Origin: an uncultured delta proteobacterium
Lineage (GTDB): Bacteria > Myxococcota_A > Polyangia > Polyangiales > Polyangiaceae
DNA length: 64,000 nucleotides
Assembly: GCA_963696385.1 (NCBI GenBank)
Contig: CAVOKF010000004.1
Span: 32,001 to 96,000 of the forward strand
Reading direction: 5' to 3'
Shown: one piece after another, positions 1 through 64,000 of the stretch
Numbering within the stretch: the first letter of the stretch is position 1
Layout of the letters: every line of letters begins with the position of its first letter
Position numbers and translations under genes: made by a program
Notes under the pieces: generated by a model
What the model was told of the DNA's origin: nothing
The model's database searches: none
What the model saw: the letters and a program-made list of their open reading frames with translations, nothing else

Positions 1-288
1 GGGCGCGCCGTTCGGAAGCGTGCCGACATCAATGATCCGCGCGACGTGCTCGCTCTTGATCTTCACCGCCGCGCGCGCTTCCCGCGCGAACCGGGCGACG
101 GCGTCGGAGTTGCCGAGCGCCTCGGGCAAGAGGAACTTCAGCGCCACTCGCTCGTCGAGCTGGATGTGGTGGGCCGCCACGACGACGCCCATGCCCCCAG
201 CGCCAAGCACCCGCTCGACGCGGTATTTGCCGGCGAGGACGTCGCCCTCCCGAATGCCTGCCGCTGACTCAAGACCCCGATTCATCAT
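1..288 (-). CDS. Ser/Thr protein kinase, N-terminal part (runs off the window)
   Basis: Manual minus-strand translation from ATG 288: MMNRGLESAAGIREGDVLAGKYRVERVLGAGGMGVVVAAHHIQLDERVALKFLLPEALG; Gly-rich loop and VALK lysine. Confidence 0.9.
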   Translation of the reverse strand, partial: MMNRGLESAAGIREGDVLAGKYRVERVLGAGGMGVVVAAHHIQLDERVALKFLLPEALGNSDAVARFAREARAAVKIKSEHVARIIDVGTLPNGAP

Positions 289-490
289 GACCGCCCAGGC
301 CGACGAGCCGAAGGCCCCTTCCATCGGACGCCCCGGCCGAACGATTGCGCAGCTCATCGGCTTTTGCCGAGTTCGTCAAGGCAGGCCGAGGAGCGGTGGA
401 GGGCAAGCCAGGACGACGCACGAACGGTGCTTGCATAAATTTCTGGCCCCGTATCGCGGATCCGAAGCGCGAGCTTCGGCGAAGCGGCAA

Positions 491-1162
491 TCAACGCGAC
501 AAGCTGCCCTCCACTTCGTACTGACAGCCCGTGCGGTCGGTGAACGTCTCGGTGATCTCGAGTGACGCCCCCGAGGGCTGAACTTCGACCGATGTGAACT
601 GCCGATCGAGGGGTTGACCCGTCGGTGCGCACGTTTGTGGGGCCGAGACGAGCCGCGCCACCCCGTCGCTCACGAACATGGCGAGCGAGCAGCCCAGGCC
701 GGCGTCGAAGAGCAAGTCCGCGTCGCCGGCTTCGGTCGCGCCGGGCCCCAGTCGGAACGTCACCGTGACTCCGATCGGGTTCGCCTGAGCGGACTCGGTG
801 GAGCACACGAAAGTCTCCGTTCCGGTCAGCGTCCACGTGCCGACCCAGAAGTCGGCCCCGCTCTCCGCCCCGCTTGCGTCCCGGACGGCGGGGACCGAGG
901 CATCGTCGGTCGCGTCGACGGGTGGACCCTCGACGCCGGCGCCGCAGGTGCACGAAGCGTCTACGGCGCCATCCACACGGCATGCGGGCGCGCCATCCTT
1001 GGGTAAACAGAAGCACGGAGGCCCGGGGTCCCCCACGCAGTACACGACATCGGTCGTGTCCACCGCGGCATCCGCTTCGGTGGCGGGTTCGTGCCGCCGA
1101 GAACAGGCGAGGATCATCACGCATTCGATAGCGATCCCAATGAACCGTCGGGTGCGGGGCAT
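491..1162 (-). CDS. Putative lipoprotein, paralog of 34574..35485
   Basis: Lipobox-like ILACS; shares GTWTLxGTET, DLLFDAG and EITExFTDRTGCxYxxEGxLxR with the 34.6-kb ORF. Confidence 0.7.
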   Translation of the reverse strand: MPRTRRFIGIAIECVMILACSRRHEPATEADAAVDTTDVVYCVGDPGPPCFCLPKDGAPACRVDGAVDASCTCGAGVEGPPVDATDDASVPAVRDASGAESGADFWVGTWTLTGTETFVCSTESAQANPIGVTVTFRLGPGATEAGDADLLFDAGLGCSLAMFVSDGVARLVSAPQTCAPTGQPLDRQFTSVEVQPSGASLEITETFTDRTGCQYEVEGSLSR

Positions 1163-1745
1163 GGTGCTCGATCTCCACGGCGTTCAGCCGATTTCCAAAT
1201 TCCGAAAACACGATTGCGACCGACCCGCGTCGATCGTGCCTATTCGCACGAGGCGTGATCGAAACGCCGGTCGTCCGTTCAAGAGCGCGCGAGGTCAGCG
1301 CGTCCCCGGAGGGCTTCGGCTCGAAAGCGCGTTAGGCGGACGGCGGTCCGCGAATCGGGGCTGGGGTCATGGGTTCGCCTTTAGCAAGCGGCGCGCCACC
1401 CGTGTTTGGCCTGCGCAGCGCGGCCAACTGCATGAAATCGTTGATTCGGAATCGACGCGAGTCCACGAAAACTGGTCAATGCGTGACCATGTACGGTCGG
1501 CGATCGACCGGTTTCCTCTCTCGAATGCCACTTGCCACCGATCGCGCGGCAGCGACGAAATGAGCGCGCCACACCACGGTCGCCCGCGCCGCTCCCGCAC
1601 CGGATGCAAGCTAATGGGACGGATATCGCGTTTGACAAATGAGAATACCGGATTCAGATTGGCGTCGCTCCGAGCGTCGACCGCATTCCGGCGAGTCGGC
1701 GCTCCGACTCGGGGCGAGCGTTCTCGAGGATCGCGCGGAGGACCC

Positions 1746-3798
1746 ATGCGTGTGTTGGCGCTCTTGTCGCTCTTCGTGCTGTCTCTGGCCGGCCTCTGGG
1801 CCTCGACCGAGTACGTCGCCGCCAAGCTTCACGACCCACCCGAGATCGGGGTGCCCTGGGCCGTCGTCGGATCGTGGCCTCTCTACCCGCCCTGGGGGTG
1901 GCTCCTCTGGAGCCCGATCGCCGAGTCGCTTGCACCCACCGTCTTTCGCGACGCGAGCGGCATCACGACGATCGGGGCGATCGCCGGGTGCGCGGCTGCC
2001 GCCCTCGCAGCCGTATGCCGCAAGCCCACCGGCCCGAGTCGCTCGCACGGGAGTTCTCGCTGGGCCACGGCGACCGAGATGCGACGGGCGGGACTCTTGC
2101 GCGAGGCCGGCGTCGTCCTCGGCCAAACAAGTGACGCCGTCTTTCGACACACGGTCGACGCCGCCGGCCGAACACAGACCGTCTTTCGCAAAGCAGGCCG
2201 CCTCATCCGTCACGACGGCCCCGAGCACGTCTTCTGCTTCGCCCCCACCCGATCGGGTAAGGGTGTCGGCCTGGTCGTCCCAACGCTCCTGAGCTGGCCG
2301 CACTCGGTCCTCGTCTACGACATCAAGAAGGAAAACTGGGCGCTTACCGCGGGCTGGCGCCGCCAATTCAGCCGCGTCTGGCGCTTCGAGCCGACGGCCC
2401 TCGATTCGCTGCGCTTCAATCCGCTCCTGGAAATTCGGAAGGGTTGGAACGAGGTGCGCGACGCCCAGAACGTCGCCGATCTGCTCGTCGACCCCGCCGG
2501 AGAGAAAGACACCCGCGACCACTGGCAAACGACCGCCCACAGTCTGCTCACCGGCGCCATCGTGCATGTCCTCTACGCCGAGAGCGACAAGACGCTGTCC
2601 GGCGTCGCTCGATTCCTGTCCAACCCCGACGCCACCCAGACGCAAACGCTCGAGCGGATGCTCGAGACTCCGCACCTCGGCGACGCGCCCCATCCCGCCG
2701 TGGCCCAGGCTGCGCGCGAGATGCTGAGCAAGAGCGAGAACGAACTCTCGGGCGTCTTCTCGACCGCCCTGGCGTGTCTCGGCCTCTACCGCGATCCGGT
2801 CGTCGCCCGAAACACGTCGGCGAGCGACTTTCGCATCGCCGACGTCATGAACGCCGAGGCCCCGGTAAGCCTCTACCTCGTCGTGCCGCCGAGCGATTCT
2901 CGCGCGCACCCGCCCCATCATCCGCCTGATGCTCAACCAAATCGGCCGCCGCCTCACCGAGTCCCTGCAGGTCGGCAGCCGCACGGCGTACAAGCACCGG
3001 CTGCTTCTACTGCTCGACGAATTCCCGTCGCTCGGCCGGCTCGAGTTCTTCGAGAGCGGCCTGGCGTTCATGGCTGGCTACGGGCTCAAGGCGTTCCTCG
3101 TCGCGCAGTCGCTCCATCAGCTGGAGAAAGCCTACGGACCGAACCACTCGATTCTCGACAACTGTCACGTCCGCATCGCCTACGCCCCGAACGACGACAA
3201 GACGGCCAAGCGCGTCTCGGACCTGCTTGGCCAAGCCACGGAAAAGAAGACGCACCGAAGCTATTCCGGATCGGGGCTTGTCCTCACGCACCGCACCGAA
3301 AGCGAGCAGGAGTTCGGGCGGCCGTTGCTGACACCGGCGGAGGTCACCCAGCTGCCGCAAGACGACGGGATTCTGCTCGTGGGGGGCCTATGGCCCTATC
3401 GGGCCCGTAAGGTGCGCTACTTTCTCGACCCGCGATTCAAAGGTCGCGACGTCCTGCCGCCTCCCGATCGTCCCGAGGACCAGGCGCGAGAGCCACTGGG
3501 CCCAGTGACGAGCGACTGGGACGGGATCGGCGTCACGCTGCCGCCGGCTGAGCCTTCGAGTCCGGGTGTCTCGATTTTCGACACCGAAAGGACCGCGCGC
3601 CCGCCGGTCGCTCCGGAGAGCGATGAAGCCGCGGACCATCCGACAGAGGCCCGGACGCCGGGGCGTCCGGTGGCGGCCAGCGCCACGGCCGAGGGCGTTT
3701 CGGAGCGCTTCTTTGTCGCGCGAGGTCCGGCGACGCGCGAGGCCCACGAGGTCGAAGCCCTGCCCTTTCCCACCGCCAAGAAGGAGATGCCGGTATGA
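1746..3798 (+). pseudogene. traG: Type IV coupling protein VirD4/TraG with a +1 frameshift at 2897-2898
   Basis: N-terminal TM helices, Walker A APTRSGKGVG, Walker B LLLLDEF; removing one T in GATTCTC restores VVPPSDLARTRPIIRLMLNQIGRRLTE (could be a sequencing error). Confidence 0.9.
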
Positions 3799-4265
3799 CC
3801 AAGACCGTCCGTCGCGGCCGCGTACGGCTGCTGCCCTACGTCGATCCGGCCCTCGCTCAGCGCGTCGACCAATTCTGTGCGGCGACCGACGTGACGGTGA
3901 GTGCTGTCGTCGCGGCCGCTATCGGGCAGTACCTCGATGGTACGAGCGACGCGACGCTCGTCTTGCGACGCCTGGACCGGCTCGGCCGCGCCGTCGCTCG
4001 CAACCAACGAGACGTGGAGCTGTTGTCGGAAGCGTTCGCCGTGTTCGTACGTCTCTGGTTTGCGCATACGCCGGCGATCCCCGAAGCTGCGAAGGGCTCC
4101 GTACGCGCGAGCGCCGAGAGCCGGTACCGGCAATTCGTCGAGCACGTCGCCGAACAGTTCTCCGGCGGCCACCGCTTTCTCGACGACTTGCCGCACGAAG
4201 CGATCGGCGACGAAGGCGAGCTCGCCGCGGTGGCCGAATCCGCCGCTCTACAACCCCAAAAGTGA
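3795..4265 (+). CDS. CopG/ribbon-helix-helix protein of the kind that follows traG in Tn4371-like ICEs
   Basis: Overlaps the traG stop (ATGA); RRLDRL...LLSEAFAVFVRLWFAHTP pattern. Confidence 0.75.
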   Translation: MTKTVRRGRVRLLPYVDPALAQRVDQFCAATDVTVSAVVAAAIGQYLDGTSDATLVLRRLDRLGRAVARNQRDVELLSEAFAVFVRLWFAHTPAIPEAAKGSVRASAESRYRQFVEHVAEQFSGGHRFLDDLPHEAIGDEGELAAVAESAALQPQK

Positions 4266-4432
4266 GCCGGATCGATCCCGACCGTGAGAAGGCCGACCCC
4301 CTTCCAGCGGGGCTGACTGGGGCGGTGGCCGCGTCACCCTCGGGACAGGACCGGGTCACCCGACGCGGATGGCTTTCGCCGTGAAATCCAGTCGCGTGAG
4401 CGTGGCACGAAAATGGGCGTGTTCGAGCGCCC

Positions 4433-6136
4433 GTGGCCGCTCTCGCGCCCGCCTACGTTCCCCGTCGCCCGACCGAAACGGTCCTGTACGGATTGGTGCG
4501 CGAGAATCTGGAATCGTTTCTCGCGTACGCGCGCGAGAACTACGAGGGAGGGCTACCCCGCTACGTGGAAGCGGAGCTGCGCGCGTACTTGAATTGCGGC
4601 GTATTTGCGTGCGGATTTACGCGCTGCCACTGCGACTCATGCGGCCACGACTTGCTTGTGGCTTTTTCGTGCAAGGGAAGATCTCTCTGCCCCAGCTGCT
4701 GCGGCAGGCGTATGGCCAACACGGCTGCCCACTTGGTCGATCGAGTCTTGCCCGACGTCCCTGTGCGGCAATACGTTCTGTCGCTCCCGTACGAGCTTCG
4801 CAAGCTTGCGGCGTTCAAGGCCGACGTTCTCACAGCCCTGGGCCGCATCTTCGTCGAGGCCATCTTTGCCCGCTACCGCGCTCGCGCCCAGCGCGAGGGC
4901 CTCGAGGATGCGCAGTGCGGAGCGGTAACCTTTGTTCAACGCTTCGGCAGTTTGAATCTCAACGTGCATTTTCACGTGTTGGTGCTCGATGGCGTCGTCA
5001 CCCGGGACCCGGACCGTCGTGTGCTCTTTCATCCGGCGGCCGCTCCGACGCCGGTCGAGCTCGAGGTGCTGGTGGACCGCGTGATGAACCGTAGCGTGGC
5101 GTGGCTGCGCCGCCACGGCCATGTGCAGGACACGCCGCTCGAAGAGCGCTCGAACGAGCCGCCGGCGCAGACTGCCCTCGACGCGTGCGCGGACATCGCC
5201 ATGGGCCGCGGCACAGTCGCAACCTTGTCGAACGACGACGACGGGTCGAAAGACGATGACCGCGAGGCGCGGCCCGACGGGCTCGTCGGCGCGGTCGAGC
5301 GAGACGGGTTTAATGTGCATGCCGGGGTCCGGATCGAAGCGGGCGACCATCTGGGTCGCGAACGACTGGCGCGCTACGGCGCGCGACCTCCGCTCTCGCT
5401 CGAGCGCCTTCGTAGGTTGCCCGGCGGGCGGGTGGCCTATCGACTCAAGTACGTCCGTCGCGGCCGAGGCAAGTACAGAATCATGACTGGCCTGGAGTTC
5501 ATGGCCCGCTTGAGCGCGATCATTGCGCCGCCTCGGTATCCGTTGGTGCGCTACAGCGGAGTGCTCGGGCCACACTCGAGCTGGCGACGCGACGTGGTGC
5601 CGAAGCCGCGCGAGACGGCTCCCGCCTGCCACCGCGCGCCTACCCCACCGCTGAGCCCGGCCAAGCCGGTCACCGGCGCAATGACGCATCCGGGCTCGGC
5701 GCTTCCCGGGGCGGCGGCGCCGACAGCGGGCAAAGTCGAGAGTGCTCCGGCGCCGGCCGCCAGTTCCTCGACGAAGACGGGTCTGTCCGCGCTCCCCATC
5801 TTCGCGCATCGGGGCGAGGTCATCCCGCTCACGCCGAATGTGCTTGCTGTCAGCCACTGGGAACGGCTGCTCGGCGGCGCCATCTACGCGGCCTCGCCGC
5901 GCGTGGACTGGCCCACGCTCTTGAAACGAACGTTTGACGTGGACGTTCTGCAATGTCCGAAGTGCCACGGCCGACTGCGGGTGCTCGCCGTGATCACCGA
6001 GCGCGAGCCGGTGCGCCAGGTCCTCGCCCATCTCGGCCTGCCGACCGAGGCGCCGCCCGTCGCCCGGGCGCGCGACCCGACTGACGACGCGCAAGACGCC
6101 GAGCCGTCGGATCAACTCGAGCTGCAGCTCGCGTGA
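4433..6136 (+). CDS. IS91/ISCR-like rolling-circle (Y2) transposase
   Basis: Zn-binding FSCKGRSLCPSC, HUH motif NVHFHVLVLDG, RLARYGARP; oriIS-like GCGCTTTGAATC at ~6187-6198, cut by repeat copy 1. Confidence 0.9.
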   Translation: MAALAPAYVPRRPTETVLYGLVRENLESFLAYARENYEGGLPRYVEAELRAYLNCGVFACGFTRCHCDSCGHDLLVAFSCKGRSLCPSCCGRRMANTAAHLVDRVLPDVPVRQYVLSLPYELRKLAAFKADVLTALGRIFVEAIFARYRARAQREGLEDAQCGAVTFVQRFGSLNLNVHFHVLVLDGVVTRDPDRRVLFHPAAAPTPVELEVLVDRVMNRSVAWLRRHGHVQDTPLEERSNEPPAQTALDACADIAMGRGTVATLSNDDDGSKDDDREARPDGLVGAVERDGFNVHAGVRIEAGDHLGRERLARYGARPPLSLERLRRLPGGRVAYRLKYVRRGRGKYRIMTGLEFMARLSAIIAPPRYPLVRYSGVLGPHSSWRRDVVPKPRETAPACHRAPTPPLSPAKPVTGAMTHPGSALPGAAAPTAGKVESAPAPAASSSTKTGLSALPIFAHRGEVIPLTPNVLAVSHWERLLGGAIYAASPRVDWPTLLKRTFDVDVLQCPKCHGRLRVLAVITEREPVRQVLAHLGLPTEAPPVARARDPTDDAQDAEPSDQLELQLA

Positions 6137-6201
6137 ACGACCGGCCCCGAGAGCGGCGCGCCGATGCGGCGCCGCGCGGGCGACGTGCGCTTTGAATCTG
6201 T

Positions 6202-6312
6202 TCAAATCGGTTCGCCGATTCAGCGATAACGAACGCCCCTAAGACGCGATATGTTTCCGCGCCCGCTTCCGCGGCTCTTCGTCGACCGACGCACTTTGGG
6301 CTTACTACTCGC
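6202..6312 (+). repeat. 112-bp unit, copy 1 (dif-like core 6232-6259)
   Basis: TCAAATCGGTTCGCC...CCCCTAA-GACGCG-ATATGT...CTACTCGC; identical to 10713-10823. Confidence 0.97.
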
Positions 6313-7798
6313 TGTGACGAGCGGCGAATCCGTGAACGTGAACAGCGTGGACGAGGTGCCCGATTCGGCCTGGTTCACCAACCGACTCGGTGTCCGCCCG
6401 ATGAGCCTCGAGGAGCTGCGGCTGAACGAGTGCAAGAAGGAAGTGCTCCTCGACCCGGATCACACCCCGGACGGTGGGTGGCTCATCGACCAGGGCAAGA
6501 CCAGCGGGTCGACGCCGGGCTTTCGCATGACCGTGCCCGGCAAGGGCAAGTTCCTGGTCAAGGTCGAGGCCACCGGGCTGCCCGAGCGCCAAGTGGCGGC
6601 CACGGTGATCGGCGAGGCCGTCTACTATGCCGTCGGCTACAACGCGACGTGCGAGCAGGCACTGTGGGTCCGACCGTCGATCTTCACCCTGAAACCGGGG
6701 TTGAAGGCCGCACACGGCAACTTCGGGGATTACTACGACTTCGACAAGAAGGCGCTCGACGATCTGTTCGCCAAGTCCAACAAGCACCGCGGGCTGCTTC
6801 GCATCAGCGCCTCCGCGTGGGTGCCGGGATATGTCCTGCAGCAGTTTCGCTACGAGGGGGTGCGAGGCGACGATCCCAACGACGTCATTGCGCATCAGGA
6901 TCGTCGCGAGCTTCGCGCCGCGCGACTGCTCACGGCGTGGATCGATCACTTCGATGCGCGCGAAGGCAATTCGCTCGACACCTGGTTCACCGAAGTGAAA
7001 GGCGGTCCGCCCGACGCGTCGCCCGGTCACGTCGTCCACCTTCAGATGGGCACGAGCGCCGCTCTTGGATCGGTGTGGGACTGGGACCCCATCTCACGAC
7101 GGCTCGGCTACGCCTACGTCGTCGATTGGGGGGACATCGCGGTGGATTTCTTCACGCTGGGGGCCACCACGCGCGTCTGGGAACAGATCCAGAAGGTCCC
7201 GGGCCATGAGATGTTCGGCTACTTCAACGTCAAAGACTTCGATCCCGAGCGGTGGAAAAACGAATACCCGAATCCGGCGTTCTCGCGGATGACCGAACGC
7301 GACGGCGCGTGGATGGCGCGCATCCTGGCGCGGTTCACGCCGCCCATGGTCCGAACCTTGGTCGAGATGGCGAAGCTCGACGACCCAGCCAACACCGATT
7401 ATTTGCAGAGCGTCCTCGACGGCCGGTTGGCCAAGATTGTCGATCGCTACCTCACGCGGGTGTCGCCAATCGCCCAGGTGCGGGTCGATGGGCCGAGCCG
7501 GCTCTGTGGAGTCGACCTCGCGGAGTGGCGCGGCTTGCGCGATCCGTGGGCGTTTCGCTACGAGGCGCGGCTCCTTTCCGGACCGTGGTTGAACGTGGAA
7601 AGGCAACCGGGGGCACAGATCTGCGTGACGCTGCCCCACGTGGCTGCGGACGGCGGTGTCCCGGACGACGCGCCCGCGCGCTACGTTCGCGTGCGCATCC
7701 AAGACGGGGTGGCCACCGGACCGCTCGTGGCGCATCTGTACGATTTGGGGCCGGTGCGGGGCTACCGCCTGGCCGGCCTCGAGCGGCCCGATCGGTGA
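6313..7798 (+). pseudogene. 5'-truncated paralog of the 8931..10670 lipoprotein (atypical kinase-like)
   Basis: NVNSVDEVPDSAWFTNR lies ~90 aa into the paralog but directly follows the repeat here; the ORF-track start at 6251 is inside the repeat. Confidence 0.8.
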
Positions 7799-7897
7799 CA
7801 TCCCGGCACCCCCCGCGCGAGGCGATCCGATTTTGCCGGTGGGTGCGGGCGCCAAGAGCCGGCCCGCGAGGCGCGCGGGTGGGGGTGTTGGCCGCTC

Positions 7898-8767
7898 TCA
7901 GAATCGTCCCTGCAGCGTCAGCGAACCTCCTCCGGGCGCTGGCGCGACGCCCACCCATACGGCCGGAGCCTCCGCTTTGTGCCGATGAAGGTGCGGCACG
8001 AGAATCCCCACGGCCGATCCTGCTAACGATCCCGCAATGACGTCGCTCGGGAAGTGCTCGCCCGCGCGGACGCGCTCGTAGCTGACGAACGCGGTGAGCG
8101 CCGTGGCGATGCCGAGCGTGATCCACGGGCGAGGCGAGCGGGGCGATCGCACGAAGGCGAGGTACGTCGCCGTCGCGCCGATGGCCGAGACGCCTGCGGC
8201 GTGCCCGGAGAAGAAGGAAAGGCCGAGATCGGTGGAGTTGCAGCTGGCCGGCAGCGTGGTCGCGCCGTTCATCTCGCAGTTCTTGTAGTCGATGGGACGG
8301 GGCCGGCGAACGGCGATCTTGGTGATGTCCGTGAGTGTGAGCGCGAGCGATCCGGACTCCGCGTACATGAACGCGTCGACCAGCAATGCGTCGGTGCCGT
8401 CGCGAAAGCCCGACAGAACGGGATCGACCACCGCGAACCCGATGGCCGTATACAGGCCGATGTTCGAGTACGTCGCCGCGTGCGGATCGATCGTCTGCGT
8501 CACCGCGATTCGGTCGAAAAACAGAAGTTGGCTCACCGAGGCCGTCGGGACTGGGGGTTTGATCTCGCCGGTCCCGAGAACCAGCCCGAGCAAGCCCGCG
8601 AACCCGAAGCCCGTCACCGTCATCACGCCGTCGGAGACCGGGTCGAGGGAGAAGTGCTGTCCTTCCTCGAGGGGCGGGGAATCGGCCCGTGCGACGGACG
8701 CCGACAAGAGGACGGCTCCCAGAAAGCCCAGAGCCACCTGGCGTGACGATGTCGCAAACGTCCTCAT
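7898..8767 (-). CDS. PAP2-family phosphatase with signal peptide
   Basis: Motifs KIAVRRPRP, SFFSGH, RVRAGEHFPSDV. Confidence 0.9.
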   Translation of the reverse strand: MRTFATSSRQVALGFLGAVLLSASVARADSPPLEEGQHFSLDPVSDGVMTVTGFGFAGLLGLVLGTGEIKPPVPTASVSQLLFFDRIAVTQTIDPHAATYSNIGLYTAIGFAVVDPVLSGFRDGTDALLVDAFMYAESGSLALTLTDITKIAVRRPRPIDYKNCEMNGATTLPASCNSTDLGLSFFSGHAAGVSAIGATATYLAFVRSPRSPRPWITLGIATALTAFVSYERVRAGEHFPSDVIAGSLAGSAVGILVPHLHRHKAEAPAVWVGVAPAPGGGSLTLQGRF

Positions 8768-8930
8768 GGTGCTTGAGACGCTGGCGGCACCGGATTGTGA
8801 CGTCTCCGAAAGCCAATCGTGTGCCCACCCGATGGGCACGACGATCGCCTGCACCGCGTGACGCGCCGGCCGCACCGCGCCTCGCGCCGGACGCGAGCGG
8901 CCGCGTCCGATCTCGGCGAGGCGGGACACC

Positions 8931-10670
8931 TCAGGGCTCCGGCCGCTCCACCCCCGCGAGAAAGTACCCGCGTTTTGGGCCGAGATCGTACAAGGCCGCA
9001 ATGAGCGGCGCCTTCGCGACACCGTCGTCGAGGATCACTCGAACATACCGCGCGGGGGACGCGTCGGGCGGACCCCCGTCTCCGGCCACGTGCGGCAGAC
9101 GGACGCAGATTTCGCCGCCGCCATGCAACTCGACCGGCAGCAGGGCCCCGTTCGGCGCGCGGGCGGTGTAACGGAAGCGCGTGACATCGCACACGGCGCG
9201 CGCCTCGGCCAGGTCGACTCCGCAGAGCCGGTCGAGGCCTTCGACGCGCAGCTCGCCAATCGGCGAAAGCCGTGTCAGATACCGTTCGAGGATCCGTTCG
9301 AGCCGTCCTTCGAGCACGCGCACGAGATGCTGCGTGTTTCTCGGATCCGTGAAACGTGCCATCCCGGCAAACGCGCAAACCGCCTCGGGCGTGAAGCGCG
9401 CCAGGATACGAGCCATCCATGCCCCGTCGCGCTCGGTCATGCGGCTGAATGCCGGGTTCGGATACTGCATCCTCCATTGGTCGGGCACGAAGCTTCGGAC
9501 GTCGAAATTCCGGAACAGCTCGAATCCGGGATCGCCGAGCGGTCGATCCCAAGGGCGTGCCGGAATTCCGAGCGCCAAGAAGTCGGCTGCCATGTCGCCC
9601 CAGTCGACGATATACGCGTAGCCGAGCCGTTCGGTCACCGGTACGTGCCCGTAGTCGGGGCCGAGCGCATCGCTCCAGTCCAAATAGTAATGAACGACGT
9701 GACCCGGCGATCCGTCCGAAGCGACGTTCGGGTCGGCAAACCAAGAGTCCATGCTGTTGGCGTCCCGAGAGTCCCAATGATCGATCCACGCGGCGAGCAA
9801 GCGCGTGGCCCGCAGTTCCCTTCGATTCTCGTGGGCGATCACGTCGTTCGGGTCGTCCGGTCTCGTCCCGTCGTAATGAAAGGGGCCCAGAAGGTGCCCC
9901 GGAATCCATGCCGAGGCGCTCATCCTCACGAGCCCGCCACGCCGCGCGCAAGCCGCCAGGACCTGGTCGAGCGCTTTCGCGTCGAAGTCCTTTTCGTCTT
10001 CCAAAGTGCTGTGCCGGAAATGGAGGCCGGGGCTGAGCTTGAGCGCCGACGGCTTGAAGTACACGACTTGCTCGCAGCTCGCGTTGAAGCCGGCGGCGTC
10101 GTAAATCGCGGCGCCCACCACGGTCGCCGCGGTCGCAAGCTCGGGCTGCGCGGTCCCGTCGGCCTTGAACAGGTACTTGCCTTTGCCGGGGATGTTCACC
10201 CGAAACCCCGGAGTCGCGCCGTCCATTTTGCCACGGTCGATGACCCAGAGGCCGTCGGGCGGGTCCTCGGCGATCAGCAAGGACCGGTCGCACGCACCGA
10301 TCGGCACATCGCCCGGGCCCGGAAGGTGGCCGCCGCGCCGATTCGTGAACCACGCCGAATCGGGCACTTCGTCGACGCTGTTGACGTTCGTGGCCTCTCT
10401 CGCGACGGCCAGGGCGAGCGCGTCGGACATGGGGCGGAGCAGGACGTGATCCATGGCCGTCCAGATCTCGGGCACATCGATCGGCACCGGGGCACAAGAG
10501 ACGTGCCGTGGATCGCGCGCCGTGGGCTGGAGGCGGCAGGGCAGCGTTACGGACTGGAGATCCGAGTCTCTGTCCATCGGGGGGCGCAGCGCAAAGCGTC
10601 GCTCGGTCGGCATGCACGCCGACAGAGCGAGCGCCACGCACGCGAAGCGGACTTCATTCACGTTCGACAT
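8931..10670 (-). CDS. Lipoprotein of unknown function, possible atypical kinase fold
   Basis: Lipobox LSAC; YLFKAD..PE and WIDHWDSRDAN motifs; full-length paralog of 6313..7798. Confidence 0.75.
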   Translation of the reverse strand: MSNVNEVRFACVALALSACMPTERRFALRPPMDRDSDLQSVTLPCRLQPTARDPRHVSCAPVPIDVPEIWTAMDHVLLRPMSDALALAVAREATNVNSVDEVPDSAWFTNRRGGHLPGPGDVPIGACDRSLLIAEDPPDGLWVIDRGKMDGATPGFRVNIPGKGKYLFKADGTAQPELATAATVVGAAIYDAAGFNASCEQVVYFKPSALKLSPGLHFRHSTLEDEKDFDAKALDQVLAACARRGGLVRMSASAWIPGHLLGPFHYDGTRPDDPNDVIAHENRRELRATRLLAAWIDHWDSRDANSMDSWFADPNVASDGSPGHVVHYYLDWSDALGPDYGHVPVTERLGYAYIVDWGDMAADFLALGIPARPWDRPLGDPGFELFRNFDVRSFVPDQWRMQYPNPAFSRMTERDGAWMARILARFTPEAVCAFAGMARFTDPRNTQHLVRVLEGRLERILERYLTRLSPIGELRVEGLDRLCGVDLAEARAVCDVTRFRYTARAPNGALLPVELHGGGEICVRLPHVAGDGGPPDASPARYVRVILDDGVAKAPLIAALYDLGPKRGYFLAGVERPEP

Positions 10671-10711
10671 GATGCCCGAAGGGGCCGCTTCGTGACGATG
10701 CGGTAGCGACG

Positions 10712-10823
10712 CTCAAATCGGTTCGCCGATTCAGCGATAACGAACGCCCCTAAGACGCGATATGTTTCCGCGCCCGCTTCCGCGGCTCTTCGTCGACCGA
10801 CGCACTTTGGGCTTACTACTCGC
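10712..10823 (+). repeat. 112-bp unit, copy 2
   Basis: Identical to copy 1. Confidence 0.97.
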
Positions 10824-10971
10824 TCCCGACGATGACGAGACCGACCGCTGCGACGAGTCCGACCACGACCATGATCGGGTTGTCCAGTGCGGCGCCACAC
10901 CCTCCCAGCATCACGATCCCGCCGAAGAAATAGCAGCCGTTGCGGATCAGCTTCCGTTGCTCCGTGTTCAT
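10816..10971 (-). CDS. Small membrane protein; stop codon supplied by the repeat, probably 3'-truncated
   Basis: MNTEQRKLIRNGCYFFGGIVMLGG..., two hydrophobic segments, GGAGGG upstream. Confidence 0.5.
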   Translation of the reverse strand: MNTEQRKLIRNGCYFFGGIVMLGGCGAALDNPIMVVVGLVAAVGLVIVGSE

Positions 10972-11231
10972 CGGCCCTCCGAAACGATGCCAACGCTTAT
11001 CGTCGGCCTTGTCAACGGCGGCAGATGCGGGCGCGGGGACCCGAGGTTGGCACCCGCGTGCCCCGTCCACTCGCACGCGCGGCACGCCAGCGAGCAACTT
11101 GCGAACGACAACAGCCGGTCCACTTCGGCAGAGTACGCGTTGCCGCGATTATCGCGCGCGTCGTCCGCCACGCGCCCTCCGCCAGTCATCGCCGTTGACG
11201 TCGCCCGGGCGATCGGCCGACCATTGGGGCG

Positions 11232-12464
11232 ATGGGGGATGAGGAGAGGCGAACGGTTTGGATCCTTGGCGCGGGCTTCAGTCGATCGCTCGGCGGCCCG
11301 CTATTGCCCGACCTGCTTTCATCGGCGACGAATAATTTCGTTTCCTCTCTCTATCATAAAAACAAATTCATTGGGGGCCCCCCCGAGGAGCCCGATGACG
11401 TGTACCGCCGCGCGGCCCTCGCGGTGCGCCGCTTGTACGATAAATACGGGGACACAGCTGACCCCGGAATCCGCTTATGGGAGAATGCGGAAGAGTTTTT
11501 AGACCAGCTAGACGCCGCGGCCGAAAACGAGAGCGCTGCCAGTCGGATTTTCCGACCGATGACCTCCGAGCTCAATAATGCCCCCTGGATTTCCGGAGTG
11601 GAGACCCCGGACCTGCGCGACGCGGCGCGACGGCTCGTTGCCGCAGCGTGTTGCGCGTTCCTGCACGGTGCGAATACGAATGAAGAACGCTGGCAGCCGT
11701 ACCAGGCGTGGGCCGCCGACCTAACGTCGTCGGACACGGTCGTGACGTTCAATTACGACCGGGTGTTGGAAACCCTCGGAGGGTTTGACGTCGTGGTGCC
11801 TGCGCCGCCGGAGGTACTCACCTCGCAGGTCGTCCCGCTCGTGCCGCCGCTAGGCGCTAAGCCGAAAGTCTTCAAGCTACACGGCAGCGTCGATTGGCGC
11901 CGTGAACTAGAGAAGCCGGTAAGATACTTGCTAGCGTCGCCCGAATACGCTCTTGAATGCGATGGCGTAAACATCGGAATCGCTACACCGGGCCCAACTA
12001 AGCGTCTAGCGACTCAGGAATTGAGCCGATTGTGGACCGATGCGTGTGAGCATATTCAGCGAGCCGAGGTAATTGTCTTCGTTGGGTACCGCTTCCCGCG
12101 AACCGATGCGGAAGCACGCGGAACGCTTTTGAAGGCGATCAGGGAAAACAAGTCCCCTCATCTCGAGTTGCACATCGTGCTCGGTCCGGATCGGCGAATC
12201 CCGGACGTCGTCCGGCTTCAACAGCTGCTCCGCTACAGAATGGCGAGCGCGGGCCGGAAGGGGCAACGAGTTTTGCCCCCAAGCGCCCAGAGGATGACTG
12301 CCGCGAAGCCCGCAAACGAGACGCGAAATGATTTTCGGCTAATGACCCACGCCCTCTATGCGGAGGACTTCTTCACCGTGTGGGATCGCGACGTCTTGTG
12401 GCCCCCATCAGAGGGGGTAAGCTCAAACGATCGTGTGACCATCGAGCCGTTGCCGCCCGACTGA
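11232..12464 (+). CDS. SIR2-like domain protein (candidate NADase defence effector)
   Basis: ILGAGFS, TFNYD, KLHGSVDW and FVGYRFPxxD motifs. Confidence 0.85.
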   Translation: MGDEERRTVWILGAGFSRSLGGPLLPDLLSSATNNFVSSLYHKNKFIGGPPEEPDDVYRRAALAVRRLYDKYGDTADPGIRLWENAEEFLDQLDAAAENESAASRIFRPMTSELNNAPWISGVETPDLRDAARRLVAAACCAFLHGANTNEERWQPYQAWAADLTSSDTVVTFNYDRVLETLGGFDVVVPAPPEVLTSQVVPLVPPLGAKPKVFKLHGSVDWRRELEKPVRYLLASPEYALECDGVNIGIATPGPTKRLATQELSRLWTDACEHIQRAEVIVFVGYRFPRTDAEARGTLLKAIRENKSPHLELHIVLGPDRRIPDVVRLQQLLRYRMASAGRKGQRVLPPSAQRMTAAKPANETRNDFRLMTHALYAEDFFTVWDRDVLWPPSEGVSSNDRVTIEPLPPD

Positions 12465-12477
12465 CGGTGTCCGGGCG

Positions 12478-12589
12478 GCGAGTAGGCGGCGCAAAGCTTG
12501 TCGGCCGACGAAGAGACGCGGAAACCGCCGCGGTCACATAAAAGGCCTTTGGGGCGCTCGTTGTCATTGAAAGCGCCGTCCCAATTGAG
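12478..12589 (-). repeat. 112-bp unit, copy 3 (diverged, inverted)
   Basis: Reverse complement CTCAATTGGG...GCCCCAAA-GGCCTT-TTATGTGACC...CTACTCGC; same length and colinear with copy 2. Confidence 0.92.
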
Positions 12590-12876
12590 CGCACGGAAAT
12601 CGTCCCCTTTGGCAACGACATCCTGGCCGGCACGCCCCGGGCGATGCCCTACAGCGGGGTAAGCCGGATGAAGTTTCAGGCGAATGCCGTGGCTGGCCGA
12701 AAGGAGAAGTCTGTCTTGAAGCCCAACTGCACGTTGAGTCTCGTCCCCTCGCCCGAGGGCGTTCTCGCTCGCTGCTCGGAGAAAAGCACCTCGTCGCACT
12801 TGACGGTCACCGATTTGGCTCGTTCTTCGGTGTTGTTGGATGGCGAAGCGCAAGCAAATTCAATCGACCCGGGACT

Positions 12877-14058
12877 TCACTGGCATTCAGCTGAGTTCGG
12901 AGGATTTGCGCCGGTCGCGCTGTAGGACGCACATATGGCCGCTGAGAACGCGCCCGTCACATGGTCAACTTTGACGGTGTTGATTATGTTCTGCGCATTC
13001 CAGGGGCTTAAATTCAGATCGAAGGTCCCTATGATTTCCGATGCCGTTACAGTTGAGACTGTGACGGTACCGCTTACGGACTGCTCGCATGCCGTTGGAT
13101 TGTCGCTTTGGTCGTAGGCGGCACCGTAAAACGCCCCCGCTCCTATCGTCGCCCCCGCTGAGGTTAGGACGTCGAACGTGCCTGGCGTCAACGATGAGTT
13201 TGTTACAATGTCGAGGTACAAGACAGTTTGGTTGGGGGAGGGCCCGCTGTCGTCTTCCGTCCAGGCGTTTCCAGGTCCGCCATCTGGGTTTAATGCGCAT
13301 AAGTCGGCGAGGTTTGCGATGGATACGTTGGAGAGAACGATGCTCGTCACGTTGGTATCGGGAGCTAACCCGGGATTCCCCACGGGGACATTGCCGGCGA
13401 AGGCACTCTGGATGATCAACTCCTGCCCGCCGATCGTGCCAGTAGCGCTGTTCGCGGAGGCTTCGCTCGATCCGTCGGATGCATCGGCGGCATCCGGTCC
13501 TGCGTCACAATTCGGCTCCAGAATGTACGAACATTCGCCGCTGCTCGGAATGCACGAGCCCGGCGTCAATTCGCAAGTCGTTGGCGGAGTCACGCACGCG
13601 GTGGATCCCCCTGTCGCTGTCGTGCAGCCCCCGCACGGATCCTTTACTGTGCAGGTAGTCGCCTCACCATCCGCGTCGCTGGCGTCCGGGGTGCCATCGA
13701 TTACATCGGGCTCGATTACGTCCAATACAGTCGCATCGCGATTGGCGTCTGCTTCCCCGTCTGTGTCCCCATCTGCTTCGCCGTCCGTCGTTGCATCCTT
13801 GCCCCCGTCCAATTCACTCGACAACGAGCTTGAACTGGTCGTTGAGCTTGAACTCGACGACGAGCTTGAAGGTTCAGGGGGCGGCGGAGGCGAAGGGCTT
13901 CCGCAAGCAGCTAGGACCTCAAAATGTGTGGTCACGACCGCGAGTGCGGCGATTCGCCACGGTTCCAGCCTCACGAAATGCCTCCCGCTGGAGCTATCGA
14001 CGCGGAAAACCGACATTGGCGCCAAGATCGCACAAAGTGGACCAGGCTCAGGTGGCAC
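12877..14058 (-). CDS. Secreted or lipoprotein with Pro/Ser linker and Asp/Cys-rich repeats
   Basis: LAACG lipobox-like motif, poly-S tract, Cys-rich segment; visibly lower GC than flanks. Confidence 0.65.
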   Translation of the reverse strand: MPPEPGPLCAILAPMSVFRVDSSSGRHFVRLEPWRIAALAVVTTHFEVLAACGSPSPPPPPEPSSSSSSSSSTTSSSSLSSELDGGKDATTDGEADGDTDGEADANRDATVLDVIEPDVIDGTPDASDADGEATTCTVKDPCGGCTTATGGSTACVTPPTTCELTPGSCIPSSGECSYILEPNCDAGPDAADASDGSSEASANSATGTIGGQELIIQSAFAGNVPVGNPGLAPDTNVTSIVLSNVSIANLADLCALNPDGGPGNAWTEDDSGPSPNQTVLYLDIVTNSSLTPGTFDVLTSAGATIGAGAFYGAAYDQSDNPTACEQSVSGTVTVSTVTASEIIGTFDLNLSPWNAQNIINTVKVDHVTGAFSAAICASYSATGANPPNSAECQ

Positions 14059-14440
14059 GCTTGCAACAAAATAAGTTCAACAATATTGGAAAAATCGTGC
14101 GAGCTCAGACTTCAGACGGTCCGAGAGCGGACTTGGCGGAGCCTGAATGTGGCACACAAAGCTACATGTGGCGCTGGGCGCTACCTTGTGGCTCCGTGCA
14201 CCACACGTGTGCGGGGGGGCAGTGTCCGCTACCTGGCTTTGATCGGCCACATTCCCCGCTGTACTTCGGGCATGTATCCGTTTCGTACGGCTCCCGAGCT
14301 CTCCCAGGCCATCCCCGGCCCCCCTGTCCTGGCTCCTTGGGCTGTCCGCCGGCTTCAGGCAGCGGCGCAATAGTCATGATGAAGGCCGCCGAGCACGGGG
14401 ATGGCCTCGACCGGGCCAGCATACTTGGCCAAACGGGACT

Positions 14441-14563
14441 CTCAAATCGGTTCGCCGATTCAGCGATAACGAACGCCCCTAAGACGCGATTAAGACGCGA
14501 TATGTTTCCGCGGTGGCTTCCGCGTCTCTTCGTCGACCGACGTGCTTTGGGCTTACTACTCGC
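14441..14563 (+). repeat. 112-bp unit, copy 4, with a duplication in the core
   Basis: AAGACGCGAT-T-AAGACGCGAT at 14481-14501. Confidence 0.95.
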
Positions 14564-15420
14564 CAGCGAGCTGCCGTGCTGCTCGTCGAGCGGCTTGCAA
14601 ACCTGCTTGCCACGTCCCCGGACCTGCCGGAGCTACGACCGTGACGGTCTTGCGAAACGGCAAAGCGCCGCGCTGGAGCGAGCACGAGGCGTCGAGTGAG
14701 CACTTCGTCGGCGGCATCTCGCCCCTCTGGATGTTCGACTACCAGCTTCAGGGGCTCTTCTCAGTCGTGGAACTCGCGCGAGCCAGGAGTCGAGAGGAGC
14801 CCCACCTCTACGGCGACGTTCTGCGGCGCGCCGCGGAAGTGGCGCTCATCGGCGCGCTCGGCTTCTTCGAGGCGTTTTGCAAACACCAGTTTGCGGCGCT
14901 TTTGACGCTGCATGCCCCTCTGCTCGTCGACTTCGCCAACCGGCGTCAGGAGGCGAGCCTCCGGCTCTCGGCACTCGCTTCAGCCGCCGGAGAACTCGAC
15001 GTCAAGATCGGCTTCATCGTCGCCGAGTCGTACGACTTCGGATCGGCCAAGCAAATCAATGGACTCTTCCGCGATCTCCTCGAGTGCTCGCCGTTGCCGA
15101 AAGATGAGGGGGACGAGCTCGACGCCATCCTTCGCAAGCGCCACCTCATCGTGCACCACGGCGGTATTGTTACAACTGAATCGGCTCGGGCAAAGGCACC
15201 GGTCCTTCCGTCTGGCCAGGCGTTTCGAGACGTCGTCGGGGTCGAGCCCGACGAGTACCACGACATCGCGGACTTCCTGCGGCTCTCGGCCGTCAAGGTA
15301 GCCGTCTGCACGGTGCAAGCCCTCAAGCGTCGCACGCGCGACCTATCTGATCTTGCCGTCGACCGACAGCAAGACGTGGAGCTTCTGCTCAGGGCCGTGT
15401 GGCATCAGCTCGACGCGTGA
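14564..15420 (+). CDS. HEPN-like (RxxxxH) protein, true start uncertain or truncated
   Basis: IGALGFFEAFCK helix and RKRHLIVHHGG motif. Confidence 0.6.
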
Positions 15421-15449
15421 ACGAGCCCCCTCGACCTTTGGGCCCTGCT

Positions 15450-15683
15450 CTACTTGCGTCGCTTTCGTCCAGGGCCTGCAGGCCATGAAACCTGCTTGGA
15501 GCGTTCGAGCCATCCCTCGGTGACGGCCTCGCGCACCTTCACCCGCAGAAGCTCCTCGGCGGCCTCGGTGCGGTTCTTTCCGAACAGGCCGGTCTGCACC
15601 AGTGCGTCGAGCGCCGAGAGCACCTCGGGCGTCGTCGACAGGTGCAGTTTCTTGGTCCCGACCGAGTTGGGCCCGCGTGCCAT
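15450..15683 (-). CDS. Small ribbon-helix-helix-like DNA-binding protein
   Basis: KKLHLSTTPEVLSALDALVQTGLFGKNRTEAAEELLR. Confidence 0.6.
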   Translation of the reverse strand: MARGPNSVGTKKLHLSTTPEVLSALDALVQTGLFGKNRTEAAEELLRVKVREAVTEGWLERSKQVSWPAGPGRKRRK

Positions 15684-15715
15684 GATCCAAGTAGATCCTG
15701 ATCTAGGATCTTGAT

Positions 15716-16161
15716 ATGCTCAAGCCCGTGAGCGCCGATTTGGCCGGCCAGAGGGTCGGATCCCTCGACGATGCGCGGACTGCGTTGGTGCTGCCGCCAC
15801 GTCCCGAACCGCGATCTGCGCGCAGAACGCTGCGCGTCGGCAGCCGCACGCTCACCGTCACGCCGGTCTTCGACACGTACTGGCGCTTCGCCTGCCAGCG
15901 GCAGGAGGTCTTCCACCGGCGAGCCGCGGGCGACCCCCCCGCCGTGGACGGACGATCCCATTCTTGGCGGGCACCGTTTCACGAATGCCTACCGCGCTTC
16001 GGATCGGGTGAGCCAGTTCCTCATCCGCCACGTGCTCTACGCCGGCAGTCAGGACGAAGAGGAGGTTTTCTTCCGTTGCCTGCTCTTCAAGATTTTTAAC
16101 CGGATCGATACGTGGGAGCACCTTAGGCTTCACGTCGGCGAGGTGCGCTGGAACAGCTACT
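15716..16161 (+). pseudogene. Nucleotide-kinase-associated / 5-hmdU DNA kinase helical-domain protein, frameshifted at the C-run ~15934-15940 and 3'-truncated by repeat copy 5
   Basis: TPVFDTYWRFACQRQEVFHRR joins PPWTDDPILGGHRFTNAYRASDRVSQFLI...LLFKIFNRIDTW. Confidence 0.75.
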
Positions 16162-16210
16162 CTCAAATCGGTTCGCCGCTCGGTGACAACGGAAGCCCCT
16201 AAGACGCGAT
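16162..16210 (+). repeat. 112-bp unit, copy 5 (left half, interrupted in the core by IS4)
   Basis: CTCAAATCGGTTCGCCG...CCCCTAAGACGCGAT directly followed by the IS4 end CATAGGTAGG. Confidence 0.9.
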
Positions 16211-16591
16211 CATAGGTAGGATCTTTATTTCCCGAGTGATCTCGATCACTTACGTGCATAGTGCACGAATTGGGTAGTCAAAGGCATCGGGGATTCTCTA
16301 GACGCTGTTGTGAGACAACGCGAAAGGAGACCCCCGATGCACGGATCAAACAGTACACGCGCCGGAGTCGGCGTGTATGCGAAACGGCTTACGGAAGTAC
16401 TCGGCGAGGAGCAGGTGACCGCGATCGCGAGACGTAGCGGCTGGCTACGGCGAGTGCGCAAGGTGATGCCGCTGGCGATGGTCGTGGCGGTGCTGTCGAC
16501 GCTCGGGTCGGGCCACGCCAAGTGGTTGGCCGATATTCTGCGGACGTTCCGGAAATTCGCGGGCCTTTCGCTGCGATATAAGCCCTTTCAC
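16211..16591 (+). mobile_element. 5' fragment of the IS4 element at 40770..42245
   Basis: Near-identical to 40770-41150; ends abruptly at repeat copy 6. Confidence 0.95.
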
Positions 16592-16702
16592 CAAATCGGT
16601 TCGCCGATTCAGCGATAACGAACGCCCCTAAGACGCGATATGTTTCCGCGGGGTCGTCCGCGGCTCTTCGTCGACCGACGCACTTTTGGGCTTACTACTC
16701 GC
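16592..16702 (+). repeat. 112-bp unit, copy 6
   Basis: CAAATCGGTTCGCC...CTACTCGC; left half identical to copy 1, right half variant. Confidence 0.95.
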
Positions 16703-17034
16703 CGAACAGAATCCACGGGCGGTCGAGACTATGCTTCGTGAGCAGCGCGACCACGTCGGTGCATTTGCTTCAGCTTCAGCGCAGCCATGATCGCCTGATA
16801 CCACTCGCTGCCGTACTCGATGCCCGTGTTGCCTTTCTTATCCGAAGACCGGAACGACTTCAGATTGCCGCCGCTTGCGTCGGTGAGCAGGTTGCTGAAC
16901 GCCTCGGCCAGCTTCGCGTCGCGGCTGTCGTGGCTGATGAACACAAGCGGCTTGGAGGACTGAACGAGCGACGATTCGCCGTTCGCCGCCTCGTTTGTCT
17001 TCCCGTTTCCCGCTTCCTGCTTCCGCTTCGCCAT
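16703..17034 (-). pseudogene. TIR-domain protein, frameshifted at ~16770 and truncated by repeat copy 6
   Basis: VFISHDSRD...GIEYGSEWY; another frame continues TDVVALLTKHSLDRPWILF and stops at the repeat. Confidence 0.8.
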
Positions 17035-17150
17035 GCCCGCCGCCCCCGGGTGCCGTGATCCCGCACGATCGCACAACCGGACGCATCGGGTAAGCCCTGG
17101 CCAAGATCGGTTCTCGGCATACCCGTCAAGTGTTCAGTATGCTCCCGCCA

Positions 17151-17345
17151 ATGCCCGACAACACCCGTCCGCCGCGCAACCTCCACATCGACGACCAGCC
17201 GAACCTCGGCACCCGCGCGCTGATGACGGCCGTCGACGAGCTGGCCAAGGCGCACCGGCTTGCCGGAGCCCGCGTCGCCTACAAGCGCAACGCCAAGGGC
17301 GAGCACGTCGTCGCGGTCATCTTCACCGGCTTCGAGCGCACGTAG
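17151..17345 (+). CDS. Small hypothetical protein
   Basis: GC3-biased 64-aa ORF MPDNTRPPRNLHIDDQPNLG... Confidence 0.4.
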   Translation: MPDNTRPPRNLHIDDQPNLGTRALMTAVDELAKAHRLAGARVAYKRNAKGEHVVAVIFTGFERT

Positions 17346-17498
17346 CGGCCCGAATCCGTATTCCGGTGCGCCGGAGGCGAAACCCGGTTTCGCCATGCGG
17401 CCCGCATCGGCGCGCAGAGCCCTGCAGCCAAGATAGGCGATCGCTCCGATCGGAACCCGGGTTCCGGTCCCGGTTGGTCCGCCGACGGCCGCTCCGAC

Positions 17499-17577
17499 TG
17501 ACAACGAGCGCCCCAAAGGCCTTTTATGTGACCGCGGCGGTTTCCGCGTCTCTTCGTCGGCCGACAAGCTTTGCGCC
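17499..17577 (+). repeat. 112-bp unit, copy 7 (partial; IS66 begins near its right end)
   Basis: TGACAACGAGCGCCCCAAAGGCCTTTTATGTG...CTTTGCGCC identical to copy 3. Confidence 0.92.
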
Positions 17578-17638
17578 GTAACCGTCCGGCCGGGCCCGCA
17601 CTTGATTTAGGGGCAGAAAGCGCGGTGCGATCGGGGGC

Positions 17639-17959
17639 ATGGGACGCGAGCGTCGGTCGCGAGTCTGGTGGTCAAGCCGAGTGGCGCGTTGGCGGCGCAG
17701 CGGGCTTACGGCGCGGCAATTCGCCGAGAGCGAAGGGCTTTCGGTGTTCTCGCTTCGGTGGTGGTCGAGCCAGTTGGCTCGTGATAACCGTGCGGAGCAC
17801 GGTGCGTCGGCGATCGAGCCGATCGAGATCACCGTCGAGGGGCGTCAGGCCGGCCGCGAACTGGTCGAAGTCGTGGTCGGCGCGGCGACGATCCGCTGCG
17901 AGCGGGGGACGGACGTCGGATACATTGCGGCGCTGGTTCGTGCGATCGCGGGTGCATGA
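17639..17959 (+). CDS. tnpA: IS66 TnpA
   Basis: WRRSGLTARQFAESEGLS HTH. Confidence 0.85.
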   Translation: MGRERRSRVWWSSRVARWRRSGLTARQFAESEGLSVFSLRWWSSQLARDNRAEHGASAIEPIEITVEGRQAGRELVEVVVGAATIRCERGTDVGYIAALVRAIAGA

Positions 17960-18321
17960 CGGTGTTCGGTTTCTCGCCTCACGTTCGCGTGTACCTCGCG
18001 TCGCAGCCGGTCGACATGCGTGCAGGCCACGACAGTCTGTTCGCGATCGTGAAGAGCTGGGACCTGAATCCGTTCAGCGGGGACCTGTTTGCGTTCGTTG
18101 GGAAACGACGAGACCGGGTGAAGATTTTGGTGTGGCACCGCGGGGGATTTTTATTGGTCTACAAGCGGTTGGAAAGAAATCGATTTCGGATCCCTGCGAT
18201 CCAGCCGGGAACGCGGACGGCGATGCTCGATGCGACGCAGCTGGCGATGTTGCTCGATGGCATCGACGTCCAACACGTTCAACGCCCCGCGCTGTGGCAG
18301 CCTCCGGGTCTGGCGCGCTGA
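17956..18321 (+). CDS. tnpB: IS66 TnpB accessory protein
   Basis: PVDMRAGHDSL...KILVWHRGGFLLVYKRLE. Confidence 0.92.
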   Translation: MTVFGFSPHVRVYLASQPVDMRAGHDSLFAIVKSWDLNPFSGDLFAFVGKRRDRVKILVWHRGGFLLVYKRLERNRFRIPAIQPGTRTAMLDATQLAMLLDGIDVQHVQRPALWQPPGLAR

Positions 18322-18428
18322 GCCCCGTCGCGGCCCTGTGTGTCCATTGGACACTTTGTCGCTGAAATCGTCGTCGGCCCCCACGCTAAGCCTTTTAATC
18401 TGCGCGGCGATGGTGCACGAAAAGGATC

Positions 18429-20033
18429 GTGGTTGATGCGCGAGACGTCCGCATCGCGAAGCTTGTGGAGCTGCGCAAGCGCGCCGAAGAGCGTGAGCGA
18501 CAACTGGGCGAGATCGTCGCGCAGCAGCAGACGCTGATCGCTGCGCAGCAGCAACTCATCGCCGAGCTGCAGCGTCGACTGTCCGAGCAAGATGCGCAGC
18601 AGAAGGCGCGCGCCGAAGAGATGAAGGCCGAGATCGACCGGCTGGAGCGGCAACTGTTGGGCCCGAAGACCGAGCGGACCCACGTTCCGCCGATCGACGC
18701 CGAGCTTCGCAACACCGAACCGATGACCGACGAAGAGCGCGCGCGCCGTCGCGAAGAGATTGCACGCAAGCGACGCGAACGCGCACTCGCGAAGAACGCC
18801 GCGATGGCCGTCGAGCAGGTCGAGTACCCGGTACCCGAATCGATGAAGCCGTGCGCTCATTGTGGCGGCGTGCATGCGCGAGCTCTCGAGCCCGAGCAGA
18901 GCACGACGTACGAGTACAAGCCGGGTCACTTCATCCGTCGTGTGCACAAGCGGCAGAAGCTCGCATGCAGCTGCGGCCAGTCCATCGTGACGGCGCCGCC
19001 GCCTCCGAAGCTCGTCGTCGGTGGACAGTACGGCTTCGGGTTCGCCGCATTCCTCATCGTGGAGAAGTGCGCCGACTCGATTCCCATTCATCGCATTGAG
19101 AAACGATTCGGCCGACTTGGGATCCCGATCTCGCGCAGCACGATGAACGATCTCGTTCACAAGGCTGCCGAGATTGTTCGACCGCTCGTCGCTCGACTGC
19201 AGACGCGAATCGCGGCTCTCGAAGTCGTGCTCGCCGACGAGACCTCGATGCGCTTGCAGGACCGTCCCAAGCGCGGCTTTGTCTGGGTGTTTCACGGTCA
19301 CGATGAAGTCAGCGGCGGCAAGCTTGTTCTGTATGCCTTCGCCGTCGATCGAAGCGGCGACACGCCGGCGAAGATCCTGGGTGGCACTCGCGGCACTCTC
19401 GTGGTGGACGGATACACGGGGTACAACCAGGTGACCGACCCGCTCGGACGCGCGCGCGGCGGATGCTGGAGCCACATGCGCAGAAAGCTCTTCGAGGCGC
19501 GCTCCACCCGTGCGGCCGAGGACATCGACCCCGCGCTCGGGATCATCCGCGAGATCTTTCGTGTCGAACACGACGCGACCGAGCAGAAGATCGTCCGCAC
19601 TCCGGCCCATCTCGAGCTGCGAAATGCGCGTAGCGCTCCGCTGGTCGAGCAATTCTTTCAGTGGGCCGAACACAAGAAGGTCGAGGTCCTTCCGAAGGGC
19701 CCGCTCGGCGAGGCGCTCGGTTACGCGATTAACCAACGCGCTCGACTCGAGCTTTTCTTGTCGGATCCGCGTATTCCGATGCACAACAACGGCTCAGAGT
19801 CCCGCTTACGCGTTATTGCTCTGGCTCGCCATACGTACCTTTTCTTCGGACATCCACTCGCGGGCAAAAACTTCGCGGGGCTCTACTCGCTCGTCGGCTC
19901 CTGCATCGCCAACGAAGTCGAGCCGACGGAGTATCTCACCGACGTACTTGCGCGAGTCCGCGACGCAACGACCGACGAGCAGCTCGACGCGCTGCTACCC
20001 GATCGGTGGGCGCCCCACGGTCCAGCGCCCTGA
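18429..20033 (+). CDS. tnpC: IS66 TnpC DDE transposase
   Basis: Coiled coil, CAHCGG Zn finger, ADET, VDGYTGY, CWSHMRRK. Confidence 0.93.
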   Translation: MVDARDVRIAKLVELRKRAEERERQLGEIVAQQQTLIAAQQQLIAELQRRLSEQDAQQKARAEEMKAEIDRLERQLLGPKTERTHVPPIDAELRNTEPMTDEERARRREEIARKRRERALAKNAAMAVEQVEYPVPESMKPCAHCGGVHARALEPEQSTTYEYKPGHFIRRVHKRQKLACSCGQSIVTAPPPPKLVVGGQYGFGFAAFLIVEKCADSIPIHRIEKRFGRLGIPISRSTMNDLVHKAAEIVRPLVARLQTRIAALEVVLADETSMRLQDRPKRGFVWVFHGHDEVSGGKLVLYAFAVDRSGDTPAKILGGTRGTLVVDGYTGYNQVTDPLGRARGGCWSHMRRKLFEARSTRAAEDIDPALGIIREIFRVEHDATEQKIVRTPAHLELRNARSAPLVEQFFQWAEHKKVEVLPKGPLGEALGYAINQRARLELFLSDPRIPMHNNGSESRLRVIALARHTYLFFGHPLAGKNFAGLYSLVGSCIANEVEPTEYLTDVLARVRDATTDEQLDALLPDRWAPHGPAP

Positions 20034-20416
20034 ACCACTGGGGCGCAGCGCAACTCCCGCAATCCCCGAACGCGTCGCGCGTCGTCACGTCGATGCAGAG
20101 TGTCGCCCGAGTCCGCGACGCGACCCCAGCACGACGTGCCGCTATCCATACGAGCGCAGCGCCTCGCCTCTGCCCCCCTGAACCACTGGCCTGAAGTCGC
20201 CAAGCATGGTCGCGCTCTGTTGCGGCCGCGGCAACGACGTCAACGCGACGATGCTCTTGGCGTGCTCGCCAACAATCGCGACGAGTACTGGGACAAGAAG
20301 CTCGCCGCCGATACTTGGCAGGGGCCTCATCGCGGGAAAGGCCCGCCCCCTGAACCATTCTTGGACTCAGGTCAACAGCGGGGCGCGCCGGACGCTTACG
20401 TGGAAAGGGTGCAGTT

Positions 20417-20904
20417 GTGACCGATGTAGAAGCTACAGCAGCCGCGAGAATCGCACTTCGGTGTCTCATCGAAGAGACAGCTTCAATGGCTGCCGCAAAC
20501 AGCATGACGCCCGAGGCCCTGCGAGGCATCGCCTATTATGACATGTCACGCGATGCCCCGATTCTTGCGCTGGACGCATTTGGAAAGGCAACACAGGTAG
20601 TCACCTCGCTTCCTGAGTTTTTGGCGCGTTTTGACGCCCAGGACGTCACGCGTATTGTCATACAGTTTGTATACGAATATTACGCCCGCAGTAACAGCAT
20701 CCTTTACGACGATGTTGTCTTTGAAGCCGTGTGGTCTGACTTCACGGCAGAAATCCAAGAGCCCCTGTGGGTGACGCGAGGAGTCGCCAACGTCAGAAAC
20801 TTCACGAGCGATAACCACGCACTGGCGCTGGGGGACGGCGTAGCGATCCGAGGGCGAAGTAACGACGAGCTCACCGCCCTGGGTTTTAGCGGTGCCGTTC
20901 TGGA
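20417..20904 (+). pseudogene. Hypothetical passenger gene 3'-truncated by repeat copy 8, preceded by a VERVQL* integrase remnant (20400-20420)
   Basis: Lower-GC ORF runs into the repeat; VERVQL* matches the end of the 50579..51677 recombinase. Confidence 0.6.
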
Positions 20905-21016
20905 CTCAAATCGGTTCGCCATTACAGCGACGGCGGAAGCCCCTAACGGGTTATATGTGACCGCCGCGGTTTCCGCGGCTCTTCGTTGATCGATACGCTT
21001 TCGACCGGCTACTCGC
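20905..21016 (+). repeat. 112-bp unit, copy 8 (diverged)
   Basis: CTCAAATCGGTTCGCC...GCCCCTAA-CGGGTT-ATATGTGACC...CTACTCGC; exactly 112 bp. Confidence 0.93.
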
Positions 21017-21218
21017 TCGCAAGAAGACGCGCAACGTGACGAAGGGGAAAGGCGGTACGATGGTGGTGCGCGGGGTCGCACTCGCCCTCATCGTGACGTC
21101 GAAAACCTTCCGCAAGCTGCGCGGTTACGTCGCAATGCCCAAGCTCGTCGCAGCCCTCCGCGCTCACGACGCCACGCTCAGCTCCACGTCCGTTGAGGAC
21201 TCGACGAAGACCGCGTAA
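21017..21218 (+). pseudogene. C-terminal remnant of an IS256-family transposase
   Basis: RKKTRNVTKGKGGTMVVRGVALAL...FRKLRGYVAMPKLVAAL resembles the IS256 C-terminus. Confidence 0.65.
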
Positions 21219-21267
21219 TTCGTTGCTCGCCGCCACCCAAGCGGCCGGGACCAAGCCCAAGGCGACC

Positions 21268-21440
21268 ATGGGAATGTCAGACTTCTACCGAGGCCTGCGT
21301 GAGAGGATCGGACCCGACCTGCTGCTCATTCCGGGCGTCGCCGCGGTCATTCGTGACGACGACGGGCGGTTCCTCGTGCAGCAGAGGCACGACGGGTCGT
21401 GGAGCCTTCCGGCTGGGGCGGTCGAACCCGGTGAAACCCC
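21268..21440 (+). pseudogene. NUDIX hydrolase 5' fragment
   Basis: GVAAVIRDDDGRFLVQQRHDGSWSLPAGAVEPGETP; Nudix box cut. Confidence 0.8.
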
Positions 21441-21493
21441 GCACGTCCGGTGGTGTGGGAGAGGCCCGGTGAACCCGCCGGCCCTATCCCGAT
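21439..21493 (+). ncRNA. Group II intron 3' remnant (half of domain V plus domain VI)
   Basis: CCGCACGTCCGGTGGTGTGGGAG...CCCTATCCCGAT. Confidence 0.65.
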
Positions 21494-21622
21494 TCCGCCT
21501 CGCCGGGTCGGGTCGGTCACAAAACGTCGGATCCACCGGGTCAAAAAAGGTCGGCTCGGCGTGGCCGTCTACAGCCCGACCGTCCTTCGCCTGAGGACAC
21601 GCTTCCGGTGACGCGTTCAGGG

Positions 21623-23525
21623 TCAGCTCCCGAGCCCGCGGTCGAGATCCGGACGAACGACGAGTCGGCCGCTTGCATCGCGAGAGATCACGACCGACTT
21701 GCCTTGCATGGCGCGCAGCGACGTCGTGGTATCCATCACGCCCAAGCGCGAACCGTCCGAAATGACGGCGCACCAGGAGCCACCGGGTGCCGCGCGGATC
21801 TCCAAGCGTCCGCGGAAGCGCTCCGGCAGGCGTCCGACAAATGTCTGCCCCAAGCTCGCAGCCATTTCGTCTCCTACCGCCCGTCGCTCGCGTTCGCGTA
21901 GCGCAGCAAGCCGACTCGGATCGTCGGGCGCGACGCCGAGCTGGCGCAGCGTTTCACGGCGACTCTGCACAGCGAGGCGCAGTTCCGCCCCGAAGCCGTA
22001 GGGCGCCAGGGTCGACGCGTCGACGCGATCGAGCCACACGGGGCCGAGATAACGAATTTGGTCGGCAAGCGACAGCGGCTCCTTACGAAAGAACAGGCGA
22101 TGCTTCGGAGGTGTCGTGTCGCCCGGTGCCGCGCTTGCAGCTGCTCGAGGAGGTCCAGCGGCAGCGTCCAGGCGTTGGGAGCGGCGGGCGTCGCCAGTCC
22201 GAGACGCTCGAGTTCGCGCAGGCGCCGACCGGCGGCGCGAGCGGTCGCGTCAGCGGCCTCGGCATCGAGCATGTACAGGCCGGCGCGCGCGCGGGCCACC
22301 TCCGCGATGTGCCCGTCGACCGGCCGGATGGCGCGCTCGGGTTGACTCGTCACGGACACGATGTCGCCCGGACGCAGAATCCTCGGCGGACCGCGGGTCG
22401 AGCTGGACATGGACCGCGTGGCCCGTTGGTCTCAATGACGGCGTACAGCCGCGCTTTGAGCTCGTCGGACAAACCCTTGCGCGCGACACGCCCCGTCAAG
22501 ACACCGTCGTCCCCCGCGGTGCCGAGGTCCATCGCCTGCCCTTCGCCTACGATCCGATATCGGGCCGGGTCCCCTTGCACGGCGGCATGAAGCTGCTTCA
22601 AGATGTCGCCTCGGGAACCCAGGGCGCGAAGCTCGGTTTGCCATCCCGCCTGGAGCGACCACGTCGATGGCGAGACGCGCTCCGCGAGCCGCACTGCCGC
22701 CAGGTGCTCGAGCCGCGCGACCAGTGTCGAGTCGTCGATCCACCCGGGCGGCTGGCGAGACCGGACCTCGATGCGGTTGTCGACCGCGCGCCGCTCGAGC
22801 TCGCGAGCGAGCGAGGTGAAACGCTCTTGGGTGATCTCCCAGGCATAGGCCCGCTGGATATCGAGGTCATGCCGCGGCCCGAGCTCCTCGGTCGCGATCT
22901 CCTGCGCCGACCAGCGCAAGCCGTTCGAGATGTACCCACGGTCGAGTCTGAGCTCGCGCCCGGTGCGGTCGACGCCCTGGATCACGATGTGCGCATGGGG
23001 ATGATCGGTGTCGAAATGGTTGACGGCCAACCACTCGAGCTTGCGATCGAGATCGCGCTCGACCCGCACAATCAAACGCCGAACGTACGCCGTGAGGTCG
23101 AGCTCCGCGGCATCTTCCGGGGACACGATCACACGAAACTGGTGCCGCTCCCCGGGGCGGGGTTGATCGAAGGTCTCGACGCGCGCCGGTCCGTCGTCGG
23201 TGTACGGCACGCCCTCGGAGCCGTCCTTCTCGACCCCGTCGCGCTCGATGTACCGTAGGTGCAGGGCGGCCGCCTTCGCGCCACCTGTCCCCATGCGCGC
23301 GACGTGCGCCTTGACGACCACGCGTCGCGCCGTCGCATCCGGTCGTCGGACCGAGACCCGTGAGCGTACTGCCGCACGTCGTGCGGCGCCGGCGCGGCGC
23401 ACGATCCGCGACAGAAGCGCGCCGCGAAACGACCCTGCGCCGCTCCGCGATGTCGATTTTCGCCCTCCGCCCATCCGAGGCCGTAAAATAGGGAGATCGT
23501 CCGGGTCGTTCCCGAGTGGATCCAC
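21623..23525 (-). pseudogene. VirD2-like MOBP relaxase with DUF3363-type C-terminus; at least two frameshifts
   Basis: HLRYIERDGV, HQFRVIVSPED, HFDTDHPHAHIVI; C-terminal WLDR...RRETLRQLG in other frames. Confidence 0.85.
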
Positions 23526-23657
23526 CTTTTCGTTATGGCGTTCAACAGGTTATCGATGTCGTGGATCCACGCCCTATGTCCGTGGATCCATATTTTCCTG
23601 AAATAGTTTTGCCATCTTAACTCACGCGTGGATCCACTCCTTTATCTTGCCCTCCGC
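23516..23657. promoter_or_regulatory. Candidate oriT: four GTGGATCCAY palindromes and a nic-like TATCTTG^CCC
   Basis: Palindromes at 23516, 23561, 23582, 23628; TATCTTGC at 23643-23650; between divergent relaxase and mobC. Confidence 0.65.
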
Positions 23658-23724
23658 TTTGCTCTCGGGAACGACACATTCTGACCTGACTCCGTTTTGA
23701 CTTCGTAGTCTGTCGTAGTTACGT

Positions 23725-24282
23725 ATGGGACGGATTCCGGAGCCAAACGGAGACAAGTGCCCAATGCAAGCACGACAGAAGATTCGGTGCGACGCGATCG
23801 ACCGCGCGCGGATGTTGCTCGAGACGGTAACTACACCCACGATTGAAGAAGTCACCAAGTCGGAAGCTGTCCGAATGCTGCTTCCGCAGATCCGCGAGGC
23901 ACGATCGAAAGGGTACGGTCTTGAAGCGATTGCCAAGATGCTTTCCGAGAGCGGTGTAACGGCGAGTGCAAGCCTCGTCCGCGATCTCTTGACGGAGGGC
24001 AATGCCCCTCTTGTGTTCGGGCGGGGCGCCAAAGCGAAGTCGGCTCATGTCCGGAAGTCACCTGTGCGGGGAGTGCGCGTCCAGCCGCGACACGAACCGT
24101 CGTCGGGCGCGTCAGACTCGAAGACGGATCCGGAAGCCACTCGGGCGACGACGCCGGAGCGAAGCCTTCGTCCAGCCGCGACAGGCGACGGCGCCACCCC
24201 CGTAGTGAAGTCCCCGTCGGTCGGACAGTCTGTCGTGCGTCGGTCGACGTTCGTGCCGCGACCCGATACCGAGAGCATCTAA
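23725..24282 (+). CDS. mobC: MobC/TraK-like relaxosome accessory protein
   Basis: KSEAVRMLLPQIREARSKGYGLEAIAKML...FVPRPDTESI; upstream of mobD- and mobE-like genes. Confidence 0.65.
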   Translation: MGRIPEPNGDKCPMQARQKIRCDAIDRARMLLETVTTPTIEEVTKSEAVRMLLPQIREARSKGYGLEAIAKMLSESGVTASASLVRDLLTEGNAPLVFGRGAKAKSAHVRKSPVRGVRVQPRHEPSSGASDSKTDPEATRATTPERSLRPAATGDGATPVVKSPSVGQSVVRRSTFVPRPDTESI

Positions 24283-24394
24283 AGCGCCATCCCGAGTGAA
24301 GTCGACTGCTGTCGGCGTTCCTCCCCCACTTCCCATTCCATCCCGTCGAGAGGACAAGTCCGAATGACTGCGATCCAGACCGCGCGAGGACACG

Positions 24395-24951
24395 GCTCGA
24401 GACGGCGGTTACACCCACGATCGAAGAAGTCGCCACGTCGGATGGTGCTTGCGCAGATCCGCGAGGCCCGATCGAAGGCGTACGGTCTTGACGCGATCGC
24501 CAAGATCCTTTCCGAGAGCGGGGTAACGGCGAGTGCAAGCCTCGTCCGAGATCTCTTGACGGAGGGCAATGCCCCTCTTCTGTCCGGACTGGACGGCCCA
24601 TCGAAGTCGGCTCGTCTCCGAAAGTCACCCGTCGCGGGAGTGCGCGTCCAGCCGCGACACGAGCCGTCTTCGGGCGCGTCAGACTCGAAGAGGGCTCCGG
24701 AAGGCACTCGAGCGACGACTCCGGAGCGAAGCATCCGTCCAGCCGCGACGGGCGACGGCGTCACCCCGTATGGAAGTCCCCGTCGGTCGGACAGTCTGTC
24801 GTGCGTCGGTCGACGATCGCGGCACGACGCGAACCCGGGAGCCTCTAAAGCGCCAACCCAAGTGAAGCCGACGGCTGTCGGCGTTGTGCCCCCGCTTCCC
24901 GTTTCATCCTGTCGAGAGGACAAGCCCGAATGACTGCGATCCAGACCGCGC
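24395..24951 (+). repeat. Imperfect tandem duplicate of 23817-24385 (mobC 3' part plus mobD start)
   Basis: Both copies start GCTCGAGACGG and end ATGACTGCGATCCAGACCGCGC. Confidence 0.9.
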
Positions 24952-25646
24952 AATCCCTTGAGGACAAACACCGACCGATCTACTGGATTGGAGGCAGCAA
25001 AGGCGGCGTCGGCAAGTCGATGATGGCCATCGCCACACTCGATTACCTGCTCGAGAGAGGCACGATCGTCTGTCTCGTCGAGAGCGACACGTCCAACCCG
25101 GACGTGTGGAAAGTCTACAAGGACGTCGTCCCCGTTGAGCTCATCAATCTGGACGAGGGTGACGGCTGGGTCGATCTCGTGAACGTGTGCGACGAACATT
25201 CCGACCGGGTCGTCGTCGTCAACACGGCCGCACGAAACAATCTGGCCGTCACGCAGTACGGCCAGACTCTCGGCACCTGCCTGGGCGAGCTCGGTCGGAA
25301 GTTGGTCGCACTCTGGATGATCAACCGCCAGCGAGATAGCTTGGAGCTGCTCCAGGAGTTCATCGAGGCCGTACCGACCGCGGATGTCCACGTGGTGCGA
25401 AACGGCTATTTTGGCGCGGAAAGCAAGTTCGAGCTCTACAACAGCTCAAAGACCCGGGGATCGGTCGAGAGTCGCGGCGGCAAGTCCGTCACGTTGCCGG
25501 ATTTGGCCGATCGGGTCGCCGACGATCTGACCGAAAGGAGGTTGCCCTTGGCGGCCGCCGCCAAGTCCTTGCCCATCGGCAATCGAGCCGAATTGACTCG
25601 ATGGCGAAGCGAAGTGCGAAAGGTTTTGGCCGAGGTGCTGGACTGA
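24930..25646 (+). CDS. mobD: MobD/TraL-like P-loop protein
   Basis: GGSKGGVGKS, ESDTSNPDV, VVNTAAR. Confidence 0.85.
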   Translation: MTAIQTAQSLEDKHRPIYWIGGSKGGVGKSMMAIATLDYLLERGTIVCLVESDTSNPDVWKVYKDVVPVELINLDEGDGWVDLVNVCDEHSDRVVVVNTAARNNLAVTQYGQTLGTCLGELGRKLVALWMINRQRDSLELLQEFIEAVPTADVHVVRNGYFGAESKFELYNSSKTRGSVESRGGKSVTLPDLADRVADDLTERRLPLAAAAKSLPIGNRAELTRWRSEVRKVLAEVLD

Positions 25647-25726
25647 GTCGGGCGGAGTCTTCATTCCGGCTGGGAACGGGAACACGGACGAACCACCGGA
25701 CGGGTTCTATGGGGGAGGGTCACGCG

Positions 25727-26398
25727 ATGAGCATCGACGACGCGTTCGTGAAGCTGACCGGTCGGCAAGCGACCCTCGAAGAACGAGAGCGCCTCCAGCG
25801 CATCCGGGAGGCGCTCGGCCTTGCCGACAACGACGCGTTCTGGAGCATCGTGATGGCGCTCGAATATTACGACTCGCTCTGGCGCCAGTACCCGGCGCAG
25901 TTCGCCGAACACACCGCCCGCACGATCGAGAGAGCCCGCGCGGCCTTCGCCGCGGCAGCCCAGAAAGAGGCCGCGCAAGCCCAGCGCGTGCTTTCCGCAC
26001 AAGTGGCCGAAACGAGCGTCGCGATGGCTCGGCGCCTCGCCGATCGACCCCTCGGGGTGCACCGCGTGACGCTCTGCTTGGCCGCCGTCGTCGCCTTCGG
26101 GGCCTTGTGCGTGCACGCCGGAACCCATCTCGCTCCCAGCGACGCAGCGTGGCGCCCGGTTGGAGCGACGGAGGTCCGCGGATCGGCCGGGGTGATCGCG
26201 CGCGTGCTCTCCGTGCCCGCGGGGTGGATGATCTTCGCGCTTCTCATGCCCGCGGCGGCGGTGGGAGTCCGTGCGGGCTGGGACATGGCGGCCGATCCCC
26301 TGGCCGATCGACGAGACAAGGCCGTCGGAGCGTGCGTCGTGGCGTTCTGCGTGGCCGGGGCCGTGGCGTGCGCCGTTCTGATGGCTCGGGTCACGTGA
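25727..26398 (+). CDS. mobE: MobE/TraM-like membrane protein
   Basis: DDAFVKLTGRQAT...LGLADNDAFWSIVMALEYY; C-terminal TM helices. Confidence 0.75.
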   Translation: MSIDDAFVKLTGRQATLEERERLQRIREALGLADNDAFWSIVMALEYYDSLWRQYPAQFAEHTARTIERARAAFAAAAQKEAAQAQRVLSAQVAETSVAMARRLADRPLGVHRVTLCLAAVVAFGALCVHAGTHLAPSDAAWRPVGATEVRGSAGVIARVLSVPAGWMIFALLMPAAAVGVRAGWDMAADPLADRRDKAVGACVVAFCVAGAVACAVLMARVT

Positions 26399-26425
26399 TG
26401 CTGGGGCGAAGCCGGCTCCCTGGCG

Positions 26426-26835
26426 GTGCCCAGCGCGGACGGCGACGCGGTGGTGGTGCGCGTCCGTGCGTTCGGCCTCAATCATTCGGAGGCGTACTTC
26501 CGCCGAGGGGTCTGGGGCGAGGTGGCGAAGGTCACCGGCATCGAGTGTGTCGGCGAGGTGTACGACCCGGGACGGTCCGCCCTGCCTCGCGGACAGCGTG
26601 TCTTCGCCCTCATGGGGGGGATGGGACGCACGATCAACGGAAGCTAGGCGGAGTTCGTGAGCGCACCTGCCGCCAACGTTGTGCCGTTCGAGTCGACAGG
26701 GGCGTGGGCCAACTTGGCTGCGATCCCGGAGTCGTATGTGCGACGGCGTGGACGTTTACCTAGGCGCAGCGACTGGCACACGCACCCGCTCGGACAGACG
26801 CTGATTGTGACGTTCGGGTGCGGCCTGCACCAGCG
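26426..26835 (+). pseudogene. Fragments of a zinc-binding oxidoreductase and a cupin
   Basis: VRVRAFGLNHSE...GIECVGEV...GRTINGS*AEF with an internal stop; [13 protein letters not shown]. Confidence 0.7.
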
Positions 26836-26837
26836 AA

Positions 26838-27302
26838 TCACGACCGTGGAAAATCCGCCTCGACCGCTTTGATCCTGGCGACCAACTCTCGGATCACCTC
26901 GTCCGCATCCGCCGGTTCAGCGTGGTGCAGGCCGCTCTTGTTGAAGTAACGCCCATGGGCGAGGCCGTGCCGGTACGCGTACATCTGCTTGAAGTGGCCG
27001 GCCTCGTTCGGAGCTGCCGCGACCTGCTTCCAGACGTCGAGAATTTCGTCCAACGGCACCCGTCCGTCGTAGCGCTTCTCCAGGCGACGAAATCGAACCG
27101 CAGCAACGGCGCTGCCGGCCTGCCTCGCGCCATAGTCCAGGCGCAGAACGCGCTCGGCGCTCGCGACTAAGGCCAGGACGACCTCGTCGTCGAGTTCCTC
27201 GCGCATCTCCTCAAGCGCTTCGGTGAATGCATCCTCGGTGCGCGGGAACGTCGCCGCTTGGGCTCCCTGCGCCGGGATCCCCCCGCGCGCTAGTACACGC
27301 AA
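26838..27302 (-). CDS. HEPN-like protein, start uncertain
   Basis: [11 protein letters not shown]xxxxH motif. Confidence 0.55.
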
Positions 27303-27361
27303 TGTGGCGACGGACCGGCGGTAGTACTCGAGAATCTCGGCAGGCGTTCGCTACGTCGGCA

Positions 27362-27846
27362 TCAGCCGATGAGCTCGCTCAAGGCATCCGTCATCGTCTC
27401 CTGCGTCAGTGGCACGGCCTCCTTGTCGGAGGGCCAGCCATCGACGGCCGCGAGTTGCCACGTGCGGTCCGCCTTGCGGAGGATCGTGGCCCGGGCAGGG
27501 CCTGACACCAGGTCGACCCGACCGCGCGCCCCGACGATCCTCTTCCCGCCGCCCGCGGGGACGACCCCGACGATGCGCATGCCGCGCGGCTTCACCTCGA
27601 CCTTTCGCTCTCCGAGATGGATCGTGAGCGCGGCCACGCGGTACGGCCCGTATCTTGCTCGTCGATGTCGACTTCGCCGCGCTCGACCCGAACGAGCTTC
27701 TTCTCGATTGCCGGACTAAGCCAGGCCGTGACGCCGCTCATGAGCTGCGCCACATCGGCAATCCACTCATCCCGCTTCGCCGCGAAATGCTCCTCGACCG
27801 TCTTGGGCTGGTGTTCGAGCTGTTGTACGAGCTTCTCGATGCTCAT
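27362..27846 (-). pseudogene. Hypothetical protein split by a frameshift near 27640
   Basis: ORFs 27592..27846 and 27362..27637 join; GGAG RBS upstream. Confidence 0.6.
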
Positions 27847-28656
27847 TCGCTGGTCTCCTGCGGGCCTCGGACCGTCGCTAGACGTATAGCATCACGTCAT
27901 CGGCGCTCTTCCCGAACCAACGGCTCCTGGAGCGGGGGCTGGGCATCGGGAGCCCAAGCCCGGAGGATGAATGACCATGCGCGACCCGCGACTCGCTGAG
28001 CTCGACTTCCTCATGAAGCTCGAGAGGGGCGGCCCCTGGTGCTGACCGTTTCCAAGGACTCAAAGGACGAGATGTTCGATCTTTCGGCCGGCCCGCTGCG
28101 CGAGCTGCTTTCGGAGCTGATCGAGCAGGGGCTGGTGAACGGCAACCCTAGCGCAATGGACGCCGATCGTTCGGCGCAGGACAACTCGCGGAACCTGGGC
28201 AGCGATGCGCGTCTGGAGGACCTCAATAACCGGCGCCTCGGTCGTGAGCGCGGCCATCACCGTCCACAATCGGCCACAAGCGGCGCGTCCGACGCTGGTG
28301 GTGACTGGTTCGTCACGTCGGGTGGTAACTTGCTCCCGTGACGGACCCGTCGAGCGGCGGCCTTGCCGAGCTTGGCCTTTGCGTCGCGAGGACGCTCCTC
28401 CAGAGACTTGCTCATTCGCCCCGCTCCTCTTTCGCCTCCTCCTGCTCCTCGCGGAGCTCCGCCTCAGCGACCGCGAGCCGCCATCCCAGAAGGGACGAAG
28501 GTCGGCATCCGATTCCGCGTTCGGGGCAGCTTTGGCGTTGTCGACAGCGGCCACGAACACGGGCGGCACCTCGCCGGGCTTGCCCGAAAAGGACCGGATG
28601 CGTTGTCCAGCAAGCGCTCCGAGGAGGGAGCGGCGTGTATCTGGGTCACCCCCGGC

Positions 28657-28917
28657 TGGAGCGACGGAGGTCCGGGGATCGGGCGGGGTGATCGCGCGCG
28701 TGCTCTCCGTGCCCGCGGGGTGGATGATCTTCGCGCTTCTCATGCCCGCGGCGGCGGTGGGAGTCCGTGCGGGCTGGGACATGGCGGCCGATCCCCTGGC
28801 CGATCGACGAGACAAGGCCGTGGGAGCGTGCGTCGTGGCGCTCTGCGCGGCCGGGGCCGTGGCGTGCGCCGCTCTGATGGCTCGGGTGACGTGATGGTGG
28901 GGCGAAGCCGGCTCCCG
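28657..28917 (+). repeat. Second copy of the mobE 3' end (26160-26420)
   Basis: Near-identical GATEVRGS...LMARVT* segment. Confidence 0.9.
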
Positions 28918-28929
28918 GTCGTGGCCCCG

Positions 28930-29331
28930 CTACGAGGCCGGAGTCTTGGGACGTCCTGAAAGGTGAAGAAGCACTCCCGCGAGGCTTGCGTAAATCGCCC
29001 ATCGCGCGAAGGGCCGCACCAGGCCGTAAAGCCACGGTTCACGCAGAAACGCTATGACGAACAGGAACGGCCCCATCGCGACGAGGGCGCTGCCGACGCA
29101 CTGCAAGCCTCGGCGCCACGCCGTACGACCCGGAACGAAATACGTTCCGAGCAGCACGTTGAGCAGCGACGAAAAGAGAAGATAGATGTGGCTGGAACGA
29201 AACAGAAGGCGGGGCCCATCGGCGAGCCCGCGAAGGTGGTCGTAGCGGACGTGCATGTAGAGCCCACTCGCCAGGAAGGCGCCGAGCCCAAGCAGCCCAA
29301 GTGACAGATGAACGCGACGCAGGCGGTTCAC
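28930..29331 (-). CDS. Small multi-TM hypothetical protein
   Basis: 133 aa, four hydrophobic segments, RSSHIYLL. Confidence 0.7.
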   Translation of the reverse strand: MNRLRRVHLSLGLLGLGAFLASGLYMHVRYDHLRGLADGPRLLFRSSHIYLLFSSLLNVLLGTYFVPGRTAWRRGLQCVGSALVAMGPFLFVIAFLREPWLYGLVRPFARWAIYASLAGVLLHLSGRPKTPAS

Positions 29332-29557
29332 GACGAACGCAGAGGCAGGGTCGCGGCCCGTTCAGGTAGCAAGCCGCACGTCGTCCGATAACACTTCCGT
29401 CCCCGCGGTGGCTAGATCGGGACGGAAGGAGGAACGAGCCAGCGCACGGGAAATTCCGCCCCCTATCGGTACTTTGGAAACGACCTCGTCTGTAACCAGG
29501 TGACGAGAGATTCCGCCGCGCGAAATCCTTACCCTACCCGCGCCCCACTGTGAGAGC

Positions 29558-31459
29558 ATGTCGGCAGCGCTACCCGAAAAGGGACCCGGCGGCCCAGCCG
29601 GTTCGCAAGGAGGGGTGATGACGTCGGCAACTTCGACCGAGTTTCGCGTGGGCGAATGCCTGCCCGGCACCGGGTGGGTGATGCATCGGGTCCTGGGCCG
29701 GGGCGGCATGGGCCTCGTTCTCGAAGTCGGCAAAGGTCGAAACTTCCGCGCAGCCATGAAGATCCTGCGTCCGCCGCCCGGGCGCGTCGCGGAGTTCGAA
29801 GCCCGCTTCGAGGAAGAGGCGGAAGTGATGACGCGCTTGCGCCACCCCAACATCGTCCAGGTGTTCGACTGCGGAGTCCTCCAAGACGGCTCGCCGTTTC
29901 TGCTGATGGAACTTCTCCGCGGACGGACGATGCGCACCGTGTCCCGAGAGGACCCCGCGCCGCTTGCGGCACACGCCGTCTGGAAGATTGTCGGCCAGAT
30001 TTGTGCCGGACTGACCTATGCGCACGGCGATAGCCCACCCGTCGTGCATCGGGACATCAAACCAACCAACATCTTTCTGCACTCCGCGCGCTCCTTCGAA
30101 GACCAAGTCAAATTGCTCGACTTCGGCATTGCCCAGGTCCTGCCCGATGCCGAGCAAGCCCCCGACGACTCCGTCGTGGGAACGCCCTTCTACATGGCGC
30201 CCGAGGTGCTGCGTAACGAGCCCATCGGCCCGAAGGCCGATCTGTATGCGCTCGCGGTTCTCGTCTACGCGCTTTTGACCCAAGCCTACCCGTGGCCGGT
30301 CAACATTCACTCGGCGGTCGCCGTCACCGAAGCGCACCTGGTGCTGCGGCCCATGGCGCCGTCTCGCTGGAAAAGCTGGATTCCGAAACGCGTCGACGAT
30401 TGCTTGATGCGTGCCCTGGCGAAGAACCCCGATGACCGGCAGGCGAGCGTCGCCGCGTTCTACCAAGAGCTCGCCGATCTCGAATTCGCCGACGATCGCC
30501 CGGCGAAGGTCCACGCCAAGGCCTCGAGCGTGGCCGCGATCCATCCCCCGGCCGGTGGAGCGAAGGACCCCGTCCCGAGCCCGGTCCGCGAGGCCACGCC
30601 CCCCGAGCGCTTGCTTCGAGCCGCGACCCGAGCGTCGCTCGGGCGCGTAGACTCTCGTGTCGGCCCCCCGGTCGTGGGGCGCGAGCCGGGCCGCGACACG
30701 ATTTGGCGGCCAATCCCACGGCCGAGCCCCGCGAACCCCAACCCCGCCCGGACCGCGAGCGAACCCCCCGCCCCCGAAGGGGATGCGACGGCGTCCGGAC
30801 AGGCCCTCCGCGTGGCCGCCCCGAGGGCGGGGGCCGCGGAGCGGCGCGCGGCGCGGCGATCGCGCGCGGCCCCCGCCGCCCTCGCTCTCGGGACCGCCGC
30901 CCTGCTGACGACCGCCGTCTGGATCGACTGGAGAGCCGGGCACCCCGCGCGGTCGATCGAGCCCGCGTCCCCCGCGGAACGACCGTCGGCCCTCACGCTG
31001 GCGCTGGCTCCGCCGGTCGATCCGGCCGCCGTCCCCGAAGTGGCCCCGACCGAGCCCGCTGCCGAACGCGACGCCGCCGATGCGCGCGGGCCGGCGGTGC
31101 GTACCCAAGCCGTGCCGACGGCGCCCAAAGGCCCGAGCGAAGTGCGTCGACCCCCGGCCACCCCGCCTCACCCCTCCCGCCTCGCCCCTCCGGTACCCAG
31201 TAACCCCCCCGACGACTTCATTTCTCGCCCCACGCCTGCCCACTTCGGAGAGGCCGATGCCGGCGTCGGGCCGAACTGGAGCGCCCCCGGCGACCGTTCC
31301 GCGCGAGAAAGCGCCTCGCCCCCTCAATCCTCCGCCGCCGCTGGTCGCAGCACCAGCGCACCCGACCCCGTGCCCTCGAACCTCGACGACTACTTCTTTG
31401 GCCGCAAGCCGCTTCCCCCCGCAATCCCTGCGCCCTCTTCCCTACCGGCCGGCCGATGA
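29558..31459 (+). CDS. Membrane Ser/Thr protein kinase
   Basis: GRGGMG, AMK, HRDIKPTN, DFG, GTPFYMAPE; TM helix and Pro-rich tail. Confidence 0.93.
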   Translation: MSAALPEKGPGGPAGSQGGVMTSATSTEFRVGECLPGTGWVMHRVLGRGGMGLVLEVGKGRNFRAAMKILRPPPGRVAEFEARFEEEAEVMTRLRHPNIVQVFDCGVLQDGSPFLLMELLRGRTMRTVSREDPAPLAAHAVWKIVGQICAGLTYAHGDSPPVVHRDIKPTNIFLHSARSFEDQVKLLDFGIAQVLPDAEQAPDDSVVGTPFYMAPEVLRNEPIGPKADLYALAVLVYALLTQAYPWPVNIHSAVAVTEAHLVLRPMAPSRWKSWIPKRVDDCLMRALAKNPDDRQASVAAFYQELADLEFADDRPAKVHAKASSVAAIHPPAGGAKDPVPSPVREATPPERLLRAATRASLGRVDSRVGPPVVGREPGRDTIWRPIPRPSPANPNPARTASEPPAPEGDATASGQALRVAAPRAGAAERRAARRSRAAPAALALGTAALLTTAVWIDWRAGHPARSIEPASPAERPSALTLALAPPVDPAAVPEVAPTEPAAERDAADARGPAVRTQAVPTAPKGPSEVRRPPATPPHPSRLAPPVPSNPPDDFISRPTPAHFGEADAGVGPNWSAPGDRSARESASPPQSSAAAGRSTSAPDPVPSNLDDYFFGRKPLPPAIPAPSSLPAGR

Positions 31460-32046
31460 ACCCCCGTGGCCCGAACGACCCCAACTCCCACGGCCCTGCC
31501 GCGGAGCCACCCGATCGGCCCGAGTCGCCGCCCGCCGGGTCGGACGATCTGCACCGGGCCCGGACCGCGACCCGAGGGCATCCCTCCATCCCGGACGAGG
31601 CCCGAGAAGCCGAGAATCGCTCGGATGATCGCGCTCGGCGTGCACCCTCGGATGGCTCGGTGGCTCCGGTCCTGGCAAGACAGCGATCCTGGCGAGGACT
31701 GGGTCGGACCGGACCGGCGACGACCGCGAACCCCCCTCGGCCCGAGGCCCGCTCCCTCGTCCCCGGTCGCGATCCGCGCCACCTCCGACGGCGGCGACTT
31801 CGTGCAGTACAGCGGAACCTCGTCCCCCGCGCCGGCCCACGAGCCCCCGCCCGAACCGCCCAGCATCCTGCTGGCGGAGCCGCGAGAAGACCGGGGGCGC
31901 GGGGAGCCGACCGTGCGGATCGGGCGACGCCGGCGACGATGCGAGTTCGATTGGATGTTCCGGAGGCGATGACCCACACGACGGGCTGACTTTCGACGGG
32001 GAGCGTGGGCGGTGCTGCGACGCGAATGCTTGCGAAGGCTGGGGAT

Positions 32047-33067
32047 GATGGCGGGGCTTCTCGTAGGGCCTCTGCCGGCCATGTCGTGGGCCTGGGCGGC
32101 GGCTCCCCCCGCCGACGCCGCCGAGGCGCCCGCCGCGCGCGCGACGGCGCTGGTCCGGCAAGGCCTCGCGCTCTTCCAGCAGGGACGGTACGAGCAGGCG
32201 CGCAGCGCGTTGACTCAGGCGTACGCCCTCCATCCGCAAGTGGAGACGCTCGCCGAGCTCGGGTTCGCGGAGCTCGAAGCCGGTCACCCCGTGGAAGCCG
32301 TCCAGCACCTCAGGCAGTACGTGGAGCAAGCCGGCGAGTCCGCGGAGAAGTTCTCCCTTGTGCGCGACAACTGGTTGCCGCGCGCCGAGCGCCAGACCGT
32401 TCAACTGTGGATCTTCGCCCGAGACAGCGCCGAGATTCGGGTCGACGGGATCGTCGCGCCGCACACGCCCCCCGGCGACCGTCCGGCCATCGGAGAGCCG
32501 ATCGTGTCGCAGGTGATCGCCCCCGGAGAGCACGACGTGAGCGTCCGAGACGGCGCGTTCGTGGCATCGCAGCATGTCGTGGCGCTTGCCGGATCGTTCG
32601 TGAGCTTGCCCTTCGAGGGCGTCCCCCTGGCGCCGGTTTTCTGGGACGAGCTCCCCCCCGCGCTCTCACCGCCCGAGACGCGTCGGCCCGGCCGCGCGCC
32701 CCCGTGGATCCCCGTGATCGCGATCGAATCGGCGGCGGTCGTCGCGGCCGGCGTAGGGGTGGGCTTCGGCCTGGCCTACGAGCACGAAAAATCGACAGCC
32801 GATGGCCTGAGCGCGCAAGTGGGTCCTTCGGGATGCTTGGCTCCCGCGCTGACCGCCTGCGGGCCGCTTCACGCGGACCGCCGCGCCGAGCGCACCGATG
32901 CCGAGTTCGCGCGCGGATTCTACGCGGGGGCGGGAGCCGTGGCTGTCCTCGGAGCGGTCGCCTGGTTCGTCTGGCCGTCGCCCAAGGGGCCGATGGCCAG
33001 CACCCCGCAGCCTGCGATCGTGATGGGCCCCCGAGCCACCGAAGCCGTACTCACGGGGGCCTGGTAG
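32047..33067 (+). CDS. TPR plus PEGA-like secreted/membrane protein
   Basis: Signal peptide, GLALFQQGRYEQA TPR, AEIRVDG...PGEHDV. Confidence 0.75.
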
Positions 33068-33144
33068 GAGCGCGATGGAGGAGGAGCCCTCGCAGCGACG
33101 CGAAACGCCACGACCGCCGTAGGGAGAAGAAGGGTTGCAACGCG

Positions 33145-34554
33145 ATGCCCAACATCATGAACGAGGACGCCACGACGCAACCCTTCAGCGAGACGGCCGA
33201 GGTCGTCTCGGTCTGCGGCGGCCGCATCGAGGTGCTCGACGAGGACGCCAGCCTGCAAGTCGGGGTCAAACCGCAAATGATCGGACGGTCCCCGCGCTGC
33301 GATCTCGTGCTCGACGACAGGACGGTCAGCGCGTTGCACGTGGAGGTGCAGGCGACTCCGCTCGGCGTGCGCGTGCTCGACTTGAAGTCGCGCAACGGCT
33401 CGTTCCTCTTCGACGCCCGATTCAACGAAGTGCACCTGAACGGCCAGTGGGATCTGCGCTGCGGCGCCAAGCGGCTTCGCTTCATTCCCGATCCCCCCCA
33501 CGACGTCGTCGTCGATGGCCGGCATCGCTTCGGCGACCTCACGGGCACGACGCCGGACATGGTCAAGCTCTTCGGCGTCCTGCACCGGCTCGCCCCAAGC
33601 TCCGTGTCGATCCTGATCCGGGGCGAGACCGGCACAGGCAAGGAACGCATCGCCCGCGCGATCCACGACGAAAGCCCGCGCCGCCACAAACCATTCCACG
33701 CCATCAACTGCGCCGCCTTGACCGAGACGCTCCTCGAAGCGGAGCTCTTCGGTCACGTCCGCGGGGCCTTCACCGGCGCCGACCGGGAACGCAAGGGTCT
33801 CTTCGTCGAGGCCCATGGCGGAACGATCCTCTTCGATGAGGTGGCCCAGATGAGCCCGGGCATGCAGGCCAAGCTGCTGCGCGTGCTCGAAAACAAGGAA
33901 GTCCGCCCCATCGGCAGCGATCGCACCCGCAAGGTCGACGTGCGGACGCTCTTCGCCACCCACGTGGATCTGAGGCATGCCGTCAATCTCGGACGGTTCC
34001 GCGAGGATCTCTTCTTTCGGATCGCGCACGTGACCGTCGAAATCCCCCCGCTCCGCGAGCGGATGGACGATCTCCCCTTCTTAATCCAAGGCATTGTCGA
34101 GGACCTGGGCCGCCCCAACGCCCGAGTCGACGACCCCGGCATGACGCTGCTGCTCGCCAGCGAGTGGCCCGGCAACATCCGGGAATTGAAAAATCTCTTG
34201 GAGGTGGCTCTCGTCGGCGCGACCGACGACGTGATCGCGTTCGACGACCTGCGGCCGGCCCTTTCCGAGCACCCTGCCCTGCAGTCCGAAATGGGTCTCT
34301 ACGACGCCGCCAAGCAAGAGTTCGATCGGCGCTTCTACACGCGCTTGTTTGCCGCATGCCGCGGCAACGTCACGCGCATCGCCCAGCGCGCCGGCAAGCA
34401 ACGGCACACTGTGCGCGAGGCCTTGCGCGCCATCGGCTTGGTCGCGGGACCGGACCCGGACGGAGAAGGGGACGGGGATGGGGATGACCGGGCGATCTCG
34501 GCTCCCCGGCGGTTGCCGGTCGGGGGTCGACCTCCGGGCAAGAGGCTTCCGTGA
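33145..34554 (+). CDS. FHA-domain sigma54-dependent transcriptional activator
   Basis: IGRS...VSALH...DLKSRNGS FHA; GETGTGKE, GAFTGA, WPGNIREL; Fis-like HTH. Confidence 0.93.
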   Translation: MPNIMNEDATTQPFSETAEVVSVCGGRIEVLDEDASLQVGVKPQMIGRSPRCDLVLDDRTVSALHVEVQATPLGVRVLDLKSRNGSFLFDARFNEVHLNGQWDLRCGAKRLRFIPDPPHDVVVDGRHRFGDLTGTTPDMVKLFGVLHRLAPSSVSILIRGETGTGKERIARAIHDESPRRHKPFHAINCAALTETLLEAELFGHVRGAFTGADRERKGLFVEAHGGTILFDEVAQMSPGMQAKLLRVLENKEVRPIGSDRTRKVDVRTLFATHVDLRHAVNLGRFREDLFFRIAHVTVEIPPLRERMDDLPFLIQGIVEDLGRPNARVDDPGMTLLLASEWPGNIRELKNLLEVALVGATDDVIAFDDLRPALSEHPALQSEMGLYDAAKQEFDRRFYTRLFAACRGNVTRIAQRAGKQRHTVREALRAIGLVAGPDPDGEGDGDGDDRAISAPRRLPVGGRPPGKRLP

Positions 34555-34573
34555 AGGGGGAGGTTCGTCAGCG

Positions 34574-35485
34574 ATGACTCGGGCTACGTGTGGGGGTGGA
34601 GCGCTTCGTCGTGACGAAGGCGCGGCCTCTGTGCGGGCGGGGGCGGCTCGGCGTGCACCCGGTCGAACGCGTGGGGGACTGGTATCGCTTCGCGCGGGGC
34701 GCGCCGCGAACGACGGCGCCGGTTGCGCCGTGACCCGCGGGATCCGTTGGAGGCTCGCTAGCGGGGCCGCGTTTGTCGTGGGCCTCTTCGCCGCCGGGTG
34801 CGTCACGCCGGACCCGTGCGGGGACGAGGGCTGGTGCGTGGAAGACGGTGGGGGTGGCGACACCGCGGCGGTGGCTCTGGAGGCCGGCGCTGACGGTGCG
34901 ACGGACTCGGCCCGGACGGATGCGCCGGGTTTGGACGGAGGCTCGAACACGGCTGTGGCGGACGCGACGGTGGAGTCGTCGGACGGGGCGTCGGCAATTG
35001 ACGATGCCGCCGACGGGTGGGCGGACGCGTGGCCGTTCGACGGCTCGGCGGATGCGGGGGACGCGGATGGGGGTGTGCTGGGGTCCGAAGCCGGCGCCGC
35101 CGCGCCGTTGCTCGGAACGTGGACGCTGAAGGGAACCGAGACCTACTCGTGTCCCGATGCGTCCGGACTGTCGGCCGACGGTTCGGTGATCGCCGATCCG
35201 GTCTCGGAAAGCGTCACGTTCCGCGCGGGGCCGGAGTCGACGGATGCTGGCCAAGTGGATCTGCTGTTCGACGCGGGGCAGGGGTGTGCGCTCGGCATGG
35301 TCGTCGAGGCCGGCGTCGCGTCACTCGTTTCCGAGCCCCAGACCTGCGCGCTCGGGGGGGATGCGACGTATTGGGACTTCACGTCAGTGGTGGTTTCGCC
35401 GTTCATGGGATCTTTCGAGATCACCGAGGTGTTTACCGATCGCACGGGATGCACGTACGGGATTGAAGGTCCCTTGACACGATAA
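34574..35485 (+). CDS. Putative lipoprotein (true start may be GTG ~34730), paralog of 491..1162
   Basis: FAAGC lipobox, DAG-rich linker, shared C-terminal domain. Confidence 0.7.
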   Translation: MTRATCGGGALRRDEGAASVRAGAARRAPGRTRGGLVSLRAGRAANDGAGCAVTRGIRWRLASGAAFVVGLFAAGCVTPDPCGDEGWCVEDGGGGDTAAVALEAGADGATDSARTDAPGLDGGSNTAVADATVESSDGASAIDDAADGWADAWPFDGSADAGDADGGVLGSEAGAAAPLLGTWTLKGTETYSCPDASGLSADGSVIADPVSESVTFRAGPESTDAGQVDLLFDAGQGCALGMVVEAGVASLVSEPQTCALGGDATYWDFTSVVVSPFMGSFEITEVFTDRTGCTYGIEGPLTR

Positions 35486-36259
35486 GCGAGGTCGATAGGC
35501 AGAATGCGAAGACGCGGAAACTTTCATGTTCTCGGGCTTCGGCCGACCTGGCTATTTTGCCGGAAGTGACCCATCGGAGGCGGGATCGCGGCTTGAAGAG
35601 GGGCGAGTGGGCGAGCGGGTACCGCGCTCAGCGTCGTCGTCCGAGCAGGACGACGCACCATCGGCTCGGTCAGTTGTTTCGATTCTCAGCCACGCGCTCG
35701 CTTCCAGCGATAAAACTGTGCGCTGGGCTACCTTCGCTGCGTTGGTTGGAGAGCATCTGGCGCCAGGTGCGACTCCGACGACGGGCTCGTTCAACGTAGG
35801 GCTCGGCGCCAGCCGAAGGAAGGCCGCGACCGTGAGCGAGAACGCAATCGCGATCGGCGCGAGCGCGAGCACTCGGCGGGCGTCCCGAGCATTGCCCTGG
35901 AGCTGTGCGGTGAGGGCTTGATGATCGGCGGGGCAATCCCTGGCGGTCAACTTGTTCGAGCGGCGATTGGTGTAGAGAACGATACGATTCATCTGACATT
36001 CTTGCTTTCTGGGTGCCGCTTGATTGCGGCTTGAAGTTCGCCCCAAGCCCGGGGAATGATGGGAGATGCGATGGGGGAATCGCCGGTGGGTCCGTGGGGT
36101 ACCCCTTCACCGCAGACACGTTTTGCGGATGGGAAGTCAGCAGTTACAAGCTGTTGGACGCCTCCAATTCTCCCCGAGCTCATTGCGGGGGAGCGCCCGG
36201 AGCGTTCAGGTGCGACAGAAGTCCTTTCGCGCACTTACGCGCGATCACGACAAGTTCAG

Positions 36260-36982
36260 TTACCGAGCCTGAACGCGCTTGGCAGAAGAGACGCGCCGAT
36301 CCGCATCTAGGGCGTCCTGCTCAATGGCTTCGCAGCCCTGAAAGCGACGCCCCAGGTTATGAGCGACGATGCCCGTGGTGCCGTATCCGGCGAAGAAGTC
36401 GACCACCAGATCGCCCGGACGGCTGTGAGTCTGGATCAACCTTGCCAGAAGCGGCAGAGGACGACGGCAACTTCGCTCGGGGCGAAAGACCTGCTCGATG
36501 TCGTCCCACACGTTGCTGGCCTTCTTGAACTCGGTTTTGCCCGGTCGTTTTAGCTTTTTCCCGAGAAAAGGCGTGTTGAAGGTGGTTTGGTCGTCTCTCG
36601 CGGTCGCGGAGAACCATAGGATTTCGTCGCGACAGAAGAGATAGTTGCCGCCCTTGCCAAAGGCGCGCGACCTTTTCCAAGTGATCCAATTGCGGAAGTG
36701 CCAACTGCGCTCGATCCCTGCGACGACCTGAAAGACAGGATGCTGCCCGTGCTTGCCGATCGCCTGGAAGATGAGGAGCGACCCTGTCGGCTTAACCTTC
36801 CGGCGCGCCAACGCACACAGACCAACGAGCCACTCCGCGTAAGCACCCGCACTCTCCCACTGGTGATCCCAAAGGTCCCGGACGATCTTGAAGTACGGAG
36901 GGTCGATGAGAAAGAGGTCAACGGACTCATCGCTCAAGGCACCGAGAAACTTCTCGGCGTCGGCTGCCACCACGTAGTTCAC
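36260..36982 (-). CDS. Orphan N6-adenine/N4-cytosine DNA methyltransferase (beta class)
   Basis: IDPPY precedes DFFAGYGTT. Confidence 0.9.
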   Translation of the reverse strand: MNYVVAADAEKFLGALSDESVDLFLIDPPYFKIVRDLWDHQWESAGAYAEWLVGLCALARRKVKPTGSLLIFQAIGKHGQHPVFQVVAGIERSWHFRNWITWKRSRAFGKGGNYLFCRDEILWFSATARDDQTTFNTPFLGKKLKRPGKTEFKKASNVWDDIEQVFRPERSCRRPLPLLARLIQTHSRPGDLVVDFFAGYGTTGIVAHNLGRRFQGCEAIEQDALDADRRVSSAKRVQAR

Positions 36983-37112
36983 AAGGCGAGCGTATCAGTG
37001 AGCAGCGATGCCCGATGCACGTGCGGTACGGCCCTTGTACGGCCCGAATAGCATAAGAAGGGATCACCTCGCGGGCAAGCAGGTTTGCTTCACTCGACCG
37101 CTGCGTACGTGC

Positions 37113-37907
37113 CTATTGGACGCGGCCCCGGACCGCCACGATGCCCGCGTCGATCAACTGCCTTGCGATGCTGAGCTTGGGGGGCACCGGCGGGAGCGCG
37201 TCGACGTCAAACCATTCCGCCTCGTCGAGCTCCTTCCGATCGACGACGACGTCGCCGCCAGCGTAGCGCGCGTCAAATCCGATCATCACCTGGCTCGGAA
37301 ACGGCCAAGCTTGGCTACCAAAGTACCGAAGGTCATCGATCGCAACGCCCGTTTCCTCACGTACCTCACGTGCAGCGCACTGCTCGAGAGTTTCTCCTGG
37401 TTCGAGGAACCCCGCTACGAGCGCCCAGAAGGGGCGATCCCCAGCGTGGGTGAGGAGCAAGCGGCGGCCATCGTGAACCAGAACGATCACGGCGGGGGCG
37501 ATGCGCGGGTAGCAGTCGACGCCGCACGCTGGACAGCGCTTGGCGCGGTCGAGCGCCTGCGAGATGAGCGGGCCTCCGCATCGCCCGCAGTAGCGGTGAG
37601 TCTGTTCGAAGTGGATCAGCTCGGCTGCAGCGGAGAGGACGCCAAGAAGGTCGCTACCGATCGTCATGAACGCGGTGCGCAGCGAAACGAACCCGGCGCC
37701 TTGCCAGTGTTGCTCAAGCTCGGCGGCGAAGCATGGGCGACCGCCCAGTGTGCCGAGGTAAATGGTTTGCCTTGGATAGAGACCGAGAGCGTCGGGCGCC
37801 GCATGCAACGCACCCCTATCGTCGACCAGAACGCTGTTCCCGTGGAAGTAAAGCCAGGCAGCGCCGCGCGCGTCCGCCGGAGGCGTGACCGACGGGATGA
37901 AGGGCAT
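37113..37907 (-). CDS. nudC: NADH pyrophosphatase
   Basis: HRYCGRCG, CPACG..YPRIAPAVIV, Nudix box, SQAWPFP. Confidence 0.92.
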   Translation of the reverse strand: MPFIPSVTPPADARGAAWLYFHGNSVLVDDRGALHAAPDALGLYPRQTIYLGTLGGRPCFAAELEQHWQGAGFVSLRTAFMTIGSDLLGVLSAAAELIHFEQTHRYCGRCGGPLISQALDRAKRCPACGVDCYPRIAPAVIVLVHDGRRLLLTHAGDRPFWALVAGFLEPGETLEQCAAREVREETGVAIDDLRYFGSQAWPFPSQVMIGFDARYAGGDVVVDRKELDEAEWFDVDALPPVPPKLSIARQLIDAGIVAVRGRVQ

Positions 37908-38266
37908 AACTGCACGTTAGCAAGTACGATGTTGTCGAGCACCGTCCCAGGCCCGCGCATGGCTATCCGACGGCAACCGTCATTCAACGCCAGGACACCG
38001 CGGACTGCGCGGCGGGGATGGCATCGCGTCGGAATGCACGAGCAGACGATCGATCTCGGCAAAGTCGCACTTGCCTGTTGGTGTCCGACGCGGCCCTTGC
38101 CGTGCGGCTTGGCGGCAAGTTTTCATCCCAGAGGTCCGCTGGATGTCCGGAAGCGTGGCGGCTCCTTACGCGTCGCGCGCCGCTCCCAGCAACGAGGGAC
38201 GGGGTGAAGTCTGGCGCGTGCTATGCGCGTGCCGACGCCCCATCGGAATCGCGTTTGCCTTGCGAG

Positions 38267-38668
38267 CTACGGGGCAACCAGACGGCATCGAGCGGCGGCC
38301 CGCTCGTGGATTTCGTCGTCGGCGGTCACCAGGGGGAGGCCTTCCCTTTCGGCGAGCCAGACATAAATCGCGTCGGCTGCGCGCAGCCGCGTCGTGACGG
38401 ACACGCGTCGAATCCGTTGCGCACGCTTCGGACCAATCGTCACCAGCGTGGCGTGCGCAAGAAAGCCGCCGACGAAGCGGTCCACTTGAGCAGGCGTAAA
38501 GCCCGCACGCGCAAGTGCCGAGGCGACCTCGATCGGAAAGATCGCCGGGACGACGATGGCATCGCTGCCCCTCAAGAGCGGCGACAGATACGCAACCGAT
38601 GCGGCGTGACGCGGCTCACGGGGTCGAAGCGACGCGACCGCGACCGACGCGTCGAGCACGTACTTCAT
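38267..38668 (-). CDS. vapC: VapC PIN-domain toxin
   Basis: VLDASV...DAIYVWLA...LVTAD. Confidence 0.88.
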   Translation of the reverse strand: MKYVLDASVAVASLRPREPRHAASVAYLSPLLRGSDAIVVPAIFPIEVASALARAGFTPAQVDRFVGGFLAHATLVTIGPKRAQRIRRVSVTTRLRAADAIYVWLAEREGLPLVTADDEIHERAAARCRLVAP

Positions 38669-38934
38669 CGGCGCCCGCGCACCAGATCCTCAACGGCCGG
38701 GAACGTTGGATCGCCGCACTTCGTCGCGTCCTCGAAGAACGCACGAACCTCGTCGTCGGTCATGGCTTTGGCTCGACGACTTCGACGCATCGCAACCTCG
38801 ACCGGTACGATGGCGGCGGCCGGCTTGCCGTGGCGCAAGATCACGATGCGCTTCTTCTTGTGCTCGGCCTGGTCGACGAGGTTCGATAGATGCGCTTTGG
38901 CTTCGGCGAGCGAGGTTTTGATCACGAGGACCAT
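38665..38934 (-). CDS. Phd/YefM antitoxin
   Basis: SLAEAKAHLSNLVD...ILRHGKPAAAIVP; overlaps the toxin start. Confidence 0.88.
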   Translation of the reverse strand: MVLVIKTSLAEAKAHLSNLVDQAEHKKKRIVILRHGKPAAAIVPVEVAMRRSRRAKAMTDDEVRAFFEDATKCGDPTFPAVEDLVRGRR

Positions 38935-39202
38935 TATGACCAAACTCAAGGGGTCACGCACGCACGACGTCACCCTCGCCGTCTTGCACAGCTTGGGCGC
39001 ACGTTGGTTTGCCGACAGCGCCGGTCACCCGCTTGGGCAGCGTTCTATCCCCGAGGTTCGGTTGCGGTCAGGAGCGTGGCGAGCTCCTCGCGCATCGCGC
39101 GCCGGTCCACGACGAGGGACGGGATCGCTTGCTCGTCCGCCGTGGCGATGGCGTGCGTCAAACGATCGATGGCGGCCTGGAGGGCGGCGACGCGTCGATC
39201 GC

Positions 39203-39480
39203 GATTGCCCATTGAGGGGCGCTCCATTTCGGGATTGCCCAATGATTGCCCGACGCAGGGGTCAATTCGTTCGATCTCGTGAGATCTCGGATCGTCGATC
39301 GGGCTTGTTTGCCGGATATCCGTGTTTTTGTGGGACTGCCGATCAGCTTTAGGTTCCGCCGCCGCAAGGCGCGTGAGTGCGGACTTGTTCCCATGCGTTT
39401 TTTACGGGACTTAGTATGCTCTGCGACCCGCCCCCATTGACCCCCATCGGGTAATCGACGGGTATTCATCGGGTAATCAC
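39203..39480. other. att-like site: 24-bp tRNA-Leu core (39348-39371) with GATTGCCC repeats on the left and GGGTAATC repeats on the right
   Basis: TTTAGGTTCCGCCGCCGCAAGGCG identical to 55260-55283. Confidence 0.85.
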
Positions 39481-39703
39481 GGTACGCGTGGGGTCGTTCG
39501 ATGTCGAACCGAACCGTCGTCGGGCACGAGCCGCAAGGATTTCACGCGCCTACCGTTCGCCGCACTTGCCTCGGAGAGCCATGCTGCGAGTTGGCCTCTT
39601 TGCCACGGCGGACGGCTTTCGCCCCGGCGGGTCACGCGTCCGCGCTTGCGAGCACGGACGCGAGCTTGGCCCGGGCAGGTAGCCTCACGATAGGCTCTTC
39701 GAC

Positions 39704-40170
39704 GTGCAGACCTCGTGGCAGCCTCTCCTGGGCTCGCTGCTTGCGGCGGCGGTCGTCATCGTCGTTCAATCCTGGCGGCTCCGGTGCAAACGCGAGATCG
39801 CGCGGGCATACCATGCCGCTGCGACACGCGAAGAGAACCGTCGGGCCGGCGCGCAAGCCCGCACCCGTCGCGCTGTGAGCGGCGAGCAGGGCGCCTTCGC
39901 ACTCTTTGAACGCGCGGGTTACGAGGTGCTCGAGCGCCAAGTTCCCGGGTCCTGGACGTTGCTCGCCGACGGCGAGCCGGTCACGTTCGGTTTGCGCGCC
40001 GACTATCTCGTCGAACGCGAGGGCCGACGCTACATCGCCGAGGTGAAGACGGGGCGGGTGGCTCCCCGCCTTGCCCACGGTCCCACGCGAAGACAGCTCC
40101 TCGAATACAGCGCGGCATTCGAGGTTCACGGCGTCCTCCAGGTCGCGCTCGGCGGCCGCACGGATCTTGT
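39704..40170 (+). CDS. Membrane-anchored PD-(D/E)xK nuclease-like protein, 3' end uncertain
   Basis: N-terminal TM; LRADYLV...IAEVKTG. Confidence 0.55.
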
Positions 40171-40173
40171 GGT

Positions 40174-40461
40174 TCAAGCGGACCGGCGACGCGGACTGTG
40201 CTTGGCGAGCAAGCGAGCCATGACGGCTTCCCCGTCCTGCTCGGTGCCTGCGTCCTCGCGATCCCGACGGTCGAGTTCGTCCGCCATCCATTGCGGGACA
40301 GTTCCCTCGTGCGCATTGATGGCCTCGAGCTCCTCCGGATGTTTGGCCATGTCGTTCGCGAGGGCGTCGGCGAGTTCGGGCGCGAGGGCTTCGCCACGCT
40401 CGAGGCGTTCAGCGGCGAGACGAAGTGCGGCGGCCTGAAGACGGGGATCGTGTACGGACAT
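40174..40461 (-). CDS. Addiction-module-like antitoxin (orphan)
   Basis: VPQWMADELDRR...EAVMARL. Confidence 0.5.
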   Translation of the reverse strand: MSVHDPRLQAAALRLAAERLERGEALAPELADALANDMAKHPEELEAINAHEGTVPQWMADELDRRDREDAGTEQDGEAVMARLLAKHSPRRRSA

Positions 40462-40589
40462 CGCTTCAACTATAACGACTGTGCCGGGGGCCGCACGATA
40501 AGCGCACGCGCCGGGGCGTCGCTTGGTGCGAGCAAGCTGCCCTGGCAAACCACGACAAGCTGCCTGGCAAACCACGAGACGATGAACGC

Positions 40590-40762
40590 ATCGCTCGAGT
40601 TCCGGCTGGCTTCATCGACGACGAACGCCCGGAGCTTGGACTCATTCGACCACCGGTCACTTGTTGGGCCCGAGTAAAATAACAACGGAGCCGGACCCGA
40701 GTGTCACCCATGTCAATCGAACGGGTGTTACCCATGTTCCCGGACAAAAGTGTTACCTATGT
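40590..40762 (+). mobile_element. IS481-like right-end remnant with three GTGTYACCYATGT repeats
   Basis: Repeats at ~40701, 40724, 40750; preceded by GFIDDERPELGLIRP. Confidence 0.55.
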
Positions 40763-40769
40763 ACGCGCT

Positions 40770-42245
40770 CATAGGTAGGATCTTTATTTCCCGAGTGATC
40801 TCGATCGCTTACGTGCATAGTGCACGAATTGGATAGTCAAAGGCATCGGGGATTCTCTAGACGCTGTTGTGAGACAACGCGAAAGGAGACCCCCGATGCA
40901 CGGATCAAACAGTACACGCGCCGGAGTCGGCGTGTATGCGAAACGGCTTACGGAAGTACTCGGCGAGGAGCAGGTGACCGCGATCGCGAGACGTAGCGGC
41001 TGGCTACGGCGAGTGCGCAAGGTGATGCCGCTGGCGATGGTCGTGGCGGTGCTGTCGACGCTCGGGTCGGGCCACGCCAAGTGGTTGGCCGATATTCTGC
41101 GGACGTTCCGGAAATTCGCGGGCCTTTCGCTGCGATATAAGCCCTTTCACAACCGGCTCGCGCAAGCGTCCTTTCCAGAGATGTTTCGGATGCTGCTGGA
41201 AGCGACGGTACAGAAGATGAGCCAGCCGGTTCTGCACGCCGTGTCCCCCAAACTGTCGACCTTTCGGGACATCGTCATTCACGACGGGACGTCGTTCGCG
41301 CTCAAGGACGACTTGAAACGCACATGGCCGGGCCGCTTTACGAAAATCTCGCCAGCCGCCGTGGAACTGCACGTCACGATGAGTCTGCTCCAAGACGATG
41401 TGCGCATCGTCGCCCTGACGGCCGACAAGGAGACCGAGCGAACCTACCGTCCCGAGGCCGCGAGTCTTCGCGAGCGGCTCTTTCTGGCCGACCGAGGGTA
41501 CGAGGAGCGAAAATTCTTTTTCGACGTCGACCAAGCCGGCGGCGCCTTCATCGTCCGCGGAACCAAAAACATTCGACCCACCATTCGGGCAGCTTTCGAC
41601 AGCGCCGGCAAATCCATCCCCAAGTTGCTCGGCCAGAAGTTGAACTGGGACCTGCTTCCGGCCCAGACGGTCGATCTCGACATCGAATGGCTGGCGAATT
41701 CATTCGTGTATCGCGGCCGAATTGTGGCGATCTACAAGCGCGGCAAGCGCAACGCGAAGACGTTCGTGTACCTGCACAGCAACCTCGCTCGCAAGCGCTT
41801 CTCCGCCGCCGACGTGGCCGGCTTGTATCGCCTCCGCTGGCAGGTGAAACTCCTGTTCAAAGAGTTCAAATCCCACGCCAACCTTCATGCCTTCGATACG
41901 GGCAAGGCCGCTATCGCGAAAGCGATGATATGGGCGAGCCTGCTCGCAGCCCTTCTGAAACGCTCGCTCGCACACTTCGCGGAAGCGTCGCTGGGGGTGG
42001 AGCTTTCGACCCAGCGAGCCGCCGCGTCCGGCAAGCATTACTTCGACGATGTCCTCCGCGGCCTTCTCGACTCGCCGCGCCAACTACGTCGTGCCCTCGC
42101 CGAAACGCTCAAGTTCCTCGATTCCAACGCGCGCCGCGCTCATCCTGCTCGCGATCGAAAGCGCGGACGTCTCGCTATGGGCCTCGAGCCACTCGCACTT
42201 GTGTGGTAGCGAGCGCCATCCCGAATCCCTAAGTACCAACTTATG
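40770..42245 (+). mobile_element. Complete IS4-family element with 10-bp TSD TGTACGCGCT
   Basis: Ends CATAGGTAGGATCTT and AAGTACCAACTTATG; TSD at 40760-40769 and 42246-42255. Confidence 0.95.
40896..42209 (+). CDS. IS4 transposase; catalytic Glu appears changed to Lys
   Basis: HDGT, LADRGY, YRLRWQVKLLFKEFK. Confidence 0.9.
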   Translation: MHGSNSTRAGVGVYAKRLTEVLGEEQVTAIARRSGWLRRVRKVMPLAMVVAVLSTLGSGHAKWLADILRTFRKFAGLSLRYKPFHNRLAQASFPEMFRMLLEATVQKMSQPVLHAVSPKLSTFRDIVIHDGTSFALKDDLKRTWPGRFTKISPAAVELHVTMSLLQDDVRIVALTADKETERTYRPEAASLRERLFLADRGYEERKFFFDVDQAGGAFIVRGTKNIRPTIRAAFDSAGKSIPKLLGQKLNWDLLPAQTVDLDIEWLANSFVYRGRIVAIYKRGKRNAKTFVYLHSNLARKRFSAADVAGLYRLRWQVKLLFKEFKSHANLHAFDTGKAAIAKAMIWASLLAALLKRSLAHFAEASLGVELSTQRAAASGKHYFDDVLRGLLDSPRQLRRALAETLKFLDSNARRAHPARDRKRGRLAMGLEPLALVW

Positions 42246-42538
42246 TGTACGCGCTTGCTTGTTGGCGAAGGTTTCATCGGCGCTCCGTCATTCGACCGCG
42301 ACGCGGCACCGTGCGCAATCCTCGCCTGGTGCCGACCATCTCGAGGCGTTGCTCGGAGTCCCGTGGTGCCGCGCTCGGACGGTCCGACCTCCTTCGGAAT
42401 CGCCTGGCGGGCCTTCGCATCGCCAGACGCTTGTCCGCCGCCGTGCGTCTCAGCCATTCGCGACCGGCTTGCGACCGCCGTATTCGGCGGTTTTCTTAGT
42501 GCGCCCGGCAGGGCCAAAGCGCCGCCGACTCACGCGGG

Positions 42539-43087
42539 TTACTGGCAGGGGCAGCAGTAATAGCCGTTGCCCCCCGGGGTCCCTCCAACCCCGACGCAGC
42601 CCTCGGGCGGGTTCTGGTACGTCCACGTCACCTGGCCTCCGTCGGGCAGCGATGGTACCGGCGGCCCCCCGCACGAGACAGCGTACTGAGTCGGGGCGCA
42701 CTTGTTCGTGCACGTCGCCGTCCCCGTGCTTGAACTGCACCCCGAGCAACTTGTCGGGTCGCTCGAGATACAAAGCTGCGTCAGCCCCGATACGGGTCCC
42801 GACGGTCCCTCTCCCCCTCCGCTCGCTGACGGTCCCCCTTCGCATACGACCCCCACGGGATACTGGCACTCGACGAACGCGCGCCCGACGGTGCACGTGC
42901 CCGGCCCACCATCATCCAGGTATGCAGGCCAATTGCACTGGGCGCTTGATTTGCTCGGTTGGGTTGGTTCGCTGGACTGGCTGCCGTCCGCTGTGCCCGA
43001 CGTTGCGGTCGATCCGGTTTCCCCGCCACAGCTGAGCGTCCACGCGACGATCGTCATAAGCACCATCGAGGGGGGAGTCCTCAACAT
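42539..43087 (-). CDS. Cys-rich lipoprotein
   Basis: TLSCGG lipobox; many Cys; ends YYCCPCQ. Confidence 0.65.
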   Translation of the reverse strand: MLRTPPSMVLMTIVAWTLSCGGETGSTATSGTADGSQSSEPTQPSKSSAQCNWPAYLDDGGPGTCTVGRAFVECQYPVGVVCEGGPSASGGGEGPSGPVSGLTQLCISSDPTSCSGCSSSTGTATCTNKCAPTQYAVSCGGPPVPSLPDGGQVTWTYQNPPEGCVGVGGTPGGNGYYCCPCQ

Positions 43088-43282
43088 GGGCGAAGCGTAG
43101 CGCGCCGACGAGGCGCATCGCCATCGACAACGTTTGACCGAACATGAGCGTCCGCAGCCCGTCGCGTGCCGCTTGCAGAATGGTCCAGGCTCAACTCACC
43201 CAAGGGGTGCCATCTTCGCCGTCCGTCATGCAGTCGTTGGCGCCTGTGAATCGGTTAGACCTGCCCTGCAGGCCAGTCGCTC

Positions 43283-43468
43283 TTACGGGCGCAACACACG
43301 AAGCTTGACCGCCCTTGCGAGCGCCGCTTGACGCTCGTCGTAAGTTATGAGGGTGCGACAGCCGAGCTCCACGGCGCTGGCGACGTGCAGCACGTCAAGC
43401 GTGCGTGTGCCGACCACCGGCGTGTGGAGGCGGCTAAGCTCGGTCGCACGATGAGAGCGCGTCTCCAT
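43283..43468 (-). pseudogene. PIN toxin C-terminal fragment
   Basis: RTLDVLHVASA...ITYDERQ. Confidence 0.75.
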
Positions 43469-43717
43469 CTAACCGCTGGCGGGGGGCCCAGGGACCCGGC
43501 GCCCGAGCCGCCGTGACGCGGCCACCTGCTCGACCGCGCTACCCCGTCCTCGTCGCACGGAGAGATGTCGAGACCTGAGGTCTGCGCAGCTCTGCCACGG
43601 GCGGCCGCTCCCGGCCGAGCCTGGCGCGGGGCGAGTCGCATGAAAGACAATTGAACTCAAATAGTTACGTTCACTCGCGCCGCGTTCTTGTTGTCATCAC
43701 GTCATCATCACGTAGCC

Positions 43718-43955
43718 ATGATGACTGGCCCGCGGGCACGAAGAGAATTATCTTTGGCGTATGCCCCCCGCGCGAAAGCTCGACGCTCCCCCCGTCGCCG
43801 ACAGGCGCGAAGGGCTCGACGTGCCGTTGTCCGCGGAAGCTCGGGCCGCGCTGGACGCCGGGCTCGAGAGCGCACGAGCCGACCTCGCCAGCGGTCGGCC
43901 GTTGACGGCGTGGGCCGACTTCACCGCGTTCGCCGTCGGCGACGACGACGAGTAG
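43718..43955 (+). CDS. Small acidic antitoxin-like protein, start uncertain
   Basis: LSAEARAALDAGLESARADLASGR..DFTAFAVGDDDE. Confidence 0.4.
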
Positions 43956-43997
43956 TCGCTCACGGAAAGTCGACTTTCCGTCGATGCGCTGCGACCC

Positions 43998-44306
43998 CTA
44001 CGGGTGCGGCGTGATCGCGACGACGTAGATCCACCCGCGTGCCTGGGGCGGGTAGCAGAAGAAGATGCGGTACGCGCCTGGCGTCTTGTTCTGCGCGTAG
44101 GCCACGAAGAGCGTGCCGCCATGGGGGCACGTCTCGCCGACCATAGAGTGCACGTTCAGACCCCGGTGGTTCGGGTCGAGCTGAAGCCGCCCGAGCGCCT
44201 TCTTGACGGCCTTGAGCCGGCGGAACAGGCCGGCGTCGCTCTCGAGCGCCTCGAGCTGCTCCTTCGCAGCTGGGGAGCGGTCGAGTTGGTACGGAGGGGG
44301 CGGCAT
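43998..44306 (-). CDS. RelE/ParE-like toxin
   Basis: AKEQLEAL...KALGRLQLDPNHRGL...YRIFFCY...VVAITPHP. Confidence 0.7.
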   Translation of the reverse strand: MPPPPYQLDRSPAAKEQLEALESDAGLFRRLKAVKKALGRLQLDPNHRGLNVHSMVGETCPHGGTLFVAYAQNKTPGAYRIFFCYPPQARGWIYVVAITPHP

Positions 44307-44643
44307 GGCGAGATCAAGATAGCGGACGAGGTCGACGGCTCATTTTAGTGCTTCGCCACAGGCATGTCGGACCGGGCTGCGACCGTCGGCGACACGACCG
44401 TGGCCAAGGTGGGCCCGGCGGCGGTATCGGGCTACCGGGTTGGTGCGGAGCGACGGCGCATCGTTTCGAGTTCTTGGCGCATCGCCTGGCGCTCCGTGGC
44501 GAGAGCGGCGGCTGTTTCTGCGTTATCGGCTAATCCAAGTAACCGTGTCAGGTTCGTAATGGCTATTTCGAGCTCGACGAGGCGCTCCGGATTGCCATAC
44601 GATTGCCATACAGCGGGCTCATCTGGGGAGATTTGGGGGGGTC

Positions 44644-45971
44644 TCAGATCGTTGATCGGGCTTGTTTTTTCGATCGCCCATGCAATCGTGAATTCGTGGT
44701 CCGTTTGGAAATCATGTGTACCTGCAAGGGTACCGAGGGTTCGAATCCCTCTCTCTCCGCATAGTTAGACGCGATTGTCTGAGTTTTTACTTCGCTCGCG
44801 TGGGGCAATCCGTGGGGTAATCGCAGATCTGCAATGGCCTCGTCGAGGGATTGCAGCGGGCCCAGCGCGAGCTCGGTCCACGTGCGCGCGGCGCGCCGAT
44901 ACCGATTGATCATGACGCTCGATCGATGGCCCGTTCGGTCCGCAACCCACGTTCGAACAGCGCGGGACGCGTCACCCCCGCGTCGTGAAGGTCGCGTCGG
45001 AGCTCGTCGGCCAAGTGAAACGTATAGAGCGAGGCGGAGCTGCCCGGCTCGCAGAAGACGAAGTCGTCCGGAGTCGCGTTCGGGTGGTGCACCGCCTTCC
45101 ACGTCCGCAAGGCGCGCGCGACGCCCGGATCGAGCGCCCAACCGCGCGGATCGTCGGTCTTGTTTTCATCGAGCATGATGTGCCCGCAGCCGAGATCGAG
45201 GTCCTTCCAGCGCAACCCGCCGAGCTCGTCGCGACGTAGGCCCTCGCGCGCGAGCATTCCGAAGAAGAGACGCCGGACGAGAGCCACCTCGCGGCACGCC
45301 AAGAGGGCGCGGTCCTCGTCGGGATGAAGATGCGTGAACGCCTTGCTCGGCTTGACCTTCGGCAGCCACCCGCGAGGAATGGGGTTTTCCTTGATGTGAC
45401 GCGCCGGGTAGACCGCCAGCGCCAGCACACGCCGCACGACCTGCACCACGTGACGGCGCGTCGAGGCCGACTTGCCCTCGGACATGTTCGCCATCACCAG
45501 CTCCGCGCCGTCGAACGTGAACGCGTCGAGCGGGATGTGCCCGACGTGAGGGTTTACGTAGAGCCGCAAGAACCGCTCGTCGGCCTCGTGCTTTTTGGGC
45601 GGCGCGTGGTCGGGAAAGCGCTGTTCGAGCTCGCCATCGGTCCACTGCTTGGCGAAGGCTGCAAACGTGGGCACGTCCACCTGAGCTTCGACCGTGCCCG
45701 AACAGAGGCCTTCGACCGCGGCCACGAACGTGTGCCAGGGTCGTCCGGATCGCGCTTTCGCGCCCAATTCAAGCATCTTGGGCACCTCGTCAAGGCGGCC
45801 GGCGCGTCGGCGCCGTGCCGCGACACGTGCCAATGCGGTCGTGCGTTCCTCGGCGGCGACCTCGACCGCGCACGTCGGAAGTACGAAGCGTCGCTCGCGC
45901 CCCTCCATGGTAATCCGGGCGGCGAAGCCGCTCGCGAGACGCCGGACTTCGCCTTTGGCCTCACGGGGCAT
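44644..45971 (-). pseudogene. Tyrosine integrase with an internal deletion of the HxxR motif (~44950)
   Basis: Paralog of the 53931 and 56652 integrases (EGLR, LDENKTDDPR); RPALFER jumps to TWVADRTGH in another frame. Confidence 0.88.
44704..44760 (+). other. 3' half of tRNA-Ser(GGA) forming an att core
   Basis: TTGGAAATC, long variable arm, GAGGGTTCGAATCCCTC T-arm, TCTCTCCGC; no 5' half; GATTGCCATAC x2 on the left and GGGGYAATC x2 on the right. Confidence 0.85.
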
Positions 45972-46320
45972 GGCGGCTCCCGCGACTGCGCGCCCCTTCG
46001 CGCCCGGGACGACCGCCTCTCCATCGGCCCGACGAAACGTTGTGGCGAGGCCAGGGGGAAAGGACGACGTTATTCATGCTTCACTTCCCGCCGTTCCTCG
46101 ATGAATTGGTCCGCCGGGCGGCGCGAGGGCTCGTGCAAGCGCACTTCACCTTTGGGACCAAGGGAGGCGGTCTCGGCGGGAAGAGGCATGAGCATGCCGG
46201 TCACCATCGCACGAGCATAAAGCGTTTCCCCGCCCTTGCCCCATCCCTGTCTCATCGCAGTCCGCAGGGATGTCAGCGGGATCGTGCGACGCCCGGCGAA
46301 GAATTGCGGCGGTTGAGCCG

Positions 46321-46686
46321 TCAGTGTCCGACGGGCAACCTGCGCAGGCGGTAGCGCGTGTCCTCGACGCTCACGATCGCTCCCGCGTCGAGTGCGCCGG
46401 CAGCGTTCTCGAGGACGACGGCGAGGCGCGCGATTAAATGGTCCGTACGCGTATTGCGAAGTCGAAAGACGATGGCGCTCGTCTTCGACTGCGAAGTCGA
46501 CACGATTTCGGTGAAATCGAGATCCCAAGTGAGCACGATGCGGTCCTCGGCCCGTGCCTTGGCGAAGATGGCGTCGTCGGCAAGTCGATGGAGGCCTTGG
46601 TCGCGAAGGTGCACGGCGTCGTGTCCGTACTCGATCAGCCAATGCACCACGCGCGGGCCCACACCCATGTCGACAAGAAAGCGCAC
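46321..46686 (-). CDS. DUF5615 PIN-like toxin
   Basis: MRFLVDMG...GHDAVH...IVLTWDLDF. Confidence 0.88.
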   Translation of the reverse strand: MRFLVDMGVGPRVVHWLIEYGHDAVHLRDQGLHRLADDAIFAKARAEDRIVLTWDLDFTEIVSTSQSKTSAIVFRLRNTRTDHLIARLAVVLENAAGALDAGAIVSVEDTRYRLRRLPVGH

Positions 46687-46689
46687 GGG

Positions 46690-46908
46690 CTACTCGGCCG
46701 AATGAACCTCTTCCGTCGTGAGCCAGGCCGCGTACTCCAGGGCTTGGCGGACGTCCTGCTCTTCGAGATCCGGATGGTCCCTAAGAACCTCCGCAGTGCT
46801 CGCCCCGTGCGCAATCGCGCCTACGATGACCGAGACGGGAATACGCATCCCGCGGATGCACGCGCGGCCTCCGAGAACGTGCGGTTGGAACGTGATGCGG
46901 TCGAACAT
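46690..46908 (-). CDS. DUF433 antitoxin
   Basis: RITFQPHVLGGRACIRGMRIPV...LEEQDVRQALEYAA. Confidence 0.9.
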   Translation of the reverse strand: MFDRITFQPHVLGGRACIRGMRIPVSVIVGAIAHGASTAEVLRDHPDLEEQDVRQALEYAAWLTTEEVHSAE

Positions 46909-47049
46909 AACGGACGCATTCACTGTAGCACCGCGGCGGCGTGACATCGGCCACCCTAGAGCCGCTCATCGGTATACGTCCCGAACCGGCGCACCGGTCA
47001 CTCCGCGCTTCTTCGCGTCGTTCTACACTTCCTCGACCTGCTGCGGGAT

Positions 47050-47195
47050 TTCCCGTTGCCCAGGCCATCGATTCGCATCCAAATCTGGGCCACTCCCTGA
47101 GCCGTTCCCGACCGAAGAGCCGGATGGTGGCAATCTCCTTGTCCGGATCCGAGAGGGCCCCGGCTGGTCTAGCACACCGGCCGGGGCTACTCGAC
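47050..47195 (+). ncRNA. Group II intron 3' remnant (RT C-terminus, domains V and VI)
   Basis: FPLPRPSIRIQIWATP*, then GAGCCGGATGGTGGCAATCTCCTTGTCCGGATC and CCCCGGC...GCCGGGGCTACTCGAC. Confidence 0.8.
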
Positions 47196-47303
47196 AGGGT
47201 CGCGTTATGAGCCGACACGCCTTGCTTTGGCTACTCGCCGACAGGATACTCATTTGCTCAATTGGCGGATCAGCCTGCGGAGCGTGCGTCGCCGCTGCCG
47301 TCG

Positions 47304-47720
47304 TCACTCATCCTTGAACTCTCGCTCCGACCAGTAGCCGGGTCGGCGCCTCGCATGGGCGAAGGCGAGCAGGTGGGGCTCGCCTTCGCGAAGGTAGTAG
47401 AAGGCCACAAAGGGAAACGGTCGCGGGTACACGACCTTGCGCACCTCGACAAGCAGTGGCCCGGACCAAGAGGGGCCCGTGACCGAGATGAGCCCGTGTC
47501 TTTGGAACTGCCGGGGAGCCTCGTCGATGTGATCGATCACCCGCAGGGTAGCGCGCTCGAAGCGATCGCCGACTCGAGGGTCGAGCTTCGTGTAGTGCCG
47601 GACCGCGCGCACGGCCTCCCGTGCGGCGTCGGGATGGACGCGCACTGGGAAGCGCTCAGCGGGCCCGGAGCTGCGTGACGAACTCCTCTTTCGTGAGGAG
47701 CTTCGCTTCCCCGCGCTCAA
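47304..47720 (-). CDS. ParE-like toxin (start uncertain)
   Basis: VHPDAARE...FPFVAFY...LAFAHARRRPGYW. Confidence 0.8.
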   Translation of the reverse strand: MSAGKRSSSRKRSSSRSSGPAERFPVRVHPDAAREAVRAVRHYTKLDPRVGDRFERATLRVIDHIDEAPRQFQRHGLISVTGPSWSGPLLVEVRKVVYPRPFPFVAFYYLREGEPHLLAFAHARRRPGYWSEREFKDE

Positions 47721-47886
47721 TCTGCTCCATTCGGTTTGAGAGCTCGCCGTTCCACGCGTGTTCCCACTCGGCAGGGCTCAGCGTCTCGGCAACGTCGAGC
47801 TCGTCGCGCAGCTCGTCGCGCTCGGCTTCGTCGAGCTCGGATACGAGTTCCAGGATGGCGCGCACGCGCGAAGACGAAGCGGGCAT
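47656..47886 (-). CDS. Addiction-module antitoxin
   Basis: ERDELRDEL...EHAWNGELSNRMEQIERGE. Confidence 0.75.
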   Translation of the reverse strand: MPASSSRVRAILELVSELDEAERDELRDELDVAETLSPAEWEHAWNGELSNRMEQIERGEAKLLTKEEFVTQLRAR

Positions 47887-48342
47887 GGACCAAAGCGTGC
47901 CTCGGGGAGGGCGGCATGTCCAGCAGACCCTGGTGCCGCCCCCGGTGAGCGGCCCACCGTCGGGGCGAGCCGCGGGCTTGTCCTACGTGCGCGCGTACGT
48001 CGTCCACCGTGCAAGAAAAGAAGCAACACTCCTTTTGCTCATTCACTCAGAAGATCAGCCAAAGCGGCGAGCCAAGAGGCTGCCGACCCGGTCGAAGACC
48101 GCGCCGAACTTGTCGTCGCGGTCGCGGACGATGGACCGCGGTCCCGTTCCGAAGGCCGTTGCGCTTCGCGTTTTGTCCGTTGACCGGACGTTGCCATGCT
48201 GATCTCAAATCGCGTGATGTCGCGTGACGACCCCTGATGCTGCGATGGCGACGAATCCCACGTCTTTTCATGGTGTTTTGAATAAATACCGATATTTACG
48301 AAGCTAACCGAAATAAGGCTTTTCTCAACTCATAACCAGAAG

Positions 48343-48982
48343 ATGTACCTGACGTCGCACGACGAGGAGTTTCGCGAGAAGCGCGATGACGTGTTGCGCC
48401 TCTACTACGAGACGCCCACCGACGAGCACATTATCTGCCTCGATGAGAAGACGGGCATCCAGGCGATCGAGCGCCGCTACGCGGACATCCCCATGCAGTC
48501 CGGGCAGCCGGTGCGCCGCGAGTTCGAATACATCCGTCACGGCACGCTCTGCTGGATGGGTGCATTCGACGTGCGTCGCGGTCGCCCCTTCGGCTTCGCC
48601 TCCTGCGACCACAACAGCGATACCTTCATCGACCTGCTCGATCTCGTGAACCTCTGCTACCCGGCCGGGCGCGGGCACTTCGTGATGGACAACCTGTCCG
48701 CCCACGACACGCCCGACGTCAAACGAGTGGCTCGACGAGCACCCGCGTTGGACCCGACACTTCACGCCCAAGCACGCATCGTGGCTCAACCAGATCGAGT
48801 GCTGGTTCTCCATCCTTCAGCGACGCGTGATCGCTCGAGGTTCCTTCTCCTCGACCGCGCAACTCGCCGAGCGGCTCAACGCCTACGTCCTCTGGCACCT
48901 GCGCACTGACCAGCCCTTCCACTGGTCCTACCGCCCCAAGTCGTGGGGCGAATCCGGTGGGACTTCCGCCGAGCGGAACTAG
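48343..48982 (+). pseudogene. IS630-family transposase, 5'-truncated and frameshifted at ~48722
   Basis: CLDEKTGIQA, EYIRHGT, MDNLSAH, then FTPKHASWLNQIECWFS in another frame; ends GGAACTAG. Confidence 0.88.
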
Positions 48983-49332
48983 CTACTAGCTTAGGCGTGG
49001 ACTCGGCTACGAGCGGGCTCGTGGCCGCCTCGGCATGCGAGGTGTCGGCGAGTAGTCGGGGCTGCGAAGCGTACACAGCGGGCGCGCAGGCCGTGCAAAG
49101 AGCCTCGAAATCCGTCTCTTCGCGGAGGCCGACGCGTTCTGAAACGCGGAAGGCAGCGTCGACGTGGCCGCAAAGTCGGGCGAGCCCGAAGGCCTGGCCC
49201 GTCGACTCTGCCGGGGTGAACAGCAGGGCATGCCTACGGCCACGCGAAACGGCTGTCCAGACGTCCGGCGCCATCCGATTTGGGTCCGGCTCCACTCGAG
49301 TCGAGAGCGTTGGTTGATCGCGTATCCGAGCG

Positions 49333-49443
49333 GCGAGTAGCCAGTCGAAAGGGTATCGGTCAACGAAGAGCCGCCGGAAACCGCCGCGGTCACATATCGC
49401 ATCTTTATCGCATCTTAGGTGCGTCCGTTGTCATTGAAAGTGC
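49333..49443 (-). repeat. 112-bp unit, copy 9 (inverted, core duplication, left end degraded)
   Basis: Reverse complement CTTTCAATGACAACG...CCT-AAGATGCGAT-A-AAGATGCGAT-ATGTGACC...CTACTCGC; abuts a 38-bp IS66 tnpC fragment (49295-49332). Confidence 0.9.
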
Positions 49444-49519
49444 AGCGAAGCTAGCTGCCGTTCTTGCAAGTGAAAGTCTTGCCGATGGAATCAACCAGTT
49501 ACCATCGTAGTTATACCCA

Positions 49520-50271
49520 GCGCCGTGAAGGGCGATCGGATCGGCGAAAGCCTGGGAGTAAAAGCCCCCGTCGGCTGTCTGCAGGCCGGATCCACACAGG
49601 GGGGCGAGCCAGTCGTCAGGTCGTAGCGAAAGCGAACCGTACAAGCCTCGAAATCAACGGCGCGGCTGAAGTGGATGCCGGGAGTGTCGAGAGCGCCGAG
49701 CCGTTTTTCAGTCGGCGAAGGCCAAAGTCGTCGGTGAAGAACTGGTTCATGCAGCCGACGAGCTCTCCGGGGTCGCAGGGGACGACATGACGGCACAGAA
49801 CGGTCAGCAAAAGCTCGGAACCACTCGCGGGCAGCCCAGGCGCACCCGCACAGCAAAGGCATCGCGTATAAGCCGCCGAGCGGCGAAGTCGCGATGTGCC
49901 GGCGAGTGGGGCGGATGGGGCCGAATAAGCGTTGATGGACCGGGACACTATAACCCGGACCGGAGCGAGGGCCCCTGGGGTAGAGCGGGGTTTGCCGCTC
50001 GAACAGCGGTACTCCACCCGCCAGCGTCCCTCGACACAGAGCGAGGACCGGCGACTGGCTTGGAGAGTACGAAGGGCGCAGACAAACCGCGCGAGGCGAC
50101 GGGAATGCCAGGTGCAGGCTTAACCGGAGTTGCGTGCGGGCAGGTCCCGCCTGACAAGCTGGCCTTCGAGCCGTACTGGGGAAAACTCGCCGTACGGAAT
50201 CTTAGGGGGGGCGGGAGGAAACGGGAGCACGGCTGCCGCTAAACGGGCACGAAGCGGGAAACCGGCGACAC
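49520..50271 (+). ncRNA. ORF-less group II intron-like ribozyme, ends truncated
   Basis: GCGCCGTGAAGGGCG 5'-like start; domain V GAGCCGTACTGGGGAAAACTCGCCGTACGGAATC at 50168-50201; no RT ORF. Confidence 0.7.
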
Positions 50272-50383
50272 CCGCGTGGGGCATGATCGATTCGGCGAGG
50301 CGCAGAGGGCGGCGGGACTGGACGAGGCGGACTTCGTAGACGGGGATTTTCGTAAGCGGAACTTTGGGGGCTGTCGTGTCCAT
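50272..50383 (-). pseudogene. RadC/JAB-like N-terminal fragment
   Basis: KIPVYEVRLVQSRRPL. Confidence 0.45.
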
Positions 50384-50578
50384 CGGGGGAACCTGCTTGG
50401 GTTGGCTTCGAGCCGGTGGCTTCCGGCCCGTTCGCATCAAGCGGGACGCCGCGACGCTCCTCGGCATGACGGGCTGCATTTCCGGAGGGCTCCCGCGTGC
50501 GGGAAACCGCGAGGCCCGGAAGGCGCTCGTCGAGATCGAGGCGCGCGTTCAGGCAAGGGCAAGGGGGCTTAAGCCTCA

Positions 50579-51677
50579 ATGAGCAACGACCTCCCCTCTC
50601 CTCTCTCTGCCGAAGCCTCGACGAAGGCGGAACCGCCATCGACGGCGCTCGCGGGGCCGGGTGCGGTCGTCATCCGCGCGCCGGGCGGGTTCGCGATGGC
50701 GCTTCCGGCGGTCATCGCCGACGCCGGCGAGCAGGCAGCTACGACGTTCGAGTTTTTTACGGCGCGGATTCCGAACGCGCACACGCGCCAGGCCTACGGC
50801 CGCGCGGTGGCGTCCTTCTGCGAGTGGTGCGAGGCTCACCGCGTCACCCTGCGCTCCCTCGACGCGCCGACCGTCGCCGCCTATCTCGGCGAGCTGCGCA
50901 ATGCGGATGGGGATGGCGATGGGCTGTCTCTCGCCTCGGTCAAGCTCACGGCCAGCGGCTTACGCCACTGGCTCGACTTCCTGACCGAGCGCGGCGTGCT
51001 GCCGTTCAACCCTTCCCTCTCCGTGCGCACCGATCGGCTCGTCGTGACCGAGGGCAAGACCCCGGTCATGGAACACGAAGAAGCCGCGAGCGCTCTTTGC
51101 CTCGCTCGATGCGATCGCCGCCGCGGGAGGCGACCTGCTCGCCCTGCGTGATCGCGCGATGTTCGCGGTGATGTTGTTTGGGTTCGTGCGCCTGAGCGCC
51201 GTGTGCCGGATGCTCGTGCGCGACTTCGAGGACGAGAGCGCGACGGCCTGGCTCGTGCTCCATGAAAAGGGCGGCAAGGAGCGACGAATCCCCTGCCATC
51301 ACCAGACGCGCGAGTATCTGCGCGCCTACATCGAAGCCGCCCGATTCAACAGGCCGCCTGCGGGGGGCGAAGCCTCGCAGAGGCGTAGTCCCCTGTTCCA
51401 GAGCGCGCCGGGGCGCACGGGGGCGCTCTCCGGCAAGCCGATCGCCAGCGGCAAGGTCTGGGAGGCGGTCAAGCGGCGCTGCAAGGCGGCGGGCCTGCCC
51501 TCCTCCATCTCGAACCATTCGTTCCGGGCCACGGGCATTGCGCTGCACCAGGAGAATGGCGGTAGGCTCGAAGATGCCCAGGCCCTGGCCGGGCATGCCG
51601 ATGCGCGCACCACGCGGCTCTACGTCCGCAAGGAGCGCAAGGTCGCCCAGGCCGAGGTCGAGAGAGTACAACTGTGA
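50579..51677 (+). pseudogene. XerC/D-like tyrosine recombinase, +1 frameshift at ~51084
   Basis: FEFFTARIPNAHTRQAY, RDRAM, EKGGKER, NHSFRATG, AGHADARTTRLY, ends EVERVQL. Confidence 0.9.
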
Positions 51678-51974
51678 GCGTGGACGTCATCACTATCGCG
51701 TTAGGGAGCCTCGCCGTTTCCGCCGTGTCTCTCGGGGTGTCGGCGACGAATGCCTGGCTGACGCTCTGGCGCGGAAACGCGTCGGTTTCATGGGCACATC
51801 GACAACGCGCGACCGCCCGACCCTTCGCCGCTATTCCTCGTCGCGGAGCTCCCCAAAGGAAACCGAGAACCGGTCCACGAGATCGAAGCCGAAAAGAAAA
51901 CAACGCCGTGACACACTTCCTCAAGCGCCCGTAGCCGCCATGTCGCCCTGGCTGATATCGACATTGCCGTTGTT

Positions 51975-52427
51975 TTGCCGTTGTTAGGTATAGTCGTCGG
52001 AGCGATCCTCCAGTTCTTGCTGTCCAAAACGCATGAGGCGGAGAAGCAACGCCAATCCTTGCGCGTTGCAGCGTACGTTGACTACCTGCGCGGCGTCACC
52101 ACGACGAGTCAAGCGCAAAAACGCGGAGACAAGCCGGAAGAGGCGAAGGGCAATGCGTTGATGGCCGATGCAAAGGCCAGAATATGCGTGTACGGCACGG
52201 ACGAAACCGTCAAAGCGTTGGCCGAATTTTCGAGAGTCGGAGCTAAGCTATCCACGCGCGAGGGAGTGGATGCGTTCTTATCGTTCTGCGTGGAAATGCG
52301 CCGCGAAATGAGAGGCGGGGATTCCCCCAGGGACGACATTGCACGGGTGCTGTTCAACACCACAATCGCTGACTTTGCGCCACGCGGCGCAGCCGCTGAC
52401 TCCGAGGTGCCGAAGAAGCTCGTGTGA
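51975..52427 (+). CDS. Hypothetical protein with N-terminal TM helix
   Basis: 150-aa lower-GC ORF. Confidence 0.6.
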   Translation: MPLLGIVVGAILQFLLSKTHEAEKQRQSLRVAAYVDYLRGVTTTSQAQKRGDKPEEAKGNALMADAKARICVYGTDETVKALAEFSRVGAKLSTREGVDAFLSFCVEMRREMRGGDSPRDDIARVLFNTTIADFAPRGAAADSEVPKKLV

Positions 52428-52542
52428 ATCCCCCCAAGAGCTTCACGCGAGCATCGTTGGCGTGCCTCCTATGCGCACCGGCAGAGACTTGACGTTGCTG
52501 CAGCGAAACTGTACAGTCTAGATGTATTTACTGAGTAGTTCC

Positions 52543-52842
52543 ATGCAGACCGGCAAGAACAGCAATCCCATTGTCGTCTCGGCTCTCTCGGTCCGCACCG
52601 GCTTCGGCAAGCTGTTGCGCCGGGTCGAAGACGAGCACCGCTCCCTCGTGATCGAGAAGCGCGGCACGCCCAAGGCGGTGCTGCTCAGCATCCGCGACTA
52701 CGTGCGCCTTGCCACCCCCGAGCCGGAAGTGCTCCGGGTGATCGGCGAGGAATCCAAGCGCAAGGGCACCGACAAGCTCACTTCGCGGCAGATCGACCAG
52801 ATCATCGCATCGGCGCGCGGCAAAAAATCCAAGCGCGGATGA
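52543..52842 (+). CDS. Phd/YefM antitoxin
   Basis: VRTGFGKLLRRVE...IEKRGTPKAVLLS. Confidence 0.85.
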   Translation: MQTGKNSNPIVVSALSVRTGFGKLLRRVEDEHRSLVIEKRGTPKAVLLSIRDYVRLATPEPEVLRVIGEESKRKGTDKLTSRQIDQIIASARGKKSKRG

Positions 52843-53178
52843 TCGCGCTGCGGCTGGTGGTCGACACGAACATCATCGTGTCGGCGGCGCTCAAGCCGGA
52901 CGGGCTGCAACGTACTGTGCTGCTGCTCGCGCTCTCCAAGCCGGCCACGCTGTACGTGAGCGAAGCGATCCTGGCGGAATACACGCCCGGTTACGCCCGC
53001 ACGCGTCCTCCAGGTGGCGCGCGACCCTGACGACAACAAGTTTCTGGAATGCGCCGACGCCGCGCGCGCCGACTATCTCGTGACCGGCAACCAGCGGCAT
53101 TTTCCGGAGTTCTGGAAGAAAACCAAGGTGATTACGTCCCGCGAGTTCGTCAGCATCGTCGCGCCCCATCTGACGTAA
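52839..53178 (+). pseudogene. PIN-family toxin with an internal deletion/frameshift
   Basis: VVDTNIIVSA; later DPDDNKFLECA...YLVTGNQRHF in another frame. Confidence 0.82.
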
Positions 53179-53339
53179 TCGATCCCGCGAAGCGTGACGC
53201 TTCCACCGGCGCAGTATCCTTTGCAAATTGAATACCTCACGTTCAATTTGCGAGGATGCTGAGGGGGTACCTCTCCGTGCCTCCACCCTTCTCTGCGGCT
53301 TAAGTCCCGAGCCCGAAGCCGCCCAAGCGGCGAGCGTGA

Positions 53340-53743
53340 CTGGCCGTCCCTCCGCCCTCGCCACGCTCTTCATCCACGGCGACGCCTGGGCCTGCGTCCA
53401 TGCGCGACCGGCGGTGTTCTTGGCCGCCGTCGATCTCGGCATAGCCCGGCAGCAGCACGGCTTGGGCGAAGGCGACCCTCGCATCGTTCGCGACGCGATG
53501 AATGCCCCGCTGCTTGTCTTGGACGACCTGGGCCAAGAGGCGGAATTTGGCAGCCCCGTGGTCGCGCACGTCATCCAGCACCGATACGACCGGGTGAGGC
53601 CGACGATCGCGACCACTGGTTTGAGCGTCGAGCAGCTCGTCGCCCGCTACGGGGCGGGAGTCGCGAGGCGACTGATCGAGACTGCGGGCGGCGCCGTCGT
53701 GCTCAAGCTCCGAAGCCATGGCGAGGCGGGACCGGCTCGATGA
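53340..53743 (+). pseudogene. DnaC/IstB-like ATPase C-terminal fragment
   Basis: LLVLDDLGQE...HRYDRVRPTIATT; no Walker A. Confidence 0.7.
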
Positions 53744-53930
53744 TACGCCAACGCAAGCGAGCCCTTCGGGGTTCAAGCTCGCACGCCAACCCGGACTTCG
53801 ACTGGAGGTCAGCACGCCGGCGGGTATCCTTGCGGGCGGCACGCTCTCGCCCGCACCCCTCTGTCGTGCAAGTCGCTTGGATGTTCCATCAACCCGCACT
53901 CACGACCCTCTCTTCACCACGGGGATAGCC

Positions 53931-55319
53931 ATGCCGCGCCACGCAACCGGTCAAGTTTTGGAGTATGCGAACGGCTACAGCGCACGGATCCGGATCGGGG
54001 CCGGCGCGAAGGGCCGGCGCTCGTTTCCGATCGCGGCGCGCGACAAGGCGGCGGCCGAGGAGCGCCGGGCCCTGCTGGCGAATCTCGCCGAGCGTTTGCG
54101 GGGCGCAGCCGGCCCGGATGAGATCGCCCAACTGCTGGAGATCGCGGGCCAGGCGCGATCGGACAAGGCTTTGCGGGCGGCTCGCGACGCCGCCGAAGCC
54201 ATCGCCGCGGGGACGACAACACGCGCGGCGGCCGCCATGGCGCCGACGTTCGAGGTCTTCGCCAAAGAGTGGACGGACGGTGCCCTGCACAAGAAGCACC
54301 CCGATCACGTCAAGGAGAAGCGGACCGCGTACCGCGACAGCCAGCTTTTGCGGCTCTACGTCTTGCCCATCACGAAGGACATTCGTCTCCCCGACTTCGA
54401 GCTCGAGCACGCGGAAGCAGTCATGGCCAGCTTGCCCGGGGGTCTTGCGGCGGCGACCCGACGCCACGTCGCGCAGGTCATCTCGCGGGTCATGCGGTTG
54501 GCCGTCTACCCGGGCAAGTGGATCGCCAATAGCCCGATCCCCCGCGGCTGGTTGCCTCGCGTGGGCGACCCCAAGGCCAAGGAGTGCCTCTTCCCGGACG
54601 AGGACGCGTGCCTTCTCGCCGGCCGATCGATCGAGCCCGACAAGGACGGCATTCCGATCGTGCGGCGTTTTGCGTATGGCTTCCTGATGCGCGAGGGCAT
54701 GCGCACCGACGAGATGGCGGGGTTGCGGTGGCGCGAAGTGGATCTCGAACGGGGCCGCGTCAACCTGGACGAAAACAAGACCGATGATCCGCGCGACTGG
54801 GACCTGCGGCCCGATACGGCCGAGGCGTTGCGCCGTTGGAAGGAGAGGAGCGAGCCGCACACGCAAGCGCGCGACCACGTGTTTGCCGAAGAGGGCGTGC
54901 CCGTGAACGTCGAGCACTTGGCCGAGCAGCTGCGCCGTGACCTCTGGCGGGTCGGGGTGCGCCGTCCGCAGCTGCACGAGAGCACCAAGGGCCGGCAGCG
55001 TCTGCGGGCGCACGACCTGCGCGCCACGTTCGTCACGATCGCGCTCGCGACGGGCAAGACCGAGACGTGGATCAGCGACCGAACGGGGCACCGCTCCCAT
55101 GCGATGATTGAGACGTACCGGCGGCGGTCGCGCACGTGGAACCTGGGCGAGCTCGGCCCTATGTGCGAGCTCATCCCTGAGCTACAAAAGGGGGCTGATA
55201 GGGCAGCGAATGGGCAGCAAACTCACCGCACGGGTGGCGAAATAGGCAGACGCAGCGGATTTAGGTTCCGCCGCCGCAAGGCGTATGGGTTCGACTCCCT
55301 TCCCGTGCACTTTCAATGA
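53931..55319 (+). CDS. Tyrosine integrase; ORF reads through the tRNA-Leu
   Basis: EGMR, LDENKTDDPR, AHDLRATF, TGH...IETY. Confidence 0.9.
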   Translation: MPRHATGQVLEYANGYSARIRIGAGAKGRRSFPIAARDKAAAEERRALLANLAERLRGAAGPDEIAQLLEIAGQARSDKALRAARDAAEAIAAGTTTRAAAAMAPTFEVFAKEWTDGALHKKHPDHVKEKRTAYRDSQLLRLYVLPITKDIRLPDFELEHAEAVMASLPGGLAAATRRHVAQVISRVMRLAVYPGKWIANSPIPRGWLPRVGDPKAKECLFPDEDACLLAGRSIEPDKDGIPIVRRFAYGFLMREGMRTDEMAGLRWREVDLERGRVNLDENKTDDPRDWDLRPDTAEALRRWKERSEPHTQARDHVFAEEGVPVNVEHLAEQLRRDLWRVGVRRPQLHESTKGRQRLRAHDLRATFVTIALATGKTETWISDRTGHRSHAMIETYRRRSRTWNLGELGPMCELIPELQKGADRAANGQQTHRTGGEIGRRSGFRFRRRKAYGFDSLPVHFQ

Positions 55320-56652
55320 CTTGTCGCGGTATCCTGTATTTTTTAGATAGGACGAATTGGGCAATCGTTGGGCAATCGTTGGGCAATCAACAATCGGCAT
55401 AATCCGTGCCAACGAACGAAGTTCCGGGATCGCAGCTTGCATGGGGGCGAGATCCCCCTGCTGCTGAGCCAGCCAAATTGCCGCGGTGCGTCGATATTTC
55501 GCCTTCATCGCATCGCCGTGGCCCGTGCGCTGCTGGCACCACTCCCAGGTGCGACCGCTCGCGAGGCTCACCGTGACGAACGTCGCGCGCAGATCGTGAG
55601 CGCGCATACGCAAGCGATTCTCGGATCCCGTAAACAGCTTGGAGCGCGCGATGCCCGCGCGCGCGAGATCTTCGCGCAGCTGGGCGGCCAGGTGATCGAC
55701 GTTCAAGCCCGCGCCTCGGTCGTCGACCAAAATCCGCGCATCCGATCTCGGTGACTTGAGGCGCTGCCGCCAGAGCTTCAGCGCCTCGAGCACGTCGGGT
55801 CGCATGTCCCACGAGCGGGGGCGGTCGGTCTTGTTCACGTCGAGGTCCAGCCGATTGTGGACGAGATCGGTATCGGCCCACGTTAGGCGCGCGAGCTCGT
55901 CGGTGCGCAGGCCCTCGCGCATCAGGAAGCCGTATGCGAAGCGCCGCAATAACGGCACCCCCACGCATCCGAGCAGGGCCCGGTCCTCGTCCGGGTACAG
56001 GCACTCTTTCGCCTTGTCCGGTGGCGCCCGGGGGAGCCATCCGCGCGGGATGGGGCTGACCTGGATCCACTTGCCCGGGTACACGGCGAGATGGAACAAG
56101 CGCGACATCGTCTGCGCGACATGACGACGCGTGCTCGTGGAGAGCTTCGCCGGCAGCGCCGCCATCACGCCCTCCGCATCCTCGAGCGTGAAGGTGTCCA
56201 GGCGCAGATCGCCCACGTGTTCGAGCACGTAGAGTCGCAGCAGTTCTTCGTCGCGCGGAGACGACCGCTTCTCGCGAACGTGATCCGGGTGGCGTTTCGC
56301 GAGCTGCCCCTCGGTCCACTGCTCGGCAAACGCGCGGAACGTCGGGGCGAGCTCCAGGGCGCGCGTGCGGCCGGCGCAGACCGCATCGACGGCGGCACAG
56401 ACCTCTTGCCAGGGGCGCCCAGCCCGCGCCTTCGCGGCCTCCTCCAGCAGGGTGGGGATCTCCGCCACGAAGCCCCCGAGGCGCAGCCGAGTAGCCATCA
56501 CCGCCAGCGCCTCTTTGCGCTCGGCCGCCTCGCGTTCGGAGCGGCACGCAACCAGCCCGAATTCTCGCCGGTCGCGCCCCTGAATCGTGATGCGCGCCGC
56601 AAAGCTGCCATCCGCCAAGCTGCATGAGTTGTCCGGTGGCTTGCTTCGGCAT
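55182..56652 (-). pseudogene. Tyrosine integrase, single frameshift at ~56620; reads antisense through the tRNA
   Basis: MPKQATGQLMQL joins ADGSFAARITI; EGLR, AHDLRATF, TGH..MKAKY; TTGGGCAATC x3 at 55357-55388. Confidence 0.88.
55228..55309 (+). tRNA. tRNA-Leu(TAG)
   Basis: Acceptor GCACGGG/CCCGTGC; anticodon arm GCGGA-TTTAGGT-TCCGC; variable arm; TTCGACT loop with one T-stem mismatch; CCA not encoded. Confidence 0.9.
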
Positions 56653-57224
56653 CGCGTCTCCTCCAGTTGACTAGACCTTAGCGGCGCATCGTCCACAATG
56701 CGTCGTGCGGCGGCGGGCGACCGTCCAGCGCTCTACGCTTGGTCGTCGATAAAGTTCTCTTCAAACGACAGACGGCGGCGTTGACGGCGTATGGCGGCGC
56801 CGCCGTTTGCGACGTTTCCACGAGAATTGCGGCGGTAACCATGCTCAGCCATGCCATTTCAGACGTGGGCAGAACGGGCCTATCCTCTTCTGCGTAAACC
56901 ACGACTTTTCCCCCCCCATTGTGGGAGCTCAAAGCGGACCGCGGTCCGTGGCCCTCGCGGCTACATAGTAAAAGATATTATTAGAATCTGACGGAATTGC
57001 TGGACGAGCGCAAGGAACCACGTTTCCGTTCTGTGCGCATCACACGGAGTACATCCAATGATGTCTCGCGCTCGTCCAGGTATCGGTACTGGTCTTTCAA
57101 GAGATACGTGACCACCTTGTAGACGGACGCGTAAATCCGCGGGAAAGGCGACGTGGAAGCAGTGCGCCGCCGATCCGGCGCTACCTCCTGAGGAAGGCGG
57201 CGCCGGGCAGCGGACGAGAATGGC

Positions 57225-57518
57225 TCAGCGAGGGAGGGGCTTGTCGTGGTGGTTGTGGTCACGCCCGTCGACGACGTTCTGCTCGGCGAGTCGATATTGG
57301 CGGATATGCCTGCGTAAAGCGCGCATGGCATTGAGGAGGTCGCGAGTGGGGGGATGATTGGCGCCGCCGCGTGTCGACGAGGAGGGGTCGAGGCCGATGG
57401 CGAGAAAGCGGCGAGCCGCGATGAGTGCAGCGTCGAGCACGAAGAGCGGACCGAGTTCGGGCGCCAAGACGATGTCCCACTCGGAGGGCGCAACGAGCCG
57501 CTGGCGCGGCGGCGTCAC
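57225..57518 (-). CDS. Small accessory ORF coupled to the istB stop
   Basis: GTGA overlap; APELGPLFVLDAALIAA...LRRHIRQYR. Confidence 0.6.
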   Translation of the reverse strand: MTPPRQRLVAPSEWDIVLAPELGPLFVLDAALIAARRFLAIGLDPSSSTRGGANHPPTRDLLNAMRALRRHIRQYRLAEQNVVDGRDHNHHDKPLPR

Positions 57519-58300
57519 ACGCGCCTCCGGGCGGAGGCGCCTCGCGAGCGGGGCCTGGGTTGCGGAGGCGGTGGGGAGTTGCCCGGCTTTTGCCGGTAGG
57601 AGTCGGCATCGATGTCGATGGTGTGCAGATGCTGGGTGAAGCGATCGATGAGAGCGACGAGGCAGGCGGCGCCGGGGAATACGCCCCCCCATTCCTTGAA
57701 GGCCAAGTTGGTCGAGATGATGGTGGAGGCTCGTTCATGGCGCCGGCTGATGATCTGGAAGAAGAGGTCGACGGCGCGCTTGTCTACGGGCACATATCCA
57801 AGTTCGTCGCATACGAGAAGATCGACATTGGTATAGCGCTTCATGCGTCGCTCGACGGCGGGCAGCGACTCCTGTTTCAAGAGATCGGCGAGCGCCGAAA
57901 CGACCGGGGTAAAGCAGACGGTCATGCCGGCGCTGAGCGCGGCGAGGCATACGTTCTGCGCAAGCATGGTCTTACCCACACCGCTTGGGCCGCGAAAAAG
58001 GACGTTCTCGCGGCGCTCCACGAAGCCCAAGCCGAGGACATTCTCGCATAGGGCGCGGTCGATCTTGCGCGGATGGCTCCAGTCGAAACGGTCCATCGTC
58101 GTGTGCGCCCCCACCGTCGCCATCTTGGTGCGGGTGGCGAGATTGCGTGCTTCACGCTGCCGGCGCTCCATTTCGACCAGCAGCTCGACGACCTGCACGT
58201 GCGAGAGGCGGTTGGCGGTCGCGTGCGACAGCAGTGCCTCGAGCTGCTCGCGCGACGCGCAGAAGCCGATGGCCCGGAGCTCGTCGACGACGTCGCTCAC
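57515..58300 (-). CDS. istB: IS21 helper ATPase
   Basis: GPSGVGKT, LVCDELGY, STNLAFKEW. Confidence 0.95.
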   Translation of the reverse strand: MSDVVDELRAIGFCASREQLEALLSHATANRLSHVQVVELLVEMERRQREARNLATRTKMATVGAHTTMDRFDWSHPRKIDRALCENVLGLGFVERRENVLFRGPSGVGKTMLAQNVCLAALSAGMTVCFTPVVSALADLLKQESLPAVERRMKRYTNVDLLVCDELGYVPVDKRAVDLFFQIISRRHERASTIISTNLAFKEWGGVFPGAACLVALIDRFTQHLHTIDIDADSYRQKPGNSPPPPQPRPRSRGASARRRV

Positions 58301-59778
58301 GACTCACCCCGCTTTCGGTCGTAGGAACCGAGGTCGTGGGGCACCACGATGGCGTCGACGACGTGCGCGCCGAGCACGATATCCACCGGCATGGGCCGGT
58401 CGGTTCGCTGCCGCTCTTGCTCGCAGAGAAGGGCCAGCGCGCCGATGTCGTGCGTGCCGCGCTCGCCCATGACGCGCACGGCGTAACCGAAGATCTCCAG
58501 CCCGTAGAGTGTGAAGAGCTTGCGCGCATGCCCGGTCATGAAGTTGATGTTTCGTCCCTGCTCGACCCAGCGTTCGTAAAGCACCGAGAGCTCGGGCACG
58601 GCGCCGAGCAGCTGGTCGCGTATCGTGATGGCCTCGGCTCGTGGCCGCCCCTCGCAGAGGGCGCGGCGATGCGCGGGGTCGTCGATGCGCTGACCGCGTC
58701 CCCACGAGCGTCGGTGGCGCGCCACCTCTTTCTCCCCATCGAGAAGCCGCACGTGATCGTCGTCCGCCACGAGCGTCAGCGTCGCGCTCGCGTACTTCGG
58801 CGGCGCCGAGTAGCGGTTGGTCCCGAGCCGTACGCTCGCCGTCTTGTCGACGGCGACAGGCAACACCAGGTCCGCCGTCGGCATCGGATTGGGCAGCGGC
58901 ATCAGGCGCTCCTTCTCCTCGGCGAAGACCTCGCCCACGCTGCGGCTGGCGAGGGTTGGGTGGCGACGCGTCATCACGACCGATTCGATGTGGCGCCGCA
59001 GGCCGAGGTTTCCTATCTCCAGACTCGGGATCGAACGGCCCGCGAAGAATCCTTCTTTGAGCTCGCGTATGGCTCTTTCGACTCCGCCCTTGTCTTCGGG
59101 CGTCCGCACGCGCGCGAGCACTGGTTTGACGCGAAGCTGTCCGGCGAGCTCGATGATCCCGGAGTGAAGCCGCGCGGCGCGACCATGGCGCTCGATCACG
59201 ACGATCTTGGGGTTGTCGAAGAGAAGCTGCCGTGGCACGCCACCGAAGAAGCTCAGCGCGCGCAGGATCGAGCGCCGGAGCGATTCCGCCGTCATATCGA
59301 GCACCCACTCCGCGTACCGCATTCGCGAATACGCCAAAAGCATCACGAAGACCCAGAGCGCCCGCATCCCTCCCATGACGGAGAGCTGCCCCACGTGACC
59401 CCAGTCCACTTGCCCTTGCTCGCCCGGCAGGCGCTCGCAGACCAGGTACGCCTTGCTCGCCGCGCGCGGACGGATGCCTTTGACGAAGCGCTCGACGAGC
59501 TTTGCGCTGCCCCGAAACCCGCGCTCGGCGATCATCGTGCGCAGCCGCGTCGCGCGCAGCCGTGGATACCTCTCGATCTGCTCGAGGATGAAGCCCTTGT
59601 ACGCGTCGAGCTTGCTCGGCCGAGGCTCGCGCGCGGGCTGTCCAGTGGCGTCCTGGGCGAGCACGCGCGTGACGACGTCGTGGTGCACCCCCAGCTCGGC
59701 GGCCACCGTGCCTTCGGGCCACTTCTCGGCCTGCACGAGCCGAAGGATCTCGCTCTCGCACTCTTTGCTGACTGTCAT
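58297..59778 (-). CDS. istA: IS21 transposase
   Basis: PGEQGQVDWG, LFDNPK, KGGVER. Confidence 0.95.
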   Translation of the reverse strand: MTVSKECESEILRLVQAEKWPEGTVAAELGVHHDVVTRVLAQDATGQPAREPRPSKLDAYKGFILEQIERYPRLRATRLRTMIAERGFRGSAKLVERFVKGIRPRAASKAYLVCERLPGEQGQVDWGHVGQLSVMGGMRALWVFVMLLAYSRMRYAEWVLDMTAESLRRSILRALSFFGGVPRQLLFDNPKIVVIERHGRAARLHSGIIELAGQLRVKPVLARVRTPEDKGGVERAIRELKEGFFAGRSIPSLEIGNLGLRRHIESVVMTRRHPTLASRSVGEVFAEEKERLMPLPNPMPTADLVLPVAVDKTASVRLGTNRYSAPPKYASATLTLVADDDHVRLLDGEKEVARHRRSWGRGQRIDDPAHRRALCEGRPRAEAITIRDQLLGAVPELSVLYERWVEQGRNINFMTGHARKLFTLYGLEIFGYAVRVMGERGTHDIGALALLCEQERQRTDRPMPVDIVLGAHVVDAIVVPHDLGSYDRKRGES

Positions 59779-60149
59779 GGCGACACCCCCTGCAAGCAGA
59801 CCTGCCGCAGATCACCGAAGCAGCCCAATCCCCCCAGACGGCCCGCGCGACGGCGATGCGCCGGACCGCGCAGCATCACCTCCACGTCGAAATGCAGATT
59901 GCGCACGCCGAAGCCCAGCGCGTCCTCCAGCCGCAATGCAGACATAGATTCCTCGGTATCCGCACAGAGAACAACGCAGAGCGGGCGCTGCTGCCAGAGC
60001 GCCAGCCCCTCGAGCAGCGTGGAGGCCGCCCGCGGATGCGCCGACGCCGATGGGCCCAACACCGCCCGCATCCGTTCCTCGCGCCCCTCCATCATCAGGA
60101 TCCGCGTCGCCTCGCGCCGGGGATCCATCGTCACCGTCCATCGATTCAT
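59775..60149 (-). CDS. Accessory ORF coupled to istA
   Basis: Stop overlaps the istA start; HPRAASTLLEGLALW. Confidence 0.65.
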   Translation of the reverse strand: MNRWTVTMDPRREATRILMMEGREERMRAVLGPSASAHPRAASTLLEGLALWQQRPLCVVLCADTEESMSALRLEDALGFGVRNLHFDVEVMLRGPAHRRRAGRLGGLGCFGDLRQVCLQGVSP

Positions 60150-60573
60150 CGGTCCTGCTCCTGGCCGCCTCGGTCGCCGCCTCCGGGTTGGAGGCGAGCG
60201 CCGCGCCGCGCGAGCGCACAACACGCGAATCGGCACTCCCACCAGAAGGGGGATCCGTTACGACCTGCCCATCCGTTCCCGGCGCGACCGGCGCCACCAC
60301 GCCCCGCTGCCGAGCCTTGCGGCCTCGCCGGCCCGGATGTGCTTGGCGAAACCAGTGCTGCCGGTCGCGGTTGTTCTGCCGACCCTCCACCGTAGTCGCT
60401 TCCAACCGCCGCGCCGTGCGACAAATCCGCGCGCGCCCTACCCCTTGGCACGCCTCGCTGCAGTAGCGGCGCTCGCCGAACCAATCGCACCTGGCGCACG
60501 CGTAGAACCCCTCGCCGCAGGCCCCACAGCACGCAAAACGAAGCGGCTGCTCGACTCCCTCATGCTCGTGCAC
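60146..60573 (-). CDS. Cys-rich Zn-finger accessory protein (3' end uncertain)
   Basis: CCGACGEGFYACARCD...RYCSEAC...EGRQNNRDRQ. Confidence 0.6.
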
Positions 60574-60887
60574 GCGTCCATTCCACGGACGCGTGATGCG
60601 CACGGGTTGACCCGGCGCTTGCTCTCAGGCACCGTCCGCGGCGTCCAGAGCCGCGTCCGCGTCTGGGCCGAAGGCTCGGGGTTGCCGCCCTGGGCCTTCA
60701 CTCTTTTGTGCGTCCATTTCGTCGCGCCTTCTACGCCAGCACGCGCGCCGACACGAGCGGGGACCCTTCCCGCCGGCTCTCACGCAAGAGGATGGCCTTT
60801 GCGACCCGTCCTGAACGAATGCTCGGGCGTCCTACGCCCTGACGCGTCCCGGATCAGGCGGTTCTTCGCGTCGCTCTACACCACCTC

Positions 60888-61346
60888 ATGTCGCACTATC
60901 CGGACCACCGCAACATGCACTTGCCAAAGGCGCATTATCGCGACAGGCAGCGAGTGCTGCACTACCTGCATGCGTTATTTGCGCCGCCTAGCGGACGCGA
61001 TGTCGAAGGGATGATCTCAGGACCGGACGTCTTCTGGCACTACCGGATGTCGATGGCATCCAGAACGCAGGTTCACCTGCGGGTGTTGTCGCACCGAAGT
61101 TCTCCGCCAGCAGACGCTAGAATCTACAGCCATTTTCTGCCGGAGATCCTCGAGCGAATTCAGGCGGAAAAAGCGGACCCGAAGCGCCACCCTAAACTGC
61201 TGCCGGGTCAGTTTTACCTTCGCCGCAAGCTGCCCGGAATGCTTGCTGGCCATCAGCACTGCCAACTTGCTGTCTCCAGTGGAGTACTCGATCAGAGTTT
61301 CGTCTCGCAGCTACACCCGTGGGACCTGATGCTCTTGCATCCGTGA
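60888..61346 (+). CDS. Hypothetical protein
   Basis: 152-aa lower-GC ORF, no recognised motif. Confidence 0.35.
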   Translation: MSHYPDHRNMHLPKAHYRDRQRVLHYLHALFAPPSGRDVEGMISGPDVFWHYRMSMASRTQVHLRVLSHRSSPPADARIYSHFLPEILERIQAEKADPKRHPKLLPGQFYLRRKLPGMLAGHQHCQLAVSSGVLDQSFVSQLHPWDLMLLHP

Positions 61347-61839
61347 GCGGGTCATCCGTCCCAAGGATGACACCGAACGGCGTGCGCTCGTTTCCGCATT
61401 CGCATCGGGGCGCTTGCAGTCCACGCACATGCCCGTGCACGAACGGGATCGACGTCGTCAACACTCGGCCGCACTCGGAACACGGATGGCTGAAGGGCTC
61501 GACGCCGTATCGTGCCGGCCATTCTTCTGCCGTTACGCCGTAGACGGTGAGCCGCGCATCGCCGTTCATGACGAGCGGAGCGTCGCATCCGGATGTCGTA
61601 CGAGGCCAGACCAAAAACGCATGCAACTGCCGAAATGGACTGACAAAGTAGGAAACAAACGACACGAACGCACCCGGACCCGGCAAGCGCCCATTCTCGA
61701 GCGGCGCAGGGTGGCTGAGCTTGTAGGCGCCGTCAAGCGAGCGCTGGCCTCCAGTGAAATGCCGACTGACCCACTACCCTCCGCTTCACGCAGCGGCCGC
61801 CTCTGCCCGTCTCGCCAGCCCCGCTGGCGCTTCGCCGCG

Positions 61840-62236
61840 AGGTTGCCATGGGTGAACCGTAAAAGGAGACGGAACGCCAAACAGATTCTTCGAGGAAGCT
61901 CCATTTGCAGCGGTAAAGGATCGTCTCTTCGTTGCGGTTCGAAACGAAAGCCACGCGGCCGAACGACGTCACGGCCGCTCCCTTGTTGACGAGCTCGTCG
62001 CCAGCGATGCGGTACCCCTTTGGGCAATCCTCGTGAATCATTCGTAAGCAGTCGGCGCGATTCGCTGCCCTCGGCGACCCTCCAGGATACGCCGTCACCG
62101 TCGACGACGTCCGGCGGACGCTCAGTAGCGCAGCCGCCAAGAAGGGTCGCCACCGCGATTCCGCGTATGCCGGACGTTGCCCTCTCCGCCACGCGCGTCA
62201 CCGTTCGCGCGCCGTCGGCCGAATAACTCGCCTCGT
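61840..62236 (-). pseudogene. Small lipoprotein, frameshifted paralog of 62237..62530
   Basis: LLGGCA lipobox; DCLRMIHEDCPKGY...ILYRCK in another frame. Confidence 0.5.
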
Positions 62237-62530
62237 TCACTTGCATTTGACGAGCATGTTCCCACGGTACTTGTGCCCAACGAACGTCGACCCGCCGTAA
62301 GCGTTGTACGTCGACACCACGACGGGGTGCTCGTGTTCGCGTTGGTCGGCCGTGATGTAGCCGTGCGGACAGGCGTTCCCGGCCTCCTCCTCGCAGTTGC
62401 CCATGTCCCCTCTGCAAGAGATGGCGTACCAGCCAGGTTCGCCGTCGGGCCCGTTCACTGGCCGCGACGACGCAGACTCGCACCCGGCCGCGACAAGCGC
62501 CACCGCATACCGGATCCATCGCAGCTGCAT
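62237..62530 (-). CDS. Small Cys-containing lipoprotein
   Basis: VAAGC lipobox; GPDG...C..EAGNACPHGY...MLVKCK. Confidence 0.7.
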   Translation of the reverse strand: MQLRWIRYAVALVAAGCESASSRPVNGPDGEPGWYAISCRGDMGNCEEEAGNACPHGYITADQREHEHPVVVSTYNAYGGSTFVGHKYRGNMLVKCK

Positions 62531-63886
62531 TCGCTGACCCTCTTTAGTGAAAGCGCATTCGCAGACGCCAGCCGTCCAGTGGGCCAGTCTTCCGTATTCA
62601 AAGCAAGGGCGTCGGAGCCAGACAAGGGGCCACACGCGCAGTCACAAGCGCTGTTCTGCCGACCGTGGACGTCCTTGTCGCACCACTTAAGCGGCTCGAA
62701 AGGGCTTCCGAGCCCTACCCCGAAGCCGTTCGCCGATCGCACGAGGCTGCGCACCGATTCGTAGAACCGCCGCCGGTGTAGAGAAAAGCGAATGGCTCAT
62801 GGAGAACGAGACATGCGCTGGGCGAAGACTTTGTGGATTCATGGTTTGTCCATTCTCTGTCTGACCGGTGTTCCAGCGCGCGCGCATGCAGCGGGATCGG
62901 ACCGCGCCGCGTCTTCGCCGCAGGCACCTGAGCAAGGCAGTGCGACGGGCGCCACACCAGCGACGACGAATTTGAATGTTCCCCCGGTCAATCCACATGA
63001 AGTCAGCGGGCGGCCATTGCGCAACATGGGTGCCGAATTCGCTGGCATTGCGCGTTATATCTTTTACACCTCATTCGGTGGTCATGGCTCGCACCGATTT
63101 GCCAAACCAATGGCTCCCCCGGGGGCTTCGCTTTCGTTACGTTGGGAAGATCTCTGCCGACGGAAATCATATCAACCGCGGAACACAGATCACCACGTTT
63201 GGAATGGAACCGGGGGCGGGGCCATTCTATGCGGCGTGGGGGTCAGCCATCGATGATGTCCCCGGTGATGACGGACTCGCTTGCGCCTCGTGGGTGGCTG
63301 GAGCCGCCTACCAATCAGCGGAGGGTTCGCTGGCGCCACAAGCAGCATCTCCGCCGGCACAACAACAGGCATCCCGGCCAGAACAGCCAGCGGCATCTGC
63401 AACGGCAGAGCAGGTGGAAAGGTCCTTGCCCACGGACAACGTTGCCAATACGGCCATCGACAACGGTTTCAAGCAATGGTCGTCTGCTTGGATGTTCGAT
63501 CGGTACGTACCCGGCAGCGCTAGGGTGACGGACAGAGGGTTCAAGCAAGGGACGTACGTCATCCGCGGCGTTTTTGATTTCATACGGGACGACGGGAGTT
63601 CGGTCGACCAACGAGCGCGTAAACACTCCGTTGCTGGCGGCCGCTGAGCCGCCGATGCTCACGAGCAGCTTCGCGTGGCCGTGGTGGCCAGCGGCACTCA
63701 AGGGGTTCGAGCCGCCGGACGGCCTTGCTGTGCCGGCAACAACGCTTCCGCCGAGCTCGTCAGGTCTGAGCCTGCAACCCTATGCCAACCCTTGGGTGTC
63801 GACGGCGTGTTCTGTAATGCAGAAGCCTCCCGTTGCGCAAGAGTGCCATTTGCGTTAGTTTCATTCTCCTGGGGAGAACTGACGGC

Positions 63887-64000
63887 ATGCCTCTCGGACC
63901 GAAGCTGCGCTCCGCCCGCGAGAAGGCGGGGCTGAGCCAAGCGGATGCTTGCGCGCGGTCTGGCGTTGGCGAATCGTCGCTCTCCGAGTTCGAGAACGGG
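63887..64000 (+). CDS. XRE-family HTH protein (partial)
   Basis: MPLGPKLRSAREKAGLSQADACARSGVGESSLSEFENG. Confidence 0.8.
   Translation, partial: MPLGPKLRSAREKAGLSQADACARSGVGESSLSEFENG

Follow-up and report, generated by a model that had tools for sequence, protein, structure and literature searches.

What is the unit of 110-112 bp that recurs nine times in the window (the whole stretch of 64,000 nucleotides analysed here), and how did it come to lie between sequences that do not belong together? A sequence-only reading had proposed a new recombination-site system with a dif-like core, marking the breakpoints of a cassette array. All nine of its copies were recovered, with shifts of 0-2 nt, by repeat search, alignment and an nhmmer profile. 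We find that the unit is the oriIS-side end of an IS91-family insertion sequence (IS), spread mostly as short solo copies. The features of the window that bear on this are as follows.

4322-6312, plus strand: IS91-family IS, about 1,991 bp (pairwise BLAST and MAFFT, four full copies); left boundary at 4315-4322, right boundary at the right end of the unit.
4433-6136, plus strand: tnpA, 567 aa, HUH-Y2 rolling-circle transposase (Pfam, motifs).
6203-6312, plus strand: unit that closes the IS on its oriIS side (last 110 bp); it starts 66 bp beyond the stop codon of tnpA.
6314-8826, plus strand: incomplete 2.5-kb duplicate of a chromosomal locus, adjoining the IS on the right, with a 5'-truncated gene and a PAP2 gene (called from a Pfam match). 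The copy begins mid-gene exactly at the IS end, homology to the window starting at 6314; uninterrupted versions lie in G003:C41 and at G000:C7:718629-711673.
10714-10823, plus strand: solo unit with the same sequence (100% identity) as the IS-linked one at 6203-6312.
12478-12587, minus strand: solo unit that represents a second lineage and matches at 100% the terminal unit of an IS91 variant at G000:C7:1421596.
14443-14563, plus strand: solo unit in which 11 internal bp are duplicated (TAAGACGCGAT twice), at a position that coincides with the insertion site of the IS4-like element.
16164-16210, plus strand: 47 nt from the left side of a unit, which an IS interrupts on the right; on its other side the unit truncates a fragment of a 5-hmdU DNA kinase gene (HMUDK_hel match in ORF 15771-16202, profile positions 25-102 of 281).
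16211-16591, plus strand: 381-bp 5' fragment of an IS4-like (DDE_Tnp_1) element, 99% identical to 40763-41062 (DDE_Tnp_1 match in ORF 40869-42209); it stops abruptly at the left end of the next unit, and full copies run further.
16592-16702, plus strand: solo unit, complete.
17498-17577, plus strand: interior segment of a unit that spans profile positions 27-106 and is broken off by IS66 on its right.
17578-20399, plus strand: IS66-family element with tnpB and tnpC (Pfam TnpB_IS66, DDE_Tnp_IS66) and ends GTAACCGTCC...GGACGCTTAC; a 100% identical copy with the same boundaries is in G003:C193.
20907-21016, plus strand: solo unit of a third lineage.
49333-49443, minus strand: unit lacking its first ~17 nt, profile positions 18-118, flanked on either side by group II intron fragments that are unrelated to each other (Rfam group-II-D1D4, 48999-49225 and 49464-49631).

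The unit forms the last 110 bp of the resident IS at 4322-6312. Homology among the four full IS copies extends from 4315/4322 to 6312 and is lost immediately after CTACTCGC. The unit follows the stop codon by 64-67 bp in all six tnpA genes whose 3' end is kept, and two further units follow 147 bp or more of the 3' tail of the IS. The tnpA product has the Pfam domains Y2_Tnp (PF04986, E=2.4e-23) and Zn_Tnp_IS91 (PF14319, E=3.2e-17), carries the motifs HFH at 179-181 and YRLKY at 336-340, and is 35-37% identical to annotated IS91, ISCR1 and ISVsa3 transposases (tblastn); the only stop codon is the one at the end of the gene, two copies of which are intact (in the window and on contig C6). Four lineages of IS-linked units, 75-79% identical to one another, each have solo copies that are 99-100% identical and share the same left boundary. 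The right end is fixed and the left extent variable: 110 nt in 39 copies, ~90 nt in several, and 1,991 bp in the full IS. Longer shared extents reach up to the same right boundary, namely 2,276 bp between C4b and C6, 2,386 bp between the window and C6, and at least 3,811 bp, at 85%, between the window and G025:C187, ending exactly at 6312. The unit had earlier been thought to cut the ori end of an IS91 element; full-copy alignment, linkage to tnpA and lineage-matched solo copies show instead that it is that end, so that the unit does match a known IS end, supplied by the resident IS91-family IS. Being the end of a rolling-circle IS, the unit represents a known kind of mobile DNA and not a new recombination-site system.

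A genome-wide profile search, which the sequence-only reading had suggested, returned 97 matches (nhmmer, E<1e-3), confined to 27 of the 142 50-kb bins of the genome. Complete units, from CAAWT to CTAYTCRC, account for 39 of them, with a modal length of 110 nt, and partial copies for the other ~58; 65 of the 97 keep an intact right end. The unit is lineage-restricted: it is found at high identity in G000 and in one of 30 same-genus genomes, and in a diverged form in G025 (genomes G027 and G010 were left out of all claims). As had been supposed, it is short, non-coding and derived from a mobile element. Its variants are mosaic, with left modules L1 and L4 joined to right modules R1 and R4 in all four combinations, indicating that recombination between copies, another part of the original proposal, has occurred.

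The solo units might be decay remnants of full IS copies eroded by deletions and insertions, the 110-bp pieces never having moved by themselves. Many unit copies are indeed truncated by other elements, a filled/empty pair of sites was not found, and the retrospective genome analysis reported in PMC3189936 traces natural IS801 fragments mostly to reorganisation rather than to one-ended transposition. Random erosion, however, would scatter the left boundaries, whereas 39 copies belonging to at least four lineages share theirs to the nucleotide; moreover, solo copies are 100% identical to the IS-linked master, which argues for recent copying. We therefore regard an origin by decay as quite unlikely.

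The ends of the unit are as sharp as first described: the preceding base is Y in 37 of the 39 complete copies and the following base in 36, with no consensus beyond. There is no target-site duplication (flank identity of 0 nt in 24/39 and 1 nt in 15/39, at or below that of randomly re-paired flanks) and there are no terminal inverted repeats (10 of 25 terminal positions complementary), so a MITE was rejected. No 4-nt consensus of the CTTG/GTTC target type lies beside the right end, where the sole preference is for C at +1, seen in 11 of 13 uninterrupted target copies. The left end, CAAWT, is unlike that of the full IS (GCGGTGG; GCGGTGGCC...), and its bottom strand, TTTG/ATTG, resembles the CTTG used by IS91; TTTG itself is given as a rare target in Table 2 of PMC13181058. 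Insertions of other elements into the unit occupy fixed positions: 15 for an IS110-family element, 54 for the IS4-like element and 100 for a probable group II intron. IS66 is also among the elements that interrupt it. Rfam gave no match on two loci with the IS110-type element and the intron.

That other mobile elements clearly target the unit, and that its left end is itself a sharp boundary, would also fit an independent element or a preferred target beside whose left end the IS inserts, the true IS end then being ...TGTT(C). The spacer does end in GTTC or GGTC right before CAAAT, and a tetranucleotide of the GTTC type is described in PMC13181058 as target or terminus in other IS91-family members. 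We nevertheless judge this very unlikely: the unit stands at 6/6 tnpA 3' ends with no IS copy lacking it, its variants follow the diverged IS lineages, and another species-level genome preserves the arrangement at 85% identity, the homology stopping at the right end of the unit. In addition, the junctions between spacer and unit differ by point changes and a 1-nt indel (TTCAAAT versus TTCGAAAT), unlike the outcome of repeated precise insertions, and the functional origin of IS91 is placed by PMC13181058 within the last ~82 bp of the element.

We then consider the DNA on either side of the unit. Uninterrupted paralogues elsewhere in the genome made 13 right and 6 left junctions testable, and the missing half of the target adjoined the unit, or another unit, at 0 of these 19, in agreement with the mismatched flanks noted before; reciprocal recombination products were likewise sought and numbered 0/13 and 0/6. 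A search of the genome for empty sites with the flanks of all 39 complete units found none, and a search for the missing half within 30 kb of the 13 units found none that was genuine, an apparent one at C4:1147307 being not an insertion but another copy of the same IS, itself uninterrupted, 1.5 kb off. No simple insertion was seen in 14 regions compared with the relative G003, where units were common to both or gave one-sided matches, nor in 86 metagenome loci containing 42 complete units, which showed shared sites or one-sided matches only. These comparisons with G003 and the metagenome loci revealed one polymorphic left junction (C7:1383534-1383537). A segment of flank plus unit is shared, at 92%, by C4:1146445-1147416 and C6:47535-46575. 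The idea that new segments join exactly at the right end of an existing unit was not supported, as this shared segment starts ~44-65 bp from the previous unit. IS256, which had been listed among the sequences cut by the unit, had no Pfam match in the ORFs scanned.

The junctions are not assembly chimeras, a possibility raised at the outset. At least three units (C7:1361153, C2:62245 and C7:1356203) recur with both of their junctions, at 99-100%, in independent metagenome contigs, one more is reproduced in a separate MAG contig, and several are common to G003. Short contigs assembled from public runs break inside the unit, none spanning it with at least 31 nt on each side, and the 'joints' in those runs have sides of 21-34 nt, within the repeat itself. 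Since no clean filled/empty site was found, we can only infer that the mismatched flanks arose by one-ended transposition, adjacent deletion or recombination between copies.

The features that had suggested a recombination site were tested directly. Scored as a dyad of 11 nt around a spacer of 6-8 nt, the putative dif-like core attains at best 7/11 in all 32 distinct units, and most shuffles reach at least 7, which removes dif and other Xer sites from consideration. Short GC-rich palindromes are visible in the unit (CCGCG-N8-CGCGG; GTCGNNCGAC), but when three units were folded as single strands, in both orientations, the z values were -1.2 to +0.3, no better than shuffles, and folding of the alignment with DNA parameters left almost no consensus structure, only a 3-bp stem. 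Rfam at the gathering score had no match on any unit of the window, the best hit in a scan at E<=10 being one of E=6.9 on 6150-6360. The hairpin, inverted-repeat and duplication tests speak against both an attC site and a MITE. That the unit is a site at which a recombinase (Xer/dif-like or integron attC-like) assembles gene cassettes is hardly credible: seven of the nine window copies are co-oriented, 0.4-4.5 kb apart with unrelated DNA between them, but this 'cassette array' is local to the window (genome-wide, 36 neighbours are on the same strand and 26 on opposite strands, p=0.25), no dyad exceeds shuffles, neither strand folds into a single imperfect hairpin (z about -1 for both), inverted core sites are missing at the ends, and the unit physically terminates an IS with an HUH transposase.

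The explanation that accounts best for these observations, and that we consider highly probable, is that the unit is the oriIS-side end of the resident IS, which would shed it as 110-nt miniatures by early termination, the miniatures then serving as breakpoints. IS91-family elements move by way of single-stranded circles. PMC13181058 and PMC6218425 place the oriIS of the family beyond tnpA, within the terminal ~80-230 bp. For IS91, PMC13181058 describes terIS as the left end, a right end whose last 82 bp contain a sufficient oriIS, no target-site duplication, and read-through at 1-10%. Here the transposase would nick the bottom strand at the right end, between CTACTCGC and Y, and peel the strand leftwards. 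Termination at the proper left end would yield the full IS; early termination ~110 nt in, at ...AWTTG of the bottom strand, would yield a miniature with the origin end only; and read-through would carry left-flanking DNA along, as one-ended transposition. Such early, proper or read-through termination would produce the fixed right end and the variable left extents. Solo units might then act as breakpoints, with adjacent deletions by the transposase, one-ended capture and homologous recombination among the ~100 copies bringing together flanks from different loci. We suggest tentatively, as possible rather than probable, that the origin-end miniatures are portable sites of HUH cleavage and joining, that the islands are ISCR-like mosaics and that other elements have specialised in homing to the origin. 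If so, the islands of this genome would be natural, large-scale mosaics of the ISCR type, in which gene fragments have been captured, deleted and re-joined at unit ends.

What looked like a new recombination-site system thus resolves into the end of a rolling-circle IS. Right-end miniatures of the IS91 type have been trapped experimentally for IS801 and are rare in natural genomes; a search of the literature for amplified IS91-derived miniatures found only the IS801 work. Here a 110-nt unit, near the minimal functional IS91 origin of 82 bp, is present in ~100 copies and at nearly every breakpoint in IS-rich islands. The genome and its close relatives constitute a natural data set on termination by HUH-Y2 transposases, and on ISCR-like capture and shuffling of genes outside clinical plasmids, of some value to specialists in mobile DNA.

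Among known systems, MITEs resemble the unit in being short, non-coding, multi-copy IS derivatives; they differ from it in their terminal inverted repeats and target-site duplications. Integron attC arrays and CALINs are likewise made of repeats of ~110 bp, locally co-oriented between unrelated gene-sized segments, and they too are targets of IS110/IS1111-type elements and of group II introns. The unit, however, has no inverted-core hairpin and no genome-wide co-orientation, and is tied to an HUH transposase instead of an integrase. Closer are the right-end miniatures of IS801 from Pseudomonas syringae pv. phaseolicola, which, as reported in PMC3189936, are continuous, have an intact right end and a defined internal stop, lack the transposase gene and derive from the same IS; at 229, 360 and 679 nt, they made up 26% of the trapped IS801 insertions. 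The unit is shorter (110 nt), its left end bears no resemblance to that of its own IS, whereas theirs lies at a tetranucleotide homologous to the left end of IS801, simple insertions were not seen for it (19 junctions, G003 and the metagenome loci), and it exists in 39 complete and ~58 partial copies, against 2 natural IS801 copies in PMC3189936. With IS91, IS801, IS1294, ISCR1 and ISCR2 (ISVsa3), the resident IS shares the transposase domains and motifs and the lack of terminal inverted repeats and target-site duplication. Ends that differ in function, the origin one lying downstream of tnpA, are also common to the IS91 family and ISCR elements, as are the fixed origin end, the variable extent on the other side and variable DNA beside oriIS (for ISCR1, PMC6218425 places the variable region on the oriIS side). 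PMC13181058 describes two subterminal palindromes in the oriIS regions of IS91 and IS801. The resident IS differs from the annotated members in its tnpA, at 35-37% protein identity, in having C at +1 only in place of a CTTG/GTTC-type tetranucleotide at the origin end, and in its host, which is a high-GC Polyangiaceae genome rather than a proteobacterial plasmid.

A nucleotide profile (nhmmer) built from six window copies of the repeated segment (the unit) recovered nine units in the window and 97 matches in the whole source genome (G000; 6.94 Mb, 8 contigs, 66% G+C). The nine are exactly those reported in the sequence-only reading; a repeat search likewise recovered them as a 112-nt direct family with inverted partners, and their alignment has sharp borders. 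The 97 matches are clustered, occupying 27 of 142 50-kb bins. Their number is a lower bound, since the profile overlooked a short degenerate left-end remnant at G000:C1:323760-323794 (CCAAATCGGACTGTGAACC...); a complete unit occupies the equivalent site in a same-genus relative (G003) and in three metagenome contigs. Thirty-nine of the 97 are complete: they start with CAAWT, end with CTAYTCRC and are most often 110 nt long. A pyrimidine stands directly before 37 and directly after 36 of these 39, and no flank consensus was found beyond the first adjoining base. The reported absence of target duplications (0 nt in 24 and 1 nt in 15 of the 39, as for randomly re-paired flanks) and of terminal inverted repeats (10 of 25 positions complementary) was also upheld. 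No Rfam family matched the unit.

One of the nine units ends an IS91-family element of the window (bare coordinates are window positions):

4322-6312 (+): IS91-family element
4433-6136: transposase ORF with Y2_Tnp and Zn_Tnp_IS91 domains and HFH and YRLKY motifs
6203-6312: terminal unit

The transposase shares 35-37% identity with proteins that carry ISCR1 or ISVsa3 transposase annotations. Six transposase genes in the genome keep their 3' end (tblastn), and in all six a co-oriented unit begins 64-67 bp past the stop codon. Among four full-length copies of the IS, homology extends from 4315/4322 to 6312, with divergence directly after CTACTCGC. These shared limits define an IS of about 1,991 bp, of which the unit is the terminal 110 bp. 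IS91-type elements are described in PMC13181058 as having terIS at the left end, as needing, for oriIS function, only the last 82 bp at the right end together with the tetranucleotide next to them, and as making no target duplication; for ISCR1, PMC6218425 places oriIS downstream of the transposase gene and the variable DNA on the oriIS side. By comparison with such elements, the unit side of the window IS is the origin side.

Units on four diverged IS lineages share only 75-79% mutual identity, and each has copies without an attached IS (solo units) at 99-100%:

Unit of the window IS: solo copies at window 10714-10823 and C4:1147307
Unit of the C7:1421596 IS: solo copies at window 12478-12587 and two others
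Unit of the C7:1439461 IS: two other solo copies
Unit of the C4:1027309 IS: one other solo copy

All lineage-matched solo units have a common left boundary, which fits a recurrent, mechanism-defined product and not random erosion. Their closest precedent is experimental: IS801 in a trap plasmid is reported to yield right-end pieces of 229, 360 and 679 nt, each ending at a consensus tetranucleotide and together making up 26% of IS801 insertions (PMC3189936). From the lineage match, the shared left boundary and this precedent, we interpret the 110-nt unit as a miniature of the right end, such as would arise if termination occurred early, at a site inside the IS (bottom strand ...AWTTG).

Forms sharing the right end comprise 110 nt, about 90 nt or the 1,991-bp IS. 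Shared stretches reach 2,276 bp for C4:1135733-1138008 against C6, 2,386 bp for the window (from 3927) against C6, and at least 3,811 bp (85% identity, ending exactly at 6312) for the window against G025:C187, a contig of another species-level genome. A fixed right end with variable left extent is what one-ended transposition would be expected to leave; descent from a larger island common to the copies could also account for the variable left extents.

The mismatched flanks noted earlier were confirmed at 13 right and 6 left junctions having an uninterrupted paralogue elsewhere in the genome, in which the unit end corresponds to a clean break in otherwise continuous sequence. At none of these junctions was the missing half found beside the unit, within 30 kb of it, or joined to another unit; one apparent nearby half turned out to be a second IS copy. 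The right flank of the window IS (6314-8826) duplicates part of a chromosomal locus, beginning mid-gene exactly at the IS end; the locus itself is intact in G003:C41 and at G000:C7:718629-711673. Comparison with G003 and with 86 metagenome loci, which held 42 complete units, revealed no simple insertion. It yielded shared sites, one-sided matches and one polymorphic left junction (C7:1383534-1383537), at which a unit is present in a 100%-identical contig and the G000 sequence continues without a break. One-ended capture, transposase-mediated adjacent deletion and homologous recombination are candidate causes of the mismatch. Recombination between copies, as had been proposed, is visible in the alignment, where each of the left modules L1 and L4 is found joined to each of the right modules R1 and R4; on this sequence evidence units have certainly recombined in the past. 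Both flanks of three units were reproduced at 99-100% in independent metagenome contigs, junctions of one more in a separate MAG contig, and several junctions also in G003, so the junctions are not assembly chimeras.

The co-oriented cassette array of the sequence-only reading is local to the window: genome-wide, neighbours within 10 kb are on the same strand in 36 cases and on opposite strands in 26 (p=0.25). An attC-like hairpin was rejected: z-scores for single-strand folds of either strand lay between -1.2 and +0.3, and a consensus alignment fold contained a 3-bp stem only. The suggested dif-like core is absent; the best 11-nt dyad (6-8 nt spacer) scores 7/11 in all 32 distinct units, a value that shuffled sequences match.

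Other mobile DNA strikes the unit at fixed positions. The elements, among them an IS66 in the window, and their traces are:

G000:C4:1018233-1019603 (locus L017:130-1500): IS110-family element, 451-aa DEDD/Transposase_20 protein; also at L015:1602-2957, with further copies at G000:C2:23520, C4:1139750, C6:22245, C6:105678 and C6:114304
G000:C6:20848-22244 (locus L015:104-1500): reverse-transcriptase/maturase ORF (RVT_1, GIIM) abutting unit position 100, opposite strand; junction in four units (here, C6:105678, C7:1370153 and C7:1434088)
40770-42230: full IS4-like DDE_Tnp_1 copy, ORF 40869-42209; about 15 copies in the genome
14476-14497, 49333-49443, G000:C2:74011, C2:103537 and C7:1383861: 11-bp tandem duplication
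17578-20399: IS66, 100% identical to a copy in G003

In at least six units, belonging to different variants, the IS110-family end ...CATCTAATCT directly abuts profile position 15 (TTCGCCG), which suggests sequence-specific homing on the IS91 origin end; Rfam gave no match for a guide or bridge RNA of this element. The RVT_1/GIIM ORF ends 224 bp from the unit junction, and the element at position 100 is probably a group II intron; no Rfam match to intron domain V/VI was obtained at this locus. The IS4-like element inserts at unit position 54 with a 10-bp target duplication (AAGACGCGAT). Exactly at this site five units carry the 11-bp duplication (TAAGACGCGAT twice), which may be an excision footprint or slippage. 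The left end of the full IS4-like copy follows ACGCGCT, similar to its unit site ACGCGAT.

Conjugation remnants in the window (2929-4265 and 21623-23525) include a fragment of a TraG/VirD4 coupling protein, a ribbon-helix-helix ORF and two minus-strand ORFs that together make up a split relaxase/DUF3363 gene; their setting resembles an integrative or plasmid-derived island in decay. Between units 6203 and 10714, paralogues of one unknown gene family face each other (8931-10670, minus; 6314-7798, plus) and contain inverted repeats I4, I6 and I12, 70-83% complementary. A SIR2_2-domain ORF between two units (11232-12464; weak match, E=5e-5) and a truncated 5-hmdU DNA kinase helical-domain gene (15771-16202) could both derive from broken genes for defence or DNA modification. 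Two tandem repeats of about 567-578 bp at 80-88% identity (families D3, D6 and D8) occupy 23800-24951. At 48999-50108 the inverted unit at 49333 lies between fragments of two group II introns that are unrelated to each other (Rfam D1-D4-6 and D1-D4-4), in a mosaic whose pieces match C7:1358655-1358848, C2:77662-77855 and C3:47151-47824.

Apart from G000, high-identity units were found in one genome (G003) among the 30 of the same genus that were searched; G025 has a diverged form, and a search of 30 genomes from other genera gave none. Scanning 185,579 species genomes for the exact pattern gave contigs of one MAG that bears the title Polyangiaceae bacterium, together with one contig of an Acidobacteriaceae-titled MAG, 98% identical to G000:C6 over 824 bp.

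The element departs from the IS91 family in having no CTTG/GTTC-type tetranucleotide beside the origin end, where a C at +1 of the right end (11 of 13 uninterrupted targets) is the sole preference. The left end of the 110-nt miniature is also unlike the full IS's own left end, and the unit's subterminal palindromes are visible by eye, without support from folding statistics. The copy number is unusual, as are the units' small size and the way in which they mark breakpoints; the system is an IS91-family insertion sequence with amplified origin-end miniatures, a known kind of element.

Follow-up and report, generated by a model that had tools for sequence, protein, structure and literature searches.

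The window, which is the whole stretch of 64,000 nucleotides that was analysed, comes from a soil myxobacterium and carries copies 1 to 9 of a unit of about 110 nt together with an IS91/ISCR-like rolling-circle element, one complete and one truncated copy of an IS4-family insertion sequence (hereafter IS) and an IS66-family element. Their positions are as follows:

4322..6202, plus strand: body of the IS91/ISCR-like rolling-circle element (Pfam Y2_Tnp and Zn_Tnp_IS91; NCBIfam matches below cut-off)
4433-6136, plus strand: Y2 transposase gene, followed by a 66-nt tail
6203..6312, plus strand: unit copy 1, directly after the Y2 transposase tail
10714..10823, plus strand: unit copy 2, core intact (profile search)
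12478..12587, minus strand: unit copy 3, in the opposite orientation, core variant AAGGCCTTTT
14443..14563, plus strand: unit copy 4 (nhmmer match C4:46443-46563, profile positions 1-110)
14481..14501, plus strand: putative excision scar AAGACGCGAT-T-AAGACGCGAT in unit copy 4
16164..16210, plus strand: left half of unit copy 5 (nhmmer positions 1-48), ending in AAGACGCGAT at 16201-16210
16211..16591, plus strand: truncated IS4-family copy, IS positions 1-381 (blastn, 99.5% identity to the complete copy)
16592..16702, plus strand: unit copy 6, complete, its outer left boundary CAAATC adjoining the truncated IS
17474..17578, plus strand: unit copy 7, its last ~9 nt removed by the IS66-family element
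17573..20399, plus strand: IS66-family element with the genes TnpB_IS66 and DDE_Tnp_IS66
20907..21016, plus strand: unit copy 8, core variant AACGGGTTAT
40770..42245, plus strand: complete 1476-bp IS4-family (ISH8-like) copy
40869..42209, plus strand: reading frame of the IS transposase (Pfam DDE_Tnp_1, NCBIfam IS4 family)
49333..49456, minus strand: unit copy 9, containing the duplication AAGATGCGAT-A-AAGATGCGAT at 49396-49416
51964..51985 (C4:83964), unstranded: exact 11-bp tandem duplication, on the minus strand CCT|AACAACGGCA-A-AACAACGGCA

The IS91/ISCR-like body and its adjoining unit (4322 to 6312) align with copies at C4:1136018 and C6:131107, and the IS66-family element has two more copies of 99.6-99.8% identity. 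Unit copy 4 measures 121 nt instead of 110, the difference being due to an 11-bp duplication, which can also be written as an exact tandem repeat from position 14480 (TAAGACGCGAT twice); that of copy 9 likewise reads as an exact 11-bp repeat of AAGATGCGATA on the minus strand. Both duplications had been described in the initial annotation, as had the IS left end CATAGGTAGG that begins at 16211 directly after the core of copy 5 and the 10-bp target duplication TGTACGCGCT on either side of the complete IS (40760-40769 and 42246-42255), and all four were found again in our analysis. Since the IS fragment in copy 5 runs straight into the complete unit at 16592-16702, this locus does not represent a simple insertion.

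The unit and its rolling-circle partner

The unit has about 90 matches in the genome (93 by nhmmer), in both orientations and mostly solo, and all six copies of an IS91/ISCR-like Y2 transposase gene have it right after their 3′ tail. The gene product matched PF04986 (83.5 bits) and the IS91-type zinc-binding model PF14319 (62.7 bits), both above their cut-offs, and remained below the NCBIfam equivalog cut-offs (97 vs 125 bits for IS91; 282.8 vs 925 for ISCR clade Ia). Palindromes are present in the Y2 tail and in the unit, where they include AATCGG-ttcg-CCGATT and paired CCGCGG blocks, and a GTTC (top strand) / TTTG (bottom strand) tetranucleotide lies at the boundary between tail and unit; no conserved tetranucleotide was found beyond the outer end in the aligned units. 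Single-strand folds of two units were no better than those of shuffled sequences (z −0.35 to −1.4), the consensus fold of 31 distinct full units comprised merely a 3-bp helix, and Rfam gave no match at the gathering score between window positions 4000 and 22000.

According to the cited parts of two papers (PMC13181058, PMC6218425), IS91 requires its last 82 bp and the oriIS region of ISCR1 comprises 232 bp. The present element resembles these systems in having a Y2 HUH transposase with a zinc-binding N-terminus and a structured region of ~180 bp located 3′ of the gene, in the position of oriIS. It differs from them in its scores below the NCBIfam cut-offs and in a unit that is mostly solo and more divergent than the tail (identity of 58-98% for the unit and of 65-97% for the adjacent tail, or 84-97% without the 40-nt remnant at C4:1027420). 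We regard the unit as a module that goes with this IS91/ISCR-like rolling-circle element and lies where such elements carry oriIS; given its greater divergence and its mostly solitary occurrence, it may be a docking site or a ter-like module instead of oriIS itself. Left ends of the IS91-like element exist in only about five copies, so that the gene blocks between units are not complete ter-to-ori elements. The units and these blocks possibly form a rolling-circle capture system that is worth a study of its own. In five units a different left half is joined at the core, some left halves are solitary, and the core of another carries a deletion of 7 bp.

The unit had initially been called dif-like. 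A dif/Xer site has two inverted arms of ~11 bp with a 6-8-bp spacer between them, occurs once per replicon or in paired modules and is the substrate of Xer tyrosine recombinases. We rejected such a site on the grounds that the aligned units, judged by eye, show no inverted arms on the two sides of the core, that the many matches occur in both orientations and that the unit is linked to a Y2 transposase gene. The genome contains 32 tyrosine-recombinase matches, none of them placed beside units. An integron attC array, in which all sites share one orientation and adjoin an IntI integrase, was also rejected, as units of both orientations occur inside one cluster. Searches of 31 genomes from the genus and 401 from the order gave unit matches solely in the genome of the window and in one sister genome (G003). 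No G003 orthologue of unit copy 4 or 9 with both flanks was found; where copy 9 would be expected, G003 contains the neighbouring gene but no unit.

The IS4-family element and its targets

The IS is 1476 bp long and belongs to the IS4 family, with the CAT ends, 10-bp duplications and YREK motif of an ISH8-like element. Its transposase scored 171.8 bits against the IS4 model NF033592 of NCBIfam (cut-off 115) and matched PF01609 (DDE_Tnp_1) with an E value of 7e-14. The Y-(2)-R-(3)-E-(6)-K signature YRLRWQVELLFKEFK is intact in 11 of the 12 full copies, and in the remaining one, the window copy at 40770, a Lys replaces the Glu. The IS termini are CATAGGTAGG...CCAACTTATG, and the pattern CAT...T-at-position-15 is seen in CATAGGTAGGATCTT. 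The ISH8 row in Table 1 of De Palmenaer et al. (2008; PMC2266710) gives a length of 1400-1800 bp, 5′-CAT ends, T at position 15 and 10-bp direct repeats; the IS shares this size, these ends and repeats as well as a single transposase frame and YREK, its placement being based on features of ends and size. The transposase clade is unstudied and very widespread, with more than 1000 relatives; a search for loci related by transposase gave four close loci, and strong matches to the IS were present in two of the 41 relatives searched, namely the genome of the window (G000) and G003.

Exact 10-bp repeats flank nine of the 12 full copies (four unit insertions and five non-unit insertions). The other three show 10 bp plus an extra T at the junction, a 386-bp direct repeat and a chimeric structure, respectively, and one IS pair in G003 suggests an 8-bp duplication. 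Across the genomic copies, the 10-bp length first noticed at the window copy, about one helical turn as expected of the IS4 family, held in most cases; the accompanying pattern nnnACGCGnT is not general, as ACGCG occurs in just two of the eight distinct duplicated 10-mers of the genome. These 10-mers have A at position 1 in six of eight and T at position 10 in all eight, with flanking T and A, and the shared target form is T|A-N8-T|A, often with CC ahead of it.

Ten of the 20 IS loci in the genome of the window adjoin the same base of the unit core (...CCCCT|AAGACGCGAT|ATG... or variant cores), seven in one orientation and three in the other. The flanks of these ten loci share nothing but stretches of unit size (94-122 nt) and 113-nt stretches of a tnpA remnant, with the exception of one locus and its own 386-bp repeat. 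At least three unit-core/IS junctions were present in G003 (L034, L026 and L051) and a further one in run X10, while the 44 unit loci from metagenomes comprised 38 intact, four joined to an IS end, one scarred and one at a contig end. The same base register was used at least 15 times over two genomes and metagenome contigs, which bears out the earlier claim that the IS strikes the unit core at a fixed register.

Counts of IUPAC motifs gave 1191 T|A-N8-T|A sites in the genome, of which 49 (4.1%) lie in units, and 163 CCT|A-N8-T|A sites, of which 39 (24%) do. Given that T|A-N8-T|A is rare in a genome of 66% GC and that 4-24% of its occurrences are unit cores, much of the bias can be put down to sequence preference. 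The proportion of IS loci in units (50%) exceeds the share of motif sites 2-fold with the strict motif (P 0.01) and 12-fold with the loose one (P 2e-9), and the strict motif is satisfied by about three of the 12 non-unit IS sites. In view of this excess, factors other than sequence may contribute; insertions are probably better tolerated in repeats than in genes. Of the two causes offered at the outset, sequence preference and recruitment by a bound protein, the former therefore accounts for much of the bias and the latter is needless for most of it but may play a part in the 2- to 12-fold excess left over. Unlike ISH8 insertions, for which the cited part of PMC2266710 gives no apparent target specificity, the IS described here prefers T|A-N8-T|A and has one dominant hotspot. 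At the insertion site C7:1417480, ARAGORN detected no tRNA.

Another IS4-family element, IS231A of Bacillus thuringiensis, is said to have a target preference of sequence plus context and to sit in a terminal repeat of Tn4430. Both cases present an IS4-family element inserted in the end region of another mobile element, but subgroup and host are different, and the partner belongs to the Tn3 family there and is an IS91/ISCR-like module here. To our knowledge, no excision scars have been described for IS231A.

Duplications at the target register

The 6.94-Mb genome contains 29 non-periodic exact 11-bp two-copy tandem duplications, nine of which have the form TA-N8-T or A-N8-TA, compared to 0.6 expected from base composition (P 2e-8), and 20 of which do not fit this motif. 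No comparable motif excess was observed among tandem duplications at offsets 10, 12 and 13; at offset 10, the A-N8-T form was found in two of 29 (1.5 expected). Six scars are located in units (five exact and one imperfect), all in the same register, which is also that of one unit of G003. Another five exact 11-bp duplications of the same motif lie outside units (0.6 expected, P 4e-4), and units hold 6 of the 11-12 scars of the genome. One of the non-unit scars, C4:986182, is single-copy at the orthologous site of G003. Seven further 10+1+10 cases sit in hexamer arrays, and the duplication at 51964..51985, a possible off-consensus scar, was left out of the scar statistics.

The scars have T, A or AT as spacer. 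Twelve of the 13 single-base scars have an extra base identical to the adjacent base of the flank, which makes an added base and a longer duplication inseparable, and because the duplication length of the IS is not strictly 10, some 11- or 12-bp scars are possibly longer duplications with no added bases. The scar C5:951548, where a G precedes, and the off-consensus candidates C7:614501 and C7:485384, all of them single unverified sites, lean against a palindromic-nucleotide model and against a plain longer duplication.

The duplication of copy 9 recurs with no differences in an independent short-read contig (run X9: 49376-49981), and one of the duplications located in units of the genome is also present in the JGI metagenome contig L078, which makes an assembly error unlikely. 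In the contigs of four runs, which break at repeats, no contig spanned a scarred unit in another allelic state and no excision event was found, nor was any single site found in all three states (intact, occupied and scarred). A contig of run X4 joins 40759 to 42246 and thus carries an empty site with a single 10-mer copy at the position of the complete IS of the window. This empty site is the pre-insertion allele, and it does not show excision.

Proposed excision by the IS and alternative origins

We hold with moderate confidence an account that combines motif-directed IS4 insertion, the unit as landing pad and excision scars joined by Ku/LigD. The IS would insert through 10-bp staggered cuts at (CC)T|A-N8-T|A sites. 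Unit core and variants would offer dozens of near-perfect target copies and, as TA is rare in a genome of 66% GC and the unit supplies many sites, this repeat would have become the main landing pad of the element, in either orientation. The IS would then depart by cut-and-paste, each flank retaining one copy of the 10-bp duplication, and end-joining by host Ku/LigD would reconnect the flanks with one base, rarely two, giving 10-mer + T/A/AT + 10-mer. We infer from these sequences that the scars derive from excision and that the extra base was added by end-joining; the mostly exact 10-bp duplications of the intact IS (9/12) and the lack of a motif excess at offset 10 suggest that the base is added on departure. 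The scars and the empty-site allele of run X4 point, indirectly, to cut-and-paste transposition. Repeated insertion and excision had both been proposed at first: the fixed register sustains the repeated insertion, and the duplications fit a later excision that is itself deduced from them. The 11-bp scar may, as was likewise proposed, inactivate the unit.

Two matches over the cut-off were obtained for Ku in the genome and two for the LigD polymerase domain, one of the latter beside a Ku gene, and LigD polymerase is described in the cited part of PMC8068969 as capable of templated and non-templated nucleotide addition. Eukaryotic footprints (hAT, Mutator, Tol2), as presented in the cited parts of PMC2921059 and PMC5499845, keep both copies of the target duplication with a few added bases between them and are end-joined. 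The scars found here similarly keep both 10-mers around the added base(s), but their host is bacterial and their spacer is nearly always one base (T or A). In a full-text search of the literature, we found no bacterial report for or against such scars. We know of none for Tn5 and Tn10, which are studied elements of the IS4 family, and the hairpin-on-flank chemistry behind hAT footprints is not known to us from IS4-family elements. It is conceivable, though we consider it unlikely, that the IS4-family transposase leaves eukaryote-style footprints, either through flank hairpins as in hAT/RAG, with palindromic T/A/AT as outcome, or through blunt flanks and one-base addition by Ku/LigD, and that serial hits on a rolling-circle end module could amount to transposon-against-transposon interference that disables the ends.

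Alternatively, the duplications might have been made by the unit's own machinery (the IS91/ISCR-like Y2 transposase or another recombinase), through slippage of a recombinase or through a nick site in the core that allows re-initiation or read-through, with the IS merely sharing the site. The proportion of scars in units (6 of 11-12), the use of the core as breakpoint of other events (five differing left halves, the lone left halves and the 7-bp deletion) and the position of the unit behind the Y2 transposase gene in 6/6 copies are in line with such an origin. We nevertheless give it only a small chance, as the exact 11-bp duplications at five non-unit sites have just TA-N8-T, the target form of the IS, in common (P 4e-4), one of these sites is single-copy in G003, and the duplicated block corresponds to the 10 bp of the IS, in the same register, plus one base; moreover, according to the cited part of PMC13181058, IS91-family elements produce no target duplications. 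Ordinary slippage or chance tandem repeats with no link to mobile elements appear highly improbable. They could explain the 20 of 29 exact duplications that are off the motif and the seven cases in hexamer arrays, but not the nine on it where 0.6 were expected (P 2e-8), the absence of this excess at offsets 10, 12 and 13, or the register that six units here and one unit of G003 have in common.

A different question is whether the unit attracts the IS by more than primary sequence, that is, by the hairpin or single-stranded state of a rolling-circle end or by a bound protein, e.g., the Y2 transposase. The 2-fold to 12-fold excess of IS loci in units (10/20), the strict motif at just about 3/12 non-unit sites and the palindromes of the unit speak for this possibility, which we regard as rather doubtful: half of the IS loci are at non-unit sites that have the same form, insertions occur in both orientations, the unit folds no better than shuffled sequences, and the same excess could arise if insertions survived better in repeats than in genes.

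IS elements that prefer particular sequences, mobile-element ends included, are known already, and the sharp hotspot described here offers well-defined natural material on how targets are chosen by IS4 transposases of an unstudied and very widespread clade. The scars matter more than the hotspot. In bacteria, cut-and-paste excision normally leaves nothing to be seen, the broken donor being lost or recopied from the sister chromosome; if the excision reading is true, the scars constitute a rare natural record of bacterial transposon excision. If they are excisions closed by Ku/LigD, they would furnish a sequence signature for counting past IS visits and bacterial end-joining in genomes, and the donor-cleavage chemistry of this IS4 subgroup would become directly testable.

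Copies and insertion register of the IS4-family element

The window (C4:32001-96000) lies in a genome assembly of 6.94 Mb (66% GC, 8 contigs, C1-C8), and the sequencing runs that contain this region are soil and peat metagenomes. The 1476-bp IS has ends CATAGGTAGG...CCAACTTATG and a single reading frame of 437-446 codons, whose product carries the Pfam DDE_Tnp_1 domain and scored 171.8 bits against the NCBIfam IS4 model (cut-off 115). Its size, CAT ends and 10-bp repeats agree with the ISH8 subgroup row in Table 1 of PMC2266710. More than 1000 relatives were present in metagenome protein sets, none of them under an IS name. Blastn analysis of the genome gave 20 IS loci, 12 near-full and 8 fragments (7 of which retain the left end), after exclusion of one weak 51-bp hit and of the second HSP of the C2:103798 fragment. 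The YREK signature was whole in 11 of the 12 full-length copies; the sole complete copy in the window (frame 40869-42209) has Lys at the position of the catalytic Glu, which is kept in the other 11.

The initial annotation had described AAGACGCGAT at 16201-16210 followed by the IS end CATAGGTAGG from 16211, and a complete IS at 40770-42245 with TGTACGCGCT on its flanks, and both observations were borne out. It was also right in proposing an insertion hotspot at the core of the ~110-nt repeat unit: 10 of the 20 loci adjoin the core at the identical base (orientations 7 vs 3), and this recurs in a sister genome, G003 (loci L034, L026 and L051), and in metagenome contigs, including one contig of run X10. 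Among 44 JGI metagenome loci with the left half of the unit and AAGACGCGAT, 4 were joined to the IS at the same register, 38 were intact, 1 carried a duplication scar and 1 reached a contig end. The flanks of the 10 unit-core loci have in common only unit-sized (94-122 nt) and tnpA-remnant (113 nt) matches, with the exception of one locus with its own 386-bp repeat, so these insertions were separate events. The copy at C4:1146326 has half of one unit on one side and half of another unit on the other.

Exact 10-bp repeats flanked 9 of the 12 full copies, four in units (AACGGGTTAT twice, its complement once and AAGACGCGAT once) and five elsewhere (TGTACGCGCT, AGGGCCTTCT, AGCTGCCGCT, AATGCGCGTT and ATACGCAACT); a sixth non-unit copy had GGGGCGGGCT, its right junction carrying one T more. 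The full copy at C7:1434520-1435995, outside the window, has an exact 386-bp direct repeat on both flanks, whose right boundary is the canonical unit-core position (...AAGACGCGAT/ATG). This repeat resembles an exceptionally long target duplication of the kind reported for IS1549 and IS1634 (PMC2266710). In G003, a left and a right IS end (L050 and L054) have in common a flank of only 8 bases, AATGGACA, which suggests an 8-bp duplication provided that both ends belong to one copy. An extra base between the IS right end and the duplicated 10-mer was observed at C2:137386 (T) and at L047 (A), and may be a donor flank base carried along by the IS. The flanks of the copy at C7:1416005-1417480 (L012) resemble the 3' part of a tRNA gene (T-arm-like GGTTCGAGTCC); ARAGORN predicted no tRNA in the interrupted locus.

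Target sequence preference

ACGCG, initially put forward as the target motif, did not hold as a general one, as it occurs in just 2 of 8 different duplicated 10-mers. Common features were A at the first position (6/8) and T at the last (8/8), with T before, A after and frequently CC two bases upstream. TA makes up 1.3% of dinucleotide positions in the genome. Of 1191 T/A-N8-T/A sites (slashes mark the 10-mer ends), 49 are in units (4.1%); the share rises to 39 of 163 (24%) when CC is required on either side. The unit share of IS loci (10/20) greatly exceeds the first of these shares (4%, P 2e-9) and moderately exceeds the second (24%, P 0.01), the true expected share lying between these values because only about 3 of the 12 non-unit sites fit the strict (CC) form. 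Most of the bias is explained by the element preferring a rare motif, of which the repeat happens to supply many copies. A 2- to 12-fold excess is left over, for which inner-base preference, structure of the DNA or a bound protein may be responsible, or else insertions may survive better in repeats than they do in genes. The hotspot itself is a further case of an already known type of behaviour, another being IS231A in the ends of Tn4430.

Nature of the repeat unit

A profile built from the window copies gave 93 unit matches in the genome, in both orientations (38 near-full length) and concentrated near contig ends. The unit is not a dif site, contrary to the "dif-like" description of the core: no inverted arm pair around a spacer was seen, neither the number of copies nor their orientations suit dif, and the 32 tyrosine-recombinase matches in the genome were not placed beside units. 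No Rfam family matched in window 4000-22000.

In all 6 copies or large 3' fragments of a Y2 transposase gene (Pfam Y2_Tnp and Zn_Tnp_IS91 present; scores below the cut-offs of the NCBIfam IS91 and ISCR models), the unit lies 70-72 bp 3' of the gene in the same orientation, a place corresponding to that described for oriIS in IS91 and ISCR1 (PMC13181058, PMC6218425). Copies of this IS91/ISCR-like element align over window 4322-6312, where 6312 is the outer end of a unit. The unit nevertheless varies more among them, at 58-98% identity, than does the adjoining 100-nt tail at 65-97% (84-97% without the C4:1027420 remnant, which keeps only ~40 nt of tail). At the tail/unit boundary, beside a hairpin, stand GTTC (top strand) and TTTG (bottom strand). 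Only ~5 left ends of the element were found vs ~90 unit matches. We therefore take the unit to be a module belonging to the rolling-circle system, whether oriIS proper or a docking site resembling ter.

Window 6314-8825, starting 2 bases past the outer end of unit copy 1, is a 2.5-kb segment that shares 92.7% identity with the unit-free region C7:712864-715376. It could be chromosomal sequence captured or duplicated beside the rolling-circle end. Other features at units were:

Window 17573-20399: IS66-family element through which unit copy 7 loses its final ~9 nt (other copies, 99.6-99.8% identical, at C4:1140413-1143239 and C7:160550-163375)
Window 16591/16592, C6:107549, C2:~103658, C4:1147417: IS truncated exactly at the unit outer boundary (CAAATC... 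or GCGAGTAG...)
C2:75398, C2:119382, C6:48249, C6:58553, C7:94440: right half as usual, but with another left sequence, common to the five, attached at the core (...CGCCTATT/ATTTATGT...)
C5:731605: unit core with a 7-bp deletion (TAAG/ATGT)

The genome does not contain the lost parts of the four truncated IS copies. It therefore seems that the IS is a target for insertion of, or recombination with, the unit or a block that units delimit. Judging by the five units with another left sequence, the core is a recombination breakpoint not only for the IS.

Duplications with an extra base and their origin

Both duplications initially reported in the window were confirmed. Six units in the genome carry one, and five further sites of the same form lie outside units:

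Window 14481-14501 (unit copy 4), C2:74073, C2:103599: 10-mer, T, 10-mer
Window 49396-49416, minus strand (unit copy 9): AAGATGCGAT, A, AAGATGCGAT
C6:60091: 10-mer, AT, 10-mer
C7:1383862: T spacer, extra A within the first 10-mer copy
C1:337554, C4:986182, C4:1097254, C4:1143316, C7:1383579: exact 11-bp duplications outside units

In G003 the T form occurs once (L042), and so does an 8+10 form (L020). Among 29 non-periodic exact 11-bp two-copy tandem duplications in the window's genome, 9 are of the TA-N8-T or A-N8-TA type (expected 0.6, P 2e-8), including the five outside units (P 4e-4); no excess of motif-type duplications was detected at offsets 10, 12 or 13. A sixth non-unit case, C5:951548, has T between the copies but G before them. 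The duplication at C4:986182 is derived, because the orthologous site in G003 has a single copy. An exact 11-bp tandem duplication at window 51964-51985 (minus strand, beside CCT/A), whose 10-mer ends in A and not T, may be an off-consensus scar. Seven more 10-mer, T/A, 10-mer blocks of A-N8-T form (C1:226068, C5:629747, C7:65947, C8:206373, C8:446098, C8:446157 and C8:481982) lie within hexamer (GGTCGR/CGACCT) arrays, whose 6-nt period does not divide the 11-nt step; they count against the excision reading given below.

Judged from sequence, the best reading of the 10+1+10 duplications is cut-and-paste excision followed by end-joining with addition of one base. The IS would depart leaving a copy of the 10-mer on both flanks, which end-joining would then close; an A added at either 3' end would yield exactly a T, A or AT spacer. 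The genome has two Ku hits and two hits to the LigD polymerase domain, one beside a Ku gene, and LigD polymerase is described as able to add non-templated nucleotides (PMC8068969). Palindromic additions from hairpinned flanks, or occasional 11-12-bp target duplications, would produce the same T/A/AT set, and the three readings are inseparable by their spacers, since T and A flank the site. Duplication length does vary, which counts against the excision reading, as in the 386-bp repeat ending at the unit core, the G003 end pair that suggests 8 bp and the two junctions with an extra base. Exact 10-bp repeats flank 9 of 12 full IS copies and 10+10 duplications without an extra base are almost absent from the genome, which argues that the extra base belongs to departure and not to insertion.

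A literature search for bacterial IS excision footprints with end-joining found nothing relevant, which does not prove their absence in print. Only one polymorphism was seen: a run X4 contig lacks 1486 bases at 40759/42246, leaving an empty site with a single 10-mer; this is a pre-insertion allele and no excision event. The insertion-excision cycles proposed in the initial annotation are plausible; no excision event was observed in the contigs. If they are indeed traces of excision, the scars are what makes the finding unusual.
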